This document shows, piece after piece, positions 1 through 64,000 of a DNA stretch of 64,000 nucleotides. The DNA is taken from assembly GCA_041675085.1 (NCBI GenBank), contig JBAYUN010000001.1, positions 87,347 through 151,346 of the forward strand, written 5' to 3'. The position numbers and the translations under genes are program-made. The notes beneath the pieces were generated by a model. It worked only from the letters and a program-made list of their open reading frames with translations, had not been told where the DNA came from and made no database searches. The DNA is from Minisyncoccota bacterium. GTDB lineage: Bacteria > Patescibacteriota > Minisyncoccia > Phycocordibacterales > UBA9973. Positions within the stretch are counted from its first letter, which is position 1. Each line of letters begins with the position of its first letter.

Positions 1-465
1 TTCAATAATGCTTATGGTGAGACTTTCAAATTGCCTCAACATAAAATACTAGAAGATGTAGCGGTAGTGCCGGGGACTGACGGGCAAAAAATGTCTAAGA
101 GTTATAAAAATACAATCCCTCTTTTTGCTGAATATGAAGATATTAAAAAATGTGTTATGAGTATTGTGACTGATTCGGGTTCTGATATTCCTGAGAATGT
201 ATATGCTATTCACAAACTCGTCAGAGATGAAGAAGAATTGAAAACTATCTACCAAGAGAATAAAGGCAAATATAAAATCTTGAAAGATATTCTCGTAGAA
301 GATTTAGAAAAATTCATCGCTCCTATGAGAGAGAGGAGGAATGAACTGGCACTCGATATGAATAGAGTTTTAGATATATTAAAAAAAGGCGGAGAAAAAG
401 CCAACAAAATAGCAAATACTAAAATGCTAGAAGTCCGTGAGAAAATCGGGGTAGAGATTTATTAA
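1..465 (+). CDS. trpS: Tryptophanyl-tRNA synthetase, C-terminal part (gene starts upstream of window)
   Basis: Open frame from position 1; KMSKS class-I motif (GQKMSKS); upstream in-frame FNNAYGETF matches the TrpRS region before KMSKS. Confidence 0.8.
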   Translation, partial: FNNAYGETFKLPQHKILEDVAVVPGTDGQKMSKSYKNTIPLFAEYEDIKKCVMSIVTDSGSDIPENVYAIHKLVRDEEELKTIYQENKGKYKILKDILVEDLEKFIAPMRERRNELALDMNRVLDILKKGGEKANKIANTKMLEVREKIGVEIY

Positions 466-492
466 TTTATATAAAGTGGTATACTCAAAATT

Positions 493-1884
493 ATGAAAGA
501 CAGAACATATATTAAGGATTTAAATACAAAAATAGGGGAAGAAGTCGTTATTGCTGGCTGGGTCAATATTCGTCGCGACCAAGGTAAGATGATTTTTATG
601 GATTTCCGAGATATGACTGGCTTAGTCCAAGGAGTTATTTTGCCAGGTAGTCTCGCTATGGAAATAGGTAAACAAATACGCCCAGAGTGGGTCGTGAAAG
701 TTGTAGGTAAAGTAAATGAAAGACCAGAGAGAAATAAAAAAGTTGGAGTATTAAACGGAGAGCTGGAGCTTGAGATTGTTAATATTGAAGTTTTGAATGA
801 AGCTAAGACAACTCCTTTTTTGGTGGATGAAGATACTATTTCTATAAATGAAGAAGTCCGCATGAAATATAGATATCTAGATTTGCGTACGACAAGAATG
901 CAAAACAATTTACGCATGCGTGATAAGATAGTTTCTTTTTTTAGAGACCATATGCATCAAAATGGATTCCTTGATATCGAGACTCCTATCATGACTAAAG
1001 GTACTCCTGAAGGTTCAAGAGAATATCTCGTGCCTTCTCGTCTTGAGCAAGGTAAATTCTACGTATTGCCTCAATCTCCACAACAATTCAAGCAACTCGC
1101 TATGGTAGCTGGATTTGAAAAATATTTCCAAATTGCAAAGTGTATGCGTGATGAAGATACTCGCGGAGACAGACAACCTGAGTTCACTCAGCTCGACTAT
1201 GAACTATCTTTTAGTACTCAAGAAGAAATAATTTCTTATACTGAAGACATGTTTATTAAAATGGTTAAAACTTTGTATCCAAATAAAAAAATACAAAACG
1301 AGAAGGATCCTTTTCCTAGAATTACTTACAAAGAATCTATGGAGAAATATGGTAATGACAAACCTGATTTAAGAGAAGATAAAAATGACCCTGATTTACT
1401 GGCTTTTTGTTGGATAGTAGATTTTCCAATGTTTGAGAAAAATTCTCAAGGTGAGATAGGAGCAGTGCACCATCCTTTTACTCGTCCTTTGGATGAAGAT
1501 TTGCATTTACTAGATTCTGAGCCTTTAAAAGCTCGTGCTAATGCTTATGATATTGTACTAAACGGTTATGAATTAGGAGGAGGATCTATCCGTATACATG
1601 AAAGAGAATTACAAAATAAAGTTTTTGAAATATTGGGCTTATCAAAAGAATTGATCGAAGCCCGCTTTGGTCATATGCTTGAAGCTTTTGAATACGGAGC
1701 GCCACCACACGGCGGATGTGCTCAGGGTGTGGACCGTATTGTTATGCTACTCCAAAATGAACCAAATATTCGTGAAGTTATCGCTTTCCCTAAAACAGGT
1801 GAAGGTAGAGATTTGATGATGGGTGCACCTAGTGAAGCAGGGGAACAGCAATTAAAAGAACTTGGAATAAATATAAAGAAATAA
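493..1884 (+). CDS. aspS: Aspartyl-tRNA synthetase (short archaeal/non-discriminating type, 463 aa)
   Basis: Class-II motifs; [17 protein letters not shown] anticodon-binding OB region, GGGSIRIH motif 3. Confidence 0.85.
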
Positions 1885-1890
1885 TTCTAG

Positions 1891-2250
1891 ATGCTTTATT
1901 CTTTTTCTGGCAAAGTTATTCACGGAGATAAATATGGTAGCAAGATTGGTTTTCCTACTATTAATATAGATCGTAGAAATTTTAAATCTCTGCACGGAGA
2001 GATAAAATTTGGTATATACAAAGGAGAAGTCATCCTCGAGAATAAGCTTTATAAAGCTGGGATAATAATAGGCCCATTAGATAAAAAGAATTTACCAAAA
2101 CTCGAAGCTCATCTGATAAATTACAAAGGTAATACTTATGGCAAGTATGTAGTATTTCAATTACATAAATTTTTAAGAAAATATAAAATTTTCAAAACTG
2201 AGAAAGATTTAATAGTACAAATTCAAAAAGATATAAATTTATGTCAATAA
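1891..2250 (+). CDS. Monofunctional riboflavin kinase (RibF C-terminal-domain type)
   Basis: GKVIHGDKYGSKIGFPTINI, YGKYVVFQLHKFLR, LIVQIQKDI match the flavokinase signature. Confidence 0.6.
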   Translation: MLYSFSGKVIHGDKYGSKIGFPTINIDRRNFKSLHGEIKFGIYKGEVILENKLYKAGIIIGPLDKKNLPKLEAHLINYKGNTYGKYVVFQLHKFLRKYKIFKTEKDLIVQIQKDINLCQ

Positions 2251-3140
2251 CTAAAAACAAAATCGGACCTATTCTAATAATTACAGCTGCTTTGCTTTGG
2301 GGTATTGATGGTGTGGTTAGGCGGTATTTGTATTCTCTGCCTCCGATTACTATTATATTTTTTGAGCACCTTTTAGGTACTATTATTTTATTACCTTTCT
2401 TAATGAAGAGCATTTTAAAAGTTAGGTTTTCAAAGAAAGAATGGTTCTTGCTTGTATTAGTATCTCTGTTGAGCGGTCTCTTGGGGACTTTGTTTTTCAC
2501 TACTGCATTATTAAAGACTAGTTTTATTTCTTTCTCAGTTGTGTTTTTATTGCAAAAACTCCAACCAATTTTTGCGATATTATCTTCCCGTATTTTCTTA
2601 AAAGAAAAATTTAAAAAAGGTTATCTACCTTTTGCATTATTGGCACTACTCTCGGCTTATTTTGTGACTTTCCCTAATGGCATGGTAAATCTAAGTACAG
2701 GAGATGGGACTCTAGTAGCAGCTCTGTTTGCATTAGGTGCGGCGTTTTTCTGGGGCACATCGACAACTTTTTCTAAAATTTTATTAAAAGATATTCGTCC
2801 TGAGATAAGTACTTTTTATAGATTTTTAATAACTACAATACTTTCTTTTGTATTTATTTTTATTTTAGGTAAATCTAGCTCTATCACAGAAGTCAGTACA
2901 ACTCAATTTGGATTTCTTGGATTGATAGCTGTGTCTACTGGTATGGTCGCTTTATTGATATACTATAAAGGGTTACAGAAAACTCCAGTGCATATAGCAA
3001 CAATTCTAGAATTGGTTTTCCCGCTTGTAGCCATATTGATAGATATGAAATTATACGGAAATGTCTTGTCTTTGACTCAATGGATAGCGGCAGTATTATT
3101 AATCTTTGCAGTTTATAAAATCAGTAAATTAAAAGAATAA
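2241..3140 (+). CDS. EamA/DMT-family membrane transporter
   Basis: About 10 TM helices in two repeated halves, typical DMT architecture. Confidence 0.55.
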   Translation: MSITKNKIGPILIITAALLWGIDGVVRRYLYSLPPITIIFFEHLLGTIILLPFLMKSILKVRFSKKEWFLLVLVSLLSGLLGTLFFTTALLKTSFISFSVVFLLQKLQPIFAILSSRIFLKEKFKKGYLPFALLALLSAYFVTFPNGMVNLSTGDGTLVAALFALGAAFFWGTSTTFSKILLKDIRPEISTFYRFLITTILSFVFIFILGKSSSITEVSTTQFGFLGLIAVSTGMVALLIYYKGLQKTPVHIATILELVFPLVAILIDMKLYGNVLSLTQWIAAVLLIFAVYKISKLKE

Positions 3141-3145
3141 ATATT

Positions 3146-3484
3146 ATGGAATTATCAAAAAGAAAATGTATACCTTGTGAGGATAAAAATTTGAAGCCTT
3201 TTGATCTCGAGCGAGCAGAAGAATATATGGTAGATGTAAAAGGATGGGAGCTTTTAAAAGTAGAGGAAGTTTTAAAAATCTCTCGTGAATTTAAATTTAA
3301 AGATTTCGTAGAGGCTCTCGAATTCGTAAATAAAGTAGGGGATTTGGCAGAGACCGAAGGTCATCATCCTGATATCTTAATGCATTCTTGGAATAAAGTC
3401 GTAGTGACCTTATATACACATGCAATAGGAGGACTATCTGAGAACGACTACATCCTCGCCGCTAAGATAAATACTATTTTATAA
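3146..3484 (+). CDS. phhB: Pterin-4a-carbinolamine dehydratase
   Basis: EGHHPDI...WNKVVVTLYTHAIGGLSENDYILAAKI matches the PCD/DCoH signature. Confidence 0.75.
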   Translation: MELSKRKCIPCEDKNLKPFDLERAEEYMVDVKGWELLKVEEVLKISREFKFKDFVEALEFVNKVGDLAETEGHHPDILMHSWNKVVVTLYTHAIGGLSENDYILAAKINTIL

Positions 3485-3997
3485 CCCACCGTAGAGTTCG
3501 TTTTGATATTCGTCCAATTCTTCCCATCTACCTTCATAGGCTAGGCGAGCTTGTTCGGGCCAGGTTTTTGGATTGGCCATATTAAAGCTATTGCCAGCTT
3601 CGTCTAACATGTTTTGCAAATATAGAGTATTGGTGCGAGATAATTTCTCAAAATTTTTAATATTGTTTGAGTACAATAATTCTTTTATCTTAGGACCGAT
3701 GCCTTCTATTAGCGTTAAGTCATCAATAATTTCTTCTTTCTCTTTAAACTCTTTAACATAAGGGGAGTCTATAAGATTATTTTTAGCTAAAGTTTCTATG
3801 TCTTCTACTTTATAATCTAAATCTTCTTCTGTACTAGCTAGTTTTATTTCTTCTTTTATTTTTGCGATTTTGTTTTTTTCTTTTCTCGGAGTAGTTGGGA
3901 TATTGTAATTTTTATATAAATACCAAAGAGCTATCATACATAAAAATACTAGAATTAGGATTACTATATCGTCTCGGTAATTTGCAAAATCGTACAT
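3479..3997 (-). CDS. Membrane-anchored helix-hairpin-helix domain protein (DUF4332-like)
   Basis: N-terminal TM; C-terminal DLTLIEGIGPKIKELL...WPEQARLAYEGRWEEL HhH-like motif. Confidence 0.4.
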   Translation of the reverse strand: MYDFANYRDDIVILILVFLCMIALWYLYKNYNIPTTPRKEKNKIAKIKEEIKLASTEEDLDYKVEDIETLAKNNLIDSPYVKEFKEKEEIIDDLTLIEGIGPKIKELLYSNNIKNFEKLSRTNTLYLQNMLDEAGNSFNMANPKTWPEQARLAYEGRWEELDEYQNELYGGL

Positions 3998-4002
3998 AAA
4001 AT

Positions 4003-6588
4003 TTAAATATTATTTTTTAAAAACTGACTTATTTTTTTATTATCTCTTCCTAGCCACAATACGTTTGCTTCGATTCTTTCTTTTACTTGTTCTATAGATC
4101 TCTCGGCTCCTGGAGCTTTGTTTTTTGAGAAAAAGTCTGTAAAGAATTTGAGGTGTTTTTTCTCAGGGCTAGGTCCGATAGCTTTCACTAATCTACCCAA
4201 GGAATGCCCTCCATCTCCATACCTATTTAATAATAGTTGCCAATTCGTCTTAATGCAAGTAACCCAAACATCACGTCCGTAAGGATTTGAGCCCACAGAA
4301 GACAATATGCTGATAGTGTCTTGAATACGCACATCACTGGATAAAGCAAAATGAGTCGATAAGCAAAGGATTTCTTTGTCTTTAAAGTCGCCGAGGGCGT
4401 TACCAATACGGTTTTTCTCTTCATGTAAAGTCTCTTTTTTGTATTGCTTTATGAACATATTGTATTCTTTAATACCTCCGTTATTTGCAACGATAGCATA
4501 CAAGGCACCTCGGATATCGGGATTTACTTGTTCTCCTTTTTGAATTTGATTTACTAAATATTTAGCCTTTTTTACAACTTCTTTATCAGCACTACGTCCA
4601 AGTCTAGATATAGCCAAAGACCGCAACAATGCATCTGTATGAGTTTCATTTTCTTGTTTTTCCCAAGTTAGTTTTTTGAGTACTGGAGTAAAGAGTTTGA
4701 TAATAAATTTATCAAAATTCTCTTCATTGTTGGAATTAGCCAATAGTTGCTCTATACGCGCGAGCCCAGAAGCTATCTCGAGCCAAACTGTGTAGTTATC
4801 TTCGTCTCTATACGCGCTCAAGAATTCTAGAGCTTTGTCTGTCGATATGATACCTGCTTCGGCAGATGCAAAAAGATCACGGATAATACCGAGCCTGTCT
4901 CGAGATGAGATCTCTTTGTGGCGTACTACTTCATTTAATTTTTCCAACAATGAGTCTTCGTAATTTGTTCTAAAGAATCCAGCTTCACCTATATTGATTT
5001 TCAGATAAGTATCTGGTTTTGGTATGGTGATACTTTTTTTATCTAATAGAATTTTAGTTTTCTTTTTATTGATCTCTATTTCTATCGGGATTTGCCACAA
5101 TGTTTTTTCTTTGTTTTGTGTTTTTGAGACAGGACTTGAAAAGAATCTATCTTGGGAGATTGTAAGCTTGTCGCCTTTGACTACAGTATTTAAAACAGGG
5201 TAGCCGCCACGAGATGTCCAGTTTTGCATGATTTTTTCTACTGGCTTTTTGGCAACTTTTTCGAGCGCTTGCCAGAGATGATGAGTCTCAGTATTTTTAT
5301 AACTATGTTTCTTGAGATAATATCTAAGTCCATTTCTAAAATTCTCTTCTCCTAAATATTCCGCCAGCATGCGTATGATAGACGCTCCTTTAGAATAAGA
5401 AACTTCGTCGAAGATTTCTCCTATTTCATGAGGGTGATGAACTTCTATTTCTATTGGATGAGTATTTTTCAAAGCGTCGAGTCTCAAAGCTACACCAAGG
5501 TCAGCAGTCGAGAATTGAGTCCAGATATCCCACTCTGGGAACATTTTGTCTACTGCGAGATATTCAATATAAGAAGCAAAGCCTTCGTTTAGCCATAAAT
5601 GAGTCCACCATTCCATAGTCACTAGATTGCCGAACCATTGATGAGCTATCTCGTGAGCTATAACGAGGGCTACCCATTGCTTACTAGAGATAGAAGAATT
5701 TATCGGATCGACGAGCAGAGCCGTCTCACGATAGGTGATAGCACCCCAATTCTCCATAGCTCCACTAGCAAAGTCCGGTATAGCTATCATATTGAGAGTT
5801 TGCAAGGGATATTTAATATCAAAATATTCTTCATAAAATTCTAAAGTTTTTACAGCACAAGATAGAGCGAATTCTCCTTGATGCTTTTTACCTTTGGTTG
5901 TGTAAACTTTGATATTTACTCCGTTCTTGGTTTTCTGTTCCAAATATTCAAAATCTCCAATAATAAAAGCGAGAAGGTAAGTCGACATGACAGGAGTCGG
6001 AGAGAATTTAATGATATCTAAATCTGGAGTATGTTCACTTACTAATACTGGCAAAGTATTTGAGATAGCAGTTTTACCTTTTGGTACTATGAGAGAAACA
6101 TTGAATATAGATTTGTGTGCTGGTTCATCAAAACAAGGGAAAGCGCGACGAGCGTCGGTAGCTTCAAATTGAGTAGTCGCGATATGAGACAAAACTCCAT
6201 CTACAGTATAAGAACTACGATAGAATCCTCGCATCTTGTCATTCAATATTCCTTCAAAGACTAGAGTGATATCATATTTTCCTGCTGGGATTTGATTTGG
6301 GAATATGAAAGTCGCAGTCTCAGAGTTTTCATCGTAAGTTATTTTTGTAGCAAATATTTTATCTTTTTTGATTTTTATTTCAGCTGTTTTTATATTCAAC
6401 TCTTTGGAGTGTAGAGTGATGCTTTTAGTGGCTTTAAGTATTTTAAAACTTATTACTTCAAAACCAGAAAAAGTAAAGTTGTTTAAATCTGGTTGTAGAG
6501 TGATATCGTACTTGATAGCTTGCACATCACGGGACAATTTAATGTTTTTATTTTTCTTTTGCACCCCAGCACTAATTTTTCTTTTCAT
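4003..6588 (-). CDS. pepN: Aminopeptidase N (M1 zinc metallopeptidase); ORF is open up to 6639 but likely starts at the Met at 6588
   Basis: GAMENWG exopeptidase motif and HEIAHQWFGNLVTMEWWTHLWLNEGFASY zinc site (HEXXH-18-E). Confidence 0.85.
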   Translation of the reverse strand: MKRKISAGVQKKNKNIKLSRDVQAIKYDITLQPDLNNFTFSGFEVISFKILKATKSITLHSKELNIKTAEIKIKKDKIFATKITYDENSETATFIFPNQIPAGKYDITLVFEGILNDKMRGFYRSSYTVDGVLSHIATTQFEATDARRAFPCFDEPAHKSIFNVSLIVPKGKTAISNTLPVLVSEHTPDLDIIKFSPTPVMSTYLLAFIIGDFEYLEQKTKNGVNIKVYTTKGKKHQGEFALSCAVKTLEFYEEYFDIKYPLQTLNMIAIPDFASGAMENWGAITYRETALLVDPINSSISSKQWVALVIAHEIAHQWFGNLVTMEWWTHLWLNEGFASYIEYLAVDKMFPEWDIWTQFSTADLGVALRLDALKNTHPIEIEVHHPHEIGEIFDEVSYSKGASIIRMLAEYLGEENFRNGLRYYLKKHSYKNTETHHLWQALEKVAKKPVEKIMQNWTSRGGYPVLNTVVKGDKLTISQDRFFSSPVSKTQNKEKTLWQIPIEIEINKKKTKILLDKKSITIPKPDTYLKINIGEAGFFRTNYEDSLLEKLNEVVRHKEISSRDRLGIIRDLFASAEAGIISTDKALEFLSAYRDEDNYTVWLEIASGLARIEQLLANSNNEENFDKFIIKLFTPVLKKLTWEKQENETHTDALLRSLAISRLGRSADKEVVKKAKYLVNQIQKGEQVNPDIRGALYAIVANNGGIKEYNMFIKQYKKETLHEEKNRIGNALGDFKDKEILCLSTHFALSSDVRIQDTISILSSVGSNPYGRDVWVTCIKTNWQLLLNRYGDGGHSLGRLVKAIGPSPEKKHLKFFTDFFSKNKAPGAERSIEQVKERIEANVLWLGRDNKKISQFLKNNI

Positions 6589-6657
6589 AATTAGCGTATT
6601 ATAACATAAAATATGGGAATTAGTGCGGGGTAAATACAAAAATGTTAAGATATAATA

Positions 6658-7452
6658 ATGGAAACTGACACTTTAAATACGTATTCCGTAAAAATAGACC
6701 AATTTGAAGGGCCTTTTTCTGTATTGCTAGCAATGATAGAAGAACGCAAGCTTTTCATTAATGATATTTCTCTGTCTAGTATTACCGAAGACTATATAAG
6801 ATATGTAAATACTCATGATATTCCGCCTGGCTTGATATCGAATTTTGTTTTGGTCGCTTCAATGCTTATCTTGATAAAATCCAAATCTCTACTACCGACT
6901 CTAAACCTAACCAACGAAGAAGAAGGAGATATTAAGAATCTAGAAGAGAGACTCAAACTTTTTGAAATCTACTCAAACCTGTCTGTACATATAAAAAATA
7001 ATTTTGGTAAAAGAATTATTTTTGCTCCAGAAGAACGCAAACACAACAATGTAGTCTTCTTGCCTGATGCTCAAATCACACAAGAGAGCATGATGACTTT
7101 TGCTTCTACTCTTTTGAATAAAATTCCAAAGAAAAATCTAATCCCTCAAGTAGAAATAAAAAAAGTTATCAGCATCGAAGAAATGATCGATAAGTTGAAA
7201 GACCGCATCGAGAGTAGCCTCAGTATGAATTTTCGAGAATTCTCTGGTGTTGGTAGGACCGTCACTCGTGAAGAGAAAGTAACTATGATTGTAGGATTTT
7301 TAGCCATGCTCGAATTAGTCCGTGAAGGTATATTGCATGTGATTCAAGATAATAATTTTGAAGATATTACTATAGAGAAAAATAATATTGCATTAGATGA
7401 TGAAGAAAATGAAAATCCAGAAGAAATGAATGGAGAAGATGATATGTTATAA
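6658..7452 (+). CDS. scpA: Segregation and condensation protein A
   Basis: N-terminal KIDQFEGPFSVLLAMIEERKLFINDISLSSITEDYIRYV typical of ScpA; followed directly by scpB. Confidence 0.7.
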   Translation: METDTLNTYSVKIDQFEGPFSVLLAMIEERKLFINDISLSSITEDYIRYVNTHDIPPGLISNFVLVASMLILIKSKSLLPTLNLTNEEEGDIKNLEERLKLFEIYSNLSVHIKNNFGKRIIFAPEERKHNNVVFLPDAQITQESMMTFASTLLNKIPKKNLIPQVEIKKVISIEEMIDKLKDRIESSLSMNFREFSGVGRTVTREEKVTMIVGFLAMLELVREGILHVIQDNNFEDITIEKNNIALDDEENENPEEMNGEDDML

Positions 7453-7473
7453 TAATATAAAAATATATGAATC

Positions 7474-7570
7474 CCGTTAGATATTTTAAAGAACGGGCAT
7501 GAATGAAATAGTGTTATTCAAATTAATAACTTACAAGAAAATTAATAATTAATCAAAAATATTTAACGGG
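7474..7570. repeat. Inverted-repeat element with arms CCCGTTA(A/G)ATATTTT...AAAATATTTAACGGG; right arm abuts the scpB ATG
   Basis: Same arm (catcccgttaaatatttttgattaa) directly abuts the start codons of the genes at 30388 and 37817; a second inverted arm lies at 37895-37918. Confidence 0.55.
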
Positions 7571-8119
7571 ATGAATAATTTAGAAACAAAAATAGAAGCA
7601 TTACTTTTCTTTAAAGCTGAACCTGTGAGCCTTAAGAAATTGGAAGATTTACTAAAAGTCTCGAAAACAGAAATCCTAGAAGCACTAGAGAGTTTAAAGA
7701 ATAATTTATCAAATCGAGGTATTGTTTTGATGGAAAAAGACGAAGAGTATACTATTGCTGTCAGCCCAGTCTATAGTGATATGATAGAAGAAATTCAAAA
7801 AGAAGAATTGAATCGTGATTTATCAAAAGCTAGTCTAGAGACTTTGTCTATAATCCTCTACAAAAACGGAGCAAGTCGTAGCGAGATAGATTTTATCAGA
7901 GGAGTGAATTCGAGCTTTACCTTGAGAGCTTTACTCGTGAGAGGTCTGGTAGAAAAAGTTGTTTCTAATGAAGATAATAGAAAGTACGTCTACAAACCAA
8001 CTTTCGACTTATTGTCTTTTATGGGAGTTTCAAATATTTCTGAATTGCCAGGATGGGAAGAACTAAATAGTATGATAGAAAAAACTATTATTGAGAATAA
8101 TGAAGAAGAAATATCTTAA
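7571..8119 (+). CDS. scpB: Segregation and condensation protein B
   Basis: IEALLFFKAEPVSLKKLEDLL and tandem winged-helix pattern; adjacent to scpA. Confidence 0.75.
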   Translation: MNNLETKIEALLFFKAEPVSLKKLEDLLKVSKTEILEALESLKNNLSNRGIVLMEKDEEYTIAVSPVYSDMIEEIQKEELNRDLSKASLETLSIILYKNGASRSEIDFIRGVNSSFTLRALLVRGLVEKVVSNEDNRKYVYKPTFDLLSFMGVSNISELPGWEELNSMIEKTIIENNEEEIS

Positions 8120-8121
8120 TT

Positions 8122-9003
8122 ATGCAAAAATTTAAAATAATTGTACTTTTATTTTTCTTTTCTCTATCTATCGTTGGTATAGCGTCTGCCGAAAATACAA
8201 ATACAGGGTTTGTGCCTTCTAATATTTGGTATTCTAAAGATCCTTTTTCAGAAGGGGACAAGATTAAAATCTATACTCTCTTATTCAATCAAGACGAACG
8301 TGAATTCTCGGGTTTTGTCGCTTTTTACAATAGAGATACTTTATTAGGTAAAAAAGAATTCTCATTAAAATCTCAAGAATCGTCTGTCGTGTCTTTAGAC
8401 TGGACTGTGACTGCAGGTACTAATACCATATATGCAAAGATAATAGACGCCAAATTCTCTCTAGGTGAGGGGCAATATCAAGAAGTCGTCATTGCTCAAA
8501 ATCAAAGCGAGAAAAGTCAAAAGGTGGTTATTAAAAAGATTTCTAAAGATTTAGAAAAAGTAGAAGATACTATAAAAGAAAAAGTTACTGATATCCTAGA
8601 ACCAGCCAAAGACATACCGGAGACTATAATAGAAAATACTCCAGAACCGATATTATCTGTTGCCAATAAAGTAGATGGACTTAGAGTCTCTGGAGCAAAT
8701 TATTTTATCGATAAAAAAGAAGATGCCAAAAACGACATAGCAGATTACAATAAAACGCAAACTGTCAGTCAAACAGAAAATTCAGAAAAGACTAAAGAAG
8801 ATACTAAAAAGACTGAAGCAGAAACGGCAGTAAACAATAAAGAGCAAACACAAAAATCCAGTAGTTATAAACCATTAAAATATTTAAGTTTATTTTTCTT
8901 TACTATACTTAGTTTTATTTTAAATAATCAGGTTGTGTTTTATATATCTGTAGCCCTGATTTTGTTTTACATAATACGCTTTTTGTGGCTTAAATTTGCC
9001 TAA
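8122..9003 (+). CDS. Hypothetical secreted/membrane protein (N-terminal signal peptide, C-terminal TM, K/E-rich middle)
   Basis: Signal peptide ending ASAEN; hydrophobic C-terminus; no recognisable catalytic motif. Confidence 0.45.
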   Translation: MQKFKIIVLLFFFSLSIVGIASAENTNTGFVPSNIWYSKDPFSEGDKIKIYTLLFNQDEREFSGFVAFYNRDTLLGKKEFSLKSQESSVVSLDWTVTAGTNTIYAKIIDAKFSLGEGQYQEVVIAQNQSEKSQKVVIKKISKDLEKVEDTIKEKVTDILEPAKDIPETIIENTPEPILSVANKVDGLRVSGANYFIDKKEDAKNDIADYNKTQTVSQTENSEKTKEDTKKTEAETAVNNKEQTQKSSSYKPLKYLSLFFFTILSFILNNQVVFYISVALILFYIIRFLWLKFA

Positions 9004-9034
9004 AATTTGATATTTGTTTTTTTCTAAATAAAAG

Positions 9035-9316
9035 GTGATAATAGGGTATATGATATCGAGAATTATTTATTCTGTATTGGTTTTGTCGACAATTCTTTTC
9101 TGGCCTTTCTGGATATCATTATTTATGATTTTTATTGGAATGCTATATTTCAATAAATATTATGAAGGTCTCGCTCTGATTATTATTTTTGAAAGTCTGT
9201 ATTCTGTGCCCGAGGTCAAGATTTTTGATTTATATTTTGTCTACACTATATCTTTTTTCTTTGTTTTTGTCTTGATACAATATTTAAAAAAGAAATTAAC
9301 TCTAGATACTTTTTAA
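9035..9316 (+). CDS. Small 3-TM membrane protein
   Basis: 93 aa, three hydrophobic helices, directly upstream of PBP2. Confidence 0.4.
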   Translation: MIIGYMISRIIYSVLVLSTILFWPFWISLFMIFIGMLYFNKYYEGLALIIIFESLYSVPEVKIFDLYFVYTISFFFVFVLIQYLKKKLTLDTF

Positions 9317-9319
9317 AAA

Positions 9320-11104
9320 ATGATTATTAAAATATTTAAAAAAAATAAAATAAAAGGTGATAACTTTTTCGTAGAACCAGACGAGATATTTTTGGATTCA
9401 AAAAATTTACAAAATTTTGACACTCAGCAATTCGAAGGACGTATCGAGAAGCCTATTTCCAAACAAGTCGTCTTTGTAACAGGAGCTTTTTTCTTTCTAT
9501 TTATTTTTGTTTTCGGTTTTAGATTATTTCACCTCCAAGTTAATAAAGGCGAAGCATATTTTGCTAGAAGTGAGAACAACAAACTTTCTGAAGAGATTAT
9601 TTTTGCAGATAGAGGCATAGTCTACGATCGTAAAGGTGTCGAACTTGCTTGGAATAAGAAAATATTGAATGACGTTGTTTTAGACAAAGATGCTACTGTC
9701 TCTCTAGATGCCTTGGGTGAGACTGCAGAATCTACTGAACCTAAAGAAGAAATTAAAGACAATTTTATCTCAGTCCGTTCGTATTTATATCCTGGATTTT
9801 CTCATGTACTGGGATACGTATCTTCGCCTATTAAAGACAAGACTGGTAAATATTGGCAAGCGAACTTTATCGGTAAAGACGGGCTTGAGAAACAATACAA
9901 TGACAGAATCCAAGGCGAGAATGGTTCCAAAATAGTCGAAGTCGACGCCAGAGGCAAGGTGCATTCTGAAAATACAGTAAATCCTCCAAAAAGAGGACCT
10001 GATCTAAATACAACCATAGACGCAAAAATCCAACAAGATTTATTTAACTCAATTCAAAAATTGTCTGAGACTCATGGCTTTACTGGTGGAGCGGGAGTCG
10101 TCATGGATATTCATAATGGAGAAGTCCTCAGTCTAGTGAGTTATCCTGAATATAATGGAGAAGTTTTGTCCCTAGGCGAAGACAATAACATCATCAGCAA
10201 TTACATAACTGACAAAAGAAAAGTTTTCTTAAATAGAGCTGTCTCAGGTTTGTATGCACCCGGATCTATAGTCAAACCCTTTTTTGCTCTTGGAGCTTTG
10301 ATGGAAGGTATTATAAGTCCAGACAAATCTATTTTTTCTAGCGGTTCTATCTCTATACCGAATCCTTACGATTCTACAAAGCCTACTATATTTAAAGACT
10401 GGAAAGCGCATGGTTGGACTGATATGCGTGAAGCTATCGCTGTTTCTTCTGACGTTTATTTTTATAGTATTGGAGGAGGCTTCGACGGTCAGGTTGGGCT
10501 CGGTATTGCGCGTTTAGAAAAATATGCGAGATTATTTAATATTGGAGACAAGACAGGAGTGGATTTGCCTACAGAGAAATCTGGAGTCATACCAAATCCA
10601 GACTGGAAAGCTAAAAATTTCAAAGGTGAAGCTTGGCGTATTGGAAATACTTTTCACACTTCTATCGGTCAGTATGGTTTCCAAGTCACTCCACTTGAGA
10701 TGGCACGTGCTACTAGTACTTTGGCTAATGGAGGCAAAGTTGTCACTCCGCATTTACTATTAGGAGATAAAGAGTTAGAGGATAAAGTTTCAGAAATTAC
10801 TTTAGATAAAGATCAATTAAAAGTAATTCATGAAGGTATGAGAATGACTGTGACCGAAGGTACAGCAGCACCACTCAATGTGCCATACGTAAAAGTTGCC
10901 GCCAAGACAGGTACTGCTCAGATAGGTGTTTTGAAAAATAGAGTCAATTCTTGGGTGGTTGGATTTTTCCCGTACGAGAATCCTAAATATGCATTCACTA
11001 TTATGATGGAGTCTGGACCATCTACCAATGGAGTAGGGGCGACGTCTGTAATGCGTGAAGTCTTGGACAAAATGTCAGTAGACAACCCTGGTTATTTTGA
11101 ATAA
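9320..11104 (+). CDS. mrdA: Penicillin-binding protein 2 / peptidoglycan D,D-transpeptidase
   Basis: N-terminal TM; transpeptidase motifs SIVKP (SxxK), SSD (SxN), KTGTA. Confidence 0.8.
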   Translation: MIIKIFKKNKIKGDNFFVEPDEIFLDSKNLQNFDTQQFEGRIEKPISKQVVFVTGAFFFLFIFVFGFRLFHLQVNKGEAYFARSENNKLSEEIIFADRGIVYDRKGVELAWNKKILNDVVLDKDATVSLDALGETAESTEPKEEIKDNFISVRSYLYPGFSHVLGYVSSPIKDKTGKYWQANFIGKDGLEKQYNDRIQGENGSKIVEVDARGKVHSENTVNPPKRGPDLNTTIDAKIQQDLFNSIQKLSETHGFTGGAGVVMDIHNGEVLSLVSYPEYNGEVLSLGEDNNIISNYITDKRKVFLNRAVSGLYAPGSIVKPFFALGALMEGIISPDKSIFSSGSISIPNPYDSTKPTIFKDWKAHGWTDMREAIAVSSDVYFYSIGGGFDGQVGLGIARLEKYARLFNIGDKTGVDLPTEKSGVIPNPDWKAKNFKGEAWRIGNTFHTSIGQYGFQVTPLEMARATSTLANGGKVVTPHLLLGDKELEDKVSEITLDKDQLKVIHEGMRMTVTEGTAAPLNVPYVKVAAKTGTAQIGVLKNRVNSWVVGFFPYENPKYAFTIMMESGPSTNGVGATSVMREVLDKMSVDNPGYFE

Positions 11105-11142
11105 TGAAAGGAAAAATAAAAAATAGCATTATGTAGTTTTCA

Positions 11143-11171
11143 TTGACTTTTGCTTGTATAACTTGTATATT
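11143..11171 (+). promoter_or_regulatory. Sigma70-like promoter: -35 TTGACT, 17-bp spacer, -10 TATATT, followed by a small 5'UTR hairpin
   Basis: Read directly: ttgact-17nt-tatatt about 55 nt upstream of the 11225 ATG. Confidence 0.35.
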
Positions 11172-11224
11172 TAGACCATAAACGTTCTTGTTTGTGGTCT
11201 TTATTATTATGGTAAATTATTAAT

Positions 11225-13141
11225 TTGAATATAAATTTTATGAAAAAGTATTTGTTAGGTTTAATGGTTTTCGGTTTTCTTTTTATTGGACAGAATGTAT
11301 TTACTGCAGGTGCAGCAAGTACTACAGTAGTTTATCCTGAGGATATGACAAGCAATCTAGGAGATGTTTTGTCAAATCCAAATAAATGGTTTTTTTGGAA
11401 CGATGAAAATAACACAATAGATAATTCTTTGGGTGGTTTTGTTGCTGGACCAATGGATCCAACTAACGGTGATGACAGTGTTCAAATAAGTGTCTCAGGT
11501 TCACAAAGAAGAAATTTAGCTACTTATCAATTTTCAGGAACACCTCTTGCTTCTATAAAACAATTAAGTTTTGAAACTTATAATCCAAGTACTGGAAACG
11601 GAGGAAGTGCTAATAGATCAGCTTATCTAAACTTTAATGTTGATTTTGACGGTTCTGATACTTGGCAAAGAAGACTAGTGTATGTTCCTGCAAATAATGG
11701 AGCTGTTATTCAAGACCAATGGCAAAAATGGGATGCAATAAATGAAGGCAATGCTATGTGGAATTATTCAGGTGCAAATTGGCCTGTAACAGGAGAATTA
11801 GGCACAACGCTTAAAACTTGGTCTCAAATTTTAACTGATTATTCTGGTGCAAGAATCCGTGTTAATGATTCTTGGTTAGGTTTGAGAGTTGGAGAACCTT
11901 ACAATGACGGATATACAGAAAATGTAGATTCATTTGTTTTCGGCACAGAGACAGAAACTAAAACTTTTGATTTTGAAAGATCTTTCGGCAATGTTCAAAT
12001 CACTAGATATTCTTGCCCTGAAGGAACTACAGTAATTCGTTCAGCTAATGGTGTAGGTCAAACTGTACCAGCAGGATGTGTACTAGCGTCTGGTAAAACT
12101 TATGGTTATGTTTATGGAACACAAACTGATGCAAATGCTCCTTACCCTGAATTGTCAGCTCCCGTAATGTCTGCTGGGTCAACAGATATAAATGGTGTAT
12201 TAACTATTCCAAACTTATTAGTAAATGGAAGATATTTGATAGTAGAAACTAATCCTGCAAACCCAACAGAAAAATTACCTCATGGAGATGTCTTAGGACT
12301 TTATTGTATTGGAGATGGAGACACTTCAGACAGTAATGACAATCAAGAGCTTACTTTTGTTACTGAAAGTGGCACAACTAATTGTGTTGGCTATGATGAT
12401 AACGGACCAGCGCCTGTAGTTAACGGAACTCTAGTAGTAAAGAAAATAGTAGTAAACAATGAAAATGGTGTTAAGACAGCTGGAGATTTCTCTTTCAAAA
12501 TAAACGGAGGTGGTTCAGTAAACTTCATGCAAAACATAAGTAATCCTTTACTAGGTGAAAATACAATCAGTCTAGCTCCAGGAACTTATACAATCACAGA
12601 AGACTCTGTAGCAAATTATGCAGCCCTCGCTGAGAATTGTACTGCTATAGTTATCACTTCAGAACAAACAGCTACTTGTACTTTTACAAATGATGACTTT
12701 ATTCACTCTGGAGGTGGCTCTGCTGCTCCTACTGTATCTGGATCTGTATTAGGTGCTTCTACTGAAAATACAGACTCAATGACTACAGAAGCTCCAAAAG
12801 GTGAAGTCCTCGGTGCGACTACTTGTAGTGCGATTTATCTAAACGATTTCTTGGCTTTTGATAAGAAAAATAATCCTGAGCAAGTTAAATTATTGCAAAC
12901 TTTCTTGAATGAAAATCTTTCTCTAAATCCAGCTCTTGCTGTTGATGGAAAATTTGGTAAAGAGACAAGAAAAGCTGTTATCGCTTTTCAAGAAAAATAT
13001 GCATCTGAAATCTTGGCTCCTTGGGTAGCTTTAGGAATCCCAGAAGGAAAGGGAACAGGTAATGTATACAAGACTACTAAATGGAAAATCAATATGCTTA
13101 AATGTCCTGATTTGAAATTAGAAGTCCCTCAACTCCCATAA
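11225..13141 (+). CDS. Large secreted protein with C-terminal peptidoglycan-binding (PG_binding_1-like) domain
   Basis: Signal peptide; C-terminal LLQTFLNENLSLNPALAVDGKFGKETRKAVIAFQEKY resembles a PG-binding domain. Confidence 0.55.
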   Translation: MNINFMKKYLLGLMVFGFLFIGQNVFTAGAASTTVVYPEDMTSNLGDVLSNPNKWFFWNDENNTIDNSLGGFVAGPMDPTNGDDSVQISVSGSQRRNLATYQFSGTPLASIKQLSFETYNPSTGNGGSANRSAYLNFNVDFDGSDTWQRRLVYVPANNGAVIQDQWQKWDAINEGNAMWNYSGANWPVTGELGTTLKTWSQILTDYSGARIRVNDSWLGLRVGEPYNDGYTENVDSFVFGTETETKTFDFERSFGNVQITRYSCPEGTTVIRSANGVGQTVPAGCVLASGKTYGYVYGTQTDANAPYPELSAPVMSAGSTDINGVLTIPNLLVNGRYLIVETNPANPTEKLPHGDVLGLYCIGDGDTSDSNDNQELTFVTESGTTNCVGYDDNGPAPVVNGTLVVKKIVVNNENGVKTAGDFSFKINGGGSVNFMQNISNPLLGENTISLAPGTYTITEDSVANYAALAENCTAIVITSEQTATCTFTNDDFIHSGGGSAAPTVSGSVLGASTENTDSMTTEAPKGEVLGATTCSAIYLNDFLAFDKKNNPEQVKLLQTFLNENLSLNPALAVDGKFGKETRKAVIAFQEKYASEILAPWVALGIPEGKGTGNVYKTTKWKINMLKCPDLKLEVPQLP

Positions 13142-13171
13142 TACCTTTAATAATAAGGTTAAAAATTAAAA

Positions 13172-13198
13172 ACACGGTCACTTGACCGTGTTTTTAAT
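13172..13198 (+). terminator. Rho-independent terminator (ACACGGTCA/TGACCGTGT stem plus TTTTTAATTT)
   Basis: Perfect 9-bp inverted repeat followed by T-run right after the stop of the 11225-13141 gene. Confidence 0.6.
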
Positions 13199-14392
13199 TT
13201 GTTATATAATACATTCGTGAATAAATTTTGGAAAAAAATACGAAATCATTTAGTTCCTCACGACGACAACGGACACGCTCCGCATCTTTTGCGTCATGAA
13301 TCTATTACTTTTTTATTCCTAGCGGTGATTATCCTAGAATTAGGTCTATTGGTCCAAATATTTTTTGTTTTCAACAAGACGAATTTCTTGGCAGCAGTCT
13401 TGCCTGGAGTTCTAACCGCTCTAACCAACGATCAAAGAGTAGCCAATAACTTGGACACCCTTACAGAAAACAATCTCTTGAAACAAGCTGCTCAATTAAA
13501 AGCCAACGATATGGCCGCCCGTGGATATTTCTCTCACAATACTCCAGACGGGAAAACTCCTTGGTATTTCTTGAACCAAGTAAATTACAAATACAAACTC
13601 GCAGGTGAGAACTTGGCTGTTAATTTCTTTGAATCTGAAGAAGTAGCACGTGCTTGGATGGCCTCACCGAGCCATAGAGCAAATATAGTAAAGAAAGACT
13701 ATACCGAGATAGGTATAGCTGTAGCTAGTGGCAATTATGAAGGTAGAAATGCTGTCTTTGTTGTGCAATTTTTCGGTAAACCAGAGTCAGCTCCTAAAGT
13801 TACAAACACTACAATTCCAGTAAATACAAATAATACAAACATAGCAACAACCATAAACCCGACTGTAGTAATAGATAACAATCAAGTCTTGGGAGAAGAG
13901 ACAGTAGTCAAAACCATAAGTGCAACAACTCCAAAAAAAGCTCCAACCACAAAAACCCCAACTAAAACTACTCAAGCAACTAAAACAGAAACAGGCACCA
14001 AAACAACTCCAAAAACTGAATCAACACCAAAAACACCAGAGACCACAAATACAGTAGCTCAAACAAATGATATTAATTCTACCAATGAAATCTTGCCTCT
14101 AACGGTAGGACTCACAAAGCAAACTATATCTAAAGTAGAAGCTTATATAAATAAAGTCTTAACTTCACCAAATAAAAACATAAGTAATCTCTTGTATATC
14201 ATTGTTGGTATAATCTTAGGTATCTTTATCACTTTCTTGATAAAGTCAGAGATAATGCATCCTTTTATAATTATCAGAAGCTTAGCCTTGATAACAGTGA
14301 TCTTTGTATTACTTTTTGTAAATATAAACCTCTTGAAAACAGAGACTAAAATACCTCTAAACGACTCATCTTTTAGTGCAATTGCCTTATAG
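13199..14392 (+). CDS. CAP/SCP/PR1-like domain protein with Thr/Pro-rich linker and C-terminal TM segments; true start uncertain (ATG abuts the terminator; GTG at 13217 possible)
   Basis: GYFSHNTPDG...AGENLAVNF...WMASPSHRANIVKKDYTEIGIAVA CAP-domain motifs; TTKTPTKTT repeats. Confidence 0.55.
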   Translation: MLYNTFVNKFWKKIRNHLVPHDDNGHAPHLLRHESITFLFLAVIILELGLLVQIFFVFNKTNFLAAVLPGVLTALTNDQRVANNLDTLTENNLLKQAAQLKANDMAARGYFSHNTPDGKTPWYFLNQVNYKYKLAGENLAVNFFESEEVARAWMASPSHRANIVKKDYTEIGIAVASGNYEGRNAVFVVQFFGKPESAPKVTNTTIPVNTNNTNIATTINPTVVIDNNQVLGEETVVKTISATTPKKAPTTKTPTKTTQATKTETGTKTTPKTESTPKTPETTNTVAQTNDINSTNEILPLTVGLTKQTISKVEAYINKVLTSPNKNISNLLYIIVGIILGIFITFLIKSEIMHPFIIIRSLALITVIFVLLFVNINLLKTETKIPLNDSSFSAIAL

Positions 14393-14416
14393 TTTTTTCT
14401 TTTATATAATAGGGTA

Positions 14417-14641
14417 ATGCACACATCAAGAACATTGTTAATTATTGGAATTTGGACAGCGATATTACCTTATTTGGGTTTTCCTTCTTTGATTAAAAAT
14501 ATCCTGTTTGTAATCACGGGTTTTATCCTTATTTATATTAGTCTAGTCTTATACAAGAATTCTAAAAAAGAAACTCCTATCAAAAGGATGTTTGAAAACT
14601 TCTCAGAAAATTTACCTTTTAGAGATAAAAGAATGAATTAA
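14417..14641 (+). CDS. Small 2-TM membrane protein
   Basis: 74 aa, two hydrophobic helices. Confidence 0.35.
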   Translation: MHTSRTLLIIGIWTAILPYLGFPSLIKNILFVITGFILIYISLVLYKNSKKETPIKRMFENFSENLPFRDKRMN

Positions 14642-14643
14642 TT

Positions 14644-15912
14644 ATGAAAAATATTTTCGAATTTTTTAAAATAAAACAAAACAGAAATTTCTCATTAGTC
14701 GTCGTTTTTGTTTTTATCTTTGGTTTGTATTTAGGTTTTGCTCAAAGTAAAAATTTTGAAAACATAACTTCTTTTGTTACAAGAGAATCACAAGTAGATC
14801 CGAATACTATCGATCTAGCTCCTTTTTGGAAAGTCTGGGGAGCGCTCGATGAGAAGTATCCTGGAGCAAATGCTACAGATAACCAAGCTCGTGTTTATGG
14901 TGCCATAAAAGGCCTTGTAGGCTCATTAGAAGACCCTTATACTTCATTCTTTACTCCAGAAGAGGCCAAGCTTTTCGAAGAAGATATTGCTGGGAATTTT
15001 AGCGGAGTTGGTATGGAAGTCGGCATGAAAGACAAAGTCCTAACTGTCATCGCTCCACTTAAAAATACTCCAGCGTACAATGCGGGTATCAAAGCTGGCG
15101 ACAAGATATTGCAAATTGACGAGAAGATAACCAACGACTTGTCTATAGACGAAGCTATCAAATTAATCCGTGGCGAGAAAGGTACTACTGTCGCTCTGTC
15201 TATCTATCGTGAAGGAGAGAATAAACCTCGTGAGATTAAAATCGTACGTGACACTATCAACGTGCCTACTATCGATACCGAACTACGTGATGATAAGATT
15301 TTCGTAGTCAAACTATATAGCTTTGGTGCGACTTCTATCAATCTATTCCGCGAAGCTATGCAAGAGTTCTCTGACTCTAAGACTGATAAATTATTGATAG
15401 ATTTGAGAGGCAATCCTGGAGGATATCTCGAAGCGGCAGTCGATATGGCGAGTTGGTTTTTGCCAAACGGTAAGACTGTTCTGATAGAAGATTACGGTGA
15501 AGGTCAAAAACAAAAAATCTACAGAAGTCATGGTTATGATATTTTTAATGACAATCTAAAGTATGTGATACTTATTGACGGAGGTTCGGCTTCTGCTTCA
15601 GAAATCTTGGCCGGAGCAATGCAAGATCATAGTAAAGCAAAAATAGTCGGAACTCAAAGTTATGGAAAAGGTTCAGTCCAAGAAGTTATCGATATCACCA
15701 ACGACACTTTACTCAAAGTAACTGTAGCTAAATGGCTCACACCAAACGGCTTGTCTATCTCAAACAAAGGACTCACTCCCGATTATGTTGTAGAGCAAAG
15801 AAATGATCCAGAAGGCGAGAAGACTGATGCTCAATTAGAAAAAGCTGTAGAGTTATTGTTGAATTGGACTAAAATAGAACCAAAAACAGAATCAACTACA
15901 GTAGTCGAATAA
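14644..15912 (+). CDS. ctpA: Carboxy-terminal processing protease (S41 family, PDZ domain)
   Basis: PDZ region GVGMEVG...[12 protein letters not shown]; S41 motifs [12 protein letters not shown] and [17 protein letters not shown]. Confidence 0.85.
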
Positions 15913-15940
15913 TTACAAATTTAAAATAAGAAATAAAAAT

Positions 15941-16384
15941 ATGAAAGTAATATTCTTAAAAGATGTACCAAAAATAGGCAGGAAAAATGATATCAAAGAA
16001 GTAAATGACGGCTATGCTACAAATTTCTTATTGCCTCGCAAATTAGCCGAAATAGCGACTCCAAAAGCTATAAAGGAATTAGAGATAAAGAACAATCAAG
16101 TCAAAGTCGAACGCGCTGTCCAAGACGAGTTACTGACTAAAAATCTAGAAGAAATCAAAGATAAAGTTGTGACCATAGTATCCAAAGCAGGAGAAAAGGG
16201 AAGTCTCTTCTCTTCGATTCACAAAAAAGATATCGTGGAGGCAATGTATAAGCAAAATCATATCCCAATAGACGAAGAATTCATAGATCTAGAAAAGCCA
16301 ATCAAAACTACAGGTGAATTTGAGATAAAGTTAGCTATCAAGGGCAAGACTTCTAGTTTCAAATTAATAATCAATCACGACTAA
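15941..16384 (+). CDS. rplI: 50S ribosomal protein L9
   Basis: [36 protein letters not shown]. Confidence 0.85.
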
Positions 16385-16410
16385 TATACTACTAAACAAT
16401 AAAAATAAAA

Positions 16411-16445
16411 ACCTTCTCATTTACGAGAAGGTTTTTATTTTTGTT
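16411..16445. terminator. Bidirectional intrinsic terminator between convergent rplI and rpmA
   Basis: ACCTTCTC-loop-GAGAAGGT hairpin flanked by A-run and T-run. Confidence 0.65.
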
Positions 16446-16457
16446 TAAAATTTAGAT

Positions 16458-16736
16458 TTATTTTACAATAACGTTTACTACTTTTTTGACTGCAGTTTTT
16501 CCGTTGAAAGAAGTTTTTCTCTTTGAACCGAATTTAACGATTCCTTCTTTTAGTGCAAATAAAGTATGATCTTTACCAAGGCCTACGTTTGCACCCGCCA
16601 TTATCACAGTACCTCTTTGGCGTACGATAACAGATCCAGGTTGTGCTTTTTGACCATCAGCAAGTTTAGTACCTAGGTACTTTGGATTCGAGTCTCTTAA
16701 GTTTTTGGCGGTTCCGCCGGCTTTCCTATGTGCCAT
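16458..16736 (-). CDS. rpmA: 50S ribosomal protein L27
   Basis: [24 protein letters not shown]...[20 protein letters not shown]. Confidence 0.9.
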
Positions 16737-16791
16737 ATTGTTTTATTATATTTAATGTTAAAATTAATGTATATCAACTATATATCATATT

Positions 16792-17229
16792 ATGGAAAAA
16801 ATCAAGCATTTTATACAAAGTGATAATGGAAAAGACCTCTTAATCTTACTTATTATAATTCTAGTAGGTTTAGGCTCATTTCAGCTCGGAAGACTCTCAA
16901 AAGGCGAAATAAAGCCAAATATAGGCATAGATTACCCCGATCAGACAGCCCAGGCCTTGAAAGCCATAGATAATGCAAATACCGATAAAGGCGCAAATAC
17001 AAGGCTAGAAAATACAGATACAGGTAGTGAGGCCGAAATAGCTAAAAGCTATGAATACGAAGGGGTAAACCTAGAAGGTAGGAATTTCTTTGCTTCGAGT
17101 AGGGGAAGCAAGTACTACCCGTTTGGTTGCTCTGCTGGTAAAAGTATCAAGCAAGAAAATAGAATATATTTTGATACAGAAGAAGAAGCCAAAGAGAAAG
17201 GGTATACAAAGTCTTCTAGTTGTAAATAA
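16792..17229 (+). CDS. Membrane-anchored protein with Ada-type zinc-binding domain
   Basis: N-terminal TM; C-terminal SKYYPFGCSAGKSIKQENRIYFDTEEEAKEKGYTKSSSC fits the Ada metal-binding (YH/Cys...N..F...EA...G..PC) pattern. Confidence 0.45.
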   Translation: MEKIKHFIQSDNGKDLLILLIIILVGLGSFQLGRLSKGEIKPNIGIDYPDQTAQALKAIDNANTDKGANTRLENTDTGSEAEIAKSYEYEGVNLEGRNFFASSRGSKYYPFGCSAGKSIKQENRIYFDTEEEAKEKGYTKSSSCK

Positions 17230-17235
17230 AAAATC

Positions 17236-18432
17236 TTAGTGACTATGCTTATGATGTTTCAAATTCTCTTCTTCTATTTTTAGAGTTTCTTCGTTCACCT
17301 CTGTCTCATCTTTTTTCATCAAGAGTAGGGTAGCTATAAATGTAGTTATTGGTACTGCTAATATTAGACTTATACTACCTATCAAGATACGGACTATTTC
17401 TGTCGCAAAGATTTCTCTATTTAAAATTTGTTCTATATTCGTTGAACCAGAAAAAAGTAACAATAACGGTAGGGAAGCTCCTGCGTAGGCTATAGCTAGA
17501 GTATCGACTAAGGCGCCGATATGTTCCCGACCCATGCGCATAGCTCGCTTGAATATATTCTTTCTCTTTACGTGTGGTGCGATATGATGCAATTCTTCTA
17601 CGAATATAGCTTGGTTGATCGCTATGTCATACAAAACTCCTAAAAGTCCTATCATAATTCCTCCGATTAGTATACCTACTAGATCTATCTCACCCTGAAA
17701 ATTACGATTTAAAAATACAGCTTCTTCGTTATCATAACCAGTAAAGTTGCCGTAGTTGACCGATACTACTGCCAAGGTCCCGGTGATTATGATCGTAAGT
17801 ATCATACCTAATACTGCCGAAGTTGTAGTCTTGTTGAAACCGTGAGTAATATATGATCCTACAATAATGATAAAAGAAGAGACAATAATACTAACCAAGA
17901 CAGGTGAGTAGCCAGCCAATATTCCAGGCAAGAGCGCATAAATTATTAAAACAAAACTTAGAGCTAGACTTATGAGTCCTCTCAATCCTTGCCATCCTCC
18001 AATGAATATACTTAAAGCAATAAAAATAAAAAGTAAAACATAAATTATATTCAATCTGTACGGCTCCATCATAGCAAAAAATTCTTCACCGTCGCGAGTC
18101 GTATGATTCATGTAAAAAATATCTCCAGGCGCAAGGGGAGTAAAGTCGTTGTTGAATACGACCTCCCTGTCCTTATTTTCGCCTTCGAGGATGATAGCTT
18201 TAATCTCTTGATTTTTATTTTCTATATTGAAGACTGGTATTAGGTCGCTTGATTTATCTGTAGTCTCTAATACTCGAGCTTTCACTATCTCAGACTGCTC
18301 TACTACGGGCGGTAGGAGATTGTCTTCTAGTATTTCCTGTGCCATGAGTCCCCTAGGTAGTAGGGAAATGACACAGACAAATATCAACATCAGATATATT
18401 ATATTTTTGAAAGGTTTTATAAATTTAGACAT
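17236..18432 (-). CDS. YibE/F-like polytopic membrane protein
   Basis: N-terminal signal/TM, periplasmic domain, then about 8 TM helices; His-rich C-terminus. Confidence 0.45.
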   Translation of the reverse strand: MSKFIKPFKNIIYLMLIFVCVISLLPRGLMAQEILEDNLLPPVVEQSEIVKARVLETTDKSSDLIPVFNIENKNQEIKAIILEGENKDREVVFNNDFTPLAPGDIFYMNHTTRDGEEFFAMMEPYRLNIIYVLLFIFIALSIFIGGWQGLRGLISLALSFVLIIYALLPGILAGYSPVLVSIIVSSFIIIVGSYITHGFNKTTTSAVLGMILTIIITGTLAVVSVNYGNFTGYDNEEAVFLNRNFQGEIDLVGILIGGIMIGLLGVLYDIAINQAIFVEELHHIAPHVKRKNIFKRAMRMGREHIGALVDTLAIAYAGASLPLLLLFSGSTNIEQILNREIFATEIVRILIGSISLILAVPITTFIATLLLMKKDETEVNEETLKIEEENLKHHKHSH

Positions 18433-18606
18433 ATATTTTTATATTTAATAGAAAAGAACAGGAGAATGTATTTAAAACTATTTTTCCGGTCTTTTTATTT
18501 GTTCTATATTTAACAAGAGGTTATTATTATATTAGCGTCGCACAATATATCTTTTGGTTAGCTCATATATATCAATATATAGAATATATAAGCTAATTAA
18601 AGATTT

Positions 18607-18753
18607 CTACCAAACGCTGTAAAATAGTTCTTGGAACCACTCAAAAGTCCCTGTGAATGTAACTCCCATATATCTCATCAATAATAAAGCTACAACGATA
18701 ACAATAATTATATAAATAAATCCGCCTTCTTTTTGATTTTTTAAATTTTTCAT
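18607..18753 (-). CDS. Possible small single-TM protein (48 aa; below ORF-track cutoff)
   Basis: ATG..TAG frame read by hand: MKNLKNQKEGGFIYIIIVIVVALLLMRYMGVTFTGTFEWFQELFYSVW. Confidence 0.2.
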   Translation of the reverse strand: MKNLKNQKEGGFIYIIIVIVVALLLMRYMGVTFTGTFEWFQELFYSVW

Positions 18754-18795
18754 AATTTGTATATTATAACACATTTAACTATGCTTAATAATTGA

Positions 18796-20118
18796 TTAAT
18801 ATTTTGGTAAATAATACATTGGGTCCAAATATGCATTTACTGGTGCAAATGGCTGAGTTAGAGTCTTGCCTGGGCATGCTCTACTATCTTTACTTTCGAC
18901 TTTGACCGCATTCTTTACGTAGACTGTGACATGTAGATGTGGACCTGTAGTGTGACCAGTATTGCCACTATAGCCGACGATTTCTCCACGAGAGACTTTC
19001 TGACCAGGCACAGCTTTGATCAAAGACATATGACCGTACGCACTAGATAGTCCATTGTTATAATCTATCAAAATCCATTTACCAAAAGAAGCTCCTGCGC
19101 AAGTAGTATCAGTATCACCAACAGCTTTCACAACTCCTTCAGCCATAGCTTTCACAGGAGTACCTACAGACGCTCTAAAATCCGTCCCAGAGTGACTACC
19201 TGAAGCATATAGTCTCTTAGAAGCCGAAGTTTTACCGAATTGTTGAGTGACAAATACATTATCAAGTGGCCAAGACAGTACGTTGGCTCCAGGTAAAGAA
19301 TTTGGATCGAGTATGAATTTGAGTTGAGACTCATAGTCACGCAATTCTTTTTCTAATGCATCACGCAGAGCTTTTTTATCTTTCAATAATTTTTGATAGT
19401 TGGCTTCACTATTTTTTGTTTTACTCAGTAAAGTTTCTTTTTCTTTTTTATTTTGTTCAACTATTTTTCTCTCATCAGCAAGCCCATTTTTAAGGTATAC
19501 TAATTCCTCTTTTGCTTTTTCAGTAGCCGTTTGAACTGATTCCAATTCCCCTTTAATTTGTCTTAATTCGACTACCTTTTCTCGGATTTTTTCTCTAACA
19601 AAAAACATCTGATCTAGGTCGTTCCAGATATCCGTAATATTCTCACCATTTAGTATCAATTGGACTAAATTCTTGTTCTCAGCCTCGTTTATAAGCTTAA
19701 AATTGCTCTTTATGGCTCGCATATCTAAGGATATGGAGTCTTCTTTACTACCTATTTCGTTCGAAAGACTTTGAATCTTTAGGTTGGTTTGATCTATTTT
19801 ATTTTCAGTCAAAGTGATATTTAGTGTCAACTTCTTGCGATTGATTTCTATTTCTCTTAGAGAACTCGCTAGAGTATTTTTCTGTTTGCCGATAGTATTT
19901 AATTCATTTTGATATTTTTTTATATCTTCTTCAAGCTTCAAAATATCTACCGACTTTGTATTGATTTGATTTTCCAATTCTTCTTTGGATTGACCCGAAG
20001 AAAAAAATGGCAAACTCATAAAAAATATTATAAAAATAATTAATATATAAAAAATATTGAAATGTGAATATAAATATTTTTTATACAATTGCGTTTTGTA
20101 ATCTTTTAATGGTTTCAT
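18796..20118 (-). CDS. M23 (LytM-type) peptidoglycan endopeptidase with N-terminal coiled-coil (EnvC-like); start taken at MKPLKDYK, overlapping gltX 3' end by about 38 nt
   Basis: Signal-anchor, long coiled coil, C-terminal M23 domain with HSGTDF..D and GNTGHTTGPHLH motifs. Confidence 0.75.
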   Translation of the reverse strand: MKPLKDYKTQLYKKYLYSHFNIFYILIIFIIFFMSLPFFSSGQSKEELENQINTKSVDILKLEEDIKKYQNELNTIGKQKNTLASSLREIEINRKKLTLNITLTENKIDQTNLKIQSLSNEIGSKEDSISLDMRAIKSNFKLINEAENKNLVQLILNGENITDIWNDLDQMFFVREKIREKVVELRQIKGELESVQTATEKAKEELVYLKNGLADERKIVEQNKKEKETLLSKTKNSEANYQKLLKDKKALRDALEKELRDYESQLKFILDPNSLPGANVLSWPLDNVFVTQQFGKTSASKRLYASGSHSGTDFRASVGTPVKAMAEGVVKAVGDTDTTCAGASFGKWILIDYNNGLSSAYGHMSLIKAVPGQKVSRGEIVGYSGNTGHTTGPHLHVTVYVKNAVKVESKDSRACPGKTLTQPFAPVNAYLDPMYYLPKY

Positions 20119-21397
20119 TTTTACCGAGTATTGAAGCGATAATAAACGGGTCTGGAGACTTGGCAAGTCCAGACAAAGCATACCTTATAGGATGCAATAA
20201 TTCTCCCCTACTATCTAATTTATCGGCTATTGACATAAGTGCATTTTTAATGTTTTCTATATTGAAATCTTCTGGACTGATTTGCTCTAATGCTTCTAAT
20301 GCAGATTTAATATTCATAATGATTTTATCTTTTGAGACGTCTTTGTATATTAGACCTGTTTTATCATATTCCCCTAGCTCAAAAAAGAAGTCCAATTCCC
20401 CTATTTCTATCATATTCCTCACGTCACTCCATTTAGAAATCCTGTCGAAGATAATAGGAACAAGTTTTGTATTCTTTTTATCCTCTGGTAACCATTCTAA
20501 AATATTACTTTCTATCTCTTCTTGTGAAAGTAATTTGATATGCTCTTTGTTGAACCATTCTAATTTTTGTTCATTAAACACAGCTGGAGATTTTTGCACT
20601 CTAACTAAATCAAAAGCTTGGATCAATTCATCATGGGAAAATACTTCTTGCTCTGTGCCTGGATTCCAGCCTACAAAAGCTACACCGTTTAAAATAGCAT
20701 TAGGTAAAAATCCTAATTTTTGATATTCGCTCAAAGCTTTTGCACCTCTTCTTTTTGAGAGTTTGAGTTTATCTGGACCTAGGACTAAAGGTAAATGCGC
20801 ATATATCGGCGTATTAGCACCGATAGCTCTTTGGATCAAGATTTGTCTCGGAGTATTAGAGACATGATCTTCTCCACGTATTACATGAGTCACTCCTTCT
20901 TCAAAATCATCCACAACTACTGCTAGATGAAAAAGAGGTTCATTCATATTTTTAGCTATCACGAAATCCCCCAAGTCTGTCGTATTCATAGTCACAGTAC
21001 CTTTAATAACATCTTCGAAAGATATATCTATGTTTGGATTCTTGAAGCGGACTATTTCTTTTATTACTCCACTACCGTCTTTAGCTTCTTCTTTAGAAAT
21101 ATAAGCATGCCCATTCGAGATCATTTGCTCTAGATATTTCTTATGAGTCTCTACGTGTTCTGACTGACGATAAAAACTATCATAATTCAAATCCATCCAT
21201 TTCAAACTAGCGAGTATATCGTCTTCGTATTCTTTTTTGTTTCTTTCTTTATCTGTATCTTCGATACGCAACACAAATTCGCCACCATGTTTTTTAGCAA
21301 ATAAATAAGCAAAAATAGCGGTACGATAAGCACCTAAATGCAACAATCCTGTAGGACTAGGAGCAAAACGAGTAATAACTTTTTTATGTTCTTCCAT
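20081..21397 (-). CDS. gltX: Glutamyl-tRNA synthetase
   Basis: RFAPSPTGLLHLGAYRTAIF (HIGH region) and KLSKR (KMSKS). Confidence 0.85.
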   Translation of the reverse strand: MEEHKKVITRFAPSPTGLLHLGAYRTAIFAYLFAKKHGGEFVLRIEDTDKERNKKEYEDDILASLKWMDLNYDSFYRQSEHVETHKKYLEQMISNGHAYISKEEAKDGSGVIKEIVRFKNPNIDISFEDVIKGTVTMNTTDLGDFVIAKNMNEPLFHLAVVVDDFEEGVTHVIRGEDHVSNTPRQILIQRAIGANTPIYAHLPLVLGPDKLKLSKRRGAKALSEYQKLGFLPNAILNGVAFVGWNPGTEQEVFSHDELIQAFDLVRVQKSPAVFNEQKLEWFNKEHIKLLSQEEIESNILEWLPEDKKNTKLVPIIFDRISKWSDVRNMIEIGELDFFFELGEYDKTGLIYKDVSKDKIIMNIKSALEALEQISPEDFNIENIKNALMSIADKLDSRGELLHPIRYALSGLAKSPDPFIIASILGKNETIKRLQNAIV

Positions 21398-21457
21398 AGA
21401 CCTATTTTAACATAAAAAGCTCGGATTTTGTAGGATTATATTTCTAAAAACAAACTC

Positions 21458-22588
21458 CTATTTCTCATGAGACAAAGCAATATCTACTATTTCTCTGGCT
21501 ATTGTGTTTGCTGCGTCGGGTTTGTAGAAAGCTTGAGCGTTCTTGGACATGCTAATATGTACATTTTTATTTGAGATAATTCTATCTATTTCTGAATTCA
21601 AGATATTTGCAGTCATGTTCATTTCTTCTATTACGATACAAGCTCCAGCTCGAGCGTAAGCAAAAGCATTTTTCTTGGAATGGTCGGCATTGGAAACAGT
21701 AAAAGGAATAAGGATAGAAGGTACACCCCAAGAAGCTATTTCGAAAATAGTTGAACCTGCACGAGATATGATGAGCTCAGTCGCTCCAGCAGCCATCTTC
21801 ATTTGTAGAGGGTTGAGAAAAGCGATAGGTGTATATCTAGCTTTGTTGACGTTACTTTCTAATACTACATCAGCACGAGCTTTTACATTTTTAAAATTCT
21901 TAACTCCTGTTTGGTGAATGATCTGATATTTTTTTACTAAATCAGGTAAAGCGTCTATGACGGTATTGTTGATAAGTTCTGCACCTTGAGATCCACCAAG
22001 CACCAAGAGCACCGGCAAGTCGGATTCCAAAGACCAGAATCTCAAAGACTCTTCACGTCCTTCTTTTTGTTCTATTTCTTTACGTACAGGTTGACCTGTG
22101 TAGACTGTAGTTGCTTTTGGAAAAAATTCAGCACTATCTTTAAAAGAAATGGCGACACGTTTTGCGAATTTGGAGGCAAAGACATTTACCCTACCTGGAC
22201 CTGCATCGGATTCATGAATGATTACAGGGATATTTAATAGCTTGGCAGCGAAAACTACAGGAAAAGCAGCGTAACCACCTTTACTAAAAATCACATCAGG
22301 ATAAATAGCAAAGATTCTGATGAGTGCATTTAATACACCAAAAAAAGTTTTGAATATATCAAAAATATTTTGAATAGAAAAATATGTTCTCATTTTCCCT
22401 GTTGGTATTTCTCTAAAAATTAAATTATTTTCGAAAAGAGCTTGTTTGTCGTATGGTTCAGTAGAGATATAATACAATTTTGCACCCAAGATATTTTCTT
22501 TACTGATGATTTGATTGACTCTTTCTGAGACTGCAATAATAGGATAAAAATGTCCTCCTGTACCTCCACCTGTAAAAACTATTTTCAT
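21458..22588 (-). CDS. murG: UDP-GlcNAc:lipid I N-acetylglucosaminyltransferase
   Basis: MKIVFTGGGTGGHFYPIIAV N-terminus, GT28 architecture. Confidence 0.85.
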   Translation of the reverse strand: MKIVFTGGGTGGHFYPIIAVSERVNQIISKENILGAKLYYISTEPYDKQALFENNLIFREIPTGKMRTYFSIQNIFDIFKTFFGVLNALIRIFAIYPDVIFSKGGYAAFPVVFAAKLLNIPVIIHESDAGPGRVNVFASKFAKRVAISFKDSAEFFPKATTVYTGQPVRKEIEQKEGREESLRFWSLESDLPVLLVLGGSQGAELINNTVIDALPDLVKKYQIIHQTGVKNFKNVKARADVVLESNVNKARYTPIAFLNPLQMKMAAGATELIISRAGSTIFEIASWGVPSILIPFTVSNADHSKKNAFAYARAGACIVIEEMNMTANILNSEIDRIISNKNVHISMSKNAQAFYKPDAANTIAREIVDIALSHEK

Positions 22589-22592
22589 AAAA

Positions 22593-23702
22593 TTAAATTG
22601 TTGTTTTTGTTTTTGAAACTTGTAAAATTAAACCGATTGCGACCAGATAAATCATCAAAGAAGTTCCTCCATGACTCATAAATACGAGAGGTACTCCAGT
22701 CAACGGAAACACTCCAATCACAGAAGCAATATGCAAAAATGATTGCGCTATCATAAGTATAACAATTCCAGAGACTAAAAGTCTACCAAAGACATCAGAC
22801 GCATTGTTGGCAATGTGAAAACCTCTCAAAGACCAAAGCATGTACAAAAATATAGTTATAACTCCTCCGACAAAACCAAGTTCTTCTCCTAAAACAGCAA
22901 ATATCGAGTCCCCTTGTGGCTCAGGCAGGTACGTAAATTTCTGAATACTTTGACCGTATCCCCTCCCAAAAACTCCTCCTGAACCTATAGCTATCAAGGA
23001 TTGCTGAATCTGATAGGCTGAACCTTTGGAGTCATGTGAGGGATTTATAAAAGTCTTAACTCTGTCTTGTAAATACGGAGTAAAAAATACTAATACTGAA
23101 AGAAATATCGTTACGATTATTCCAGAAAAAGCGATGTAGCGCATAGGTACTCCTCCGATAAAAAGCATAGATATACCTGTGACTGATATGAGGATAAAAC
23201 TCTTTGTGTCGGGTTGATTTAAAAGTATTAGAGCTATAAGACCGAGCATGATAGCAAGTGGTAGCATTCCAAATCTAAAATCAGAAACTTTATGTTTAGC
23301 CCAAGATAACCAAGCAGCAAAATAAATAATAAAACCGAATTTCAAAATCTCGGCGGGTTGAAAAGAAATAGGCCCGATATCTATCCATCTCAAAGCTCCT
23401 CCATGGGAAAATCCAAGTCCAGGTATATATACCGAAGCTGTAAGTAATATAGAACACAAGAATATATAAAAAGCGTATTTTTTCCAGATCTTGTAGTCTA
23501 TCCTAGAAGCTAAATACATACCGATAAAACCCAAGCCGAGACCTAGGACAATTTGTTTCAATAAAATATCATAGAAAACATTTGCATTCTTATTCAAGAC
23601 GCCCAAAGAAGCCGAAGTAAACATAGCCACACCAAAGAAAACCAATATCAAGGTCAGAGTGAGGAAAAATCTATCTATTTTTTTTGTTTCTTTTCTTGGC
23701 AT
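22593..23702 (-). CDS. ftsW: SEDS-family peptidoglycan glycosyltransferase FtsW/RodA (start taken at MPRKETKK; ORF open further upstream into mraY)
   Basis: 10-TM SEDS pattern; position between mraY and murG. Confidence 0.75.
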   Translation of the reverse strand: MPRKETKKIDRFFLTLTLILVFFGVAMFTSASLGVLNKNANVFYDILLKQIVLGLGLGFIGMYLASRIDYKIWKKYAFYIFLCSILLTASVYIPGLGFSHGGALRWIDIGPISFQPAEILKFGFIIYFAAWLSWAKHKVSDFRFGMLPLAIMLGLIALILLNQPDTKSFILISVTGISMLFIGGVPMRYIAFSGIIVTIFLSVLVFFTPYLQDRVKTFINPSHDSKGSAYQIQQSLIAIGSGGVFGRGYGQSIQKFTYLPEPQGDSIFAVLGEELGFVGGVITIFLYMLWSLRGFHIANNASDVFGRLLVSGIVILMIAQSFLHIASVIGVFPLTGVPLVFMSHGGTSLMIYLVAIGLILQVSKTKTTI

Positions 23703-23703
23703 T

Positions 23704-24759
23704 TTATTTACTAATAACAAATAAAATAATTCCAATAATAGAAAATACCAGTGAGAAAATCCAGAAACGCATCGTGACTTTGTATGAAGGCCAGCCCATA
23801 GCTTCGAAATGATGATGTATTGGTGCGACTTTAAACACTCTTTTACCATTACGGAATTTCTTTGACAAAGTCTGGATAATTACAGATGCTGAAGTCACGA
23901 CTAGCGCTATCGCAACAACAGGTAAAATAAATACACTATCAGTCAAAAATGCTAATGTAGCTAGAGTAATAGTCAAAGCCATAACTCCCGTCTCGCCCAT
24001 ATAGAACCTAGCCGGCGGAATATTGAACCATAAAAATGCAAAAATGCTACCTGTTATTACAGCTGAGAAAGCGGCTAGGTCTATTTGATTATTTAGAAAA
24101 GCGATAGTTGTATATGAAGCGAAAATAGAAGCAAAAACACCTCCAGCTAGTCCGTCGATACCGTCGATAACTCCTCCCGAGAAAGTAGCGAGTGATACCA
24201 ACATGAAAAAAGGAATTATTAAAATACCTAAATACGCCTCACCCATAAAAGGTATATGCACAGCGTCCATGCCGAGTTTGTAGTAGAACCAGTATCCGAT
24301 AAAGAAAGAGATAAACATTATTAAAAACGCTTTCCAAATTCTCCAAGATTTATCATCTCGTGCATATTTTCCTGTGCCAAATATTTGTATCAGATCGTCC
24401 CAAAGTCCGATAATAGCTCCGAGTATCAGAGTAAAGAAAGGTATAAGAGTTTGATTCCTACTCAAGAAATTTAATTTATTTATATCATCAGTCGGCACAA
24501 GAAGCGACAGAAGATAAAACAAAAAAACTACCAAAGTAGCTGAGAACCAGATGATAATCCCTCCAACTCTTGGAGTTTTTAATTCTTCTGTTTCGTTATG
24601 TATTTTCTTAAAATCATTAGTTGATACATTTTCATTCCTAGAATACTTTTTCCACATTTTGTATTTGTAGAAAAAATGAGTCGCTATGGGTGTAAATAAA
24701 AGCCCCAAAAAAAATGAAGCAGTCATGGGAAGAAAAATTTTAATCAAACTAAAAAGCAT
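23704..24759 (-). CDS. mraY: Phospho-N-acetylmuramoyl-pentapeptide transferase
   Basis: Polytopic; DGIDGLAGG motif; HHHFE near C-terminus. Confidence 0.85.
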   Translation of the reverse strand: MLFSLIKIFLPMTASFFLGLLFTPIATHFFYKYKMWKKYSRNENVSTNDFKKIHNETEELKTPRVGGIIIWFSATLVVFLFYLLSLLVPTDDINKLNFLSRNQTLIPFFTLILGAIIGLWDDLIQIFGTGKYARDDKSWRIWKAFLIMFISFFIGYWFYYKLGMDAVHIPFMGEAYLGILIIPFFMLVSLATFSGGVIDGIDGLAGGVFASIFASYTTIAFLNNQIDLAAFSAVITGSIFAFLWFNIPPARFYMGETGVMALTITLATLAFLTDSVFILPVVAIALVVTSASVIIQTLSKKFRNGKRVFKVAPIHHHFEAMGWPSYKVTMRFWIFSLVFSIIGIILFVISK

Positions 24760-24795
24760 ATTGTCTATTATATGCTTTTTCGGAGTTTTTTCAAA
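24752..24795 (-). terminator. Hairpin plus T-run between lexA and mraY; the stem includes the mraY ATG (terminator/attenuator candidate)
   Basis: AAAAGCATAT-8nt-ATATGCTTTT then T-rich stretch on both strands. Confidence 0.35.
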
Positions 24796-24811
24796 TTGTT
24801 TGTATTGTGTA

Positions 24812-25378
24812 TTAGTATTTTCTTATGACAGCTTTGACTACAGCATTAATCTCTAGAGAATATTTTGGGTAGATTGGCTTGTAGTTTTTGTTGGCTGGTT
24901 CGAGCCAGACCTTGTCTCCTGTTTTACGGAAATACTTCATGGTGAATTCTCCGTCCACCTCTGCGATAACTATATCTCCTACTTTAGCATTCTTGGTCCG
25001 TTCGACTAAAACCATATCACCTTTCTCAATATGAGCGTCTATCATAGAATCACCGTCAACTTCGAGCATATAGGTCAATTCTTTTTTGTCTACAAGTAAA
25101 TCTTCTAAATTCAAAGACTCGTTTAATATCTCTTCACCTGGTGAAGGAAAACCAGCTTTGACCAGACCCAATAGCGGGATCTCTCCAAAAGATTTACTTG
25201 GAATCAATCTACCTAGATTGTCTTTATTCACGAAACCAATATCAATTAATTTATCTACTATCTTAGATACTGAGTTTTTAGACTTTAAAGCAAACAAAGT
25301 CATCATCTCAGTATAAGTAGGCATCCTTTTATTTTTACCGTAGAAAGATTGTATTTTGTTTTGATATTCGTTTTGCAT
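24812..25378 (-). CDS. lexA: LexA repressor (wHTH plus S24 peptidase)
   Basis: IPLLGLVKAGFPSPGEE linker, VDGDSM (Ser nucleophile), FTMKYF (Lys), C-terminal beta region. Confidence 0.8.
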   Translation of the reverse strand: MQNEYQNKIQSFYGKNKRMPTYTEMMTLFALKSKNSVSKIVDKLIDIGFVNKDNLGRLIPSKSFGEIPLLGLVKAGFPSPGEEILNESLNLEDLLVDKKELTYMLEVDGDSMIDAHIEKGDMVLVERTKNAKVGDIVIAEVDGEFTMKYFRKTGDKVWLEPANKNYKPIYPKYSLEINAVVKAVIRKY

Positions 25379-25381
25379 ATC

Positions 25382-25582
25382 TTAATATTTTAACACGAAA
25401 GGGAAAAATCTATTAAAGAAGCTACCTCTACTTCTTGTGTTGTATTTTATCTTCTTTAGGATAAGTTTATGATCACGAGCTTCGCGTGTGTAGTCTAGAC
25501 CTTTCATTATCTTCATATCGATAGTCTTGTTGATCTCTTGTAAATCTCTCTCTAGTATTTTTAAAAATTGATTTTGTGACAT
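25382..25582 (-). CDS. Small basic hypothetical protein (66 aa) translationally coupled upstream of lexA
   Basis: Stop TAA is 3 nt before the lexA ATG; sits downstream of the SOS-box promoter. Confidence 0.45.
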   Translation of the reverse strand: MSQNQFLKILERDLQEINKTIDMKIMKGLDYTREARDHKLILKKIKYNTRSRGSFFNRFFPFVLKY

Positions 25583-25683
25583 ATATTTACTTGTCCGCCG
25601 TAGCTTTGCGCGAAGGCTGGATTGTTTAAATTAATAAATTCTATTTATAATTCTGTACATAAATCATAATTAGATATGTATAT

Positions 25684-25713
25684 AGTATAGGTGAACGAGC
25701 GTTCACCGTCAAG
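25684..25713 (-). promoter_or_regulatory. lexA-operon promoter (-35 TTGACG, 17-nt spacer, -10 TATACT) with a Cheo-type LexA box GTGAACG-AG-CGTTCAC filling the spacer
   Basis: Perfect 7-bp-arm palindrome containing GAAC-N4-GTTC read directly at 25691-25706; hexamers flank it at 17-nt spacing on the minus strand. Confidence 0.6.
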
Positions 25714-25747
25714 AGAAAAAAGAGAAAAACTGTGGATAAGTTATACC

Positions 25748-27022
25748 TTATGCATTATTCCCTGCTACATATCCTGTCGTCCAGCAGAGTTGTAGTGAAT
25801 ATCCTCCACTTGGTCTATTAATATTCAACAAATCTCCAGTGATGAAAAGATTGTTTAGTATTTTAGAACGCATGGTTTTAGTATCTATCTCAGAGAGCAA
25901 AACTCCGCCGTCGGCTATCACTGCCCTATCGTAACCCATAAGATGAGTTACGTTTACAGGTAAAGCCTTTAAGGTATCTACTATTTTTCTCCTTTGTATT
26001 TTTGTGATGCTGTGTACTTTTGTATCTTCGTCTATATCTTTCAATAAACTCACAATACCTGGCATAGTACCTAGAGGCAATATCTCTTTCAAAACATTTT
26101 TAAAAGTTTTGTTTTTATTTTTATCAAAAATTTTAGTAATTTGTTCATCTAAAATATTTATTTCAGTATCAGGATAAGCGTCTATCTTTGCAGTTACGAT
26201 ACCTTCTTGTAATAAGTCCCAGATTTGTGAGGCAGAATTTAGTATCAAAGGACCAGATAGTCCAAAATGGGTAAATAAAATCTTGCCAGTTTTAGAGAAT
26301 GCTTTTTTAGGAATAGGACTATTTGACCTCTCTACAAAAAAAGTAATTTTCATGAAAGAGAGCGATATACCAGAGAGAGCATGAATCCATTTATCACTCG
26401 TCGCTATAGGGACTATAGTCGGAGTCGGAGCTTTGACTTTATGACCCAAATCTTCCAACCATTTAAAGCCGTCTCCAGTCGATCCAGTCTCAGGATGAGA
26501 GACGCCTCCAGTAGCCAGGATATAACTTATAGCAGTATATTCATTTTTATCTACCAATATTTTTTGAATTTTATTGCCTTCGTGGATTATATTTTTGACG
26601 ACGCTACCTGTTATGACTTTAACATTATTGTCTTTCAAAGCTTTGACCATGACTCGCACGACGTCACTCGCTTTTTCTGTATGAGGGAAAGCGCGATTTC
26701 GAGCTTGGACTACCAAAGGTAGATTTAGATTTTCAAAAAATGAAAAAGTATCTTTGACTCCAAAAGAAGAAAAAGTAGAAAACAAGAATTCTGAAGATTT
26801 GCCGTAATTTTTTAAAAATTCTCGAGTATCATAAGTCGCATTAGTAATATTGCAACGTCCTCCACCTGAGATTTTTAATTTCTCACCGAGATTTTTATTC
26901 TTCTCTATCAGTAATACTTTTCTACCTCGGCGACCAGCTTCTATAGCAGACATTATCCCGCTCGCTCCTCCACCTATCACAATCACGTCGTAGGATAAAG
27001 TGTTTGATTTAGAATTTTTCAT
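25748..27022 (-). CDS. HI0933/BaiN-like NAD(P)/FAD-binding flavoprotein
   Basis: YDVIVIGGGASGIMSAIEAGRRGRKVLLIEKN dinucleotide fold; GGGRCNITN motif of the HI0933 family. Confidence 0.7.
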   Translation of the reverse strand: MKNSKSNTLSYDVIVIGGGASGIMSAIEAGRRGRKVLLIEKNKNLGEKLKISGGGRCNITNATYDTREFLKNYGKSSEFLFSTFSSFGVKDTFSFFENLNLPLVVQARNRAFPHTEKASDVVRVMVKALKDNNVKVITGSVVKNIIHEGNKIQKILVDKNEYTAISYILATGGVSHPETGSTGDGFKWLEDLGHKVKAPTPTIVPIATSDKWIHALSGISLSFMKITFFVERSNSPIPKKAFSKTGKILFTHFGLSGPLILNSASQIWDLLQEGIVTAKIDAYPDTEINILDEQITKIFDKNKNKTFKNVLKEILPLGTMPGIVSLLKDIDEDTKVHSITKIQRRKIVDTLKALPVNVTHLMGYDRAVIADGGVLLSEIDTKTMRSKILNNLFITGDLLNINRPSGGYSLQLCWTTGYVAGNNA

Positions 27023-27035
27023 TTTAATATAGAAA

Positions 27036-28526
27036 TTATTTTTTACTACCTAAGTCTAGAATATCATCGATGCGGATTTGAGACACGAATTCTGGTACGT
27101 GAGATACTAGTATCATAGCGCCTTTGTATTCACTAAGAGCTTTAGCTATTATCGGTAAATGTCTGAAGTTTATGTGGTTTGTAGGCTCGTCTAAAATCAA
27201 AAGACCCGGGGCTTCGATAACCAAAGTAGCGAACGCTACAAGGCCTTTTTGACCTTCTGAGAGACTACCTATCTTTGTATGGATCATCTCGCCTGTGATT
27301 AAAAATCCTGCAGCAATAGCTCGGAATCTCTCTTCCTCTATACGTCCAGTGATTTTAAGCATTGTAGAAGATAAACATTGATGCACAGTTTGATTGAAAT
27401 CTAGCGTCGAGAAATCTTGACGATAGTATCCGATACGGACGTCAGGATGCAATATCGCGCCAAGGGCTTTGCCGCTAGTACGACCTGTAGCGATAGATTC
27501 GAGTAGAGTACTCTTGCCGATACCGTTTGGACCTGAGAGAATTAGATGCATATTCTTGCGTAATTTTACATTAACTTTTTTCTCGACTGGCTCACCTTTT
27601 TCTAGTATCGAAATACTTTCTAGGTTTAAAATATCTCCTATCAAATCTTCTTGAGCTGGAATAGTAAAATTCTTGATAGTTTTATCTTCTTTGCGAACAT
27701 CTACTTTTTCTTCTTCTAGTTCTTCTGCTAGTTCACGCATGCGTCTCGCTACTAGACGTAAATTTCCTCCTTTCATGGCGAATTTGTTTGATTGATCTTT
27801 TTTAGCTTGGATTTCCTTTGAGAGTTGAGCGTTCTTTCTATTCTCTCTTTCCATACGGGCTGTAATCTGATCACGCACGTCGGTATAGTTGCCGAGATAT
27901 TGTTCTATTTTTCTAGTATAAACGTCGAGGTACAAGACAGCATCTGTAAAAGCATTCAAGAAATGTGCATCGTGAGAAATAACTATCACTGTCTTCTTAT
28001 AATTCACTAAGAATTCTGTAAGGTGAGCGATACCTGCTTTGTCTAGATTGTTCGTAGGCTCGTCGAGGAGCAAGATATCCGGCTCTTGAATCAAAGCTGA
28101 AGCGAGCAAGAGACGAGCTTGTTGACCACCAGAGAAAGTTTTGATTATCCTGTCGTGGATTTTAGTATGATCTTTAAGATTAACTATTTCTAGTACTTCA
28201 TCAATTTTAGGATCGATATCATACACCTTAGATTTAAAACATTTTTGAAAAAAGTCGCGCACAGTAAGCTCGAGTTCATCACGAGGGATAACTTGTCTTG
28301 ATAGAGCTATAGTCGCATTATCAGAGATAATAGCTCGCCCACTTTCGGTCTCAAAAGTCCCTGTGATTAGATTAAAAAGAGTACTTTTCCCTGCACCGTT
28401 TTGACCCATTATAGTCACCTTCATTCCACGACGCACAGAAAAATCCACCTCTTCCAAAATAGGTTTGTTGTGACCATATTCAAATGACACTTTTTCAAAG
28501 CGTATTAAAACTTCCCCGTGAGCCAT
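27036..28526 (-). CDS. ABC-F family ATPase (two tandem ABC domains, no TMD)
   Basis: Two Walker A (GQNGAGKST, GPNGIGKST) and two signature motifs (LSGGQQARL, LSEGQKGLV) with inter-domain linker. Confidence 0.75.
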   Translation of the reverse strand: MAHGEVLIRFEKVSFEYGHNKPILEEVDFSVRRGMKVTIMGQNGAGKSTLFNLITGTFETESGRAIISDNATIALSRQVIPRDELELTVRDFFQKCFKSKVYDIDPKIDEVLEIVNLKDHTKIHDRIIKTFSGGQQARLLLASALIQEPDILLLDEPTNNLDKAGIAHLTEFLVNYKKTVIVISHDAHFLNAFTDAVLYLDVYTRKIEQYLGNYTDVRDQITARMERENRKNAQLSKEIQAKKDQSNKFAMKGGNLRLVARRMRELAEELEEEKVDVRKEDKTIKNFTIPAQEDLIGDILNLESISILEKGEPVEKKVNVKLRKNMHLILSGPNGIGKSTLLESIATGRTSGKALGAILHPDVRIGYYRQDFSTLDFNQTVHQCLSSTMLKITGRIEEERFRAIAAGFLITGEMIHTKIGSLSEGQKGLVAFATLVIEAPGLLILDEPTNHINFRHLPIIAKALSEYKGAMILVSHVPEFVSQIRIDDILDLGSKK

Positions 28527-28583
28527 ATAAATCTTATATTACAACAAAATCCTCCAAAAAGCCAGCATTATTATAAATAAAAA

Positions 28584-28615
28584 AGCAGTTTTATATTTAA
28601 TAAAACTGCTTTAAT
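28584..28615 (-). terminator. Intrinsic terminator downstream of the 28627-28983 gene
   Basis: AGCAGTTTTAT/ATAAAACTGCT stem followed on the minus strand by TTTTTTATTTAT. Confidence 0.55.
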
Positions 28616-28626
28616 TCAAATTATTC

Positions 28627-28983
28627 TTACTCAAGAAAGTCAGGATACATTGTAACTTTCTTTCTGATTGCTGGACCTTTATAAGAAAATAAGCCTCTTT
28701 CTTCTACATAGTTCTTCATGCTATTAATGATTTCATTGTATTCTTCAGAATGAAGAATAAATTTTTTTTTATGTTCTTCTGATTCTAAAATATCTATCTG
28801 CTTATTAAAACGAAATTTAGTGTAACATTCTATTAATAGTGGTAAATAATTTTCTTTATTTAAAGAATATTTACTTTCAGAATAGTCTTCTCTTAACAAT
28901 GCTTTAATACAGTTTTTATAATATTCTAAAACTAAATTGTAGTCCAGCCCACTGATATTAGCATCAATATTTACTTGTTTCAT
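28627..28983 (-). CDS. Hypothetical protein (118 aa)
   Basis: ORF with own terminator; no recognisable motif. Confidence 0.4.
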   Translation of the reverse strand: MKQVNIDANISGLDYNLVLEYYKNCIKALLREDYSESKYSLNKENYLPLLIECYTKFRFNKQIDILESEEHKKKFILHSEEYNEIINSMKNYVEERGLFSYKGPAIRKKVTMYPDFLE

Positions 28984-29060
28984 TTTATGTAAATTTAAAA
29001 TAACAAAACCAATATTGGTTCTAGATACATAGAAGCATAAATTTATACAAAAATCAATAA

Positions 29061-29675
29061 CTAACTAGCCAATTCAAAATCACTATTTAGGATATTTTCT
29101 TTCTTTTCTACTTTTTGATTTTCTACTTCACAGTTGGATTTAGCATATATAAGTCTCTTTGATTCTTCTGATCTGTCTGGCAATAATTCCCCATCGAAAT
29201 TATCTATCAATCTATAACGCAATTTTACTAAGTCCTCACCTTCAAAAGTATATATCTCTCTTTCTTTACCTTTTGAACCTTCAACAGTATAAGCGTAGAC
29301 GACTTCTATCTCTCCGTCTTTCACAGAACCCGTAAGTGAACCCTTGAATCCATTACTAACCCCAGGTCCGCTCTGCACTCCAGTCTTAGTACCACTAACT
29401 CTATTATTTAAAATATTGAGAACTACACTCTCTTCTGAAGAATAAGGCTCCGCATCAGTCGCGACTTGCTTGCGATAGAAACAGTATTTTCCGTCCAATA
29501 TTTCTTTTGAAGTCTTTTCTGTTTCTTTCGCAAATTCTACCACTTCAGGAACTGGTAAATTTTTGATTTCTTTATTCTCGCCTCCTAAATAAAAACCGAT
29601 AACAAAAGTCGCTACAAATAAAATCACAGCTATTAATTTTGAGTACCAAGTAACTTTATGAAATTCGATTGGCAT
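29061..29675 (-). CDS. Hypothetical membrane-anchored protein
   Basis: N-terminal TM, Gly/Ser/Thr-rich periplasmic portion. Confidence 0.4.
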   Translation of the reverse strand: MPIEFHKVTWYSKLIAVILFVATFVIGFYLGGENKEIKNLPVPEVVEFAKETEKTSKEILDGKYCFYRKQVATDAEPYSSEESVVLNILNNRVSGTKTGVQSGPGVSNGFKGSLTGSVKDGEIEVVYAYTVEGSKGKEREIYTFEGEDLVKLRYRLIDNFDGELLPDRSEESKRLIYAKSNCEVENQKVEKKENILNSDFELAS

Positions 29676-29683
29676 AATATTAA

Positions 29684-30388
29684 TTATTTTATTGTTATGC
29701 TTTTGATAATAACAGGTTCTAAGGGTTTATCACTAGGATCTGTAGGAGTCTTGTTTATATCGTAAACCACTTCCATACCTGAGGTAACTTTACCGAAAAC
29801 TGTATGCTTTGGGTCTAGGAAATTATTGGCAGCTACGTTGATAAAGAATTGACTGCCGTTTGTATTCGGGCCTGCATTTGCCATAGATAGAGTTCCTACA
29901 TCATTCTTGTTTGAAGCGGTGATCTCATCTTCAAATTTATATCCCGGACCGCCAGTACCCCAAGAAGATTTTAAACTATCATCTTTAGATAAAGGGTCTC
30001 CAGCTTGGTTCATAAAGCCTTCTATAACACGGTGAAACTTTGTATCATTATAAAATCCTTGTTGCGCTAATTTTACGAAATTAGCTACTGTTTTTGGAGT
30101 TAAGTCTCCAAAAAGCTCTACTGTAAATGTGCCCTTAGTTGTATTGAATGTTGCTTGCATAGTTTTTTTGTTGTTATTATTAATTTTAATTTCTTCTTGA
30201 TTTTTAATTACTTCTTCTTGATTTGGATTTGTTGTGATTTCATTTTCTTGTGTTTCTGTTTGAATTTCTTGATCTATCACCTTCTCGCTATTTGATAAAT
30301 CTACAGTAGCGACTTTATTTTGAATATAGAAATAAATACCCAAACCCAAAAGACAAATTACAGAAATTACTATTATGATATTCTTCAT
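29684..30388 (-). CDS. Cyclophilin-type peptidyl-prolyl cis-trans isomerase, membrane/secreted
   Basis: FHRVIEGFMNQAGDP, GTLSMANAGPNTNGSQFFI cyclophilin signatures; N-terminal TM. Confidence 0.8.
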   Translation of the reverse strand: MKNIIIVISVICLLGLGIYFYIQNKVATVDLSNSEKVIDQEIQTETQENEITTNPNQEEVIKNQEEIKINNNNKKTMQATFNTTKGTFTVELFGDLTPKTVANFVKLAQQGFYNDTKFHRVIEGFMNQAGDPLSKDDSLKSSWGTGGPGYKFEDEITASNKNDVGTLSMANAGPNTNGSQFFINVAANNFLDPKHTVFGKVTSGMEVVYDINKTPTDPSDKPLEPVIIKSITIK

Positions 30389-30441
30389 CCCGTTAAATAT
30401 TTTTGATTAACTTATAATATAAACACACGTTTCAATTTAAT

Positions 30442-30753
30442 TTATACTTTATTTTCTGAATCATGACTCTCTTCTTTGTTGTGATGTTTCTCTGATTCGT
30501 GACTTGCTTCTTTCTTGTTATCTTCTGCTTGTTTCATTTGAGCTTTGATAACTTCTGGATGCTTTGGCACTATTAGACCCATGAAGAAATAAGCGATAAT
30601 TCCAGGAAAAGCAGCAGTAAACACAGAAAAAATAATATACAAAGCACGTAGAATAGTCGGATCTACGTCAAAGTATTCTCCAAATCCGCCCATAATACCT
30701 AGGACAATTTTATTATCTTCACTTCTATATAATCTTTTATTGTATGTTTTCAT
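30442..30753 (-). CDS. PspC-domain membrane protein
   Basis: RSEDNKIVLGIMGGFGEYFDVDPTILRALYII PspC-domain pattern followed by a TM. Confidence 0.55.
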   Translation of the reverse strand: MKTYNKRLYRSEDNKIVLGIMGGFGEYFDVDPTILRALYIIFSVFTAAFPGIIAYFFMGLIVPKHPEVIKAQMKQAEDNKKEASHESEKHHNKEESHDSENKV

Positions 30754-30790
30754 GCTCTAATTATAGCATTTTTGGCAAGAAAAATATATC

Positions 30791-31552
30791 TTATGATTTT
30801 GGTAGCATTGGTATAAAACGACTGGTTCTTTTCTTGTAGTCTTCAAAGTCCGGATTGCCTTCGTATTTCTTTTCTAGCATAGGTACACCAGAGACAAATA
30901 GTATCAAATAAGTGATAACCAAAGGTCCTAAAATAGTAAATGCACCATACGGCAAGAATAAAGCTATCAAGAAAATTCCCCACCACATAGTCACCTCGCC
31001 AAAGTAATTTGGATGACGACTATAGGCCCATAAACCAGACTGCATTATCTTGCCTTTGTTTTCAGGTTGAGAGATAAAATTCTTCAACTGCCAATCCGCG
31101 ACGCTCTCAAAAATAAAACCAAATATCCAAACAAAAATACCTAAAGTATAAAATATATTAAAATTACTTGGCGCGTTTTCATTAATAAATATTACCGGAT
31201 AAACGATTAAGAATATTAAAAACCCTTGAAATAAGAAAACTTGAAAGAAACTCCTCAAGTAAAAATATTTCCATTCTTTTCTCCAAACTAAGTATCTCGA
31301 GTCTTCACCTTTATTTCTATTGCGCAGATAAATATGAGTAGAGAGTCTTAGTCCCCAAATAGTTACAAAGATATTTACAATTAAAGCTATCAAAGAATAA
31401 CCAGAGAAATAAAATGCTAGCCAAGCCATTAACACAAAACCAAGTCCCCAAGCAATATCGGCGACATCATTTCTTTTCTTTAAAACAGAAATGAAATACC
31501 AAAAAATCATATAAAAATACAAGATAACACCTAAGAATAGATATATACTCAT
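30791..31552 (-). CDS. DUF1295 / ICMT-steroid-reductase-like membrane methyltransferase family
   Basis: [20 protein letters not shown] motif, polytopic. Confidence 0.55.
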
Positions 31553-31947
31553 AAGCCTATTTTAGTAGCTATTAAATAAGTGACAACAGATACAGAGCTA
31601 GCTAGCACCGCTCCCCATACAAGGTCGACGACGGTTACCAATAAAGGCCAGTCTTTCATAGTAGCGAGATTTGTCAGGTCGTAGGTCGCATAAGTAATCA
31701 GACCAAACAAAGCTCCAAATACTAGAGCATGAGTTGGAGAATTCTTGCTAAGAGCTGGCTCTATCACGAAGAGTATAAGCCCGAAGACAAACAAACAATA
31801 AAATAAAATAGCAGCTCCCCAATTTACATCAGGCTTAAGTAAGTGTCCTATCTGATCGCGATAAAAATTCTTGGCGACGAGTCCCAACCAAATCATATCA
31901 ATAATAAAAAATACAGGTAAAGCAATAGCGTATAATTTAATAAACAT
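31549..31947 (-). CDS. Small 4-TM membrane protein (DUF2177-like), overlaps previous gene by 4 nt
   Basis: 132 aa, four TM helices, operon with DUF1295 gene. Confidence 0.4.
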
Positions 31948-31979
31948 AATTATATTATATCTTGTTAATTACAATAACA

Positions 31980-32663
31980 CTACTTAATCTCTTTCAATAC
32001 AGCGTCCAAAATATTTTCTTCTATGAGTTTTGCATAGCCGTCTTTATTTGGATGAATACGATCTTGGAGCATTAGGTCACCATTTAGAAATACACTAGCT
32101 ACCAAAAAAGGAACCAAAGGTAAATCATATTTTTTTGATAAATCTTCATACACAGCGTCAAATTCATTTTTGTATTTAAATCCTGCATTTAATGGTGATT
32201 GCATTTCAAGCATTAATATCTTTGGTTTATTCTCGCCACTTTGCAATATCTGTATTGTACTTTCCATATTACTTTTCATTTCAGATACAGGTAAAGCGCG
32301 CAAGGCGTCGTTGCCTCCAATGCCCCATATAATCATATTTGGTTTTTGATCTCGTATAAAAGCTGCTCGTTCATTATTGCCTTTTGTGGTCTCTCCGCTT
32401 ACTCCAGCATTCACAACTCTCACATCTAATCCTTCGGCTTTTAATCTCTCTTCTAGCTGAGCTGGATAGCTCTCATAAAGAGGCAGACCGTAACCTGCAG
32501 TCAAACTATCTCCAAATGCTACTATGGTATATTTTGAGCCGTCTGTGTTCGTAGCTAGTTCTATATTTTTTGTCTTATCATCACGTAAAAAGAAATACCA
32601 AGCCAGAGCCAAGATTAGAAATACACTTATTAAAATGATTAAAATAATTTTAATGTTCTTCAT
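31980..32663 (-). CDS. SGNH/GDSL hydrolase (TesA-like arylesterase/lysophospholipase)
   Basis: FGDSLTAGYG (block I Ser), GGNDALR (block III), DRIHPNKDGY (block V Asp/His). Confidence 0.75.
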   Translation of the reverse strand: MKNIKIILIILISVFLILALAWYFFLRDDKTKNIELATNTDGSKYTIVAFGDSLTAGYGLPLYESYPAQLEERLKAEGLDVRVVNAGVSGETTKGNNERAAFIRDQKPNMIIWGIGGNDALRALPVSEMKSNMESTIQILQSGENKPKILMLEMQSPLNAGFKYKNEFDAVYEDLSKKYDLPLVPFLVASVFLNGDLMLQDRIHPNKDGYAKLIEENILDAVLKEIK

Positions 32664-35136
32664 AAGATAATAATTCGCGTAATGGTTTTTTTTCAGAACG
32701 CCAAAGCACGGTCGCTAAAATAAATACAAATAATATTATAACACCCAAAGCCAAAATAAGCTCGATATCAAAAAATACAATAGTTTTAATTTTAAAATAA
32801 TATTTTGTAATAAATAAAGCAGATAACACAGCACTAAAATATCCCAAGACACCACTAAATAAAGTAGTCGAAATAGTCTCAAGGTAATATAATCTCTCAA
32901 TAAAAGTCTTCTTTGCTCCGAGGGACATTAACTGCGCACTTTGCTTCCTCCTTCCAGCAAAAGAAGAAAATATCAAAGTCACTATCAAGAATAAAGCCAA
33001 GACTAAAGGAGGTAAAGATATAACGAATATAATGATAAGCAATCCACCTATCAAAGATTCAGCGAAAGTACGTATCTCTTCAGTATCTATAATAGAAATA
33101 TTTGGGAAATTCTTTGCTAAGAAATTGGTGAATTCATTTTTCTCTTTATCGTCTAAATATGTATAACCGAAAAATGTCGCTGGATATTTCTCAAGATCAA
33201 TAGTATTGAAAACAAAATAGAAAAACGGCAGACCACTCCTCGAATCAGATTCGCGAATACTGGTCACTGTACTTTCTATCTCAAAACCTGAGACAGACAA
33301 GACTACAACAGATCCGACGTCAATATTAGCCCTGTCTGCAAACTCTTTCTCGACAGATACTTCATTGGTCTTATTAGATAACCAAGACCCTTTGACTATC
33401 GTCTCATTTGGTAATAACTCCTGACGATAGGTCAGATTGTACTCTCTACCGAATTCCCTACTCACTGATCCATCAGAGAGAGCTATACCTCTTTGAATAT
33501 CAAGGTCATCTATCGATATAATCCTCGCGCCAACATTTGGGAAAAGAGTCACATCAGTGAAATTCTCTCTAATATTTTCAGTTTGTGATTTTTGAATATC
33601 TATCACATACACAGACGGCAGTCTCTCACCTAGATCACGTTCGATAAAATTCCCGATAGTGGATTGCAAAAGTATCAAAAGAGATAATGAGAAAAGTGCT
33701 ACATACAAAGAAGTCAGAGATACAATACCAAAAAGTCCGTCTTTGTATTTAGAAGATATTAGAGTTCGATTTAGGAAATTAAATTTATTTCTCTTTTTAT
33801 AAAGGAATAAAATTAAATAATAAAATACTACAGCTAAAATAAGATATATCAGAATAATAGCTAGAATACTAAGTAGTCCATACCAAAAACTTTCAAGCAA
33901 AAATATCGCAATAATGACCAAAGGTATCAAAGCCGACAATGTTACGATTATAAAATTTACAAATAAATTCTTTTCTTTGGTTTCTTCGCCTCCTGATAGT
34001 AAAATCTTTGGATTTAATTTCATCAAAGTTCTCATACTCGGCACAAAAGAAGAAAATGAAATACTAAAAACTACAAGCAAAGTAAATAAGACAGGTATCA
34101 ATAGATTTACGAAAGGCAAAACTAAACCAAAATTGAGAGAGATATAATCCAAGATAAAATTAAATAATAAAATAGACAAACCTCCACCAAATAAAATAGA
34201 CAATACTAAAATATAAAATAAAGAAAAAGATAAAGTAACAGCCAATTGTTTTTTGTTGAAACCTATCGCTATCAATACAGCGAAACTCTTACGCATAATA
34301 CTTAGAAGGTACAACATTCCTGCATAAATATTCACCGCAGATAAAATACAAGACAAGAGTACAGCCAATACTAAAAATTGCTCAACAAGAGACAAACCTT
34401 CGACAAAACCAGACTGAGTAACGCCAGCGATATCTATCTGCACACCGAGATCTTTAGCTCGAGCTATCACGTCATTTAAAGCTGACCTATTTGCGTCTTC
34501 TATCAAAAAGACATAAGTATATTCAGATCTCAAGAGAGATTTATCGATATTCACACTCTCAAAACCAGCCTTGCTCAACAAGACTTTCGGTAAAAAATTA
34601 AAACCAGAAAGAAGAGATTTGCTATCTTTTTCTATAATACCCTTCACAACGAAAGGCATATTCGCATAGATTATCTCTTCGCCCACTTCTACGTCTAGTT
34701 TTATTTTAGCGTTATTGTCTATGTAGATTTCATTATTTTTTGGGGTCTCATATGCCTCACCTACGATAGATAGTCCGCCATACACAGGATAAGATTCATC
34801 AACAACAGTGATAGATACTGGAGTATTTAATTCCCCTTTAGTCAAAATTCCTGAGAAATCATATTGACTAGAAAATTTTAAAATTTGAATATCATCTCCT
34901 AGAACTGTATCTAGATTCTCAGTTGTTAGTTCATAATTTGATTCGATAGCGATATCACCTCCGACCAATTCTTTATTCTTATCTTCCAAGAACTGCGAGC
35001 TCGAAGTTGTAAAAAGCAAAACCACGAAAACAATAAGCGTAGTAAAAGTCAAAGATAAAAAAGGTAATACAAATTTTCTCCATTCACGAAAGAGTATACG
35101 AAAACTGTATTTAAATATTGTTTTTAAATTAAACAC
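32650..35136 (-). CDS. FtsX-family ABC permease with two 4-TM FtsX repeats (YbbP-like)
   Basis: 828 aa; two large extracytoplasmic loops each followed by an FtsX-like TM bundle. Confidence 0.65.
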   Translation of the reverse strand: MFNLKTIFKYSFRILFREWRKFVLPFLSLTFTTLIVFVVLLFTTSSSQFLEDKNKELVGGDIAIESNYELTTENLDTVLGDDIQILKFSSQYDFSGILTKGELNTPVSITVVDESYPVYGGLSIVGEAYETPKNNEIYIDNNAKIKLDVEVGEEIIYANMPFVVKGIIEKDSKSLLSGFNFLPKVLLSKAGFESVNIDKSLLRSEYTYVFLIEDANRSALNDVIARAKDLGVQIDIAGVTQSGFVEGLSLVEQFLVLAVLLSCILSAVNIYAGMLYLLSIMRKSFAVLIAIGFNKKQLAVTLSFSLFYILVLSILFGGGLSILLFNFILDYISLNFGLVLPFVNLLIPVLFTLLVVFSISFSSFVPSMRTLMKLNPKILLSGGEETKEKNLFVNFIIVTLSALIPLVIIAIFLLESFWYGLLSILAIILIYLILAVVFYYLILFLYKKRNKFNFLNRTLISSKYKDGLFGIVSLTSLYVALFSLSLLILLQSTIGNFIERDLGERLPSVYVIDIQKSQTENIRENFTDVTLFPNVGARIISIDDLDIQRGIALSDGSVSREFGREYNLTYRQELLPNETIVKGSWLSNKTNEVSVEKEFADRANIDVGSVVVLSVSGFEIESTVTSIRESDSRSGLPFFYFVFNTIDLEKYPATFFGYTYLDDKEKNEFTNFLAKNFPNISIIDTEEIRTFAESLIGGLLIIIFVISLPPLVLALFLIVTLIFSSFAGRRKQSAQLMSLGAKKTFIERLYYLETISTTLFSGVLGYFSAVLSALFITKYYFKIKTIVFFDIELILALGVIILFVFILATVLWRSEKKPLRELLSYEEH

Positions 35137-35845
35137 TTTTTATTTCATGTAAATTCTTGTCTTTTAATTCTAGAATTCTATCCATCTTCTCAGCTATCTT
35201 CATATCGTGAGTAATGATTATCAAGGTCTTAGCCCGCTTGTCGACTTCTCGTAGAAGCAGATTCAATATCATGTCTCCAGTCTTTCTATCCAAGCTACCT
35301 GTCGGTTCATCGGCAAGGATAATATCTGCATTCGAAGCGAGCGCGCGCGCGATAGCTACTCTTTGTCTTTCTCCTCCAGAGAGAGTACTCGGAAAAGCAT
35401 TTTTTCTTTCACTCAAACCTACTTCTTCCAATAAATGTGCTGTGATTGTATTTATTTCTTTATTCGATATTCCGCCTCGGATATCGAGAGGAGCACCGAT
35501 ATTTTCAATAGCATTAAAAGGACTAATCAATTCAAAAGATTGAAAAATAATCGATATCATATTGTTGCGATATTTTGATAGCTCAGTCTCAGACAGAGAG
35601 TTCAATAAGACATCTTTTACATATATTTCTCCGCTCGTGGATTTATCCAAGCCTGCCAATAAAGACAAGAAAGTGGACTTACCGCTACCCGAAGACCCAA
35701 CGATAGCTATTTTCTCCCCTTCTTTTATCTCAAGATTAGTATTCTCAAATATTACCAAAGGTTCATTAGCGTCATTGAATTCTTTCTTTAAGTTCTGTAT
35801 TTTTATAATTGTGTTTTTATTCATATAGTTATTACATTTTAGCAT
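35129..35845 (-). CDS. ABC transporter ATP-binding protein (LolD/MacB/YbbA type)
   Basis: GSSGSGKSTFLSLLAGL Walker A, LSGGERQRVAIARAL signature, ILADEPTGSLD Walker B. Confidence 0.8.
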   Translation of the reverse strand: MLKCNNYMNKNTIIKIQNLKKEFNDANEPLVIFENTNLEIKEGEKIAIVGSSGSGKSTFLSLLAGLDKSTSGEIYVKDVLLNSLSETELSKYRNNMISIIFQSFELISPFNAIENIGAPLDIRGGISNKEINTITAHLLEEVGLSERKNAFPSTLSGGERQRVAIARALASNADIILADEPTGSLDRKTGDMILNLLLREVDKRAKTLIIITHDMKIAEKMDRILELKDKNLHEIKSV

Positions 35846-35864
35846 TTTTTCGAGTTTTAAACAA

Positions 35865-35896
35865 AAAAAGCCTTCTCTTTATGAGTCGGCTTTTAA
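35865..35896 (-). terminator. Intrinsic terminator after the 35914-36360 gene
   Basis: AAAAGCC/GGCTTTT stem followed by T-run on the minus strand. Confidence 0.45.
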
Positions 35897-35913
35897 ATAG
35901 ATTTTTATAATTG

Positions 35914-36360
35914 TTAAGTTTGAGTTCTTTCTTTGTACAAAGATTCAAATTCATTAACTATATTAATTAGTAATAATAAATTTTCATGACTATATCCTCG
36001 TCCAAGAATTATATTCTGAACAATTTTTAACCATGCTACACTCTGAAGATCATTATTGTTTTTAATTTCAATAATTCTTGACCATACATCTATAGACGAT
36101 ACATTATTTTCACCGATTACTAATCTTTTTACCCCACCCTCAGAAAGTTCTTCAAGTAAAACAGAAATTGAATGCTCCTTGGAATTTTTCTTAAAACCAG
36201 GAATTTCAATAATTATTTTGTTTAAAATACCTGAAACAGAATCAGAACATTCAGTATCTAATACACCATATTTATCTTTTAAATATGCGTAAAATTCCTG
36301 TGCATAATTTAATGTTTGTGTTTTCATTATAAAAATTTGTTTGATTATCAAAAAAGACAA
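35914..36360 (-). CDS. Hypothetical protein (148 aa)
   Basis: Clean ORF, no motif recognised. Confidence 0.4.
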   Translation of the reverse strand: MSFLIIKQIFIMKTQTLNYAQEFYAYLKDKYGVLDTECSDSVSGILNKIIIEIPGFKKNSKEHSISVLLEELSEGGVKRLVIGENNVSSIDVWSRIIEIKNNNDLQSVAWLKIVQNIILGRGYSHENLLLLINIVNEFESLYKERTQT

Positions 36361-36455
36361 AAATTATCTGCTTTAAAAATCAAACAAATACAATGTAAAA
36401 GAACCTAAATATTATTTAGACAATATCATCAATTTAGAATTTTGTCAAAAATTAT

Positions 36456-37817
36456 TTAAATACTCTCCGGCACATCAAATATAGTTTTCTCTAATTTTTC
36501 TTTCAAAAATATTTCACTAATTCTCTTGCCTCCATACACAGACGGCAATATTCCTACCCCATTACAACCTAGATTATACAATAAGGTTTTATTCTTTGGT
36601 TCGGGTCCGATGAGTCGAATACCGTTTCTCGTATAGCCCATAAGTCCGTGCCATGTATACACATAATCTATTTCTTTATTTGGTTCTTTGTCATACACAG
36701 ACCTGACAAAATCATCAATAGTTTTCACCATCTCGTCAGGAAATTCATTTTTCCTAGAATACAATCTCCCGTCTTCAATATCTATCTCAGGTCCACCGAT
36801 AGAAATCAAATTATAATTTTTATCCATTTCATAATTCCTACGAGTGAGATAAAAATACGGATCATCTGTAGTCGCGTCTGGATTAGTAAAATAACTAATA
36901 GCGATAGGATTCTTGTCCATAGGCTCTAAGTATCCAGACATATAACCAATAGTCCCTTTGACTAGGTGATGGAATTTTGTATCAATATCAAGGCCTCCTT
37001 CATTTAAAATATGAAATCCTTCAAAGCCATTGGTGCACAAGATTATATTTTTTGCCTCGACGGTATGAGTCTCAGCGTCCAGTATCGCATAGTCATCTTT
37101 TAATACAACTTTATTAATTAAAGTTTTCTCATAAAGATGAAATCTATCTCCATATTTTTCAATTAGATAGAGCAATACTTCCTCGCAGAACAAAGCGCTA
37201 TTCACACAACCTTTTTGATACGACAATACAGCTACAAAACTCTCATCCTGAGTCTCTAGTAATTCTAAGATATTTTTATGAACTGCTAGAGTATATAAAT
37301 CTTGATATTCATGAGGTATTTCGTTAATAAAATCCGCCTCTGACGATATTAGGATTCTCTCAATATCTAATCCTCCTCTTTTTCTAAAGAAATTATTCTT
37401 AAGATGCAACAAGACTTGATCAAAACTCGAAAGTCCAGCGTGACCTAAAAATCTAGAGAAATTAATATCGAGTCGTGCATCGGTATACATCTCGTCGAGC
37501 AGATTCCAGGCATCTTCAATATCTCTCTGACCCCGACTTGCGAGTTCGAGTCCAAAACTATCTACAAGGCTCGCAAATCCCCTCTCAAAATAACTCACGA
37601 CTTGTCCGGCATTATGACCCGTCGAACCATGAGCTAATTTATTTTTTTCTAAAACGACCACATTTTTATCAGTATATTTCAACAAGAAAAAAGCCGTCGA
37701 AATACCAGCGATACCTGCGCCCATGATTGCTATATCTGTTTTGATATCTTGATCTAATTTAAAATGAACTCTATCTTTGCGTAATTGAGTTAGCCAGGGT
37801 GATTTATTTTCTTTCAT
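36456..37817 (-). CDS. FAD-dependent oxidoreductase (DAO family)
   Basis: DIAIMGAGIAGISTAFFL Rossmann motif. Confidence 0.65.
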   Translation of the reverse strand: MKENKSPWLTQLRKDRVHFKLDQDIKTDIAIMGAGIAGISTAFFLLKYTDKNVVVLEKNKLAHGSTGHNAGQVVSYFERGFASLVDSFGLELASRGQRDIEDAWNLLDEMYTDARLDINFSRFLGHAGLSSFDQVLLHLKNNFFRKRGGLDIERILISSEADFINEIPHEYQDLYTLAVHKNILELLETQDESFVAVLSYQKGCVNSALFCEEVLLYLIEKYGDRFHLYEKTLINKVVLKDDYAILDAETHTVEAKNIILCTNGFEGFHILNEGGLDIDTKFHHLVKGTIGYMSGYLEPMDKNPIAISYFTNPDATTDDPYFYLTRRNYEMDKNYNLISIGGPEIDIEDGRLYSRKNEFPDEMVKTIDDFVRSVYDKEPNKEIDYVYTWHGLMGYTRNGIRLIGPEPKNKTLLYNLGCNGVGILPSVYGGKRISEIFLKEKLEKTIFDVPESI

Positions 37818-37957
37818 CCCGTTAAATATTTTTGATTAATTTATAATTTTTATACATGTTATAATTCTTTAATTAAACTAATTTATTTATACCCGATATT
37901 TAAAATGTTTAACGGGATTCATACCCATATTATAACTGAAAAAGAGAGATATTAAAA

Positions 37958-38683
37958 TTACTCTACTTTATCGAGAAGTCTTTGCTCAACTAGAGTGATA
38001 TCAAAGTACCCACTATCTAAAATAAGAGTTTGCAATTTTTTCTCATAACCAGTAACAATAAGAATTCCTAAGACTACAAAAATCACTCCGAGAATTTTTT
38101 TAAATTTTCCTTTTCCGTCAGAAAGTACTCCTAAACGATTTGAGAACTTTTGACCAAGCAAGGCTATTAATAATAAAACAATAGAGAGACCTAAGACGTA
38201 TGCAAAGATATATGTAGCTCCTAAGACAAATGATACCGGCAGGACTGTCGCTAGTATTACGAAATACGTCGGTGAACAAGTCGAGAATATTGGACCCAAA
38301 GCAAAACCTATCAATACATCGCCCCAGAAACTTTTCTGCTTATAACCAGTACCCAATAATTTATTGGCACCGATAGAGACTTTTGATAATCCTGGGGTGC
38401 TTTCCCAAACGCTAGGGAAAACCAAAGTTATACCAAATAGTATCAAAATCCCTCCAGATATATATGTCCAAAACTCGGGTGCAATAGAAACACACATAGC
38501 CGAAGCTTTTAAAATAAAAGTAAAGATGATGATAGATAGGGCCAAAGATCCTACTACGATATACGGAGTGTATTTACTACGTCCTGTAGCTGATGAGCCC
38601 AATATCACAGGCAATAAAGGTAATATACACGGCGCGAGCACGGTCAGTGAGCCTGCGATAAAAGATACTAAAAGTAAAGTCAT
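37958..38683 (-). CDS. ccdA: Cytochrome c-type biogenesis/disulfide-transfer membrane protein CcdA/DsbD-core family
   Basis: AGSLTVLAPCILPLLPVIL first-helix Cys motif; 6 TM helices. Confidence 0.7.
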   Translation of the reverse strand: MTLLLVSFIAGSLTVLAPCILPLLPVILGSSATGRSKYTPYIVVGSLALSIIIFTFILKASAMCVSIAPEFWTYISGGILILFGITLVFPSVWESTPGLSKVSIGANKLLGTGYKQKSFWGDVLIGFALGPIFSTCSPTYFVILATVLPVSFVLGATYIFAYVLGLSIVLLLIALLGQKFSNRLGVLSDGKGKFKKILGVIFVVLGILIVTGYEKKLQTLILDSGYFDITLVEQRLLDKVE

Positions 38684-39246
38684 TATTTAATTTCTGCGAT
38701 CAAACTATTAAGACTCCTAGAACCTTGCCATTTTTTAATCATATTTCCCTTTGAGTCAACTTGAACTAAAGTATGTTGATACGTGACGCCGTATTTAGCT
38801 TTTAAATCTCTAGAGTCGTCGTAATCTACGTCGAGGATAGTCACTCCCAGAGGAATATTTGCGATATTAGCTTTTAAATCTTTATCAAGAACGCGACAAG
38901 TAGGACACCAAGAAGCTCTAAAGAAAAGCACAACGTCGCCATTCTCAGCATCAGCAAGAAGAGCAGGATCATAGGCTACATAAGAACCAGCTTTTGGAGC
39001 TACTAAGGTAGTAGTATTTTCTATTTTTGTAGCTACGGTGTTATTTGTAGTAGTACTAGTATTTGTATCGACTACAGCAAGCTCAGTTTCTTCTTGATTT
39101 ATATTTGTATTTGTATTTTGTTCAGTTTGTGGATTTTGGACTTCTGGCAATACTGCTTCTTCTGTTTTAAATTCAAGGCTATATATCCTATATCCCACTA
39201 AAATCACAATCAACACAGAGAACACGATCATCATATCTTTACTCAT
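38683..39246 (-). CDS. Membrane-anchored thioredoxin-like thiol:disulfide oxidoreductase (TlpA/ResA-like)
   Basis: WCPTC active site; N-terminal TM; 1-nt overlap with ccdA. Confidence 0.65.
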   Translation of the reverse strand: MSKDMMIVFSVLIVILVGYRIYSLEFKTEEAVLPEVQNPQTEQNTNTNINQEETELAVVDTNTSTTTNNTVATKIENTTTLVAPKAGSYVAYDPALLADAENGDVVLFFRASWCPTCRVLDKDLKANIANIPLGVTILDVDYDDSRDLKAKYGVTYQHTLVQVDSKGNMIKKWQGSRSLNSLIAEIK

Positions 39247-39275
39247 ATTATTTTATATAAAGTTAATTTTAATAA

Positions 39276-39632
39276 TTATAATTTTTTGAAATTGATATAA
39301 GAAATAATTGTGACTACTAGTACTCCCACAGCAAAACCATATTGAGAAATATCATCTCCTACAAACAAATGAGAAGCTATAGCTCCAACTAAATCTATAA
39401 AAAATCCAGCATAAGCCCATTCACGAAGATTTGGGAATTTATTTTGCCACAGAGCAATAACTCCTAAAAACTTTGCTGTACCTAAGATATACAACATATA
39501 CAGAGGGTAGCCCAAATGTACAAATTGATCTACGGCTACCTGACTAAAACTCAATTCTCCAAAAGCGCCCGCGAGCATTACAGCTGACAAAAGTCCAGTA
39601 AAAATATAATAAACAATTTTTGTGTTTTTCAT
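39276..39632 (-). CDS. DoxX-family membrane protein
   Basis: 118 aa, 4 TM, DoxX-like. Confidence 0.5.
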   Translation of the reverse strand: MKNTKIVYYIFTGLLSAVMLAGAFGELSFSQVAVDQFVHLGYPLYMLYILGTAKFLGVIALWQNKFPNLREWAYAGFFIDLVGAIASHLFVGDDISQYGFAVGVLVVTIISYINFKKL

Positions 39633-39716
39633 AATTTTATTATATCAATAAGCTTTTTAAAAAGGAAATAACAAAACTACCTTATATTATAAGTGCATTT
39701 AGGATAATTATGGATA

Positions 39717-40538
39717 CTATTTAAAACTACAAGTCAGAACACATTGCAAGGTACAGACTTCAGCATCTTTGTCGTGCCTACAAGCGGACGCACATCCGTT
39801 CCATTCTCCTCCCCGAGCCACACACATATTCTCAGAGAAAGAATTTATCTCACAAACATTACTACTCGCATACCATACTCCAGAGTTAGCTTCACATTCA
39901 CTTTTTGTTTTGATACTTAGTTTTTGATTACTATCACCTTTATCTATTATTACATCTTTATCTGTATTTACATTTGGATTTGGATTTGTATTTGTATTTG
40001 TATTATTTTGATTATTGGCATTACTTGATTCAGTACTACTCTCAAAAGGAAATTCTAAAATAGTCTCGTATTGATATACTGACGGCTTCACATCAGGTAA
40101 AGCTTCTTCAAAAGTTTTTCTCTCTACAAAATATGAATTCTCACCCTTTGTAACTTTAAATAGATAACCTAAACCTGCACCATAACATTGAGTCATAGAA
40201 GAGTTCGGAGCTATAATTTCTTTACTATCTTCTAAAACATTACAACTCGTAGGAGTCGTAGCTATAAACTTATTTTTAACTACTCCATTTTCATACATAA
40301 CTTCTAGAAAAACATTTGTATTAGGATTACCGTCTAGATTCAAAGTCTGAGCAGACTCGTATTTCCAATTAAAAGACGTAACTTTACCGTTTTGTATATC
40401 TTCTACTACTGGCAAAGGAGTAACCACTTCATTTTTAGCATCAAAAACATAAATTTTTAATATAAAGAATAATAAACCAAAGACCAATAATACTGCTAGC
40501 ACTAAGGCTCTACCCATAAAAAAATTTCTTGGTGTCAT
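39717..40538 (-). CDS. Secreted protein with Cys-rich C-terminal module (8 Cys in the last about 60 aa)
   Basis: Signal anchor; C-terminal CEANSGVW...CEINSF...CVARGGEWNGCASACRHD...CTLQCVLTC. Confidence 0.5.
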   Translation of the reverse strand: MTPRNFFMGRALVLAVLLVFGLLFFILKIYVFDAKNEVVTPLPVVEDIQNGKVTSFNWKYESAQTLNLDGNPNTNVFLEVMYENGVVKNKFIATTPTSCNVLEDSKEIIAPNSSMTQCYGAGLGYLFKVTKGENSYFVERKTFEEALPDVKPSVYQYETILEFPFESSTESSNANNQNNTNTNTNPNPNVNTDKDVIIDKGDSNQKLSIKTKSECEANSGVWYASSNVCEINSFSENMCVARGGEWNGCASACRHDKDAEVCTLQCVLTCSFK

Positions 40539-40585
40539 AATGTTTGTATTATAACATATTTTGCTCTATATAATCTAACAATGCT

Positions 40586-40831
40586 TTAACGATGAGGACA
40601 ACCAGCAAAACAACAAGGTCTTTTCTTCCCTGTTTTCAATTCTTCTATTGCTCTCTCTAGTCGACGCTCTCGCGTCTCTGTCTTCTTTGCAGAAATGATC
40701 CAACATATCCATTCATTACGAGCAAGAATAGTAATATCTCCCCAAGCCTCTTTGGACTTAGAATCAGCATTTAAAGCTTTCTTAAAATCTATAGGTTCTG
40801 TGTGAAATTTTTCTTTTTTCAGATTTTGCAT
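40586..40831 (-). CDS. YdeI/OmdA-family small protein (DUF1905-associated C-terminal domain)
   Basis: WIISAKKTETRERRLERAIEEL pattern. Confidence 0.45.
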   Translation of the reverse strand: MQNLKKEKFHTEPIDFKKALNADSKSKEAWGDITILARNEWICWIISAKKTETRERRLERAIEELKTGKKRPCCFAGCPHR

Positions 40832-40832
40832 T

Positions 40833-41249
40833 TTATCCTTTTTGAATCAAAGACAGGGCTCCTTTATTTTTTCTAATATTCTTATAATACCATTGTATAA
40901 CTTTAGATTTTTTAACCCAACGTTTTAGATCTTTAACTTTTACTTGTGATACGTCAGTATATCTAATTTCAGAAGCCTTAAAACTCCCTTCATTTTTCAA
41001 ATCTTTTTCTTCAAATGATTGCCCACTCCAAAACAACAATCTCACACAATCTTTTAATTTGTCATAACCAACAACAGGATTGCCGTCCAAAAACCATACC
41101 GGTGCCCCGTGCCAGATTTTATTCTCGGCTTCGGGTAAAGTATTAGTTATCTCTTCTGCTAAAAGTTTGCAAATTTTCTTATCACTTAGAGCCAGGGTAG
41201 CATTAAACTTTTTAATATATGGATTTATTTTGGGAATGATTTTCTGCAT
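40833..41249 (-). CDS. DUF1801 (YdhG-like) domain protein
   Basis: KIWHGAPVWFLDGNPVVGYDKLKDCVRLLFW pattern. Confidence 0.5.
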   Translation of the reverse strand: MQKIIPKINPYIKKFNATLALSDKKICKLLAEEITNTLPEAENKIWHGAPVWFLDGNPVVGYDKLKDCVRLLFWSGQSFEEKDLKNEGSFKASEIRYTDVSQVKVKDLKRWVKKSKVIQWYYKNIRKNKGALSLIQKG

Positions 41250-41261
41250 ATATTTTCCCCA

Positions 41262-41753
41262 TTACTCTTTAGGAGGAGTATCAAATCCAGCCCAAGCGTT
41301 GCTAGTACCTATATGGTGTACTCCATTTGCTTTAATGTACAAGAAAAGTTGCATCTTGTAAGCTGTGATCCATTTCAAAGCACTCAAAAGATGCATTGAT
41401 AATTTCTCATTCATTCCAAAGAAAGACACCTCACTATTCAATTGTTCATCTGTTAAGACTGACACTTGCTCATTTACTATTTTTATTTGCTCGTCAATTT
41501 TTGAAATAAAATTCTCAAAAGTTACAAGGTCTTTTGCTTTTGCTAATTCCATATATGAATTATTCACCGGGTCAACAAAAGACAAAATAGCCGTAGCTGA
41601 AATATGCCCTAAATATTGCATTAGTTCTAAAGTAGAACGTTGTTTCTCTGAAGGGCGATACTCGAGCATTTCGGGTGTTATCTTCTCTGCTAAATGTTTA
41701 ATAATTTCTAATTCCTTAACAAAACTTTTTATATATTGTTCTTTTGTAATCAT
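41262..41753 (-). CDS. DinB/YfiT-like four-helix-bundle protein (putative)
   Basis: Helical; His-containing motifs (LGHISA, VHHIG); weak assignment. Confidence 0.3.
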   Translation of the reverse strand: MITKEQYIKSFVKELEIIKHLAEKITPEMLEYRPSEKQRSTLELMQYLGHISATAILSFVDPVNNSYMELAKAKDLVTFENFISKIDEQIKIVNEQVSVLTDEQLNSEVSFFGMNEKLSMHLLSALKWITAYKMQLFLYIKANGVHHIGTSNAWAGFDTPPKE

Positions 41754-41877
41754 GTAAATATCATAGCATAAAAATACATAAAGCTACTCTAGAAATATTC
41801 TCTGTATTGACTTTTAGGACAAACTATTCTATAAATAGAAAGAATTTTTATTTATGTACCGTATTAAAAAATAAATT

Positions 41878-42177
41878 ATGAATACATTATGTATTTCAAA
41901 AGCCGTCAAATATTGGGGCGATTTTTTCACCGAGTTAAGATCTGACAAAATCGATGGTTTTAAAAAAGATTTAATAGAGTTCCTAGAAGAAGAGCTTAAT
42001 GAAGGAAATACAGTTATCTTAACCACAGATTGGGCTCCAGAAAATATTTTAAGAAATTTCCTACAAAAAAACGATTTACCAGAAAAATATTTTCCAAAAG
42101 AAGCAGTAATGTATATAAAAACCAATGAGGTTACAGCAAGAGAATCAGGAAAAGAAGTCCTGAGGTACCCGAATTAA
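41878..42177 (+). CDS. Hypothetical protein (99 aa)
   Basis: Hydrophilic ORF followed by a strong terminator; preferred over the overlapping minus-strand ORF. Confidence 0.35.
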   Translation: MNTLCISKAVKYWGDFFTELRSDKIDGFKKDLIEFLEEELNEGNTVILTTDWAPENILRNFLQKNDLPEKYFPKEAVMYIKTNEVTARESGKEVLRYPN

Positions 42178-42197
42178 AAAACAAAATATTTGTATTA

Positions 42198-42235
42198 AAG
42201 CCTTTTCATTAATTAATGAAAAGGCTTTTTATTTT
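42198..42235. terminator. Intrinsic terminator (14-bp stem AAAGCCTTTTCATT/AATGAAAAGGCTTT plus T-run), likely bidirectional
   Basis: Read directly. Confidence 0.55.
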
Positions 42236-42265
42236 GCCAATAAATTGAATAAACATCTCTTACCG

Positions 42266-43060
42266 TTACAACCTTTTTAAAATATCTTTTTTATAATGCT
42301 TCAAATAAGCCACAAGGATAAAGCTAATAATAACCAACAAGAACCATGAAGTTATCTTAGACGTTGAGACCACGGACCATTGATGAATTTGACTCGGATA
42401 TTTCCAAGCACCGAAATACGTAGCGATATTCTCTGCGATCCAGATAAAGAAAGCGATAAGCAGAAAGGCGACGTTCATATACATAGAGCGGACTTTATTT
42501 GTCACAATAAAATTAACTTTAGTTTTAAAGAATAAAATAAACACAAAGAATATCAAAAACCAACGGGCGTCATATATATAATGATTGGTAAAGAAGTTCA
42601 AATAAATCAAAGCACATAAAATCACGCTAAGAAGATAATGTTTATAATTCACGAGTTCTAATTTCATAATCTTCCAAGACTGACTGATATAACTACCTAC
42701 CGCTGCATACATAAACCCACTATATAGAGGCACAGTACCTATTTTAAAGAATCCCTCTTCCGGATAACTCCAAGAAGCAACTCCTGGACTCGTCTTGTAG
42801 AGTTCGAGCACAAGACCGATAATGTGGAAAAGGAATATTACTTTAACCTCATCTTTAGTTTCTAATTTTGTAAAATATAAAATAGCTTGAATGACAACAG
42901 CTGAAATAAAAAGAAAATCATAACGAGCAAAATTTTCTAAAGGAATATAATTTGAAATAAAAAGTAAAATAAAAAACAAGCCCGCAAATATAGACGCTCG
43001 GGCTTGTTTGATACCAAAAATCCAAAATTCGTAAATATAATTTTTAAACTTGCTCGACAT
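42266..43060 (-). CDS. Polytopic membrane protein (DUF817-like)
   Basis: 264 aa, about 8 TM. Confidence 0.4.
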   Translation of the reverse strand: MSSKFKNYIYEFWIFGIKQARASIFAGLFFILLFISNYIPLENFARYDFLFISAVVIQAILYFTKLETKDEVKVIFLFHIIGLVLELYKTSPGVASWSYPEEGFFKIGTVPLYSGFMYAAVGSYISQSWKIMKLELVNYKHYLLSVILCALIYLNFFTNHYIYDARWFLIFFVFILFFKTKVNFIVTNKVRSMYMNVAFLLIAFFIWIAENIATYFGAWKYPSQIHQWSVVSTSKITSWFLLVIISFILVAYLKHYKKDILKRL

Positions 43061-43475
43061 ACTTTTTAAAATTCTCGAGTATTGCAGACCAGCCTGCTTT
43101 TTGAAGTTCTACGCTATTAGTTTCTTCTGGGGAGAATTCTTCTACTATTTTAGTATCACCGTTTTCTAAAGTTGAGAAAAATATATCGCATTCTCTGTTA
43201 TTTTCTTCCCCTTCAGCTTTATCCATAACATATTTAATACTTTTATATTCTTCTACTTCTGTATATGTACCAGTAAAATCAAAACTCTCACTACCGTCTT
43301 TGGCAGACATGCGAGTCAAAAATCTCCCACCCACCTTCAAGTCATTCTCAGCATGAGGGCATTCCCAAGTATCCGTAGCAAAAGCCCAACTTTTAATACT
43401 TTCTGGATCGTTCCAGTGTTTCCAAACTTTTTCAATATTTGCATGCACAATTGTTTCTATATGTATTTTTTGCAT
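43044..43475 (-). CDS. SRPBCC / AHSA1-like (activator of Hsp90 ATPase homolog) domain protein
   Basis: IETIVHANIEKVWKHWNDPESIKSW...FDFTGTYTEVEEYKSIKY pattern. Confidence 0.55.
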   Translation of the reverse strand: MQKIHIETIVHANIEKVWKHWNDPESIKSWAFATDTWECPHAENDLKVGGRFLTRMSAKDGSESFDFTGTYTEVEEYKSIKYVMDKAEGEENNRECDIFFSTLENGDTKIVEEFSPEETNSVELQKAGWSAILENFKKYVEQV

Positions 43476-43496
43476 AATTTTATTATACTACGAAAT

Positions 43497-43865
43497 TTAA
43501 GATTTTAATTTCCCAGATTCTTCTTTTAATCTATGTTTAATAATCTTGGTAATCAGCGATATTGGCAAGGGCTTATCATAAGGAAACCGGATGCAACCTT
43601 TTGAATAGCTAATCCCCTTTTTAGCCAGTTCTTCCTCAAAAGGTTTTATGCCTGACGGAGACGGATAGAATCCGAGATGCCCTTTCATAGCAGCATAATG
43701 CACAAAGTTCTTGCTATTGAGCTCTACAGTCGGCATACCATATTTTATAGATTCTACGCCTTTTGGGACAAGTTTGTTTACCAAAGTTCGCATTTCTTTT
43801 AATTTAGGCAGAAAATCTTTTGGTGTGTCTTTTATGTATTCATTTATATTTTTGTAATTTTTCAT
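43497..43865 (-). CDS. DUF1801 (YdhG/YjdC-like) protein
   Basis: INEYIKDTPKDFLPKLKEMRTLV...KYGMPTVELNSKNFVHYAAMKGHLGFYP...GCIRFPYDKPLPISLI. Confidence 0.55.
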   Translation of the reverse strand: MKNYKNINEYIKDTPKDFLPKLKEMRTLVNKLVPKGVESIKYGMPTVELNSKNFVHYAAMKGHLGFYPSPSGIKPFEEELAKKGISYSKGCIRFPYDKPLPISLITKIIKHRLKEESGKLKS

Positions 43866-43876
43866 ATGTATTTTTT

Positions 43877-44251
43877 TTAATTAATCTTAACCTTTCGTAA
43901 AATTTTCTCCATATCTCGCCCTTTTGCCAATTCGTCTACCAATTTATCCAAATACCTAACTTTTTGAGTTAAAGGATTTTTAATATCTTCAATTCGATAA
44001 CCACATATCATCCCTTTTATTAAATGTGCATTTTGATTTATTTTTGCCTTATGGAAAAATTCTTCAAAAGTAGCTTTGTTGTTTATAAATTTCTTTAGAT
44101 TAGTTTCGGTATATCCTGTGAGCCATTTGATAACCTTATGTAGCTCTTCTTTTGTTCTACCTTTCTTCTCTACCTTTATTACATAATAAGGATAAACAGA
44201 AGAAAAAGTCATCCCCGCCATACGTTCATCATGCTTTTTTAAATCTTTCAT
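43877..44251 (-). CDS. DUF2200 family protein
   Basis: MAGMTFSSVYPYYVIKVEKKGRTKEELHKVIKWLTGY matches DUF2200. Confidence 0.6.
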   Translation of the reverse strand: MKDLKKHDERMAGMTFSSVYPYYVIKVEKKGRTKEELHKVIKWLTGYTETNLKKFINNKATFEEFFHKAKINQNAHLIKGMICGYRIEDIKNPLTQKVRYLDKLVDELAKGRDMEKILRKVKIN

Positions 44252-44292
44252 AATTTTATTATATCAGATTATGTTTTATAAAATCTAGAATT

Positions 44293-44712
44293 TTATAGCT
44301 TTAAATACACTTCGAAAGCATTTGCTAAATTATCTATAATATTATAATTCTTATAGTCTTCTGGTCTAATCCAGATATACTCATCATGATCTTTACTTAA
44401 AACTATATTTTCATTCAAAGTTTCGCAAACGAAATATACACCTATCACTTGCCAGTTCTCGTCTTTAACTTTTGGTCTCCATTCCCCAACGCAAAAAGAT
44501 TGCAAAACTTGAATCTCTAAACCAGTCTCCTCATAAACTTCCCTTTTCAAACTCTCTTCCAATTTCTCTCCGGGTTTTATTCGTCCTCCTGGGACGTCAT
44601 ATTTAGCAAAATTAGTCCCATCTTCATAACTTGAAGATTCTTTCAATATCAAAATCTCTCCTTTTGTATTTTTAATAAAACCTTTACTCGCGACGAATAG
44701 TTTGTAATCCAT
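44293..44712 (-). CDS. NUDIX hydrolase
   Basis: Nudix box GGRIKPGEKLEESLKREVYEETGLEI. Confidence 0.75.
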   Translation of the reverse strand: MDYKLFVASKGFIKNTKGEILILKESSSYEDGTNFAKYDVPGGRIKPGEKLEESLKREVYEETGLEIQVLQSFCVGEWRPKVKDENWQVIGVYFVCETLNENIVLSKDHDEYIWIRPEDYKNYNIIDNLANAFEVYLKL

Positions 44713-44719
44713 GCTTTTA

Positions 44720-45238
44720 TTATATTAAATTTAAAGATTTATAATCCTTTATTAAACTTAAAGCTGTTTGTTTTTCAGTTGGGTTTTCTATATTATCTGC
44801 CCAGTTAGTTGCTTCAGTCAAATCGTCATTTGCCAAAAAATATAATAATTTTGTTATTTGATTCGAATTACGATTATCTTTATATTCAAGAGCTTTAGTT
44901 GAATACAATTTTGCTTTTTCTTTATCTTTCTTTTGAAAAAGAGCGCAACTAGTAGCGTGATGATACCAAAACCAAAGTATCGATTCTTTAGTATCTTTTT
45001 CTTCTTTTGTTAAACCAATATCTCCAACATTCTCTATCAAATTTTTAATTTTATTTATAATCAAATCAGAGTCCTCATAATCCCAAGAATAACTATCCAT
45101 CAATCTTTGATCTTCTTGAAAATACAAATCATGCAATTCTGCTGAATTTAGAACATCAAAAGTAGAATAAATAGAGTGCAAAGGACTTTCGTTTTTAGGT
45201 AAATCCCCTTCTGAATTATTTGTAAATGATTCTTTCAT
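44720..45238 (-). CDS. Hypothetical helical (TPR-like?) protein, 172 aa
   Basis: ORF with own leaderless promoter; no motif. Confidence 0.4.
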   Translation of the reverse strand: MKESFTNNSEGDLPKNESPLHSIYSTFDVLNSAELHDLYFQEDQRLMDSYSWDYEDSDLIINKIKNLIENVGDIGLTKEEKDTKESILWFWYHHATSCALFQKKDKEKAKLYSTKALEYKDNRNSNQITKLLYFLANDDLTEATNWADNIENPTEKQTALSLIKDYKSLNLI

Positions 45239-45270
45239 GCTTTTATTATACTATAAATTTAGAATTTATT

Positions 45271-45293
45271 TTAGCAAGGACGGTCCTTGCTAA
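45271..45293. repeat. 23-bp perfect palindrome TTAGCAAGGACGGTCCTTGCTAA, copy 1 of 3
   Basis: Identical copies at 45271-45293, 48381-48403 and 49258-49280. Confidence 0.7.
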
Positions 45294-45296
45294 TTA

Positions 45297-45335
45297 ACAA
45301 AACCCTTACTCGCGACGAATAGTTTGTAATCCATG
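45297..45335 (-). repeat. Duplicate (37/38 nt) of the NUDIX gene start plus upstream; forms a 14-codon remnant ORF (MDYKLFVASKGFVN) that ends inside the palindrome
   Basis: aaaacc[t/c]ttactcgcgacgaatagtttgtaatccatg present at 44677-44712 and 45297-45335. Confidence 0.65.
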
Positions 45336-45346
45336 TTTTGATTATA

Positions 45347-45742
45347 CTACAAATTCTCATCAAGGAACTTTTTTAAAGCAATCAAATCTTTCTTTTCTTT
45401 GTCATAATGATAAGAAATAATTCCTACTGATTCGGCGGATTTTGCAGCATCAGAATTGTGTTCAAAATAAATAACATCATTTTTATCAAAATTATATGTA
45501 TCAAGCAAGGTTTTAAAATAAACAGGTTCTACTTTATCAGGATTATGCTTCATTGTAAAAACAGGATAAGGCACAGAATCAAGACCAAATTTAATGATTT
45601 GCTCATCGTCAGCATTAGTTAGGATAAGTTTTGGATTTGGATATGTTTCAAGTAAATCAAATAATTCTTTATATTGAATATAATTACCTGCCTCGTTTTT
45701 TAGAATTATAGTATTCACCGCATCAATAAGTATCGTTTTCAT
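45347..45742 (-). CDS. Small HAD-like fold protein with degenerate motif I (putative)
   Basis: ILIDAVNTI (DxxxT instead of DxDxT), VIYFEHNSDAAKSAESVGI motif-IV-like; weak. Confidence 0.3.
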   Translation of the reverse strand: MKTILIDAVNTIILKNEAGNYIQYKELFDLLETYPNPKLILTNADDEQIIKFGLDSVPYPVFTMKHNPDKVEPVYFKTLLDTYNFDKNDVIYFEHNSDAAKSAESVGIISYHYDKEKKDLIALKKFLDENL

Positions 45743-45754
45743 ATTTTTATTATA

Positions 45755-46081
45755 CTACAATCTAAATTCAAAATTAATAATCTTAACTTCTGTGTCTTTA
45801 TTTACTTTATCTCCATAGAATTTCTTAAAATCCGAATACATATCTTCATCAGAATCATACCGAGCGTGCCCTACCCAGTCTTCTTCATTCAAAGTACCAA
45901 GGGTTTTAATTTTAAGAGAAATTATTTTCCCATATCCAAAAGTCTCAAGAGTTTCTTTGTTTATAAATTCAAGCTCATCCCCAAGTTTTAAATCCTTATC
46001 ATCAAAAAGCCTCCAAGTAGTAGTCTTTTCTCCTGTCAGTATTTTATCAACTAAATCTGAATTAAATTTTATGGGTTTCAT
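45755..46081 (-). CDS. ASCH (PUA-like) domain protein
   Basis: VDKILTGEKTTTWRLFDDKDLKLGDELEF resembles the ASCH core. Confidence 0.45.
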   Translation of the reverse strand: MKPIKFNSDLVDKILTGEKTTTWRLFDDKDLKLGDELEFINKETLETFGYGKIISLKIKTLGTLNEEDWVGHARYDSDEDMYSDFKKFYGDKVNKDTEVKIINFEFRL

Positions 46082-46095
46082 TATATTGCTTACAT

Positions 46096-47022
46096 TTAAT
46101 TATTGATATATTTAGGAAATACCAACTGGAACATTTCAGCCTCTTTTAACAACCATTCAAAGTAATCGCTCCATTTAGCCTCATTTTCAAAATCACCTTT
46201 TAGGGAAATCTTAATTCTACTAGCCTTCTTGTTAGGTAACTCCATCCATTCTAATTTTTCATTTAATTCACCTTCTATTTTATCTTTATTACTCAAGATA
46301 TTAGCATACAGCTCTTTATTATTTGAGATATAAATCTCTACACCAAGAAACCCGTCTCTTGAATTAAGAGTCAAAGAAAGACTACATTCACTGCTACCAA
46401 TACTTATGTTTGTCCAATGTTGAGGATAACTTTTTTGAAAACGCAATTTAGTATTATTTTGTTTTGCAAAACTTTTGAATTCATCCCAAAATTGAAGTTG
46501 TTTAATTTTAGTTTCAGTTAGCTCTAAACTTTCAGTAGTACTCTTTAAGACTTTTGCCCAATCATTGGGCTTTGAAATTATTTCAAACTTAGGAGCAAAA
46601 GGAGAATCAGCAATTTGCCAAAGTTCTATCTTTAACAAATAGAAACCAATCTCTTCATTGGTATTTTCATTAAGCCAGTCTATTGCTTTTCTATGTTCTT
46701 CTCTAACATCCTTAACTACCCATAAAATAATCCTTGCATCATAACCAGAAGCATAAGTGATAAGTTTACCTAAATGATCATGATTAGTTATCTCTAACTG
46801 ATTTTCAATAATTATTTTATGACCAGTACTTTCTTCTTCTGCCAGAATATCAACATTAAAACTCCCAACTTTTGCTTCAGTCTGAATTAATTTTATGTCA
46901 AAACCAATTTCATCACCCAAGAGATCAAGATTTTCTTCTTGTGCTAACCATTTAGTAAAGTCATTAGCTTCATGTTTCCAACCTTCACGTAATTCAATTT
47001 TTTTAAGTTTTCCTAAATTCAT
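46096..47022 (-). CDS. PD-(D/E)xK / NucS-like nuclease-fold N-terminal domain plus DUF4268-like C-terminal domain protein
   Basis: ELREGWKHEANDFTKWLA..LGDEIG..IQTEAKVGSFNVDILAEE..GHKIIIENQL (D..E.Q) pattern. Confidence 0.4.
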   Translation of the reverse strand: MNLGKLKKIELREGWKHEANDFTKWLAQEENLDLLGDEIGFDIKLIQTEAKVGSFNVDILAEEESTGHKIIIENQLEITNHDHLGKLITYASGYDARIILWVVKDVREEHRKAIDWLNENTNEEIGFYLLKIELWQIADSPFAPKFEIISKPNDWAKVLKSTTESLELTETKIKQLQFWDEFKSFAKQNNTKLRFQKSYPQHWTNISIGSSECSLSLTLNSRDGFLGVEIYISNNKELYANILSNKDKIEGELNEKLEWMELPNKKASRIKISLKGDFENEAKWSDYFEWLLKEAEMFQLVFPKYINN

Positions 47023-47310
47023 ATTAATATTTATTAATGTTTTATTAATTTACCTACATATCCCTAATAAGTTCCAATTTCTTGTCTCTACTCCATCGCT
47101 TCAACTCCGCCTCTCGTTTTCTGGATTCGTTATATGTCTCGAATTCTTCTTTGTATTTTAGGATTACTGGTCGGCGGATTTTTGTATAATGGGCACCAGA
47201 TTTTGAATTATTATGCTATACCAATCTACGTTCTAGGTTATTTGTAGACCCTACGTACAAGGTTTTGTCTTTGCATTCTAAGATATAAACAAAATACATA
47301 ATAAGTAAAA

Positions 47311-47706
47311 CTAAAAATTACCGCTCAAGTACAAACCTAAAACTGTCATAGACAGCATAAGAATAGCAGGAATACTTTTTACAAAAGAATCTCTGACTTT
47401 AATATGCATACCGATAGCTCCAAGCATAAGGATAGCTAGGATTGCCAAAGCAGGCAAACCAAACAAAGCTAAAATATTTGCACTAAATAATCCGAGAATC
47501 ATAACGAGAGATATTGCTAGTTTTAAAAAGCCAACAATATACATAAACCAAACAGGTAGACCATAAGCAGAGAATTCTTCTTGCATGTTTTTTGCTCCCG
47601 CGCCACGATATTTTGTAGCCATAGAGAATCTCAAAATCCAAACATTAATAAGTCCAAAAGCAATGATAATTTGCAAAAAAGGCAGAACGAAAATATTTAT
47701 TTCCAT
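47311..47706 (-). CDS. DoxX-like 4-TM membrane protein
   Basis: 131 aa, four TM helices. Confidence 0.45.
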   Translation of the reverse strand: MEINIFVLPFLQIIIAFGLINVWILRFSMATKYRGAGAKNMQEEFSAYGLPVWFMYIVGFLKLAISLVMILGLFSANILALFGLPALAILAILMLGAIGMHIKVRDSFVKSIPAILMLSMTVLGLYLSGNF

Positions 47707-48011
47707 ATGAAAAAAATTATTAATAATATATACAAATTATCAACTAATATACATCGCTTTGCAAGGGTTTTAAATCTATTTAAATATCTAGTGCTTATAG
47801 CTATTAGTCAAAATGCACACTAGTTGTTTGCAATATAATTCTCTACTGCATGAATATCGATTAACTGATGTGGATGTTCATCGTCAGCTAGTTCTTTTTT
47901 ATAAGCAACTAAATCACGAGGATCAATAAGTGAAATTTCAATAGCATTGATTGTTTTAGATATTGTGGGGAATTTTCTAAAATGATCTTTTGTTTGAAAC
48001 CATTCTGTCTG

Positions 48012-48332
48012 CTATTTATTACTCATTTTCAAAGTATCAATATCTGTAATATCAATATCTTGATTATTATAGTTTAAACACAAGGTATCGCAATCCCACT
48101 TTGCATTTAAATAATGTTTTGGTCCAGAAGTAATATAATCTTTAGCTTCCGAAACGATGATAGGAAAATATTCTCCAGGCAATGAAAAATCTAAATCATT
48201 TACAGGACGAGATGAGCCATATACATGCGCAGCAAACCCTCCTCCAATACGGTAAGGTATATTGTGTTTATTTAATATACCTACGATCCATTTAAGTGCA
48301 TTTATTGTTTTTTCTTCTAATTTTATTTCCAT
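48012..48332 (-). CDS. ANT(2'')-like nucleotidyltransferase, N-terminal 106 aa; an in-frame TAG is followed by a further 63 open codons (47823-48011), so this is a disrupted gene or read-through candidate. ATG start at 48332 (MEIKLEEK); ORF track used an upstream TTG.
   Basis: IPYRIGGGFAAHVYGSSRPVNDLDFSLPGE is close to the ANT(2'')-Ia core LPLWIGGGWAIDARLGRVTRKHDDIDLTFPGE; downstream frame checked codon by codon. Confidence 0.5.
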   Translation of the reverse strand: MEIKLEEKTINALKWIVGILNKHNIPYRIGGGFAAHVYGSSRPVNDLDFSLPGEYFPIIVSEAKDYITSGPKHYLNAKWDCDTLCLNYNNQDIDITDIDTLKMSNK

Positions 48333-48380
48333 AAGAATATTATAATACAATCAATTTATTTTTTTGAGTTTTAGCGAGTT

Positions 48381-48403
48381 TTAGCAAGGACGGTCCTTGC
48401 TAA
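48381..48403. repeat. 23-bp palindrome copy 2, with tandem GCTAAAACTC duplication at one end
   Basis: Read directly. Confidence 0.7.
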
Positions 48404-48434
48404 TTATTTCCATATGAAAAAAATTATTAATAAT
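48404..48434 (-). repeat. Duplicate of the DoxX-like gene start region (47697-47727), giving a 9-codon remnant (MEIISKDRPC) that runs into the palindrome
   Basis: tttccatatgaaaaaaattattaataatat present twice. Confidence 0.6.
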
Positions 48435-48510
48435 ATTTTAAGTATACCATTTCGACCGTACTTGAGCACCTTTAAAAGCAGTAAATTTAAGTTATTTTTT
48501 ATTAATCTAC

Positions 48511-49209
48511 CTAAGAGGTAAATCTACATTTTGGAAAGGCTGAACACCCTAAGAATTTACCAAACTTACCTTCTTTTTCCAAAAGCTCATTGCCACATTT
48601 AGGACAAACTTGTTTAATATTATTTGCTTTAACAGTATCAACCTTTTTAACATTTTGAGCTATCCTGACATATTCAATCAACTTAAAGCTATCAACAAGT
48701 TCTATTGGTTTATCTTCTGCGAATTTTTCTGCTTCAAGAGTAAATTTATTTGTTGTTATAAAATACCCTTTACCATTCGCAACATGATCTGCTAATGCTC
48801 CATAAAAATCTCTCACAGCTCCAACTGGTACTTGGCTAGTGATGAACTTTTTACATTGTATGTAATTTATTATTCCGTTTTTTTCTGCAGTGACATCAAT
48901 TCCCCCATCATGTGACCTACCGACAGCATTTGTCTTATAGCCAAGTTGAAAGAAAAGATCAGCTATATATTTTTCAAATTCATTTGATTTCATTCCTCTA
49001 AGTTGCTGTAAAAGTTCTCTATCAGAACGCCATTCTTGACCATTTTTTATATTTCTTTTTCTTTTCCATTCAGCAATTTTATCTGGAACAATAACTTCAA
49101 GTAATATCTTTAATAACAATAATAATCCTAATCCAACCCAAATAGGCCATAAAGCAAAAAATCCGTGTAAAAAACTTTTATACAAAACAGAATAATCAAT
49201 AATTTGCAT
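48511..49209 (-). CDS. Membrane-anchored Mrr-type restriction-endonuclease catalytic domain protein with C-terminal topoisomerase-type C4 zinc ribbon
   Basis: GRSHDGGIDVTAEKNG..INYIQCKKF..VPVGAVRDFYGAL..KGYFITTNKFT (Mrr_cat pattern); CPKCGNEL..CSAFPKC zinc ribbon. Confidence 0.6.
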   Translation of the reverse strand: MQIIDYSVLYKSFLHGFFALWPIWVGLGLLLLLKILLEVIVPDKIAEWKRKRNIKNGQEWRSDRELLQQLRGMKSNEFEKYIADLFFQLGYKTNAVGRSHDGGIDVTAEKNGIINYIQCKKFITSQVPVGAVRDFYGALADHVANGKGYFITTNKFTLEAEKFAEDKPIELVDSFKLIEYVRIAQNVKKVDTVKANNIKQVCPKCGNELLEKEGKFGKFLGCSAFPKCRFTS

Positions 49210-49257
49210 AATTATATATTATCATAAAAGTGACAAAAGTGACCCAAAAGCAATACT

Positions 49258-49280
49258 TTAGCAAGGACGGTCCTTGCTAA
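49258..49280. repeat. 23-bp palindrome copy 3, with tandem TAATTAGCAAG duplication at one end
   Basis: Read directly. Confidence 0.7.
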
Positions 49281-49324
49281 TTACTTGCTAATTACAGATT
49301 TTTTAATACAATTTCTACTTATTT

Positions 49325-50221
49325 TTACGATTTCGTATATTCTAAAATAGTCTCATATACGATATCATCAGATATTTCATTAATATGACTCTTTATGATT
49401 TCTTCTTTTTCTTGATAAATATTAGAAAAAATTACATACATTTTCTCGTAAGCATCTTGAATACTTTGATACTTATTCTTTTTATTTAAATTTTTCTCAT
49501 CTTTAATTAGTTCATTTAAATAATTTCTAAAATAATTAATCTGATACATGGACTCTAGAATTATTTTACTTTGCATAGGATCATTCGCTAATTTTTTATT
49601 CCTATCAGCACTCTCACCTCCCCAAGTTTTGAGTAATTTTTCTGCACTAGATTGCCTTGTACCAACTACAACTTTTGGCACCAAAAGCTCTTTGTGCTCA
49701 CCTGTACTAGGATCTTCAAAATATTTCAACTTAGGAATAAGACCATTTTTTAATAACAATTTAATACCATCTAATTTAGAAATAATATTTCTTTTATCAT
49801 TAGCAAAAGCCACATCAACACCAAGACCGAGATATTCCTCAGAATCTTCTTCTCTGTATATAGAAACTATATCTACGCCGTATTTAATATCATCATACCT
49901 AGAAGCAGGGACTACTTCTGTATTTTCACCTAGCCAATTATTAGACTCTATCTGATCAGCTAAAACAGCTTCTAGTAAAGAAGAGAGTTCTGTTTTATAT
50001 TTTTGTTCTTCATTGTTATGGAAATTTTCTTCTATCTTTCGCATCTCTTCTAAGTCAGCAAGAATTTCACTTTCTGGATAGATATCAACAAAGTCCATTT
50101 CTTTTGGACGAAATTGATCAACAATTTTTGCCTTCTTCTCATGCAAATGTTTCATGAGTTTTGGATTCTCTGATAAAGGAATAGGTTTGATAAGATTCAA
50201 ATTTTCAAATTTAAAATTCAT
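49325..50221 (-). CDS. Hypothetical protein, 298 aa, acidic, no recognisable domain
   Basis: Clean ORF; upstream carries the GTCACTTTT x2 motif. Confidence 0.4.
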   Translation of the reverse strand: MNFKFENLNLIKPIPLSENPKLMKHLHEKKAKIVDQFRPKEMDFVDIYPESEILADLEEMRKIEENFHNNEEQKYKTELSSLLEAVLADQIESNNWLGENTEVVPASRYDDIKYGVDIVSIYREEDSEEYLGLGVDVAFANDKRNIISKLDGIKLLLKNGLIPKLKYFEDPSTGEHKELLVPKVVVGTRQSSAEKLLKTWGGESADRNKKLANDPMQSKIILESMYQINYFRNYLNELIKDEKNLNKKNKYQSIQDAYEKMYVIFSNIYQEKEEIIKSHINEISDDIVYETILEYTKS

Positions 50222-50357
50222 TGCTGTGATGATTGAGCTAGAACCCCATGGCTCCGTACCCTGTAATATTATTTTTAATACTTATATTGTATCATTTCTA
50301 CACTACTTGAGCACGTCAAAAAGTGACAAAAGTGACACAAATCAAGAAAAAATAAAA

Positions 50358-50388
50358 AAGCCTAAGTTTTTCTTAGGCTTTTATTTTA
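50358..50388 (-). terminator. Intrinsic terminator after the 413-aa gene (AAGCCTAAG/CTTAGGCTT, flanked by A and T runs; bidirectional)
   Basis: Read directly. Confidence 0.6.
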
Positions 50389-50406
50389 GTAAATTTATTG
50401 TAATAC

Positions 50407-51648
50407 CTATACTAATGGTATTTCAGGGGATACATACCCATCCGCACATTCTATCCAAAAATTTGCAACATCAAAATTTTCAATTTCAGAAGTTTCAATT
50501 TTATCAACACTATTCCAAAAACTTTCTGTTGTTACTGGTCTCAGATACACAGTTTTTTGATTTGGCTCCGTTAAATCTAATTGAATACCAATAACGTTAA
50601 CATGAACACGGCTACGAATTATATTCACTACTTCAGAAGTATACAAAGTTTTATGTACTGCTTTTGCCCAATTAATGAACCTTGTTTTATTTTCTTCGTC
50701 ACTTAATTCAAAGTTTGGCTCACAAGTTTTCCATAGATCTCTTAAACTTTCTGAATTATCAATAATACTTTGCAGTTGTTCTACAATACCAGGAGGTATT
50801 ATAAATTTAATACTTTTTTCAGGAATTGTACCGCTTCCAATCACATTAACTTGTGGAAAAATCTTATGTGAATGCATCATAAAAAAAGATAGACTATTTT
50901 TATGAGGAACAGCATCAATAATCTCTGATGAACTACTCTGGAGCCAAGACATCCCACCGCTTGCAGATGGTCCACTTAATTCCAAGCCACCATTTTTTGT
51001 ATTAACAAAAGCAAAAGATTTTGCACCAGCCAGATTCCGTATTCTATCCAAAGATTCTCCAATATTACAAAATTCTTTACAGGTACTAATTAAATAATCA
51101 ATATCTTCCATTCTTTCTTTCTTAATTAATCCATTTAATTTCTCTCGTATTCCCTCTAATGCTTGAATAAATGCAAGAGAAGGGGTCCCAATATGAGAAA
51201 ACCCAACATTACTACTAAAATTTCTAAATGGTGAAGATTCTGAAGAGAGTTGAGGTAAAGCTACCTTATTTTTTTGTAACCTTGCTTCAACTTCATCTTT
51301 GACCTCTAGCCAATTATTCATAAGTTGTTCAAATTCACGTGCAAGATGAAGTGTGAAAAGATTTGGATTCATTACTCCAGAACTTGCATACATGTATTTT
51401 TTATTTTCATGCTCTACATAATCACCAGCAGCTATACCAATTGCTGGCTTCCGTCCAGGTATAAAATGTACATTTTCACAGAAAATAATTAAATACATTA
51501 ACGATATAACGTCATCAGGAAAGGTTAAAGGTTCCCCAAATTCAGCTACTTCAAATGATGTCTCACTTTTCATTTGTGCAAGGGCATCATTTACTTTTTT
51601 GATAATTGTTAAGTCGCTAAACAATTCATCTAATTTTGGATGTTTCAT
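50407..51648 (-). CDS. Hypothetical protein, 413 aa, no recognisable domain
   Basis: Clean monocistronic ORF with own terminator and a palindromic site near its promoter. Confidence 0.4.
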   Translation of the reverse strand: MKHPKLDELFSDLTIIKKVNDALAQMKSETSFEVAEFGEPLTFPDDVISLMYLIIFCENVHFIPGRKPAIGIAAGDYVEHENKKYMYASSGVMNPNLFTLHLAREFEQLMNNWLEVKDEVEARLQKNKVALPQLSSESSPFRNFSSNVGFSHIGTPSLAFIQALEGIREKLNGLIKKERMEDIDYLISTCKEFCNIGESLDRIRNLAGAKSFAFVNTKNGGLELSGPSASGGMSWLQSSSSEIIDAVPHKNSLSFFMMHSHKIFPQVNVIGSGTIPEKSIKFIIPPGIVEQLQSIIDNSESLRDLWKTCEPNFELSDEENKTRFINWAKAVHKTLYTSEVVNIIRSRVHVNVIGIQLDLTEPNQKTVYLRPVTTESFWNSVDKIETSEIENFDVANFWIECADGYVSPEIPLV

Positions 51649-51854
51649 TTTTATTTATTTAAGTTTTGCAATATTGCTTTTTAGAAACCAAACTGACATC
51701 CAAAAAGCAATACTGAAACTTGATTTCAAAGATCTAATATGCTTTATATATAACATATTTTAAGTTTTTGTCAACAGCAAATCATGATACTATGGGCAAT
51801 ATGTGTTGTTTTGATCGTAGTGATGTATGGGAAATTTTCGTCCAAAATTCTGCC

Positions 51855-52769
51855 TTAACAATTAAGAGCCTTTCTCCATCCAGAATCCAAAGCATCTTCT
51901 TCAGAACAGAACCATTTCTCCCCTTTTGATTCATCAATGATAGTCGCATTATATGATCCACAACCTGGCACATGATATATGTATTCTTTCTTTGAATTGA
52001 TATTACCTTTAATGATGCAAGAGTTATTTTGATTTGTTTCTGTTGAAGTTACTGGAGTAGATTGGGTTTGAGTAGTAGTCGATGCGACAGGAGCGACTAC
52101 AATAGGTGCTACAGTGACTCCATTACATTTATCTCCCCACAATCCAGCTTTAGTGTCCTCTGCTTGTTTTTGAGCGTTCTTGTATTCTGTTTGATATTTG
52201 TATTTAGAATCGTATGTATATTCATATGCATATCCAGTTTGAATCATTTTAAGTCCAAAGTTTGTGCCATCTTCTAGAAAGATATATCTAAGTAATCTAC
52301 TATATTTATCTCTATCTCCTTGAGATGAATCTGATTCTAGCTTTACTGATTTATTAGATAACAATGATTTAGCTTGATTCGATGCTTCAATACCAAAACA
52401 CTCTACAGGTTTTCTAGGATCTACTGTTTCAGGAGTATTAATACCTATCATTCTTATTCTCTCAATGGTCCCATTGATATCTACGTCTATTGTGTCTCCG
52501 TCTACTACTCTGGTTACTTTGTAGTATTGTTGTGTATTTGTAGGTGCTACTGTAACAGTCTCAGGAGCTTTGGGAGTTTCTACAACAGGAGCTATTGGTA
52601 ATACTTCTTTCAAGATTTCATCGATTGATTCTTCTTCTGCTAATTCAGTATTTATAGCTTCCACTTCTCCAATCTTATCTTCTACAGACGGACCACCGCT
52701 TGAGATTATTGAGATGAAGATTATTGGGATTATTATGTAGAGGATGTATTTGTAGTTTTTAATTTCCAT
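51855..52769 (-). CDS. Secreted thermonuclease (SNase/staphylococcal-nuclease fold) with C-terminal Cys-containing domain
   Basis: Signal anchor; TRVVDGDTIDV...RMIGINTPE...ECFGIEASNQAK...DRDKYSRLLRYIF SNase catalytic pattern; C-terminal CIIKGNINSKKEYIYHVPGCGSYN..WFCSEEDALDSGWRKA. Confidence 0.75.
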   Translation of the reverse strand: MEIKNYKYILYIIIPIIFISIISSGGPSVEDKIGEVEAINTELAEEESIDEILKEVLPIAPVVETPKAPETVTVAPTNTQQYYKVTRVVDGDTIDVDINGTIERIRMIGINTPETVDPRKPVECFGIEASNQAKSLLSNKSVKLESDSSQGDRDKYSRLLRYIFLEDGTNFGLKMIQTGYAYEYTYDSKYKYQTEYKNAQKQAEDTKAGLWGDKCNGVTVAPIVVAPVASTTTQTQSTPVTSTETNQNNSCIIKGNINSKKEYIYHVPGCGSYNATIIDESKGEKWFCSEEDALDSGWRKALNC

Positions 52770-52880
52770 TTATCAAATATACTTATTATTTACATAAAAG
52801 TAAAATATGAGTAACACAGAACTCATTTAAATAAAGAAGAAGTGATAAAATTAGTTTTAGAGAGATTGAAATAACTAAAC

Positions 52881-53549
52881 TTATACAAATAATTCAACCA
52901 TACTTGCAAGATATTTCTGTTCAAATACGAAGATTATTTCAGTCCTAGTAGTTATTGTCTCTGCCAAAGGTATTCTCTTTTGCGCAATCCTACGGATCAA
53001 AGAAAATGTAATGTTAGGCATCGGATAATATTTCGGATCAAGAGACAAGCCTATTGAAGCCAGATTTTTTACAACCATGATAGGTTTTTCCTTTAAGCTC
53101 TTTTCAATCTCAATTTTTATCCGATCGCTACAGATGACAGTTATTTCATTAGTGGACAGTGTCATTGTAAAAAAATCATCAGTGCCAGTTTTTACTTTGT
53201 CATATACTTTTGAAAGCTTTACTATCGATTCGCTTGTTTTAGAATAAACGATCTCTGAAAGAGGTGTTTTGGTTGTTATATTTTTTATCTCAACTTCCTG
53301 AATCAAAGGGTTTTTGTTTCCGATATCTTTAGCCAGTCGAGACAGAGCAACCACTATGCCAGGGATACCAACTTCCTTCTTTGTTTTAGATTCAACTTCT
53401 TTTTGTATTTTCCATGCATACTGAGACAGATTCATATAGCCATTTGAAATAGCCGAGAGAGCTTCCTCGTCTGAAAGTAGAACAGAATGCACAATATCAT
53501 GTATTTTTATCATATTTAGAAATCTAGCATATATAACAAAAAGATACAA
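52881..53549 (-). CDS. Hypothetical ACT-domain-like regulatory protein (aspartokinase-regulatory-domain-like); likely starts at the internal Met (MIKIHD, about 53513)
   Basis: GIPGIVVALSRLAKDIGNKN and TEIIFVFEQKYL resemble ACT-domain strands; weak. Confidence 0.3.
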   Translation of the reverse strand: MYLFVIYARFLNMIKIHDIVHSVLLSDEEALSAISNGYMNLSQYAWKIQKEVESKTKKEVGIPGIVVALSRLAKDIGNKNPLIQEVEIKNITTKTPLSEIVYSKTSESIVKLSKVYDKVKTGTDDFFTMTLSTNEITVICSDRIKIEIEKSLKEKPIMVVKNLASIGLSLDPKYYPMPNITFSLIRRIAQKRIPLAETITTRTEIIFVFEQKYLASMVELFV

Positions 53550-53609
53550 ATATGTTTATTTTGATATAAAACTTAACTAACGGTTCATATTTAGTTATGC
53601 TTAAAGAAA

Positions 53610-54152
53610 TTGTTCACAATAAAACATCAAAATATGAGCTTAGACATGTTTATTAGACCTCTTGATCATAATACGGTTAAAGAGATAGCCACAGAGTTCC
53701 CTGCTTTCGAGCAGGTAGATGGTATAAAATTCCATTCTGTAAATGGTATTAACTATGGATGCTTTTCAGCACTTATCAATGATGCACACGCCACATTATG
53801 TTATCTGAAGTATGGTTGGTGTGTAGTTGTTGCACCAGGAGTCGCCTTGCCACCAACAAAACTGACCCCTCCTCGCGAGTACTTGGTTAACTTGGTTGAG
53901 GTAGATTTAGAAACAGACGTTATATCTATTTGGGAATGTAATAGCAATACGGGAATGGCTGGTGAGATCACCCGTTTTGCTTTTGATAAGTGGAATACTT
54001 CTGGTACCAAATCAAGCTGCACTTTTCTAGTTCTTATCCCAAGATTGGAAAATAACCGCAAGAACATTATTGGCGTGGCGATTATGAAAATTGGTCGTGA
54101 AATCAAAATTGAGTTCAAAAGAGACGGCAAGAGTATGCCTGCACTCAATTAA
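53610..54152 (+). CDS. Hypothetical protein, 180 aa (locally higher GC)
   Basis: ORF followed by a clear + strand terminator. Confidence 0.4.
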   Translation: MFTIKHQNMSLDMFIRPLDHNTVKEIATEFPAFEQVDGIKFHSVNGINYGCFSALINDAHATLCYLKYGWCVVVAPGVALPPTKLTPPREYLVNLVEVDLETDVISIWECNSNTGMAGEITRFAFDKWNTSGTKSSCTFLVLIPRLENNRKNIIGVAIMKIGREIKIEFKRDGKSMPALN

Positions 54153-54160
54153 AATTATCA

Positions 54161-54191
54161 TGAGGAAGTTGAAAAACTTCCTCATTTTTAT
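54161..54191 (+). terminator. Intrinsic terminator (ATGAGGAAGTT/AACTTCCTCAT plus TTTTTAT)
   Basis: Read directly. Confidence 0.6.
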
Positions 54192-54213
54192 AAACTAATA
54201 CTATATTAAAACC

Positions 54214-54912
54214 ATGAAGACAGAACTTTTATATATGAAGGATATGCAAGGACTTACTTGCTCTGCGTCTATCCTCGAAAAATTAACTAATGATGACAGA
54301 GACGTAATTATCCTCGACCAGACAATTTTTTACCCACAAGGAGGAGGTCAGCCATACGATACTGGATTTATAAAAAACGAAGATGAATCTTTTGTTTTTG
54401 AAGTAGAAGAAGTCAGATTTATTGAGGGTACAGTTCATCACATTGGAATTCTCAAGGCTGGAAGTATGAACATCGGCACAAAAGTCTATTGTTTCGTAGA
54501 CAAAGAAAGAAGACTTCTAAATACCAGCCTGCATAGTGCAGGACACTTAGTCGATCTAGCACTAAAAGAACTTGATGTTGATTGGGTTCCAGGTAAAGGA
54601 TATCATTTTCCTCAAGGTGCATACATAGAATATGCAGGATCTTTGAATGGACATAATATTGAGAAATTAAAACAGGATATTACTGACAAAGTCGAAGAAA
54701 TTATGGGAAGAAATATACAAACAAAACTTGTCTTTGATGAGTCAAAACTTCAAAACGGAAAACCAATGAGGACTGTGTATTATGGTGACTTTGGAATTCC
54801 ATGTGGAGGAACACATATTGCCAACTTGAGCGATATAGGTCGAATTACTATTCGAAAAATAAAAATGGAAAAAGAAAATATCCGTGTCTCGTACAGTATT
54901 GCAAACATTTAA
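54214..54912 (+). CDS. alaX: AlaX-M-type alanyl-tRNA editing protein (tRNA_SAD domain)
   Basis: HSAGHL (HxxxH) and CGGTH (CxxxH) zinc motifs at AlaX spacing. Confidence 0.7.
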   Translation: MKTELLYMKDMQGLTCSASILEKLTNDDRDVIILDQTIFYPQGGGQPYDTGFIKNEDESFVFEVEEVRFIEGTVHHIGILKAGSMNIGTKVYCFVDKERRLLNTSLHSAGHLVDLALKELDVDWVPGKGYHFPQGAYIEYAGSLNGHNIEKLKQDITDKVEEIMGRNIQTKLVFDESKLQNGKPMRTVYYGDFGIPCGGTHIANLSDIGRITIRKIKMEKENIRVSYSIANI

Positions 54913-55114
54913 TATCTTTATTCATCAGGACTATATAGTATTCAAACTAATTTAGAACTCGCTCAATATACATATTAGACGACATATCATGAGCAAGCTC
55001 ATGTTGGCTGGCATCTTTTAGTAAGAGCCATAGTCGGTCAAGCCCATTAAGGTTATTTTTAACTAATTTATTATTACGAAACGACGTATCTCGAGCAAGC
55101 TGATTAATTCATTT

Positions 55115-55453
55115 TCATTCGTAAACTCGCACAAAAATATATTCATGCTCTTCTTCAGATGTGTTTTCAATTTCATGGAATATACCTTGTGGAAATACAA
55201 ACACATCTCCAATTGAATAAGGATATATACCATCTTCATCTCGCACGGTTCCCTGACCTCTTAAGACAAGCATTACTTCGTTCATTTTTTCGTGTGCATG
55301 CCATGCAAATCTGGCACCTGCTGGTAAAAATCCATAGGTCATACCTTGCACATTTTTTAGTTCATTATCATCCAATAACAATTTCCGTCCACCACTACCA
55401 CCGTGAGCATCCTTTCTTATAAAAGTTTCATGTGATTTTTTTATTATTTTCAT
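55115..55453 (-). CDS. Cupin-domain protein
   Basis: GARFAWHAHEKMNEVMLVLRGQG and VFVFPQGIFHEIEN two-motif cupin signature. Confidence 0.65.
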   Translation of the reverse strand: MKIIKKSHETFIRKDAHGGSGGRKLLLDDNELKNVQGMTYGFLPAGARFAWHAHEKMNEVMLVLRGQGTVRDEDGIYPYSIGDVFVFPQGIFHEIENTSEEEHEYIFVRVYE

Positions 55454-55467
55454 TTTTGATATTTATA

Positions 55468-56127
55468 TTACTTCCAAAACATTCTAATTATTTTTGTTTT
55501 TAAAAAATTAAACCCATTTGCTCCTATGTATCTTAAAAAGTCTTCTGTTGAATGTTTAGATCCATTAATAAATTTTTTAAGTTCAGAGTACGACAATTTG
55601 TAGTTTACTTCATTTTTAGGAGAATTTGATACTCCATATGATATATATATCCATGCACCATGTTCAGGTAAATCTTTTTTTAGTTTTACTACGATTATGA
55701 ACGGCTCTATAAAATTTTGCGGAGCAAGACTTTCACCATCTTTAAGTATAAGATTTAATGCTTCGTTTCTCATATTCCACCCTTTTAATAGAACAGTTTG
55801 AGGTGTTTCTTCTATGCCTAAATCAAATCCAGAAGAAGAAAAGTTTATCCAAAAATCTTTTATAATCTCATCATTTTTATTTTGGAAAATTGGTCCAAAT
55901 TTATACTCAATATGATCACTATTTTCAACTAAGGTAGTGGGATATACTCTCCATGCACAAATTATTTTTTTACTTCTTTTACTTTTTGAAATTTCATTTC
56001 TTATCCATTTCAAAAAACCTACAGCCCAGGCCAAAAGAATCGTTAGTATAAAAATAATAACAGATACAACTCCTTGATTACTATTTAATTTATCAATTAT
56101 ATTATTTAGTGGTGAAATACTTTCCAT
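55468..56127 (-). CDS. Hypothetical membrane-anchored protein, 219 aa
   Basis: One N-terminal TM, then soluble domain. Confidence 0.4.
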   Translation of the reverse strand: MESISPLNNIIDKLNSNQGVVSVIIFILTILLAWAVGFLKWIRNEISKSKRSKKIICAWRVYPTTLVENSDHIEYKFGPIFQNKNDEIIKDFWINFSSSGFDLGIEETPQTVLLKGWNMRNEALNLILKDGESLAPQNFIEPFIIVVKLKKDLPEHGAWIYISYGVSNSPKNEVNYKLSYSELKKFINGSKHSTEDFLRYIGANGFNFLKTKIIRMFWK

Positions 56128-56396
56128 ATATAAATTATATCGCTAAACAATAAAAATTAATAGACTTCAACGCGTCTCGAGCGACGCATGACTTGGCTGA
56201 CTGGCTCAGTCTAGAACCTTAACCTGTGAGACCCCACAAGCATTCTTTGACTACTTTTAGTATACCAAATTGAGGCGTCTCAGTCATGTTTCGTTCAAGC
56301 ACAATACGGCTATATTAGTGTCTTAATTGAACCTATACCAACCTTATTCCACAACAAAATGAGACAAATGAGACAAACTTTCAACCAACCCCATCC

Positions 56397-57110
56397 TTAT
56401 ATTTTAGACAGTCTGGGATCTTTCAACATTTCTGTTTTGAATCTATCATTATCGAGTTCAAGTTTTTTAAAGTTTTCTTTAAAGTCTGGTGCCATGGTAA
56501 GAATTTTATAATCTAAATTAATTCCATAAAAGATATCTATAACTCCTCGGCAAAGATTTGCAACTGCCCAAATATCAGTTTTAATGTGATGATCTTCAAA
56601 ATTATCAAAAAAGTCATGTTTAAACGTTTCTTGATCAAAATTTCTCCAACAATCAACAATATTGGCATGAGTTGATAACGCATTTAGCTGGTCCTTGAAT
56701 CTTTTTAAAGAATCGTTGCCTGGCTTATAATTTTTCTCAATCCATTTATACATCTCACCTTTTAATTTAGGAGTGGGATCAACAAAATTTGCCTTTCCAA
56801 ATTCAGCAAAGCTTTTTTGATCATAATGTGCGATAGCAAAACCTGCCCAACAACCGGCTTCCATGGCAAAACGTAAATCAAGTGTTGCTTGCACGTGATG
56901 CCGACGTAATGCAGACAACAAAGAAAGATTCGTATGTTTTGTTATTTGATTTAAAAACAATGTAAAAATGAAACCCTCTGGAAAATTTACTTTTGCAAAA
57001 GAAGATAATAATCCGATTCCGAATTCTGCATGCTCAACGTATTCAGGAAATTCTTTGCGTGCTTCTTCTAGTGCTTGGTTTTCAATTTGTGCTAAGTCTT
57101 TGATATTCAT
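56397..57110 (-). CDS. Hypothetical protein, 237 aa
   Basis: Clean ORF, no motif. Confidence 0.4.
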   Translation of the reverse strand: MNIKDLAQIENQALEEARKEFPEYVEHAEFGIGLLSSFAKVNFPEGFIFTLFLNQITKHTNLSLLSALRRHHVQATLDLRFAMEAGCWAGFAIAHYDQKSFAEFGKANFVDPTPKLKGEMYKWIEKNYKPGNDSLKRFKDQLNALSTHANIVDCWRNFDQETFKHDFFDNFEDHHIKTDIWAVANLCRGVIDIFYGINLDYKILTMAPDFKENFKKLELDNDRFKTEMLKDPRLSKI

Positions 57111-57127
57111 ATTTTTATTAAAAACTA

Positions 57128-57388
57128 TTAACTTTTGTACTGACTTATTTCCATAGTTCTTTGTAAATCAAACCACTCCGAAGGTGACAACTCTAAAATA
57201 TCTTTACAATTTTTAACTAAGAATTCGGCTATTTCTTCTAATCTTTTAAAATCTTCGAGAGATAAAAGTAATGGATTTAGTTTTTCTTCTCCATATTTAG
57301 AAACATCTCTCATTCTCAACACAGTATTTATTCGTTGCTTCTTTTCTTTATATTCTTCATATAATGCTACACAATTTTGTTTGTCCAT
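57128..57388 (-). CDS. Hypothetical small protein, 86 aa
   Basis: Tight spacing within operon. Confidence 0.35.
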   Translation of the reverse strand: MDKQNCVALYEEYKEKKQRINTVLRMRDVSKYGEEKLNPLLLSLEDFKRLEEIAEFLVKNCKDILELSPSEWFDLQRTMEISQYKS

Positions 57389-57403
57389 ATTTATATAATC
57401 TTG

Positions 57404-57808
57404 TTAATTTTTAAAGTTAGCTTTTCTAAGAATAAGCCCTACAATTCGATAACAGACAGGATAAAGTATCACAATACAAGCAGCATTAAATACGTCGTCG
57501 ACAAATACTTCTGGTCCCCAAATTAATCCAATAATTAATAAAACAGTAAAGTAGAGAATGTTATATGCAAAACTACCAAAAGCTCCCCATCTACCCATCA
57601 TTGCATTAAATGTCGTAATAATAAGAACAAAGAAAAGCAGGATAAATAAAGGAAGCCAGTTCTTAACAAGGAAAGCTATGAAGATGTCCCAAGCGAAATT
57701 AACAGCCCATTTGGTTTTTTCCTCAATAGATGTAATTAATATATTTATAAGTTCTTGTGCGAAGTTGTCGCCTAAAGGAGAAGCAGTTGACGGTTCCATA
57801 ATATACAA
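57404..57808 (-). CDS. Hypothetical 3-4 TM membrane protein, 134 aa
   Basis: Hydrophobic helices. Confidence 0.4.
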   Translation of the reverse strand: MYIMEPSTASPLGDNFAQELINILITSIEEKTKWAVNFAWDIFIAFLVKNWLPLFILLFFVLIITTFNAMMGRWGAFGSFAYNILYFTVLLIIGLIWGPEVFVDDVFNAACIVILYPVCYRIVGLILRKANFKN

Positions 57809-57852
57809 ATATTACAATAAAATTCGTCTTTTTACCAGAAAAGAATCTAAAT

Positions 57853-58542
57853 TTAATTCTCCCAAAAAGTCCTGTTATTTATCTCTTCTTCTTGGTCTAG
57901 ATTAAGGTATTCCAATCTTGTTTTCGATCCATCCAGAATCTTATCATCCACAGAAACCAAAGGTGGTTTACCTCGAGCTGAATATTCTAAAGTTTTGAAT
58001 AAATAGCCGAAAAAAGATCCAGTATATCTATAAAGTCGTATGCAAGTTTTAATCTTGTCTTCCACTTCATCAGCATATCCTTTCCATCGATACATTTGCG
58101 GATAGCGATCAATCCAGTCGTCAGTAATAAAAGTAACCCACTTTATTAATTCCTGTTGAGCACAAACATTTCCTTTCTGGCCTATCCTCACCAGACTAAC
58201 AATCATCTTTTGTTGTATCTTTTTGTCTTGTTCATTCTCTTGAGCAATAAAAGTATACAACTTATCTTTATACTTATTTAAAATAAGATCAACTTCAGAT
58301 TGACGTTCATATAACTTTATATATTTCCGCTTGTATCGAATCCAGCGTTTTTGGAATGTTCTCTTTAATGATTGAGTGACAACATCCCAATCAACATCTC
58401 CATTCTCTGTTCTAAAATTAAGGCGGATATAATGATAGACAGGCTGACAATGCTGAAATATCCAAGAACTACTAAATGTCTTTGGGTCTTTTTCTTTTAA
58501 GGTTTTGTTTAAAACTCTGACGGCCATACTAAAACTTTTCAT
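57853..58542 (-). CDS. Hypothetical basic protein, 229 aa
   Basis: Clean ORF; R/K/Y/W-rich. Confidence 0.4.
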   Translation of the reverse strand: MKSFSMAVRVLNKTLKEKDPKTFSSSWIFQHCQPVYHYIRLNFRTENGDVDWDVVTQSLKRTFQKRWIRYKRKYIKLYERQSEVDLILNKYKDKLYTFIAQENEQDKKIQQKMIVSLVRIGQKGNVCAQQELIKWVTFITDDWIDRYPQMYRWKGYADEVEDKIKTCIRLYRYTGSFFGYLFKTLEYSARGKPPLVSVDDKILDGSKTRLEYLNLDQEEEINNRTFWEN

Positions 58543-58967
58543 AAGTAAATTATAATTTATAAAAGATGATTTTTAACCTGTTGATTGTTTACTCTTGCAA
58601 AAAAGTAATATTGTTCTATAATTAAACCAGTTCTTTGGAATTATTTATACGGTAGCTCAACAATGAATTTGCATCCTATTTTTGGAGCGATTCGTATGTT
58701 GGTACAACGAGGAACTTTTCTATTGTATGGATTAATTGTATCTTATGCTTTGACGGTCGGTTTAAGGAAACACCTTAACTCAGGCAAAAGGATAAAATAA
58801 ATCTAAACAAGAAACTGGTGTGGAGTTGGTAATTTGGTAGCCGCTTTTAGCGTGCTAATAGATTGCCAATTCTACGTCAATAAAAGTTAAAATAATATTG
58901 AAAAAGAAAAAGGCGGCTACCAAGTCGTTTTTTTTGTTTGTCTATTATTAAATTTAACCTAAAAAAT

Positions 58968-60293
58968 ATGTCTGAAAAAATTAAAATCGTGCATGTGCAT
59001 GTGAGCGAGCTTAAAGTTGCTGACTATAATCCCCGTAAGTGGGATAAGGAATCTGAAGCTCAACTAAAAGAAAGTATTAAGAAGTATGGTATTGTCGATC
59101 CTTTATTAGTAAACGGTGCCGAGGAAAGAAAAAATATTGTTATCGGTGGACACTTTAGACTGGCTGTGATTAAAGAGCTTGGAATAGAAGAAGTGCCAGT
59201 CGTCTACATTAATATTCCTGACATTGAAAAAGAAAAAGAACTGAATCTTAGGCTTAATAAAAATACTGGAGAGTTTGACTTTGATCTACTTGCTAAATTC
59301 GATGAAAGTTTTTTAGCCGATGTTGGTTTTAGTTCTGAAGAAATGGATAAGATATTTGAAGAAGAAAAAGAAGAAGAGCAATTTGATTTAAACAAAGAAT
59401 TAGAAAAATTAAATATCGAAAAGATAACTGTCGAAAAGGGTGACGTCTACGATTTAGATGGTTCACGACTTATGTGTGGCGACAGTACTATAGAAGCAGA
59501 TATGTTAAAGCTTTGTGGTGAACATAAAATAGATATGGTTATGACTGATCCGCCATATATACTGGATTACTTACACGGAAAAACAAAACAAGGTAAAGCA
59601 ACTGAAGGGTTTGGTGCAAAGAAGAACCGTAGATATCTTGAGACAGATGTATTGCCTGATAACTTTACTGAATTATGGATGGCAAACGTACACAAAGTTC
59701 AAGCCGACAACTTCTCTATTATTTGCTATGAGAATTGGAAAAACATTAGAATCATTTGGAATGAAATGGATAAGTATTGGAAGGTAAAGAATATGCTCGT
59801 ATGGCACTTAGCTAATAGGAATCAGGGATATGCAGGTAAGCATAAATTCTTTTCTAAATACGATATAGCCATGGTTGCTACTAATACAGAACATAGTGGA
59901 TTACAAACTGAACCAGAAGAAGAATTACTTGAGAATGAATACAATACTGCTTTGTTTGCCATATCAGGTTCTCCTCAGTGGGAAAGCTATGGTAAAGGTA
60001 AAAAATATTGTCCTACTGATCATATAGAACACTTAGCAGCTGACGAGAAATCTTCAGGTCAAGGTATTATCTTTGGTACGAAACCACTAGAGATATTAAT
60101 CCCCTACATCAAAGTATTAACTACTAGAGATCAGCTCGTTCTCGAGCCATTTGGTGGCTCAGGATCCACATTAATTGCGTCTATAAAGATAAAGCGTAGG
60201 TGCTTTCTAATGGAAAAATCACCAGTTTATGCTGAAGTTATTCTTAATCGTTGGGAGAAGTTTACTGGTAAGAAAAGAGTCAAAATATCTTAA
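58968..60293 (+). CDS. ParB-like nuclease domain fused to beta-class DNA methyltransferase (N6A or N4C); ORF track starts at TTG 58938, ATG at 58968 preferred
   Basis: N-terminal ParB/Srx fold (VHVSELKVADYNPRKW..IVIGGHFRLAV); MTDPPY (motif IV) precedes EPFGGSGST (motif I). Confidence 0.75.
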   Translation: MSEKIKIVHVHVSELKVADYNPRKWDKESEAQLKESIKKYGIVDPLLVNGAEERKNIVIGGHFRLAVIKELGIEEVPVVYINIPDIEKEKELNLRLNKNTGEFDFDLLAKFDESFLADVGFSSEEMDKIFEEEKEEEQFDLNKELEKLNIEKITVEKGDVYDLDGSRLMCGDSTIEADMLKLCGEHKIDMVMTDPPYILDYLHGKTKQGKATEGFGAKKNRRYLETDVLPDNFTELWMANVHKVQADNFSIICYENWKNIRIIWNEMDKYWKVKNMLVWHLANRNQGYAGKHKFFSKYDIAMVATNTEHSGLQTEPEEELLENEYNTALFAISGSPQWESYGKGKKYCPTDHIEHLAADEKSSGQGIIFGTKPLEILIPYIKVLTTRDQLVLEPFGGSGSTLIASIKIKRRCFLMEKSPVYAEVILNRWEKFTGKKRVKIS

Positions 60294-60299
60294 CTACTA

Positions 60300-60827
60300 A
60301 TGAAACATAATTATGACAAATCTAAATTTTTGGAGGTTCTTCGTGAATCTCCTTGGATCTCGCTCGCCTCCAAAAAGGCGGGTATTTCCAGAGCGACCAT
60401 CTACAGATGGATGAAAGACAATCCTGAATTCAGACGTGAAGTTGATCGTGCAATGAAAGCTGGAAATTCCCAGCTTGATGATATAGCAGAAATGGGATTA
60501 ATAAAGAAGTTAAAGGAGGGAAACTTTAATGCTATTAAATTTTATCTAATGAACAATAACAGAAAGTATGCTCCTAAGAAAAATATTGATCCGCCTCAAG
60601 TTCTTGTACACCAGCACTCTGATGAATCAGAAATTTGTGAACTATGTATTCGTGTAGCTATTGAAAAAGAGGTTAAAGAAGAAGAAATGAAAAAGAAAAT
60701 ACGTGAAGAGGTTCGCAGGATGCTAAATCCAAAAACAAAGAAGGATAAAGAAGACAGGAAAAAGTTAATGATGAAGACAAAGGATTTTGGTATAGCGAAT
60801 CGTAGAAAGTACAAAGAAAATATGTAG
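60300..60827 (+). CDS. Phage terminase-small-subunit-like HTH DNA-binding protein
   Basis: SKKAGISRATIYRWMKDNPEFRREVDRA...GNFNAIKFYLMNN matches the TerS/HTH pattern; basic C-terminal tail. Confidence 0.45.
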   Translation: MKHNYDKSKFLEVLRESPWISLASKKAGISRATIYRWMKDNPEFRREVDRAMKAGNSQLDDIAEMGLIKKLKEGNFNAIKFYLMNNNRKYAPKKNIDPPQVLVHQHSDESEICELCIRVAIEKEVKEEEMKKKIREEVRRMLNPKTKKDKEDRKKLMMKTKDFGIANRRKYKENM

Positions 60828-60828
60828 A

Positions 60829-61491
60829 CTAATCTCGCAATTGCCAAAGAATCAAATCCAGTATTTTAACTTTAGTGATCTTGCTTGTTTCTGTTATGTT
60901 GGTGTAAGGATATTTTAAGTTAAAGTAATCAAATATATTCTTAGCACCTTCTGTTGGAATAAATTCTTCGAAAATGTCTACTAACTTATTATAAAAATTT
61001 TCTGTTTTTTTAAGTCGATCTGAAATATCTTCTAATGCACTTATTTCTTGGTATTCTTCGTTAATAGAAAGATTTATCCTAATCCATTTATCTATTACTG
61101 GTAAATTAGGATTGATGGTTGCTAAAAGCTTACTAGAAAATGAAGCATCTACAGTGTTTGTTTTTGTATATAGAATTTTGAGTATTTCTCCAAAATCTTT
61201 TTTCTGTTCCTTTGAAATTTCTAATAGAGTAAAATACTCTTTTTTCCAAGAAATATCTTTAAATCGAATTCCATAAAAATTGCTAAACATTTCTTGAAAC
61301 AAAATGTCTTTACTTGGGTTTGTAAGATGTAAGCATCGTTGAATGCTTAGATATTGTTTTAGACCTTTCTTTGCATTTGTTAAAATAGATTCAATTTTTG
61401 ATCCTTTTTTTGATTTGTTGACAGTGAGATCAGAATTCAAAATTCCGTATTCAATAAATAAATCTTGAATGATATTTTGTTTTGTATTCAT
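60829..61491 (-). CDS. Hypothetical protein, 220 aa
   Basis: Clean ORF. Confidence 0.4.
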   Translation of the reverse strand: MNTKQNIIQDLFIEYGILNSDLTVNKSKKGSKIESILTNAKKGLKQYLSIQRCLHLTNPSKDILFQEMFSNFYGIRFKDISWKKEYFTLLEISKEQKKDFGEILKILYTKTNTVDASFSSKLLATINPNLPVIDKWIRINLSINEEYQEISALEDISDRLKKTENFYNKLVDIFEEFIPTEGAKNIFDYFNLKYPYTNITETSKITKVKILDLILWQLRD

Positions 61492-61775
61492 AAACTTTGG
61501 ACGGTTTTATTTAGCCAAGTGGTAGCAAAAAGCTCCTAGCCAGGCCGACTACACCCTTGAGTGTAACCCATACCCCTTTCGAGATATGACCGTCCAAAGT
61601 AGCTCTGACTAAGAGTTCTTTACTTTGGACGGATTTATGACCATATCCTATAAACATTAAGGTTTTTAGGGGTTAGGTCGCTTATTAAGTTATAAAATAA
61701 TTCTAGCACATTTCAAGTGCTTTTGACATCCTAGCTTAGATTAGGAATTAGTGGTAATTAGTTACCAACAGATGA

Positions 61776-63413
61776 TTAAAAACCAAGCTTACGGTTCTTT
61801 AGTCTTCGAGTTACCAACTTAGCGTGAATAGTCTTAAGTTGGGCAATTTCTTCGTTACTCATTTTATAATAATCTTTTAAGATTATTTCGTCGGTGTATC
61901 TAAGTACATCTTTGATGCCAACTTTAGTTCTTAGCATATTGTCTAGTTTTTCTAACTGAGATTGTTTAATTTTTTTACAGTAAGGTATGGAGAGGTTTTT
62001 ATATTCATTAGGAGTTAGCTCAAGAACACCGCCACCATAATAACGACCTTCTAATTCAGCAAATATTAAAGTTAAAGTGTTATAGAAAGAAAATACTAAA
62101 TCGCTAACCTTATTCTCGTCTTTCATTCTAATTCTATAAAAAGCGTCAGTCACATACGACTTCGCTTCGTTCATAGCCATTCTCGGAAAGAGATTAGATC
62201 TCTTTGTGAAAATTCCTTCTGAAACCCAAACTGATGGAACAAAATACCAATTATTACGCAGTTTACATTTGTATCTTTGGTCTATTAATCGATCTTCTCC
62301 AATTTTTAAGTACTCTTTAGCTTCTTTTGAAAAAGATTTTTGATTAACGTCTTCAAATCTTAAAAAGAAAGCGGGTTTACCTCTTTTGGAAATATTTTTT
62401 TGATCAACCTTTGTAAAATTGTTTGTAGATGGCATTAATGAGCCTTTTTGTAGAATTGGTTTTGCTATATTTTGAAGTTTATATTTTTCCACAATTTCTT
62501 TATCTACTATAAAGTAGTCATTCGCCGCAGTAACAATACCTACCTCGGCTCGACAGTAATTCTTGATAGGCAAAAATCGAGTCTTAAGAGTATCTAAAAA
62601 TTTTAGTTCCTTATCCAGCAAAATATAGTTAGTCCATTTATCAAGAGTTTGTCTATGAATATTACTATTCTCTTCTACATAGGTAGGTTCTTTTAAATCT
62701 TCTAGTTTATCTACATGGTAAAAAGAGACACCGGGTGTTTGTTTTTTTGCACAAATCAATATTATTACATCTTGCTCGATGTCAGGAAAAATAAGTTCAT
62801 TAAAAGCAAATATTTCAATCTTCTGAAAGTTGTCTCTTAAGTAACCTCTAAGCTCTTTAGCATATATAACCTGCAACAGCTCAGCTGGTAACACGAAACA
62901 AATAACCCCATTCTCGTTAAGAGACTGAACACCTGAAATAAGAAAACTAGTCCAAATGTTTTTTATACTTTTAGGACTCAAATTTGCTCCCTTATGAATT
63001 GCTTCACAGGATTCAATTTGTTTCTTTGTTAGGTAGTTACTTTTTATATATGGAGGATTACCTATAACTAAGTCAAACTTCTTTTTGTTCTTCTTATTAA
63101 ACTCTAAATAATCTTCATTAAAATAGTTAATTTTCTGTGAAGCAAGGAGACGCTTCTTGTTTTTCTTTTTTGAAATTTCTATTTCCTCCTTATCTTTTTC
63201 AATAGCATCTATAGTTATATTTTTAGGAAGCTTGAATCTTCCCTTAAACGTAGTATTGGAAAACATGGAATCAAAAAAGTTTCCATCACCAGAGCTTGGC
63301 TCTAGAACGTTTATACTGTTACTGAAATCATATTTATCAAACAAATGAAAAACTATGAAATCTGCTAGTAACGAGGGCGTATAATATGCACCATTTTCCT
63401 TGTTTGATATCAT
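61776..63413 (-). CDS. Gamma-class N6-adenine DNA methyltransferase (Eco57I/TaqI-like) with C-terminal target-recognition region
   Basis: GAYYTP (motif X), LEPSSGDGNFF (motif I), VIGNPPYIKS (motif IV) in X-I-IV order. Confidence 0.8.
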   Translation of the reverse strand: MISNKENGAYYTPSLLADFIVFHLFDKYDFSNSINVLEPSSGDGNFFDSMFSNTTFKGRFKLPKNITIDAIEKDKEEIEISKKKNKKRLLASQKINYFNEDYLEFNKKNKKKFDLVIGNPPYIKSNYLTKKQIESCEAIHKGANLSPKSIKNIWTSFLISGVQSLNENGVICFVLPAELLQVIYAKELRGYLRDNFQKIEIFAFNELIFPDIEQDVIILICAKKQTPGVSFYHVDKLEDLKEPTYVEENSNIHRQTLDKWTNYILLDKELKFLDTLKTRFLPIKNYCRAEVGIVTAANDYFIVDKEIVEKYKLQNIAKPILQKGSLMPSTNNFTKVDQKNISKRGKPAFFLRFEDVNQKSFSKEAKEYLKIGEDRLIDQRYKCKLRNNWYFVPSVWVSEGIFTKRSNLFPRMAMNEAKSYVTDAFYRIRMKDENKVSDLVFSFYNTLTLIFAELEGRYYGGGVLELTPNEYKNLSIPYCKKIKQSQLEKLDNMLRTKVGIKDVLRYTDEIILKDYYKMSNEEIAQLKTIHAKLVTRRLKNRKLGF

Positions 63414-64000
63414 CTAAACTATTTCTAAATAATTTACTTCTAAGTAAGAAAAATACTTCTGGTATTCTTCAGCTAATTCTGCAATCCCCTCATTTACTTC
63501 TGCCTTAATCGTCTCTGGCAAATTCAAAGTATTTTTTAGTGTAATCAACTTTTTTTGCTGCTCAGCAATCTTTTCTATACGCCAATACAATTCATACCGT
63601 TTTAGATATAATTTAAGTTTTTTCCACATATATCTAGCGATGGGATGATCTTTGGGTACTATTCCACCACAATCAGTTCTTTCAAAATAATCGTTGAAAT
63701 CGACATCGCATGGATGGAAATAACCTTCCTTGCCTACAATTGATACATCTGGATCATCTGAAGGCCAGTCATTACTTTTAATTCGATTTACTTGAGGAGA
63801 TGCGTAAATAAGGTTTTCGTATACATGCTCTTTTGCCGAAAACTTACTAAGTTTAATTGCATCTAAAATCTTTGGGTTTTGAGGAGCGAAATGATCAATT
63901 TGAAATCCTCCTGCCCACCACACATCTTTGCAGTCAGTAAATCCACATCTTCCATCGTAGTCTTGTCGCAAAATCTCCCTATAATCTTTATAGTTATTTT
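63414..64000 (-). CDS. HNH-family endonuclease, 5'-truncated by window end; putative restriction partner of the adjacent methyltransferase (its TAG abuts the methyltransferase ATG)
   Basis: RCGFTDCKDVWWAGGFQIDHFAP...NLIYASPQVNRIK HNH core; frame stays open to position 64000. Confidence 0.55.
   Translation of the reverse strand, partial: NNYKDYREILRQDYDGRCGFTDCKDVWWAGGFQIDHFAPQNPKILDAIKLSKFSAKEHVYENLIYASPQVNRIKSNDWPSDDPDVSIVGKEGYFHPCDVDFNDYFERTDCGGIVPKDHPIARYMWKKLKLYLKRYELYWRIEKIAEQQKKLITLKNTLNLPETIKAEVNEGIAELAEEYQKYFSYLEVNYLEIV

Follow-up and report, generated by a model that had tools for sequence, protein, structure and literature searches.

A probable recent nonsense allele of a small nucleotidyltransferase-fold gene in a Minisyncoccota bacterium

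Background

Several small nucleotidyltransferases of described structure or function may be compared with the gene considered here. TM1012 of Thermotoga maritima is a putative nucleotidyltransferase with deposited structures (PDB 2ewr/2fcl/4hx0), which in the literature was found only as a modelling template. MenT1 (Rv0078A) of M. tuberculosis is a nucleotidyltransferase toxin that modifies tRNA. The substrate pocket of ANT(2'')-Ia and LnuA is formed in part by the C-terminal region of the protein.

The locus described here lies in a 64-kb stretch of DNA from a Minisyncoccota bacterium, the whole of which was analysed and is referred to as the window. An initial annotation, made from the sequence alone, had described an ANT(2'')-like nucleotidyltransferase gene at 47823-48350, split by an in-frame amber codon, and had named a fresh pseudogene, a sequencing error and programmed read-through as possible explanations. 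Homologues, a predicted structure, related loci and the genomic surroundings are used below to weigh these explanations. The first of them, in the form of a real and very recent nonsense inactivation of an accessory gene, is probably correct, and programmed read-through is argued against.

Results and discussion

An amber codon at position 107 of a 170-codon gene

The features of the locus are listed in Table 1. On the minus strand, 47823-48350 translates as LYYNIL-MEIKLEEK...DTLKMSNK, followed by the stop and then by QTEWFQTKD...HAVENYIANN. The in-frame TAG (CTA on the plus strand) occupies codon 107, and the approximately 30 nt around it read AGTAATAAATAGCAGACAGAATGG. It is a substitution, with no indel, at a site that is not part of a homopolymer run. 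The true start of the gene is the ATG at 48332-48330, because MEIKLEEK opens all close homologues; the TTG at 48350, taken as the start in the list of open reading frames (ORFs), puts six extra codons 5' of it. Thus, the split gene is present in the span first given for it, as both the sequence and the full-length homologues attest, but the minus strand has to be specified, the six surplus 5' codons removed and the start placed at 48332.

Between the amber codon and the terminal TAG there are 63 in-frame sense codons. These had been noted to lack ATG, and they lack GTG and TTG as well, so that no restart codon of these three kinds is present. At the base composition of the window (33% G+C), about 0.075 stops per codon are expected, and the chance of an open extension of 63 codons is therefore approximately 0.008. 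Homology is far stronger evidence for a single gene than these odds.

A search with the 170-aa read-through product, in which a residue stands in for the stop, gave 289 matching proteins (162-182 aa), among them Patescibacteria proteins of 165-176 aa that align with it over their full length; the best match, of 170 aa, has 86% identity at 100% coverage (E = 1.7e-96). Those matches that carry a name are annotated as hypothetical proteins and come from Patescibacteria (Nomurabacteria, Paceibacterota, and Yonathbacteria). The alignment with 25 full-length homologues is colinear across the stop and extends over all 170 residues, which agrees with the earlier view that the downstream 63 codons are the C-terminal part of the gene. 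A lack of similarity in these codons had been named in advance as evidence to the contrary; what was found is that the gene's own family aligns throughout. The alignment contains 43 invariant columns, of which 11 are 3' of the stop (W111, K115, P138, D140, L141, Y144, K145, L148, Q156, D159, and Y166). The family is uncharacterised and widespread in Patescibacteria (Paceibacteria, Nomurabacteria, Yonathbacteria, Kaiserbacteria, and others). It comprises 587 clusters at 50% identity (E <= 1e-3), mostly of 150-175 aa.

Table 1. Features of the interrupted gene and its immediate surroundings (window coordinates)
Feature	Coordinates	Strand	Basis
DoxX-family gene	47311-47706	-	DoxX_2, E = 5.5e-11
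36-nt direct repeat, downstream copy; overlaps start codon and 5' leader of the DoxX-family gene	47694..47729	.	repeat search
Normal terminal stop TAG, at the end of the closest homologues (...IENN)	47820..47822	-	sequence, alignment
Nucleotidyltransferase codons 108-170, C-terminal lobe (three strands, last two long helices), undecayed	47823..48011	-	sequence, alignment, model
In-frame amber codon TAG, codon 107	48012..48014	-	sequence, 29 related genes
Nucleotidyltransferase codons 1-106, N-terminal alpha/beta core	48015..48332	-	sequence, alignment, model
Perfect 10-bp palindromic hairpin TTAGCAAGGAC-G-GTCCTTGCTAA, between upstream repeat copy and nucleotidyltransferase start	48381..48403	.	
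36-nt direct repeat, upstream copy; 35/36 identical to 47694-47729	48401..48436	.	repeat search

The codon replaced by the stop

Related loci were collected from species-representative genomes (30) and metagenomes (54), with a few added by exact look-up; the sample holds 63 distinct full-length genes, including that of the window. None of the other 62 has a stop at codon 107. The residue in this column is E in 23 of the 25 aligned homologues and D in the other two. At the nucleotide level, codon 107 is GAA in 16, GAG in nine, AAT in two and GAT in one of 29 related genes. Since 25 of the 29 have GAA or GAG, the TAG derives from a Glu codon by a point change. A single step would lead to it from GAG, by G->T on the coding strand (C->A on the plus strand at 48014). 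The four closest relatives, however, have mostly GAA (P0001, P0002, and P0004; GAG in P0003), so that a real mutation requires either a GAG intermediate or two steps.

The truncated 106-aa product of the 170-codon gene has been deposited as a hypothetical protein (MFA7285382.1). Every database entry for the truncated protein goes back to a single contig of a Candidatus Paceibacterota metagenome-assembled genome (MAG; ENA ERZ27247358, k141_557398, 529,268 bp). Among the database records, the allele was found in no independent assembly, and a single assembly carries the sequence.

Predicted fold and profile matches

The closest intact homologue was modelled with AlphaFold from a 57-sequence alignment (pLDDT 95.7, pTM 0.88). 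Residues 1-104 form an alpha/beta core in the model (H7-22, E28-30, H31-37, E46-51, H53-66, E67-75, E79-88, E91-97, and E102-104), and the C-terminal lobe consists of strands 111-113, 124-128 and 131-135 and helices 138-148 and 156-169. In a Foldseek ranking TM1012 is closest, and MenT1, ANT(2'')-Ia and LnuA are more distant. On the basis of the model, the gene product is predicted to be a small (170 aa) nucleotidyltransferase-fold enzyme of the TM1012 type.

The nucleotidyltransferase signature hGGx(9-13)DhDh is present near the N-terminus as IGGGFAAHVYGSSRPVNDLDFS, with G30-G32, D46 and D48 invariant throughout the family. The core motif that had been reported for the N-terminal 106 residues is indeed found there, as IGGGFA...NDLDFSLPGE, and in the alignment these residues also include the invariant acidic positions D46, D48, D94 and D97.

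The profile searches place the family near, and below the cut-offs of, described ones. The nearest weak profile is DUF2204 (PF09970), for which the window protein scores 14.1 bits (E = 0.037) and its relative P0001 18.1 bits, against a gathering cut-off of 20.3. Weak hits to it are given by 41 of the 57 family members (best E = 1.7e-4), and two database relatives have a precomputed PF09970 hit. The window protein has no hit to PF10706 (Aminoglyc_resit) at E <= 1, and it scores 11.8 bits with the NCBIfam model of ANT(2'')-Ia (NF000064), below the curated cut-off of 350 bits. P0001 reaches 14.6 bits with PF10706, the curated cut-off of which is 21 bits, and 52 of the 57 family members hit this profile weakly (best E = 3.9e-5). 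Conversely, the family profile finds LnuA with E = 0.0046 (residues 4-116) and ANT(2'')-Ia with E = 0.2. An hhalign comparison of the family with AadB aligns only 43 N-terminal columns (GGG...DxD), with a probability of 84%, for an AadB sequence confirmed at residues 9-53 only. Homology to the C-terminal substrate-binding half of ANT(2'')-Ia was not found. Considering the scores below cut-off and the alignment confined to the N-terminal part, the relationship of the protein to ANT(2'') and LnuA is one of fold, and it is not a demonstrated member of either family. Accordingly, the original designation 'ANT(2'')-like' holds for the fold and the motif, but not for family membership.

Disruptions in related genes

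Other members of the family are also damaged. The gene in locus L027 (3001-3480) has a TAG at the invariant W111, four codons past codon 107, together with four consecutive changed residues, and the TAG is directly followed by CTA ATG, a possible restart. The gene in L071 (1-459) has a TAG at the invariant Q156. Frameshifts near residues 50-58 are present in L083 and L085/L086, N-terminal remnants lie within long contigs in L030 and L031, and a degraded extra copy is found in L023/L070. By a count over the collected loci, about one locus in ten is damaged. From such frequent damage among its relatives, the family is evidently dispensable and often decaying.

Three in-frame stops occur among about 63 distinct genes, and each of them is TAG; the expected shares of TAG are 0.235, 0.386 and 0.359. 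The product of these shares gives P ~0.03 for a pattern of three events that was noticed post hoc and is not counted as evidence here. Two of the three stops are four codons apart, at the lobe boundary, and all three are in the last 40% of the protein.

An apparent truncation hotspot, formed by cluster representatives ending at about residues 105-118, was considered and rejected, as the list of the best 150 favours long truncations and two of the representatives (P0229 and P0240) are frameshifted. These two and P0358 have truncated or frameshifted tails from about residues 106-112, perhaps owing to A-rich DNA or to ranking bias. Other truncated cluster representatives may be cut by contig ends.

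Conservation downstream of the stop

Among the 79 columns conserved in at least 90% of the 25 relatives, the window gene deviates at two, I47L and G90N, both of them N-terminal. None of the 21 such columns in the C-terminal part is changed. Against the six nearest genes, the codons upstream of the stop (1-106) have a dN/dS of 0.06-0.10, with L005 not computable, and those downstream of it (108-170) one of 0.10-0.16. The corresponding values between intact genes are 0.06-0.14 and 0.07-0.14. The dN/dS of the tail cannot tell a fresh mutation, an error and read-through apart, because the divergence (14% of residues from the nearest relative) long predates the stop.

Since the untranslated tail carries no additional damage, the stop must be very recent if it is genuine; that is, the lesion is very young, or not real. 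The undecayed tail should thus not be taken as an indication of one particular origin of the stop, as it fits an error or read-through equally well as a very recent mutation.

Genomic context

The gene belongs to a closely packed cluster of small accessory and defence genes of single-domain type on the minus strand, at about 42200-52800. The cluster includes genes for SNase, an Mrr-type nuclease with a topoisomerase-type zinc ribbon, DoxX, DUF4268, ASCH, NUDIX, DUF2200, DUF1801, AHSA1 and DUF817, and it resembles a variable accessory or defence island. Eight proteins encoded next to the gene were looked for in 30 related genomes, and none of them was found within 3 kb of the homologous gene; synteny is therefore uninformative on the stop.

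The two copies of the 36-nt direct repeat are 707 nt apart and exactly bracket the nucleotidyltransferase gene. On the minus strand the upstream copy contains ATGGAAATAA, a duplicate of the doxX start with its promoter-like -10 region (hit 48430->48403). From the duplicated start runs a mini-ORF of 10 codons (48381-48413, minus strand; ATG GAA ATA ATT AGC AAG GAC CGT CCT TGC TAA), and its second half forms the hairpin of Table 1, about 50 nt upstream of the nucleotidyltransferase start. The hairpin looks like a terminator on the plus strand. In two contigs with a 91% identical DoxX protein, another gene is upstream of doxX, the leader is diverged, and no nucleotidyltransferase gene is present at this place; a clean empty site for an insertion was not found at these closest doxX loci.

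In related genomes the gene is frequently found near a tRNA gene. Upstream of the gene, at a distance of 30-2300 nt, there is a tRNA-Gln gene (anticodon CTG or TTG) in 12 of the 29 species representatives with sufficient flank, and in 22 of the 49 loci scanned (including L002, L003, L010, L012, L017, L020, L023, L024, L026, L027, L030, L031, and L038). This linkage is far above chance, because the genomes probably carry one or two such genes, which is the number we assume for these relatives. It could be due to ancestral synteny, to an insertion hotspot or to a functional link. The window copy is outside the usual place next to tRNA-Gln and, itself bracketed by the direct repeats, lies within an accessory island, and it therefore appears that a gene segment of 671 bp may have been inserted or relocated into its present site. 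Such an origin is plausible and fits a gene that is expendable in this genome.

Some further features of the window and of the related loci may be mentioned. In the closest relatives, a block of about 70-90 nt after the stop is conserved (TGCTCAAAGACCGTCGAAATG...AATAACCTTAC...CTTGACC...; L036:700-800, L038:927-1040, and L039:555-660). It scores below every Rfam gathering score and is absent from the window copy. In L033 (3504-4427) and L034 (3332-4246), a gene for an APH-family kinase is located one gene upstream of the nucleotidyltransferase gene, and the APH-like gene has NUDIX, HAD/PNK, AAA-kinase, Ham1 and 2'-5' RNA ligase genes as neighbours. At 61547-61679 on the minus strand of the window there is a full-length LOOT RNA (RF03000; 79.3 bits against an Rfam gathering score of 46.4), which lies within the gap between an ORF at 60829-61491 and the Eco57I-like methyltransferase gene at 61776-63413. 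The latter belongs to a minus-strand unit (61776-63998) in which an HNH-like ORF, running off the end of the window, ends in a TAG (63414-63416) and is followed directly and in frame by the ATG of the 545-aa methyltransferase of Eco57I/N6_Mtase type. The two genes look like a restriction-modification pair.

TAG as a stop codon in the window

TAG is an ordinary stop in the window. The stops of 71 long ORFs are TAA in 54, TAG in 13 and TGA in four, and TAG also ends the nucleotidyltransferase gene itself at the homologous terminus. A screen for amber-split genes, which covered all same-frame ORF pairs separated by one stop in the 64-kb window, gave no other case, the plausible pairs being separate genes. 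Three of these were considered and rejected. The 131-aa ORF that follows the ASCH gene (45755-46081) has its own ATG. The HNH-like ORF and the Eco57I-like methyltransferase gene adjoin as TAG-ATG, and the methyltransferase begins at its usual GAYYTP motif. The CAP-domain gene is followed by 82 open codons, and this extension gives no family hit. Genome-wide reassignment of TAG was likewise rejected, as TAG ends both these 13 of 71 long ORFs and the nucleotidyltransferase gene, and the window has no other genes with an in-frame TAG.

Origin and consequences of the stop

The explanation to be preferred is a real, very recent nonsense inactivation of an accessory gene, by conversion of the Glu-107 codon to TAG; this is probably what happened. 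A release factor would end translation normally at codon 107. The product would be a fragment of 106 residues, which would keep the catalytic core motifs and lose the 63-residue C-terminal lobe. The strong conservation of this lobe, with its 11 invariant residues, implies that the intact enzyme needs it, and judging by the sequence the allele is most likely null or severely hypomorphic. Against this, the model indicates that the 106-aa fragment may be a complete minimal nucleotidyltransferase core, so that the loss of function may be less than total.

The chief competing explanation is that the TAG is a consensus error of assembly or sequencing, or a minor strain variant, and that the gene is intact with GAG (Glu-107). 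Such an origin would account for a gene that is otherwise perfect, apart from I47L and G90N in its conserved columns, for a tail in which dN/dS is not above that between intact genes, and for the occurrence of the sequence in one assembly only; moreover, one base change gives back the Glu of the relatives. However, the change is a substitution away from homopolymers, with no indel, and it is located in a 529-kb contig, the name of which (k141_...) suggests a short-read MEGAHIT assembly. Substitution errors in a short-read consensus are rare in comparison with real nonsense alleles in accessory genes. In addition, the 64-kb window showed no further disrupted genes, and the independent disruptions in other genomes show that loss of this family is common. 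A consensus error is therefore rather unlikely, and the stop is most likely a genuine allele.

It may also be considered that the truncation is tolerated or even selected, the 106-aa product being functional as a stand-alone minimal nucleotidyltransferase core. In the model the stop separates the core, whose last strand (E102-104) ends just ahead of it, from the C-terminal lobe, so that G-G-G...D-x-D and D46, D48, D94 and D97 all lie upstream of it. The amber codon of L027, four codons further on and with its possible restart, and the confinement of the three nonsense codons to the last 40% of the protein are in line with this. The conservation of the 63 C-terminal residues nevertheless speaks against a dispensable lobe, as does the contribution of the C-terminal part to the substrate site in ANT(2'')-Ia and LnuA. 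The frameshifts at residues 50-58 are inside the core, and the disruptions are thus not confined to the boundary; furthermore, the pattern consists of just three nonsense events and was seen post hoc. A functional truncation must be regarded as quite improbable.

Programmed or leaky read-through of the amber codon, by a near-cognate tRNA-Gln(CUG) or a suppressor tRNA and with a low level of full-length enzyme, is the least probable of the explanations and very improbable as such, since the stop is conserved in none of the 62 other distinct genes, TAG terminates this same gene and others in the window, no tRNA was found in the 64-kb window (ARAGORN), the anticodons of the tRNA-Gln genes neighbouring the relatives are CTG or TTG and never CTA, the 116 nt around and after the stop fold like shuffled sequences (z = -0.65) with no stable RNA structure predicted, and no report of read-through in Patescibacteria was found in the literature. 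In its favour are the full preservation of the tail, the C that follows the stop (TAG-CAG), the restriction of the family's three in-frame stops to TAG, and the frequent linkage of the relatives to tRNA-Gln. A stop followed by C is a weak termination context in E. coli context studies. A related proposition, that an amber codon is unusually well tolerated in this family through partial UAG read-through, for instance by the tRNA-Gln encoded upstream, is hardly to be expected either. If it were true, a TAG near the boundary of core and lobe would yield a 106-aa minimal nucleotidyltransferase together with low-level full-length enzyme.

For a recent nonsense allele as the preferred explanation, the practical consequence is that the deposited annotation of MFA7285382.1 hides a disrupted 170-aa gene, for which a pseudogene flag or a check of the reads is due. 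The meaning of the finding is limited, as it adds another recently inactivated accessory gene in a bacterium with a reduced genome. The linkage to tRNA-Gln is a concrete lead for the characterisation of this compact and highly conserved family of TM1012 fold.

Comparison with known systems

With TM1012 the family has the fold in common over the whole chain, at a sequence identity of just 13-14%. ANT(2'')-Ia and LnuA are similar in length to the family proteins, their identity to the family is 14-15%, and the N-terminal motif IGGGFA...NDLDFSLPGE of the window protein corresponds to IGGGWA...DDIDLTFPGE in AadB. The comparison with ANT(2'')-Ia does not extend to the surroundings, as a resistance context is absent around the window gene. 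The identity to MenT1 is 14%, and no conserved antitoxin-like neighbour adjoins the family genes.

As an allele, the window gene is not distinct from ordinary nonsense null alleles in anything except its youth and its freedom from secondary lesions. Like ordinary nonsense pseudogenes, it has one premature stop at a sense codon of its orthologues, keeps its reading frame, is located in a variable island, and has relatives that carry lesions of their own.

Follow-up and report, generated by a model that had tools for sequence, protein, structure and literature searches.

Several characterized systems bear on the genes considered here. The PD-(D/E)xK superfamily includes R.SwaI, BamHI, the SPARDA nuclease domain and the Cap4 endonuclease domain, and members of it serve in restriction-modification and defense systems. 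In Patescibacteria, defense genes have been reported on genomic islands (PMC12455944). Meheust et al. (2019; PMC6744442) described 106 CPR-enriched protein families, 76 of which have transmembrane helices and are tied to pili and the cell surface.

The window analyzed, the whole 64,000-nucleotide stretch, comes from a 529-kb contig of a Candidatus Paceibacterota (CPR/Patescibacteria) MAG chromosome. All four ORFs of the initial annotation were confirmed on the minus strand. They encode a 232-aa protein with Mrr_cat and zinc ribbon domains (48511-49209), a 298-aa cytoplasmic protein (WC011_00850; 49325-50221), a 413-aa cytoplasmic protein (WC011_00855; 50407-51648) and a 304-aa SNase-family nuclease, predicted to be surface-anchored (51855-52769). 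A single hydrophobic helix is present at the N-terminus of the 232-aa and of the 304-aa protein (KD19 2.49 and 2.09, respectively), and by the same measure it is lacking from the 298-aa and 413-aa proteins. For the arrangement as a whole, we lean on balance toward four independently transcribed neighbors bordering a strain-variable zone and not one system.

The 298-aa and 413-aa proteins had been described as lacking any recognizable domain, and neither gave a significant match in Pfam, PADLOC, NCBIfam or PHROGs. Individual scans of 51, 78 and 34 family members gave no consistent library match for either family, and the view that they are undescribed holds insofar as their families have an entry in none of the libraries searched. 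Structure prediction produced confident models of both (pLDDT 92.1 for the 298-aa and 90 for the 413-aa protein) and no convincing PDB match.

The AF2 model of the 298-aa protein has an alpha-beta-beta-beta-alpha-beta core at about residues 71-190, with predicted helical N- and C-terminal flanks, and weakly resembles the core of the PD-(D/E)xK superfamily. The best Foldseek match in the PDB was R.SwaI (E 0.05, prob 0.87), followed by SPARDA nuclease, BamHI, Cap4, Nt.BspD6I, arenavirus L endonuclease, Dna2 and HinP1I. Every match was weak, and PD-(D/E)xK nucleases made up over half of the first 50. Across 78 family members, which average 23% column identity, F44, E84, D110, D111, D117, D136 and Y167 are invariant, and conservation is 90% or higher at K149, K166, W96, G98, G115 and Q227. 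In the model, E84 falls on helix 1, D117 where strand 2 begins and D136 within strand 3, which are the secondary-structure positions expected of PD-(D/E)xK enzymes. A PD-(D/E)xK core is most likely, and the modeled protein is probably a nuclease.

The protein also departs from the superfamily. Its sequence and structure scores fall below significance, it carries an additional invariant DD pair (110-111) as well as large helical extensions at both ends, and the (D/E)xK lysine expected two residues past the second acidic position is absent, the family reading D136-V-[T/A]-F with T or A in its place. K149, a nearly invariant residue of the helix that follows, might substitute for this lysine, and E84, D117 and D136 together with D110/D111 would form an acidic cluster that binds Mg2+. 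Such a protein would be a cytoplasmic metal-dependent nuclease or phosphodiesterase acting on the cell's own nucleic acids and not on phage, with RNA processing or DNA repair/recombination as candidate roles.

Of the alternatives, the one that survives best, although we consider it unlikely, is that the 298-aa protein lacks nuclease function and instead represents a nucleotidyltransferase- or alarmone-synthetase-like enzyme, a phosphatase or a non-catalytic scaffold. Its top PDB sequence-profile match is indeed RelP, a small alarmone synthetase (E 0.04), and both the missing D-x-K lysine and the weakness of every fold match are compatible with such a role. However, the RelP match is confined to the N-terminal helices, with both stretches flagged as insignificant. 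In the pol-beta fold of nucleotidyltransferases the acidic residues usually lie on a strand, whereas D110/D111 lie in a short helix. The predominance of PD-(D/E)xK nucleases among the top 50 structural matches argues against this alternative as well, and a scaffold would not preserve five invariant acidic residues over 78 members.

The nuclease reading of the 298-aa protein is accompanied by a distribution that differs from that of restriction-modification and defense PD-(D/E)xK enzymes, as the gene is lineage-wide and sits in housekeeping contexts. There are 53 relatives at 35-88% identity and, in one-genome-per-species data, at least 120 tblastn-confirmed matches, all assignable to CPR and spanning Paceibacterota as well as Jorgensen-, Yanofsky-, Niyogi-, Adler-, Colwell-, Magasanik- and Falkowbacteria. 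Neighbors at 84 loci include RluA, TsaE, IleRS, Trp/TyrRS, L19, RNR, RecG, TrmD, TruB, YceG and HAD, and no defense family occurs among the 25 commonest neighbor families of these loci. The immediate same-strand neighbor is an RluA-type pseudouridine synthase in 10 of 94 cases, TsaE in 4, IleRS, RNR and RecG in 3 each and Trp/TyrRS in 2. Record titles that point outside CPR proved untrustworthy: the neighbor genes of locus L051, for instance, are 70-88% identical to those of a Magasanikiibacteriota locus. Local synteny is preserved among related genomes. In one clade the 298-aa protein diverges somewhat faster than its neighbors (57-58% versus 70-92% identity, L051/L046 compared with L055).

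The gene would be vertically inherited across the Patescibacteria. The family fits the general picture of CPR-enriched families in being widespread in CPR, rare elsewhere and poorly annotated; unlike most of them, it is soluble and resembles a nucleic-acid enzyme (PMC6744442). Our best reading is of a new, lineage-wide enzyme with a restriction-endonuclease fold, for which these contexts suggest a housekeeping role.

The 298-aa gene forms one border of a strain-variable zone (37818-49329), delimited by synteny breaks relative to L014, L004 and L001/L002; conserved genes at 36456-37817 form the other. By Pfam, the zone carries many small accessory genes: DsbD, thioredoxin, two DoxX_2 genes, two DUF1801 genes, a DinB-like gene, DUF817, AHSA1, DUF2200, NUDIX, ASCH, the Mrr gene and a DUF4268/PDC-S11 gene (46096-47022), which is a PADLOC candidate (3e-121). 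Apart from the nuclease and this candidate, its content is small stress and "odd-job" genes, not defense systems. A nucleotidyltransferase-like gene (47820-48350, minus strand), interrupted by an in-frame TAG at 48012-48014, is a probable pseudogene inside an inserted segment, as read directly from the sequence. Close by, the promoter and start codon of DoxX (47694-47729) are duplicated with 97% identity at 48401-48436 (minus strand), which we read as a recombination or insertion scar at the edge of an Mrr cassette. The adjacency of the 298-aa and 413-aa genes is itself strain-specific and missing in relatives of about 90% identity. The 413-aa gene is joined straight to DoxX in L001/L002, whose DNA is about 90% identical, and the 298-aa gene is joined to DUF817 in L014; at the equivalent position, none of these three loci has the Mrr gene.

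Terminator-like hairpins are enriched (11 found versus 2.6 +/- 1.8 expected). On the minus strand one follows the 413-aa gene (50356-50382, with L001 homology stopping just past it, at 50340), another the 298-aa gene (49258-49280) and a third the Mrr gene (48381-48403). Separate transcription units are therefore supported, and these genes look monocistronic with their own terminators, as had been proposed. The companion claim that each has its own promoter rests on sequence reading, as promoter-like sites are not enriched (42 versus 39.4 expected).

The description of the region as rich in repeats was borne out. The hairpins after the 298-aa and Mrr genes are identical copies of the palindrome TTAGCAAGGACGGTCCTTGCTAA, which recurs at 45271-45293 (three copies, 0 expected). 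Identical 18-nt sites, GTCACTTTTGTCACTTTT, precede both the 298-aa and Mrr start codons, a count of two matches that was reached in 2 of 100 shuffles; the second copy (49226-49243, minus strand) separates the hairpin from the start codon of Mrr. The copy before the 298-aa gene is an operator-like direct repeat, GTCACTTTT twice (50319-50336, minus strand), immediately upstream of the promoter region of that gene and identical to the one at 49226-49243. The promoter-like region of the 298-aa gene (TTGACG...TACAAT; 50265-50323, minus strand) is a 59-nt repeat, and a 75%-identical copy of it lies downstream of the Mrr gene, at 48420-48478. The 413-aa leader, conserved with L001 as far as 51788, contains a 20-nt inverted repeat (51666-51718, minus strand) downstream of a TTGACA-N17-TATATA promoter-like site, and its AGTATTGCTTTTNGG motif recurs at 49243-49257, upstream of the Mrr gene (0 expected).

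These shared sites would suit a co-regulated stress or defense regulon peculiar to this strain, in which one repressor acts on GTCACTTTT and AGTATTGCTTTTNGG before the Mrr, 298-aa and 413-aa genes and the housekeeping 298-aa nuclease has been recruited alongside the Mrr nuclease; the copy of the 298-aa promoter beyond the Mrr gene could be counted in its favor. We think this quite improbable. The motifs occur in none of 98 related loci, close 298-aa homologs included, and no regulator gene was identified. Duplication or recombination of intergenic cassettes at insertion would leave the same pattern, and two features favor that origin, namely the second copy of the DoxX start and the matching hairpins that border the cassettes.

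The 413-aa protein belongs to a separate, rare and rapidly diverging cytoplasmic family. It has 42 representatives of about 410-430 aa at 22-36% identity. No neighbor is common to its loci, and the six contexts examined were all housekeeping or miscellaneous, with UvrB/UvrA/UvrC/RecG, IleRS/LspA/ClpX and pol III delta' among the neighbors. The 296-aa gene adjoining one relative (P0056) is unrelated to the 298-aa family.

Slightly less probable than the regulon is the proposal that the 413-aa protein has a degenerate, junction-binding domain like that of T7 endonuclease I, with a role in DNA repair or recombination. One member, P0069, matches Pfam Phage_endo_I (E 2e-4), its only PDB matches being T7 endonuclease I (1fzr, 1m0d and 2pfj, E 0.006-0.011). 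Some contexts involve DNA repair, with the order UvrB-x-[gene]-x-UvrA-UvrC-RecG, an adjoining RecG, or TfoX_C, a glycosylase and UvrD close by. Against this, the borderline likeness is limited to P0069 and absent at the level of the family profile, and the positions aligned with the catalytic E/D/E/K of T7 endonuclease I vary within the family.

The remaining two genes are of known types. The initial annotation of the 232-aa protein as a membrane-tethered Mrr-like nuclease with a zinc ribbon was correct: an N-terminal hydrophobic helix is followed by Mrr_cat (PF04471; 1.7e-25; residues 71-179, profile positions 2-113 of 115) and a C-terminal topoisomerase-type C4 zinc ribbon (Zn_ribbon_Top1, 2e-14). 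The Mrr_cat domain is full-length, as in Mrr and type IV methyl-directed enzymes; unlike Mrr, the protein has no detectable N-terminal DNA-recognition domain, and the part before residue 71 carries the membrane helix and no Pfam domain. Relatives occur in 588 plasmid records under the annotation "restriction endonuclease", and the protein would be an ordinary small membrane-anchored nuclease such as plasmids commonly carry, accessory here.

The proposed defense island held these four genes together, with the 298-aa and 413-aa proteins as novel sensors or effectors against phage that act alongside the Mrr-like and SNase nucleases. Part of the setting stood, in that the genes border a strain-variable zone with an Mrr-type nuclease and a PADLOC candidate, DUF4268/PDC-S11, 1.5 kb away, and defense-bearing islands are reported in Patescibacteria (PMC12455944). 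PADLOC matches in the area are limited to that gene, the Mrr_cat domain (mREase_IV and PDC-S02, in the nuclease domain only, and ZorD) and the SNase, which matches the candidate C3a212 SNc+LTD (2e-46). Defense membership of the 298-aa and 413-aa genes did not stand. Neither protein matches any PADLOC or PHROG family, phage and IMG/VR data contain no member of either family, no known multi-gene defense system is present, and the remaining island cargo is DoxX, thioredoxin, NUDIX, ASCH and DUF1801. The two families were never seen together elsewhere, with no 413-aa relative within 6 kb of a 298-aa relative at the 84 loci. The initial annotation had itself held that homologs in housekeeping surroundings would speak against the island; homologs of both families, the 84 loci of the 298-aa gene and the 413-aa relatives between UvrB and UvrA or beside IleRS/LspA among them, sit in just such surroundings, without known defense genes as recurrent neighbors, and the proposal therefore fails on its own terms. 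Least probable of the four alternatives, the defense island is largely refuted by context.

For the 304-aa protein the SNase-family call was confirmed, as it has an SNase domain (PF00565, 1.2e-23) and an N-terminal hydrophobic export or anchor helix (residues 8-26), features shared with staphylococcal nuclease and NucI. In L001 the SNase gene is not adjacent to the 413-aa homolog. Most plausibly, the enzyme is anchored outside the cell and would degrade extracellular nucleic acid for scavenging, in a group, the CPR, reported in a preprint to be unable to make its own nucleotides (bioRxiv 10.64898/2026.07.13.738296). The match to NucI in NCBIfam (6.5e-33) scores 113.7 bits, below the equivalog cut-off of 250. 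Unlike NucI, the protein has a low-complexity linker rich in Thr and Val and, at its C-terminus, a Cys-containing "sunset" domain (NF051437, 9.5e-09), a domain that NCBIfam names elsewhere in variants of ribosomal proteins L17 and L20.

The window lies on a 529-kb contig of a Candidatus Paceibacterota (CPR/Patescibacteria) MAG. Four minus-strand ORFs were found exactly where the initial annotation had placed them. The 232-aa protein (48511-49209) matches Mrr_cat (1.7e-25) and Zn_ribbon_Top1 (2e-14) in Pfam and the 304-aa protein (51855-52769) matches SNase (1.2e-23); both carry a single N-terminal hydrophobic helix, which is found in neither the 298-aa protein (49325-50221, locus tag WC011_00850) nor the 413-aa protein (50407-51648, WC011_00855). 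The latter two are indeed devoid of recognizable domains, with no significant match in Pfam, PADLOC, NCBIfam, or PHROGs, and scanning 51, 78, and 34 family members one by one gave no consistent domain match. The proposal that each gene has its own promoter and terminator holds for the terminators, as terminator-like hairpins, four times commoner than in shuffled sequence, are found 3' of the 413-aa, 298-aa, and Mrr genes, whereas promoter-like hexamers are not enriched. Although the observation is thus confirmed, its interpretation as a candidate defence island is not.

Comparison with the DNA of close relatives shows that the adjacency of the genes is not meaningful. In the related loci L001 and L002, the 413-aa gene with its leader and terminator (51788-50340, 90.6% identical) is joined almost directly to DoxX (47749-47298), and therefore the 298-aa gene, the Mrr gene, and a probable nucleotidyltransferase pseudogene (50339-47750) are absent from this junction; the SNase gene is not found upstream of the 413-aa gene there either. 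In L014, whose 298-aa homologue is 88% identical, the 298-aa gene is followed by DUF817 (43068-42271) and then by the region 37817-33535, and in L004 a DoxX_2 gene precedes the 298-aa homologue and the conserved block 37817-33535 follows it. From these comparisons, the 298-aa gene is a conserved anchor and 37.8-49.3 kb of the window is a plasticity zone.

The cargo of this zone is mostly small and miscellaneous (DsbD, thioredoxin, two DoxX_2, two DUF1801, a DinB-like gene, DUF817, AHSA1, DUF2200, NUDIX, and ASCH), and only DUF4268/PDC-S11 and Mrr have a defence flavour. Genomic islands, some with restriction-modification systems, have been documented in Patescibacteria (PMC12455944), so it is unsurprising for a variable zone to hold a single Mrr-type gene. 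The strongest defence-library match nearby is the full-length one between the DUF4268 protein (46096-47022, minus strand) and the PADLOC candidate PDC-S11 (3e-121). A nucleotidyltransferase-like gene with the motif GG...GSSRPVNDLD (47820-48350, minus strand) is interrupted by an in-frame TAG at 48012-48014, beyond which the frame runs for 64 codons, and is probably a pseudogene or an assembly error.

The repeats attributed to the region are real. The 23-nt palindrome TTAGCAAGGACGGTCCTTGCTAA occurs in three identical copies (45271-45293, 48381-48403, and 49258-49280), each between genes of the variable zone and at a cassette border, and behaves as a REP-type or terminator cassette would. At 48401-48436 the promoter and start codon of DoxX are duplicated, and the 298-type promoter recurs 3' of the Mrr gene. 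The 18-nt repeat GTCACTTTTGTCACTTTT precedes both the Mrr gene and the 298-aa gene and was not found in any of 98 related loci. We regard these junction repeats as scars left where similar intergenic cassettes recombined; strain-specific co-regulation is a minority explanation.

A word-index search recovered 53 relatives of the 298-aa protein of about 300 aa (35-88% identity), and the source-named matches among them were all from Paceibacterota/Patescibacteria. Scanning one genome per species confirmed at least 120 relatives, in hosts that include Paceibacterota and Jorgensen-, Yanofsky-, Niyogi-, Adler-, Colwell-, Magasanik-, and Falkowbacteria, among others, and the family had no match in IMG/VR or the GenBank phages (INPHARED). 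The record titles “uncultured Gammaproteobacteria” and “Saccharibacteria” on some relatives were judged unreliable: at one such locus, L051, the neighbours are 70-88% identical to those of a Magasanikiibacteriota locus. Titles reading “uncultured Gammaproteobacteria/Bdellovibrionales bacterium” on co-assembly MAGs conflict with gene content at L026, L028, L031, L032, L039, L047, L051, L052, L054, L060, and L077 (and L048), and the “Saccharibacteria” titles are doubtful, L014 being 88% identical to the Paceibacterota query.

Relatives of the 298-aa gene are located with pol III delta'/Dus/SerRS, with YceG and pentose-phosphate genes, with S16/KhpA/TrmD and RpoB/RpoC, or with TruB/IF3/L20. When neighbours were clustered across 84 non-redundant loci, the most widespread family reached at most 12 loci, and the top families were IleRS, ABC transporter, L19, RluA, TsaE, Trp/TyrRS, DEAD helicase, and RNase J. 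Immediate same-strand neighbours were most often an RluA-type pseudouridine synthase (10/94), followed by TsaE (4/94) and by IleRS, class II RNR, and RecG (3/94 each), and none of the 25 most frequent neighbour families was a defence family. Homologues among housekeeping neighbours were what the initial annotation had itself named as evidence against a defence island, and the contexts at these 84 loci therefore contradict a defence role on its own terms. In small, dense CPR genomes, adjacency to nucleases is no evidence of such a role. Local synteny around the gene is kept between related genomes, and in one clade the 298-aa protein diverges somewhat faster than its neighbours. One neighbouring isoleucyl-tRNA synthetase (L027:2232-5897) has a histidine-phosphatase (His_Phos_1) domain inserted between its catalytic halves.

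Remote homology, suggested earlier as a check on both proteins, was pursued through predicted structures and yielded weak PD-(D/E)xK-type matches for the 298-aa protein; the 413-aa protein gave a confident model with no PDB relative. Foldseek matched the 298-aa model to R.SwaI (E 0.05, prob 0.87), the SPARDA nuclease, Nt.BspD6I, and BamHI, and further to Cap4, arenavirus L endonuclease, Dna2, and HinP1I, all of which contain PD-(D/E)xK-fold nuclease domains. In a 78-member alignment with a mean column identity of 23%, F44, E84, D110, D111, D117, D136, and Y167 are invariant, and D56, W96, G98, G115, K149, K166, P182, and Q227 are at least 90% conserved. E84 lies in the first core helix of the model, D117 at the start of strand 2, and D136 in strand 3, which is the classic arrangement of PD-(D/E)xK nucleases, but the lysine of D-x-K is replaced by T or A; K149 on the following helix is a candidate substitute. 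As sequence profiles connected the family with no solved structure and no Pfam family, we hold with moderate confidence that this is a divergent PD-(D/E)xK-fold enzyme. Two other candidates were discarded, DUF4365 being at chance level (one distant member, E 0.0023, with no recurrence in the 78 members) and RelP insignificant (E 0.04, N-terminal helices only).

Gene context further suggests that the 298-aa protein may have a housekeeping nucleic-acid role. A much bolder proposal, which we consider improbable, is that the protein is a Patescibacteria-specific housekeeping nuclease replacing a missing usual enzyme and, separately, that the 413-aa protein has a new fold. Under this proposal the nuclease could, for example, process rRNA or tRNA precursors, including the excision of intervening sequences that CPR rRNA genes reportedly contain; its repeated position beside RluA, TsaE, TrmD, TruB, and aminoacyl-tRNA synthetase genes would fit such a role. 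Meheust et al. 2019 (PMC6744442) described 106 CPR-enriched families, mostly poorly annotated and mostly membrane-associated. The 298-aa family resembles this class of “lineage core of unknown function”, although it is soluble and looks enzyme-like. Pfam, NCBIfam, PADLOC, and PHROGs all lack an entry for it, despite its confident model, Patescibacteria-wide distribution, and invariant acidic site. A restriction-endonuclease-fold nuclease with a cellular role would, if true, provide a testable enzyme for a major bacterial radiation whose core is largely unannotated.

Relatives of the 413-aa gene occur in HEPN_AbiV-like/GrpB/DoxX and GlnA3/SelR/DoxX/TfoX_C contexts, near pol III delta', adjacent to RecG, within UvrB-x-gene-x-UvrA-UvrC-RecG, and in an IleRS/LspA ... 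OmpA/ClpX context. The bacterium with the last of these probably lies outside the CPR, given its 46% GC and OmpA-type envelope genes. The loci compared share no common neighbour, alignment-based locus searches gave no conserved stretch or no confirmed match, and no match was found in INPHARED phages or IMG/VR. A word-index search with the family alignment added no new relative among the candidates listed. The repair contexts of some relatives give a thin indication of a link to DNA repair. T7 endonuclease I was borderline in a single member (P0069), and it was rejected with a negative family profile and variable catalytic positions. Comparison by hhalign showed no relation between the 413-aa and 298-aa families, and two genes considered as 298-aa relatives, a 296-aa gene following the 413-aa homologue in L013 (as a conserved pair) and a 297-aa “HEPN_AbiV (weak)” gene in L001, proved unrelated. 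One member of the 413-aa family, P0077 (543 aa), is extended at its C-terminus by about 130 aa that by eye resemble a response-regulator receiver domain.

The supposed island members are thus one conserved lineage gene and one rare, orphan-like gene. What is left standing is a new, widely conserved family, probably of PD-(D/E)xK fold. The 413-aa family, rare and with a high-confidence but unmatched model, is a lesser target.

Mrr has an N-terminal DNA-recognition domain, in place of which the 232-aa protein has a transmembrane helix. Relatives of this Mrr_cat and zinc-ribbon protein are encoded on 588 plasmid records and by a few phages under the annotation “restriction endonuclease”. Only its nuclease portion matched PADLOC models; it is an ordinary accessory nuclease. 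The 304-aa SNase is anchored through its N-terminus, contains a Thr/Val-rich linker, and carries at its C-terminus a “sunset” domain (NF051437, residues 253-301), which NCBIfam otherwise names in variant ribosomal proteins L17 and L20; a literature search on “sunset domain” returned nothing relevant. Since CPR bacteria are reported to be unable to make nucleotides (bioRxiv 10.64898/2026.07.13.738296), the SNase is most economically read as a putative scavenger of extracellular nucleic acid.

Elsewhere in the window, a full-length match to the Rfam LOOT RNA (RF03000; 79.3 bits vs a gathering score of 46.4) sits between two minus-strand genes at 61547-61679 (minus strand), and a 451-aa fusion of a ParB N-terminal domain and an N6/N4 DNA methylase is encoded at 58938-60293 (plus strand). 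Overlapping opposite-strand ORFs of 180 aa and 115 aa, putatively coding, occupy 53600-54190; neither Pfam nor NCBIfam gave a match for the 180-aa ORF, and a strong bidirectional terminator-like palindrome is located at this ORF pair (54160-54185).

Follow-up and report, generated by a model that had tools for sequence, protein, structure and literature searches.

A ParB-methyltransferase and small-terminase-like gene pair in a probable phage-derived integrative element of Patescibacteria

Two adjacent plus-strand genes on a Minisyncoccota contig probably form the conserved module of ParB-methyltransferase and small terminase in a compact integrative element of phage origin. The best reading of their surroundings is an integrative, phage-satellite-like element of about 13.9 kb, which begins near 56.29 kb of the window (by which we mean the whole stretch of 64,000 nucleotides analysed here) and ends about 6.2 kb past the window end, and in which the neighbouring restriction-modification (RM) genes, at first taken for a host pair, are best read as cargo. 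The same order of parts recurs in about 80 Patescibacteria genomes: a ParB-methyltransferase (ParB-MTase), a small-terminase-like (TerS-like) gene, sometimes a large terminase gene (TerL), a LOOT RNA, variable RM or other defence cargo, a large serine recombinase (LSR) and a minus-strand tRNA. The loci of this family, which are given L numbers below, come almost all from MAGs. No prior description of the family was found in the searchable literature; the nearest accounts are a survey of ParB-fold proteins (PMC12704722) and one of genomic islands (PMC12455944), in which an RM island of a Paceibacteria MAG appears.

The two-gene module and its leader

The preliminary description had two consecutive genes here, the first a fusion of a ParB-N domain to a beta-class methyltransferase and the second encoding a protein with a TerS-like HTH, and in these respects it stands. 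The ORFs lie on the plus strand at 58968-60293 (441 aa) and 60300-60827 (175 aa), 6 nt apart. The ATG at 58968 is preferred as the start of the first, since both the publicly available gene call and the alignments of homologues begin there; a TTG at 58938 is the less likely alternative. By Pfam, PHROG and motif content, the product is an orphan DNA MTase of the N6/N4 type, with ParB_N (PF02195) at aa 7-87 (E 6.8e-10), N6_N4_Mtase (PF01555) at aa 188-425 (E 2.3e-17) and a full-length match to phrog_498, “DNA methyltransferase” (E 2.4e-74). DPPY lies upstream of FxGxG, hence the beta-class order. Among 78 homologues, the ParB box GG-x-x-R is kept in 75-78, MTase motif IV (DPPY) in 77-78 and motif I (FGGSGS) in 72-78; among solved structures, the nearest are the N-domains of ParB/Spo0J/Noc and, for the MTase part, CcrM. 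Database homologues at an E value of 1e-10 or below number 6494, of which the best 120 are all at least 73% identical, and between Patescibacteria classes the identity is 65-91%. This is the most conserved gene of the element, with a dN/dS of about 0.03, a ratio behind which, as behind all the core-gene values of 0.03-0.3, stands a saturated dS of at least 1. One survey (PMC12704722) reports that fusions of a ParB-CTPase fold to an N6N4-MTase are enriched in phages as well as in prophage regions, and suspects an anti-defence role; the predicted ParB-MTase of the window shares this domain combination, but the present element, with its TerS partner and its LSR/LOOT context, does not feature in that survey.

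The segment just upstream, 58595-58935 on the plus strand, may act as promoter, leader and terminator. A consensus scan gave a promoter-like site at 58595-58622; within the segment runs a leader, some 310 nt long and conserved; and a terminator-like hairpin, CGGCT-ACCA-AGTCG (58914-58927), followed by a T8 run (58928-58935), stands 33 nt 5′ of the ParB-MTase ATG. In alignment, L005 and L007 both retain the promoter -10, the blocks of the leader and the hairpin, and one pair of the hairpin stem shows a compensatory change, being G-C in L007, A-T in L005 and G.T in L003.

For the second product, Pfam, PHROG and synteny all point to a small-terminase-like HTH protein with a PF13022/Sf6-type N-terminal domain. 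PF13022 (HTH_Tnp_1_2) matches at 30.2 bits against a gathering score of 27.9 and covers 73 residues, well beyond the HTH; six PHROG families of terminase small subunits match as well, the best at E 2.2e-8, and Sf6_terminase and Phage_AlpA match below threshold. Across 72 homologues, PF13022 is found in 70 and Sf6_terminase in 21. The AF2 model (pLDDT 86) has an HTH and a helical core, and the best Foldseek matches of this monomer are the small terminases 2ao9, Sf6 gp1 and NV1, all statistically weak (E 0.3-4, TM 0.25-0.4), as is the PDB match of the TerS-like profile (E about 0.5). RecA fusion constructs that topped the PDB search with this profile were discarded as an artefact, with six weak repeats in one chain.

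That the pair is of phage type, also part of the original account, is borne out by bona fide phages and IMG/VR contigs, in which the homologues are ordered ParB-(MTase), TerS, TerL and portal; the sole INPHARED homologue of the TerS-like gene, and those from IMG/VR, sit immediately 5′ of TerL and portal. In 31 related Patescibacteria loci TerL directly follows the HTH gene (Terminase_6C and TIGR01630, both above cut-off), in about 6 loci of the family it is truncated, and in many it is absent. No TerL was found in the window by tblastn with 12 TerL queries, nor within 10 kb on either side; since no TerL adjoins it here, we call the 175-aa protein TerS-like rather than a working TerS. The window's element falls in a clade of 22 loci, all TerL-less, which has lost TerL and kept TerS. 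The TerS-like proteins are about 170 aa long in TerL-less members versus about 135 aa otherwise, a C-terminal extension with an HxH..CxxC motif is specific to the TerL-less clade, and the dN/dS of the gene is 0.2-0.3 (dS again saturated).

Extent, boundaries and cargo of the element

It had also been stated that no TerL, portal or integrase follows the pair. Inside the window this is correct, and capsid genes are absent there too, but an LSR gene lies 6.3 kb downstream of the pair, 3.2 kb past the window end. Next come a 2-gene CBASS system, counted as part of the element, and the tRNA-Gln, beyond which lie holB and dus of the host; the flanks, where a complete prophage had been considered, hold none, and the element has host genes on both sides. 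In NCBIfam the LSR is matched best by CcrB, the recombinase of SCCmec, with a score far under the equivalog cut-off, and its dN/dS, again on saturated dS, is 0.03. Across the family, the HTH gene directly follows the ParB-MTase in 69 non-redundant loci (median gap 20 nt), 45 loci encode a homologous LSR 0.5-9.2 kb further downstream on that strand, and a minus-strand tRNA stands 100-2100 bp past the LSR in about 22; the flanking host genes and the tRNA species vary between genomes. Elements range from 3.3 to 15 kb, with minimal forms of 3.3-4.5 kb (L054, L061, L073, L028/30/33).

Capsid, head, tail and lysis genes or pseudogenes were found neither in the window and its flanks nor in the roughly 80 related loci. 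PHROG and Pfam scans of the neighbouring genes and of the region at 38-53 kb likewise gave no structural genes; the small minus-strand ORFs of that region, considered as a hidden phage structural module, returned Mrr nuclease, DUF4268, DUF817 and DsbD. No primase, helicase, Rep, repressor or capsid-remodelling gene was detected among the element's ORFs, several of which have no assigned domain. A compact element with an LSR and att-like repeats and with neither capsid nor tail genes resembles a satellite, though the replication module and helper-responsive regulator typical of satellites were not detected among its ORFs.

The left boundary would be a conserved 94-bp sequence (56194-56288) ending in the att-like core TCTCAGTCA (56277-56288), recognised by comparison with L007; it probably doubles as the right end of what is left of an adjacent element. 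This sequence is 93-95% identical to two L007 copies with different flanking genes, and in alignment all copies diverge right after TCAGTCA, like the tRNA-proximal junction; it had no Rfam match, even in a sensitive scan. The 9-mer TCTCAGTCA is found at the left boundary and 16 nt from the 3′ end of the tRNA-Gln, and nowhere else. Element ends throughout were defined by short repeats of 9-23 bp, and it took a targeted comparison of the sequences flanking tRNAs to reveal the att-like repeats: L007 has a direct repeat of 23 bp, L003, L014 and L045 each have a 9-mer repeat, and many loci carry the motif CTC(G/A)GTC close to the tRNA. When the locus was searched for direct repeats in general, only AT-rich chance matches came up. 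The predicted attP junction is ...TATGACGCATCTCAGTCA joined to TGTTTCGTTCAAGC..., and the predicted empty attB is ...GAGGCGTCTCAGTCA joined to GTTGACTTAGCATATG and the tRNA-Gln. For the empty site, looking up the exact protein of the flanking AlaX gene yielded just this strain again, island included. A metagenome scan for the predicted junction yielded one contig, L175, in which att-like remnants form an array and the tRNA end is truncated, so that it is no clean attB.

Within the element, four minus-strand accessory ORFs, at 56397-57110 (237 aa), 57128-57388 (86 aa), 57404-57799 (131 aa) and 57853-58542 (229 aa), had no matches in Pfam, PHROG or PADLOC. Homologues of the 229-aa protein are encoded directly 5′ of the ParB-MTase in L011, L015, L053 and L081, and homologues of the 131-aa and 237-aa proteins are present in L014 and L042. 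Beyond the pair, the minus strand carries a LOOT RNA (Rfam RF03000) at 61547-61679, a full-length match whose 79.3 bits clear the gathering score of 46.4, with a promoter-like site from the promoter scan just upstream (61729-61700, minus strand). It leads a variable minus-strand ORF, here of 220 aa (60829-61491), with a dN/dS of 0.22 and a predicted all-alpha, HhH-GPD DNA-glycosylase-like fold. LOOT occupies the equivalent position in L005, L007 and L009, and a purpose-built covariance model finds it in 46 of 83 loci; 94% of the cells of its alignment are paired versus 33-43% in slid controls, with compensatory changes in 36 of the 39 pairs. The RNA is absent from the main text of the paper describing it.

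Repeat comparison across loci placed the LOOT-side border of the cargo at an 11-bp motif, AGTTACCAACA, at 61760-61770 on the plus strand. A second copy lies past the window end (67094-67104 in window numbering) and 65 nt upstream of where the recombinase starts. The cargo comprises, on the minus strand, an Eco57I-type N6 MTase at 61776-63413 and, truncated at the window end, an HNH/PtuB-like protein at 63414-64052, and, beyond the window, a 219-aa protein and a 772-aa HATPase_c_3 protein. The same slot holds an AlwI REase with 2 MTases in L005 and a type I RM system with SduA/Shedu in L007; RM and other defence genes dominate the cargo of the family, and among 117 cargo ORFs none was a capsid, portal or tail gene. 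Homology between L003 and L005 breaks off and resumes exactly at the two AGTTACCAACA copies, and these borders were confirmed in flank alignments of 20 or more loci. The motif is single in the cargo-free loci L013, L040, L077 and L086, double around one cargo block in L003, L005, L007, L014 and L024, and triple around two blocks in L018, L021, L035 and L043; the conserved flanks meet exactly at it, and the cassettes are separated by copies of one short repeat beside the recombinase gene. Breaks in the Logan contigs L002 and L004 were rejected as evidence of cargo swapping, since they lie within LOOT and the 5′ end of the LSR and do not coincide with the 11-mers.

Proposed life cycle and rival explanations

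In the scheme that we favour, the LSR would integrate and excise the element some 12-22 nt from the tRNA 3′ end, and the TerS-like protein would recognise element DNA and recruit TerL, with the result that the element is packaged in helper phage capsids. This hijack of packaging by the TerS-like protein is what we infer for the window's member, which would use the TerL of a helper phage; relatives with TerL would use their own. The ParB-MTase, from the same late-type operon, would methylate element DNA, which could then survive restriction in the next host. A broader hypothesis, which we offer only tentatively, is that the loci represent an undescribed family of minimal Patescibacteria (CPR) phage satellites beside tRNA genes, built of ParB-MTase, TerS (with or without TerL), a Ccr-like LSR and LOOT, where the LSR may also run an integron- or SCC-like capture of RM and defence cassettes at AGTTACCAACA and LOOT would be the regulatory leader of a hypervariable gene.

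Both explanations originally offered for the pair fare poorly. A decayed prophage remnant, its structural genes deleted and the rest drifting, is already largely refuted, and we give it hardly any credence. The phage origin of the module would suit it, as would the gene loss seen in the truncated and missing TerL genes of the family, but a core of 3-4 genes recurs in about 80 species and structural genes in none, catalytic motifs are invariant or nearly so, and the element is flanked by host genes on both sides; because this gene set recurs so widely with low dN/dS (0.03-0.3, with dS saturated), it is not a decaying remnant. The other explanation was a two-gene unit beside a host RM pair, and it fails because the Eco57I-type MTase/HNH/ATPase block is swappable cargo of the same element, replaced in relatives. 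Very unlikely, too, is its more general form, a domesticated, non-mobile chromosomal unit in which a host epigenetic or recognition pair is coupled with an adjacent RM system. The extraordinary conservation of the ParB-MTase could be so explained, as could the RM-type genes that always adjoin the pair; yet the RM content changes in every locus while the pair stays constant, the host flanks and tRNA species differ among genomes, and the ParB-MTase, 65-91% identical across classes, is accompanied by an LSR and att-like repeats.

The remaining rivals concern what the parts do. The 175-aa protein could be an RDF/excisionase or a regulator, an AlpA/Xis-like HTH protein acting at the att sites, at AGTTACCAACA or at the LOOT and LSR promoters, with the ParB-MTase as an anti-restriction methylase; we regard this as rather unlikely. 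The AlpA profile (PF05930) matches the protein at 19.0 bits over 17 residues, below its cut-off of 21, whereas the PF13022 match is above threshold over 73 residues; AlpA matches are found in 5 of the 72 homologues, and NCBI labels one homologue “AlpA family.” Known LSR RDFs are mostly not HTH proteins. The loss of TerL from the whole clade, with the TerS-like gene still under selection, would nevertheless fit a new role for the protein, as would its greater length and new C-terminal HxH..CxxC region in TerL-less members; the three core genes offer no other candidate RDF, and the 11-bp repeats are located between two promoters. On the other side, orthologues stand before TerL in relatives, and PLE obtains its RDF from the helper phage (PMC6002521). 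The AlpA/excisionase identity was not adopted and is kept as a rival. It is also possible, if doubtful, that the element is at heart a serine-recombinase cassette platform, integron- or SCC-like, whose LSR shuffles RM and defence genes at AGTTACCAACA, with the ParB-MTase and TerS as phage baggage or an aid to spread. The one, two or three copies of the motif for zero, one or two cargo blocks, the flanks joining exactly there, the dominance of RM and defence genes and the CcrB match of the LSR all speak for it. However, LSR att sites normally need some 40-50 bp and AGTTACCAACA has only 11 bp, with no conserved sequence in the cassette-side arms; the att-like core at the tRNA junction is a different one (CTCGGTC type); the motif might instead be an operator or pac site that has been duplicated; and minimal members with TerL lack any 11-mer.

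Significance and comparison with known systems

Patescibacteria make up a large share of bacterial diversity and are mostly without CRISPR, and to our knowledge little is known of gene exchange among them. A widespread element of 3-15 kb moving RM, CBASS, Shedu and OLD-type systems between classes would be a main defence-gene route in the phylum. LOOT, an orphan metagenomic RNA, would acquire a host, a defined genomic location and a role that can be tested; compact LSRs with predictable att sites are of interest for genome engineering; and the natural series from TerS with TerL, through truncated TerL, to TerS only bears on the dependence of satellites on helper terminases. Should the 11-bp site prove to be a genuine capture site, the system would be a serine-recombinase analogue of the integron.

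The pair itself resembles phage late operons, such as those of Verrucomicrobia phage P8625, the Streptococcus Javan phages, vB_RanS_PJN03 and the IMG/VR contigs L108 and L111, in which a homologous ParB_N-N6_N4 MTase (27-43% identity) is followed by a PF13022/TerS-PHROG protein in the order and orientation seen here. In the phages TerL, portal and head genes come next, whereas the window's element has a serine recombinase, LOOT RNA and defence cargo instead. Most known satellites carry a replication module, a repressor and a capsid-remodelling gene. In SaPIs and PICIs the satellite's own TerS redirects the helper TerL, and accessory or defence cargo sits in hotspots. With these the window's element has in common an integrase, a TerS or TerS-like protein of its own, the absence of TerL and capsid genes, and cargo; but PICIs, which belong to Bacillota and Proteobacteria, use tyrosine integrases and encode a repressor and a primase/replicase, and such modules were not found here. 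PLE is an LSR-integrated satellite without capsid genes, the excision factor of which comes from the helper phage (PMC6002521). LSR integration and absent capsid genes are common to PLE and the window's element, helper dependence being conjectural in the latter; no RDF is evident there, which the PLE precedent of a helper-supplied factor would explain. PLE differs in having its own replication module, anti-phage effectors and a superintegron-repeat target, and in lacking a ParB-MTase and LOOT.

Two non-phage systems resemble the cargo arrangement. SCC and SCCmec share with the family the CcrB-like LSR match and cargo arrays split by short direct repeat copies, but SCC inserts at rlmH, carries its Ccr genes inside the cassette and lacks a terminase, a ParB-MTase and a structured RNA. 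Integrons share a recombinase gene with an adjacent site, an array transcribed divergently and a site that is single when the array is empty; they differ in using a tyrosine recombinase and a folded attC, where the element described here has a serine enzyme and an 11-bp linear motif on which the LSR may, hypothetically, act.

The ParB-methyltransferase and the TerS-like protein

The product of the plus-strand ORF at window 58968-60293 is 441 aa long. Its ParB_N domain covers aa 7-87 and its N6_N4 DNA methylase domain aa 188-425, and in the PHROG search the phage family phrog_498 aligns with the protein from end to end; the phage-type ParB-methyltransferase fusion (ParB-MTase) named in the preliminary description is thus confirmed. 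The motif order is that of the beta-class amino-methyltransferases. The GGxxR box of the ParB part, motif IV (DPPY) and motif I (FGGSGS) are essentially invariant among 78 homologues, and the closest solved structures are ParB/Spo0J/Noc N-domains and CcrM. The protein has thousands of database relatives, the best 120 of which are all at least 73% identical to it. In isolated phages, homologues with 27-31% identity are found just 5′ of a gene in the small-terminase (TerS) position, the terminase large subunit gene (TerL) and head genes, and fusions of ParB to an N6N4 MTase are already known as an architecture enriched in phages (PMC12704722).

Six nucleotides downstream, on the same strand (window 60300-60827), lies the gene for a 175-aa protein in which PF13022 (HTH_Tnp_1_2) passes the Pfam threshold, with weaker Sf6-terminase and AlpA matches, and to which six PHROG “terminase small subunit” families match, so that the TerS-like HTH gene of the preliminary description also stands. 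PF13022 is found in 70 of 72 members of the family; a word-based search, at its sensitivity, gives the 175-aa protein only 16 database relatives. The sole INPHARED homologue sits in phage vB_RanS_PJN03, between ParB-domain genes and TerL/portal, and 2 IMG/VR contigs (L108 and L111) carry ParB-MTase, an HTH homologue matching TerS PHROGs, TerL, portal and head morphogenesis genes. For an AF2 model (pLDDT 86), the best PDB matches, with weak E-values, are the phBC6A51 protein 2ao9 and the small terminases of Sf6 and NV1. Given this phage synteny and the PHROG and PF13022 matches, we regard the protein as genuinely homologous to small terminases. An HxH-x6-CxxC pattern at aa 102-120 (window 60600-60660), kept in the nine closest homologues only, sits in a low-confidence linker that leads into a long helix rich in Lys and Glu; it may be a zinc knuckle that only the clade lacking TerL has.

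Upstream of ParB-MTase, a promoter-like site, a ~310-nt leader and a 5-bp hairpin with a T8 run are all conserved (window 58595-58935, plus strand); the hairpin and T8 run lie 33 nt 5′ of the start codon, and between loci one base pair of the stem has changed in a compensatory way. Phage late operons exist that need read-through, and by analogy this layout would recall one: the leader may be a read-through-controlled leader of the late type or a separate small RNA.

Gene order and proposed ends of the element

The window is cellular DNA of 32% GC, with gltX, murG, ftsW, mraY and lexA at 20-25 kb. It encodes no TerL, portal, capsid or integrase gene, TerL tblastn gave no match in it, and the ORFs neighbouring the pair have no phage matches in Pfam or PHROG; a small-ORF run at 38-53 kb, considered as a structural module, was rejected after the Pfam/PHROG scan. 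The statement that no TerL, portal or integrase follows the pair is therefore correct for the window, but the source contig (529 kb, from a Candidatus Paceibacterota MAG) reaches beyond it, and a large serine recombinase (LSR) gene lies 3.2 kb past the window end. This plus-strand gene (67159-68436 in window numbering continued past the end; 425 aa; Resolvase, Recombinase and Zn_ribbon domains) is followed by a two-gene CBASS, an oligonucleotide cyclase and a NucC-like/DUF6602 endonuclease (68468-69918, or 18169-19619 in L003, the window's locus with its flanks; PADLOC E ~1e-76 each), then by a minus-strand tRNA-Gln(UUG) and the host genes holB and dus. The complete prophage envisaged just outside the window is not in this flank. 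In front of the LSR, the gene order runs from four minus-strand ORFs of no assigned function through ParB-MTase, the TerS-like gene, a minus-strand 220-aa ORF and LOOT RNA to the cargo, and the CBASS, lying past the LSR, occupies a second cargo position. At window 48511-49209 (minus strand), one ORF joins an Mrr-type restriction endonuclease domain to a C4 zinc ribbon of the topoisomerase type; DUF4268 and ASCH-like genes adjoin it, which suggests another small defence cluster 5′ of the element.

Scanning one genome per species gave 80 loci, mapped by tblastn, ARAGORN and the LOOT covariance model. Most are labelled Patescibacteria, of many classes; among the element contigs, many from TPA “binchicken” assemblies bear the label “uncultured Gammaproteobacteria” or “Saccharibacteria”, one is labelled Methanoregula, and the odd labels are probably mislabels or mis-binning, not real host range. 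In 69 non-redundant loci the TerS-like gene follows ParB-MTase at a median gap of 20 nt, and most others stop at a contig edge. A homologous LSR lies 0.5-9.2 kb downstream on the same strand in 45 loci, with a minus-strand tRNA 100-2100 bp past it in about 22 (Gln most often; also Ser, Asn, Asp, Arg, Pro and Trp). TerL is directly 3′ of the TerS-like gene in 31 loci (Terminase_6C and TIGR01630 above cut-off) and visibly truncated in about six. The smallest members (3.3-4.5 kb; e.g., L028, L030, L033) consist of ParB-MTase, TerS, TerL and LSR only, and the IMG/VR “viral” contigs L093 and L094 are elements of the same kind.

LOOT RNA (Rfam RF03000, class sRNA) is a fixed component of the family. 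The window's copy is full-length (61547-61679, minus strand, 79 bits); it recurs at the equivalent position in three contigs found through TerS homologues, L005 (11239-11363), L007 (11131-11255) and L009 (11058-11183), and in 42 further loci, 46 in total. It has its own promoter-like site, and covariation strongly supports its structure: compensatory changes occur in 36 of 39 pairs, in an alignment that had been fitted to the model. Because in most loci it stands about 50-90 nt 5′ of a same-strand ORF, hypervariable in sequence and mostly a BLAST singleton, LOOT looks like a conserved 5′ leader; the ORF led by the window's copy is the 220-aa one, with a predicted HhH-GPD DNA-glycosylase-like fold. 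The main text of the paper describing LOOT does not discuss it.

As to the ends, L007 has a 23-bp direct repeat abutting the 3′ end of tRNA-Gln, with a second copy 2.5 kb 5′ of ParB-MTase. The window's genome has the 9-mer TCTCAGTCA at a distance of 16 nt from the 3′ end of tRNA-Gln and again at window 56277-56288, there closing a 94-bp sequence that ends in GAGGCGTCTCAGTCA (window 56194-56288). Two copies in L007 (4663-4757 and 6783-6876) share 93-95% identity with it, and every copy diverges right after TCAGTCA. Exact 9-mer repeats occur in L014 and L045 too, and many loci have the related CTC(G/A)GTC(A/T) motif at 12-22 nt from the tRNA. An unrelated metagenome contig, L175, contains an array of GAGGCGTCTCGGTC copies related to the 94-bp end (460-490, 560, 1325); these and the 94-bp copies have the look of remnants of element ends (att arms) at hotspots of tRNA-associated integration. 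From these short repeats, the element would begin at window 56.29 kb, end at window-equivalent 70.19 kb and measure ~13.9 kb. Flank-gene lookup and a metagenome scan recovered no clean empty site.

The cargo slot

L005, L007 and L009 keep the gene order and differ in cargo: AlwI REase with two MTases in L005, type I RM with SduA/Shedu in L007, and none in L009. What had been taken for an adjacent host restriction-modification pair is therefore the content of a slot that elsewhere holds other RM and defence genes. The 117 ORFs between TerS and LSR in 45 loci are mostly type I, II, IIG, III and ISP RM genes, with OLD/AAA_15, AbiEii-type and PLD proteins also present and no capsid, portal or tail family among them. 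The window's own block (window 63414-64000 and L003 13115-16715) is unusual for RM. Its four genes, all on the minus strand, encode the Eco57I-type MTase, an HNH/PtuB-like protein, a protein of 219 aa and a GHKL (HATPase_c_3) ATPase of 772 aa, with REase matches no more than faint; the block may be a defence system linked to modification that has yet to be characterised.

DNA similarity between L003 and L005 ends at L003 11476 and returns at 16791, and at both places stands the 11-mer AGTTACCAACA, a direct repeat that borders the cargo exactly (window 61760-61770 and window-equivalent 67094-67104; L003 11461 and 16795). Across loci, sequence is conserved to the left of the LOOT-side copy and varies to its right, and for the LSR-side copy the reverse holds; loci without cargo have one copy joining both conserved flanks, and loci with two cargo blocks have three. 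Of 45 testable LOOT copies, 27 have the 11-mer 51-110 nt 5′ of them; it lies 55-141 nt 5′ of the LSR start in 16 of 45 loci, and all loci together give 75 matches in 1.36 Mb versus ~22 expected by a hand estimate allowing one mismatch. As a sequence pattern, these flanks and copy numbers are the signature of site-specific cassette insertion, and the 11-mer may be a serine-recombinase cassette-capture site; a duplicated operator or a pac site is the alternative.

Loss of TerL and the role of the pair

Comparison of the four closest elements gives saturated dS (at least 1-2) and a dN/dS of 0.03 for both ParB-MTase and the LSR, 0.22 for the 220-aa ORF and 0.2-0.3 for TerS. In the ParB-MTase tree, the window's element falls in a 22-locus clade that lacks TerL throughout and keeps TerS (121-224 aa, a C-terminal extension being common); TerL-bearing members (TerS 127-156 aa, one outlier of 184 aa) are spread over several other clades, with truncated TerL scattered within them. 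Hence, TerL has been lost repeatedly and TerS retained afterwards. A decayed prophage, one of the origins first proposed, is very improbable, since dN/dS is 0.03-0.3 at saturated dS and TerS persists in the TerL-less clade; a domesticated host unit we consider improbable as well.

Read against the observed homology, synteny, distribution, selection, cargo content and tRNA adjacency, it is reasonably probable that the element is integrative, resembles a satellite and is mobilised by the LSR, and that the pair is its packaging-side module. SaPIs depend on the TerL of their helper, and TerS kept without TerL is, by analogy, the state expected of a satellite with such a dependence. It is also the state expected if the protein took another DNA-binding role; that the HTH protein is now a recombination directionality factor (RDF) or a regulator is unlikely in our estimate. 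That the element is mainly a cassette-capture platform is a possibility we take seriously without favouring it, and it is compatible with the satellite module. In such a satellite, the TerS-like protein would recognise element DNA and recruit the helper TerL, ParB-MTase would methylate protectively, and the LSR would excise and integrate the element, perhaps with a helper-supplied RDF, for which the LSR-bearing satellite PLE is a precedent (PMC6002521).

ParB-N6N4 MTase fusions, TerS-bearing islands and LSR-bearing satellites are already known. The literature searched held no description of the ParB-MTase/TerS/LSR combination as a widespread Patescibacteria element family, of the placement of LOOT RNA in it, or of a defence cassette slot bounded by an 11-bp repeat beside a serine recombinase, and these three appear to be new. 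In having cargo blocks bounded by copies of the 11-mer, the slot resembles integron attI/attC arrays; it resembles SCC composite islands in the same respect and, moreover, in that the best NCBIfam match of the LSR is CcrB.
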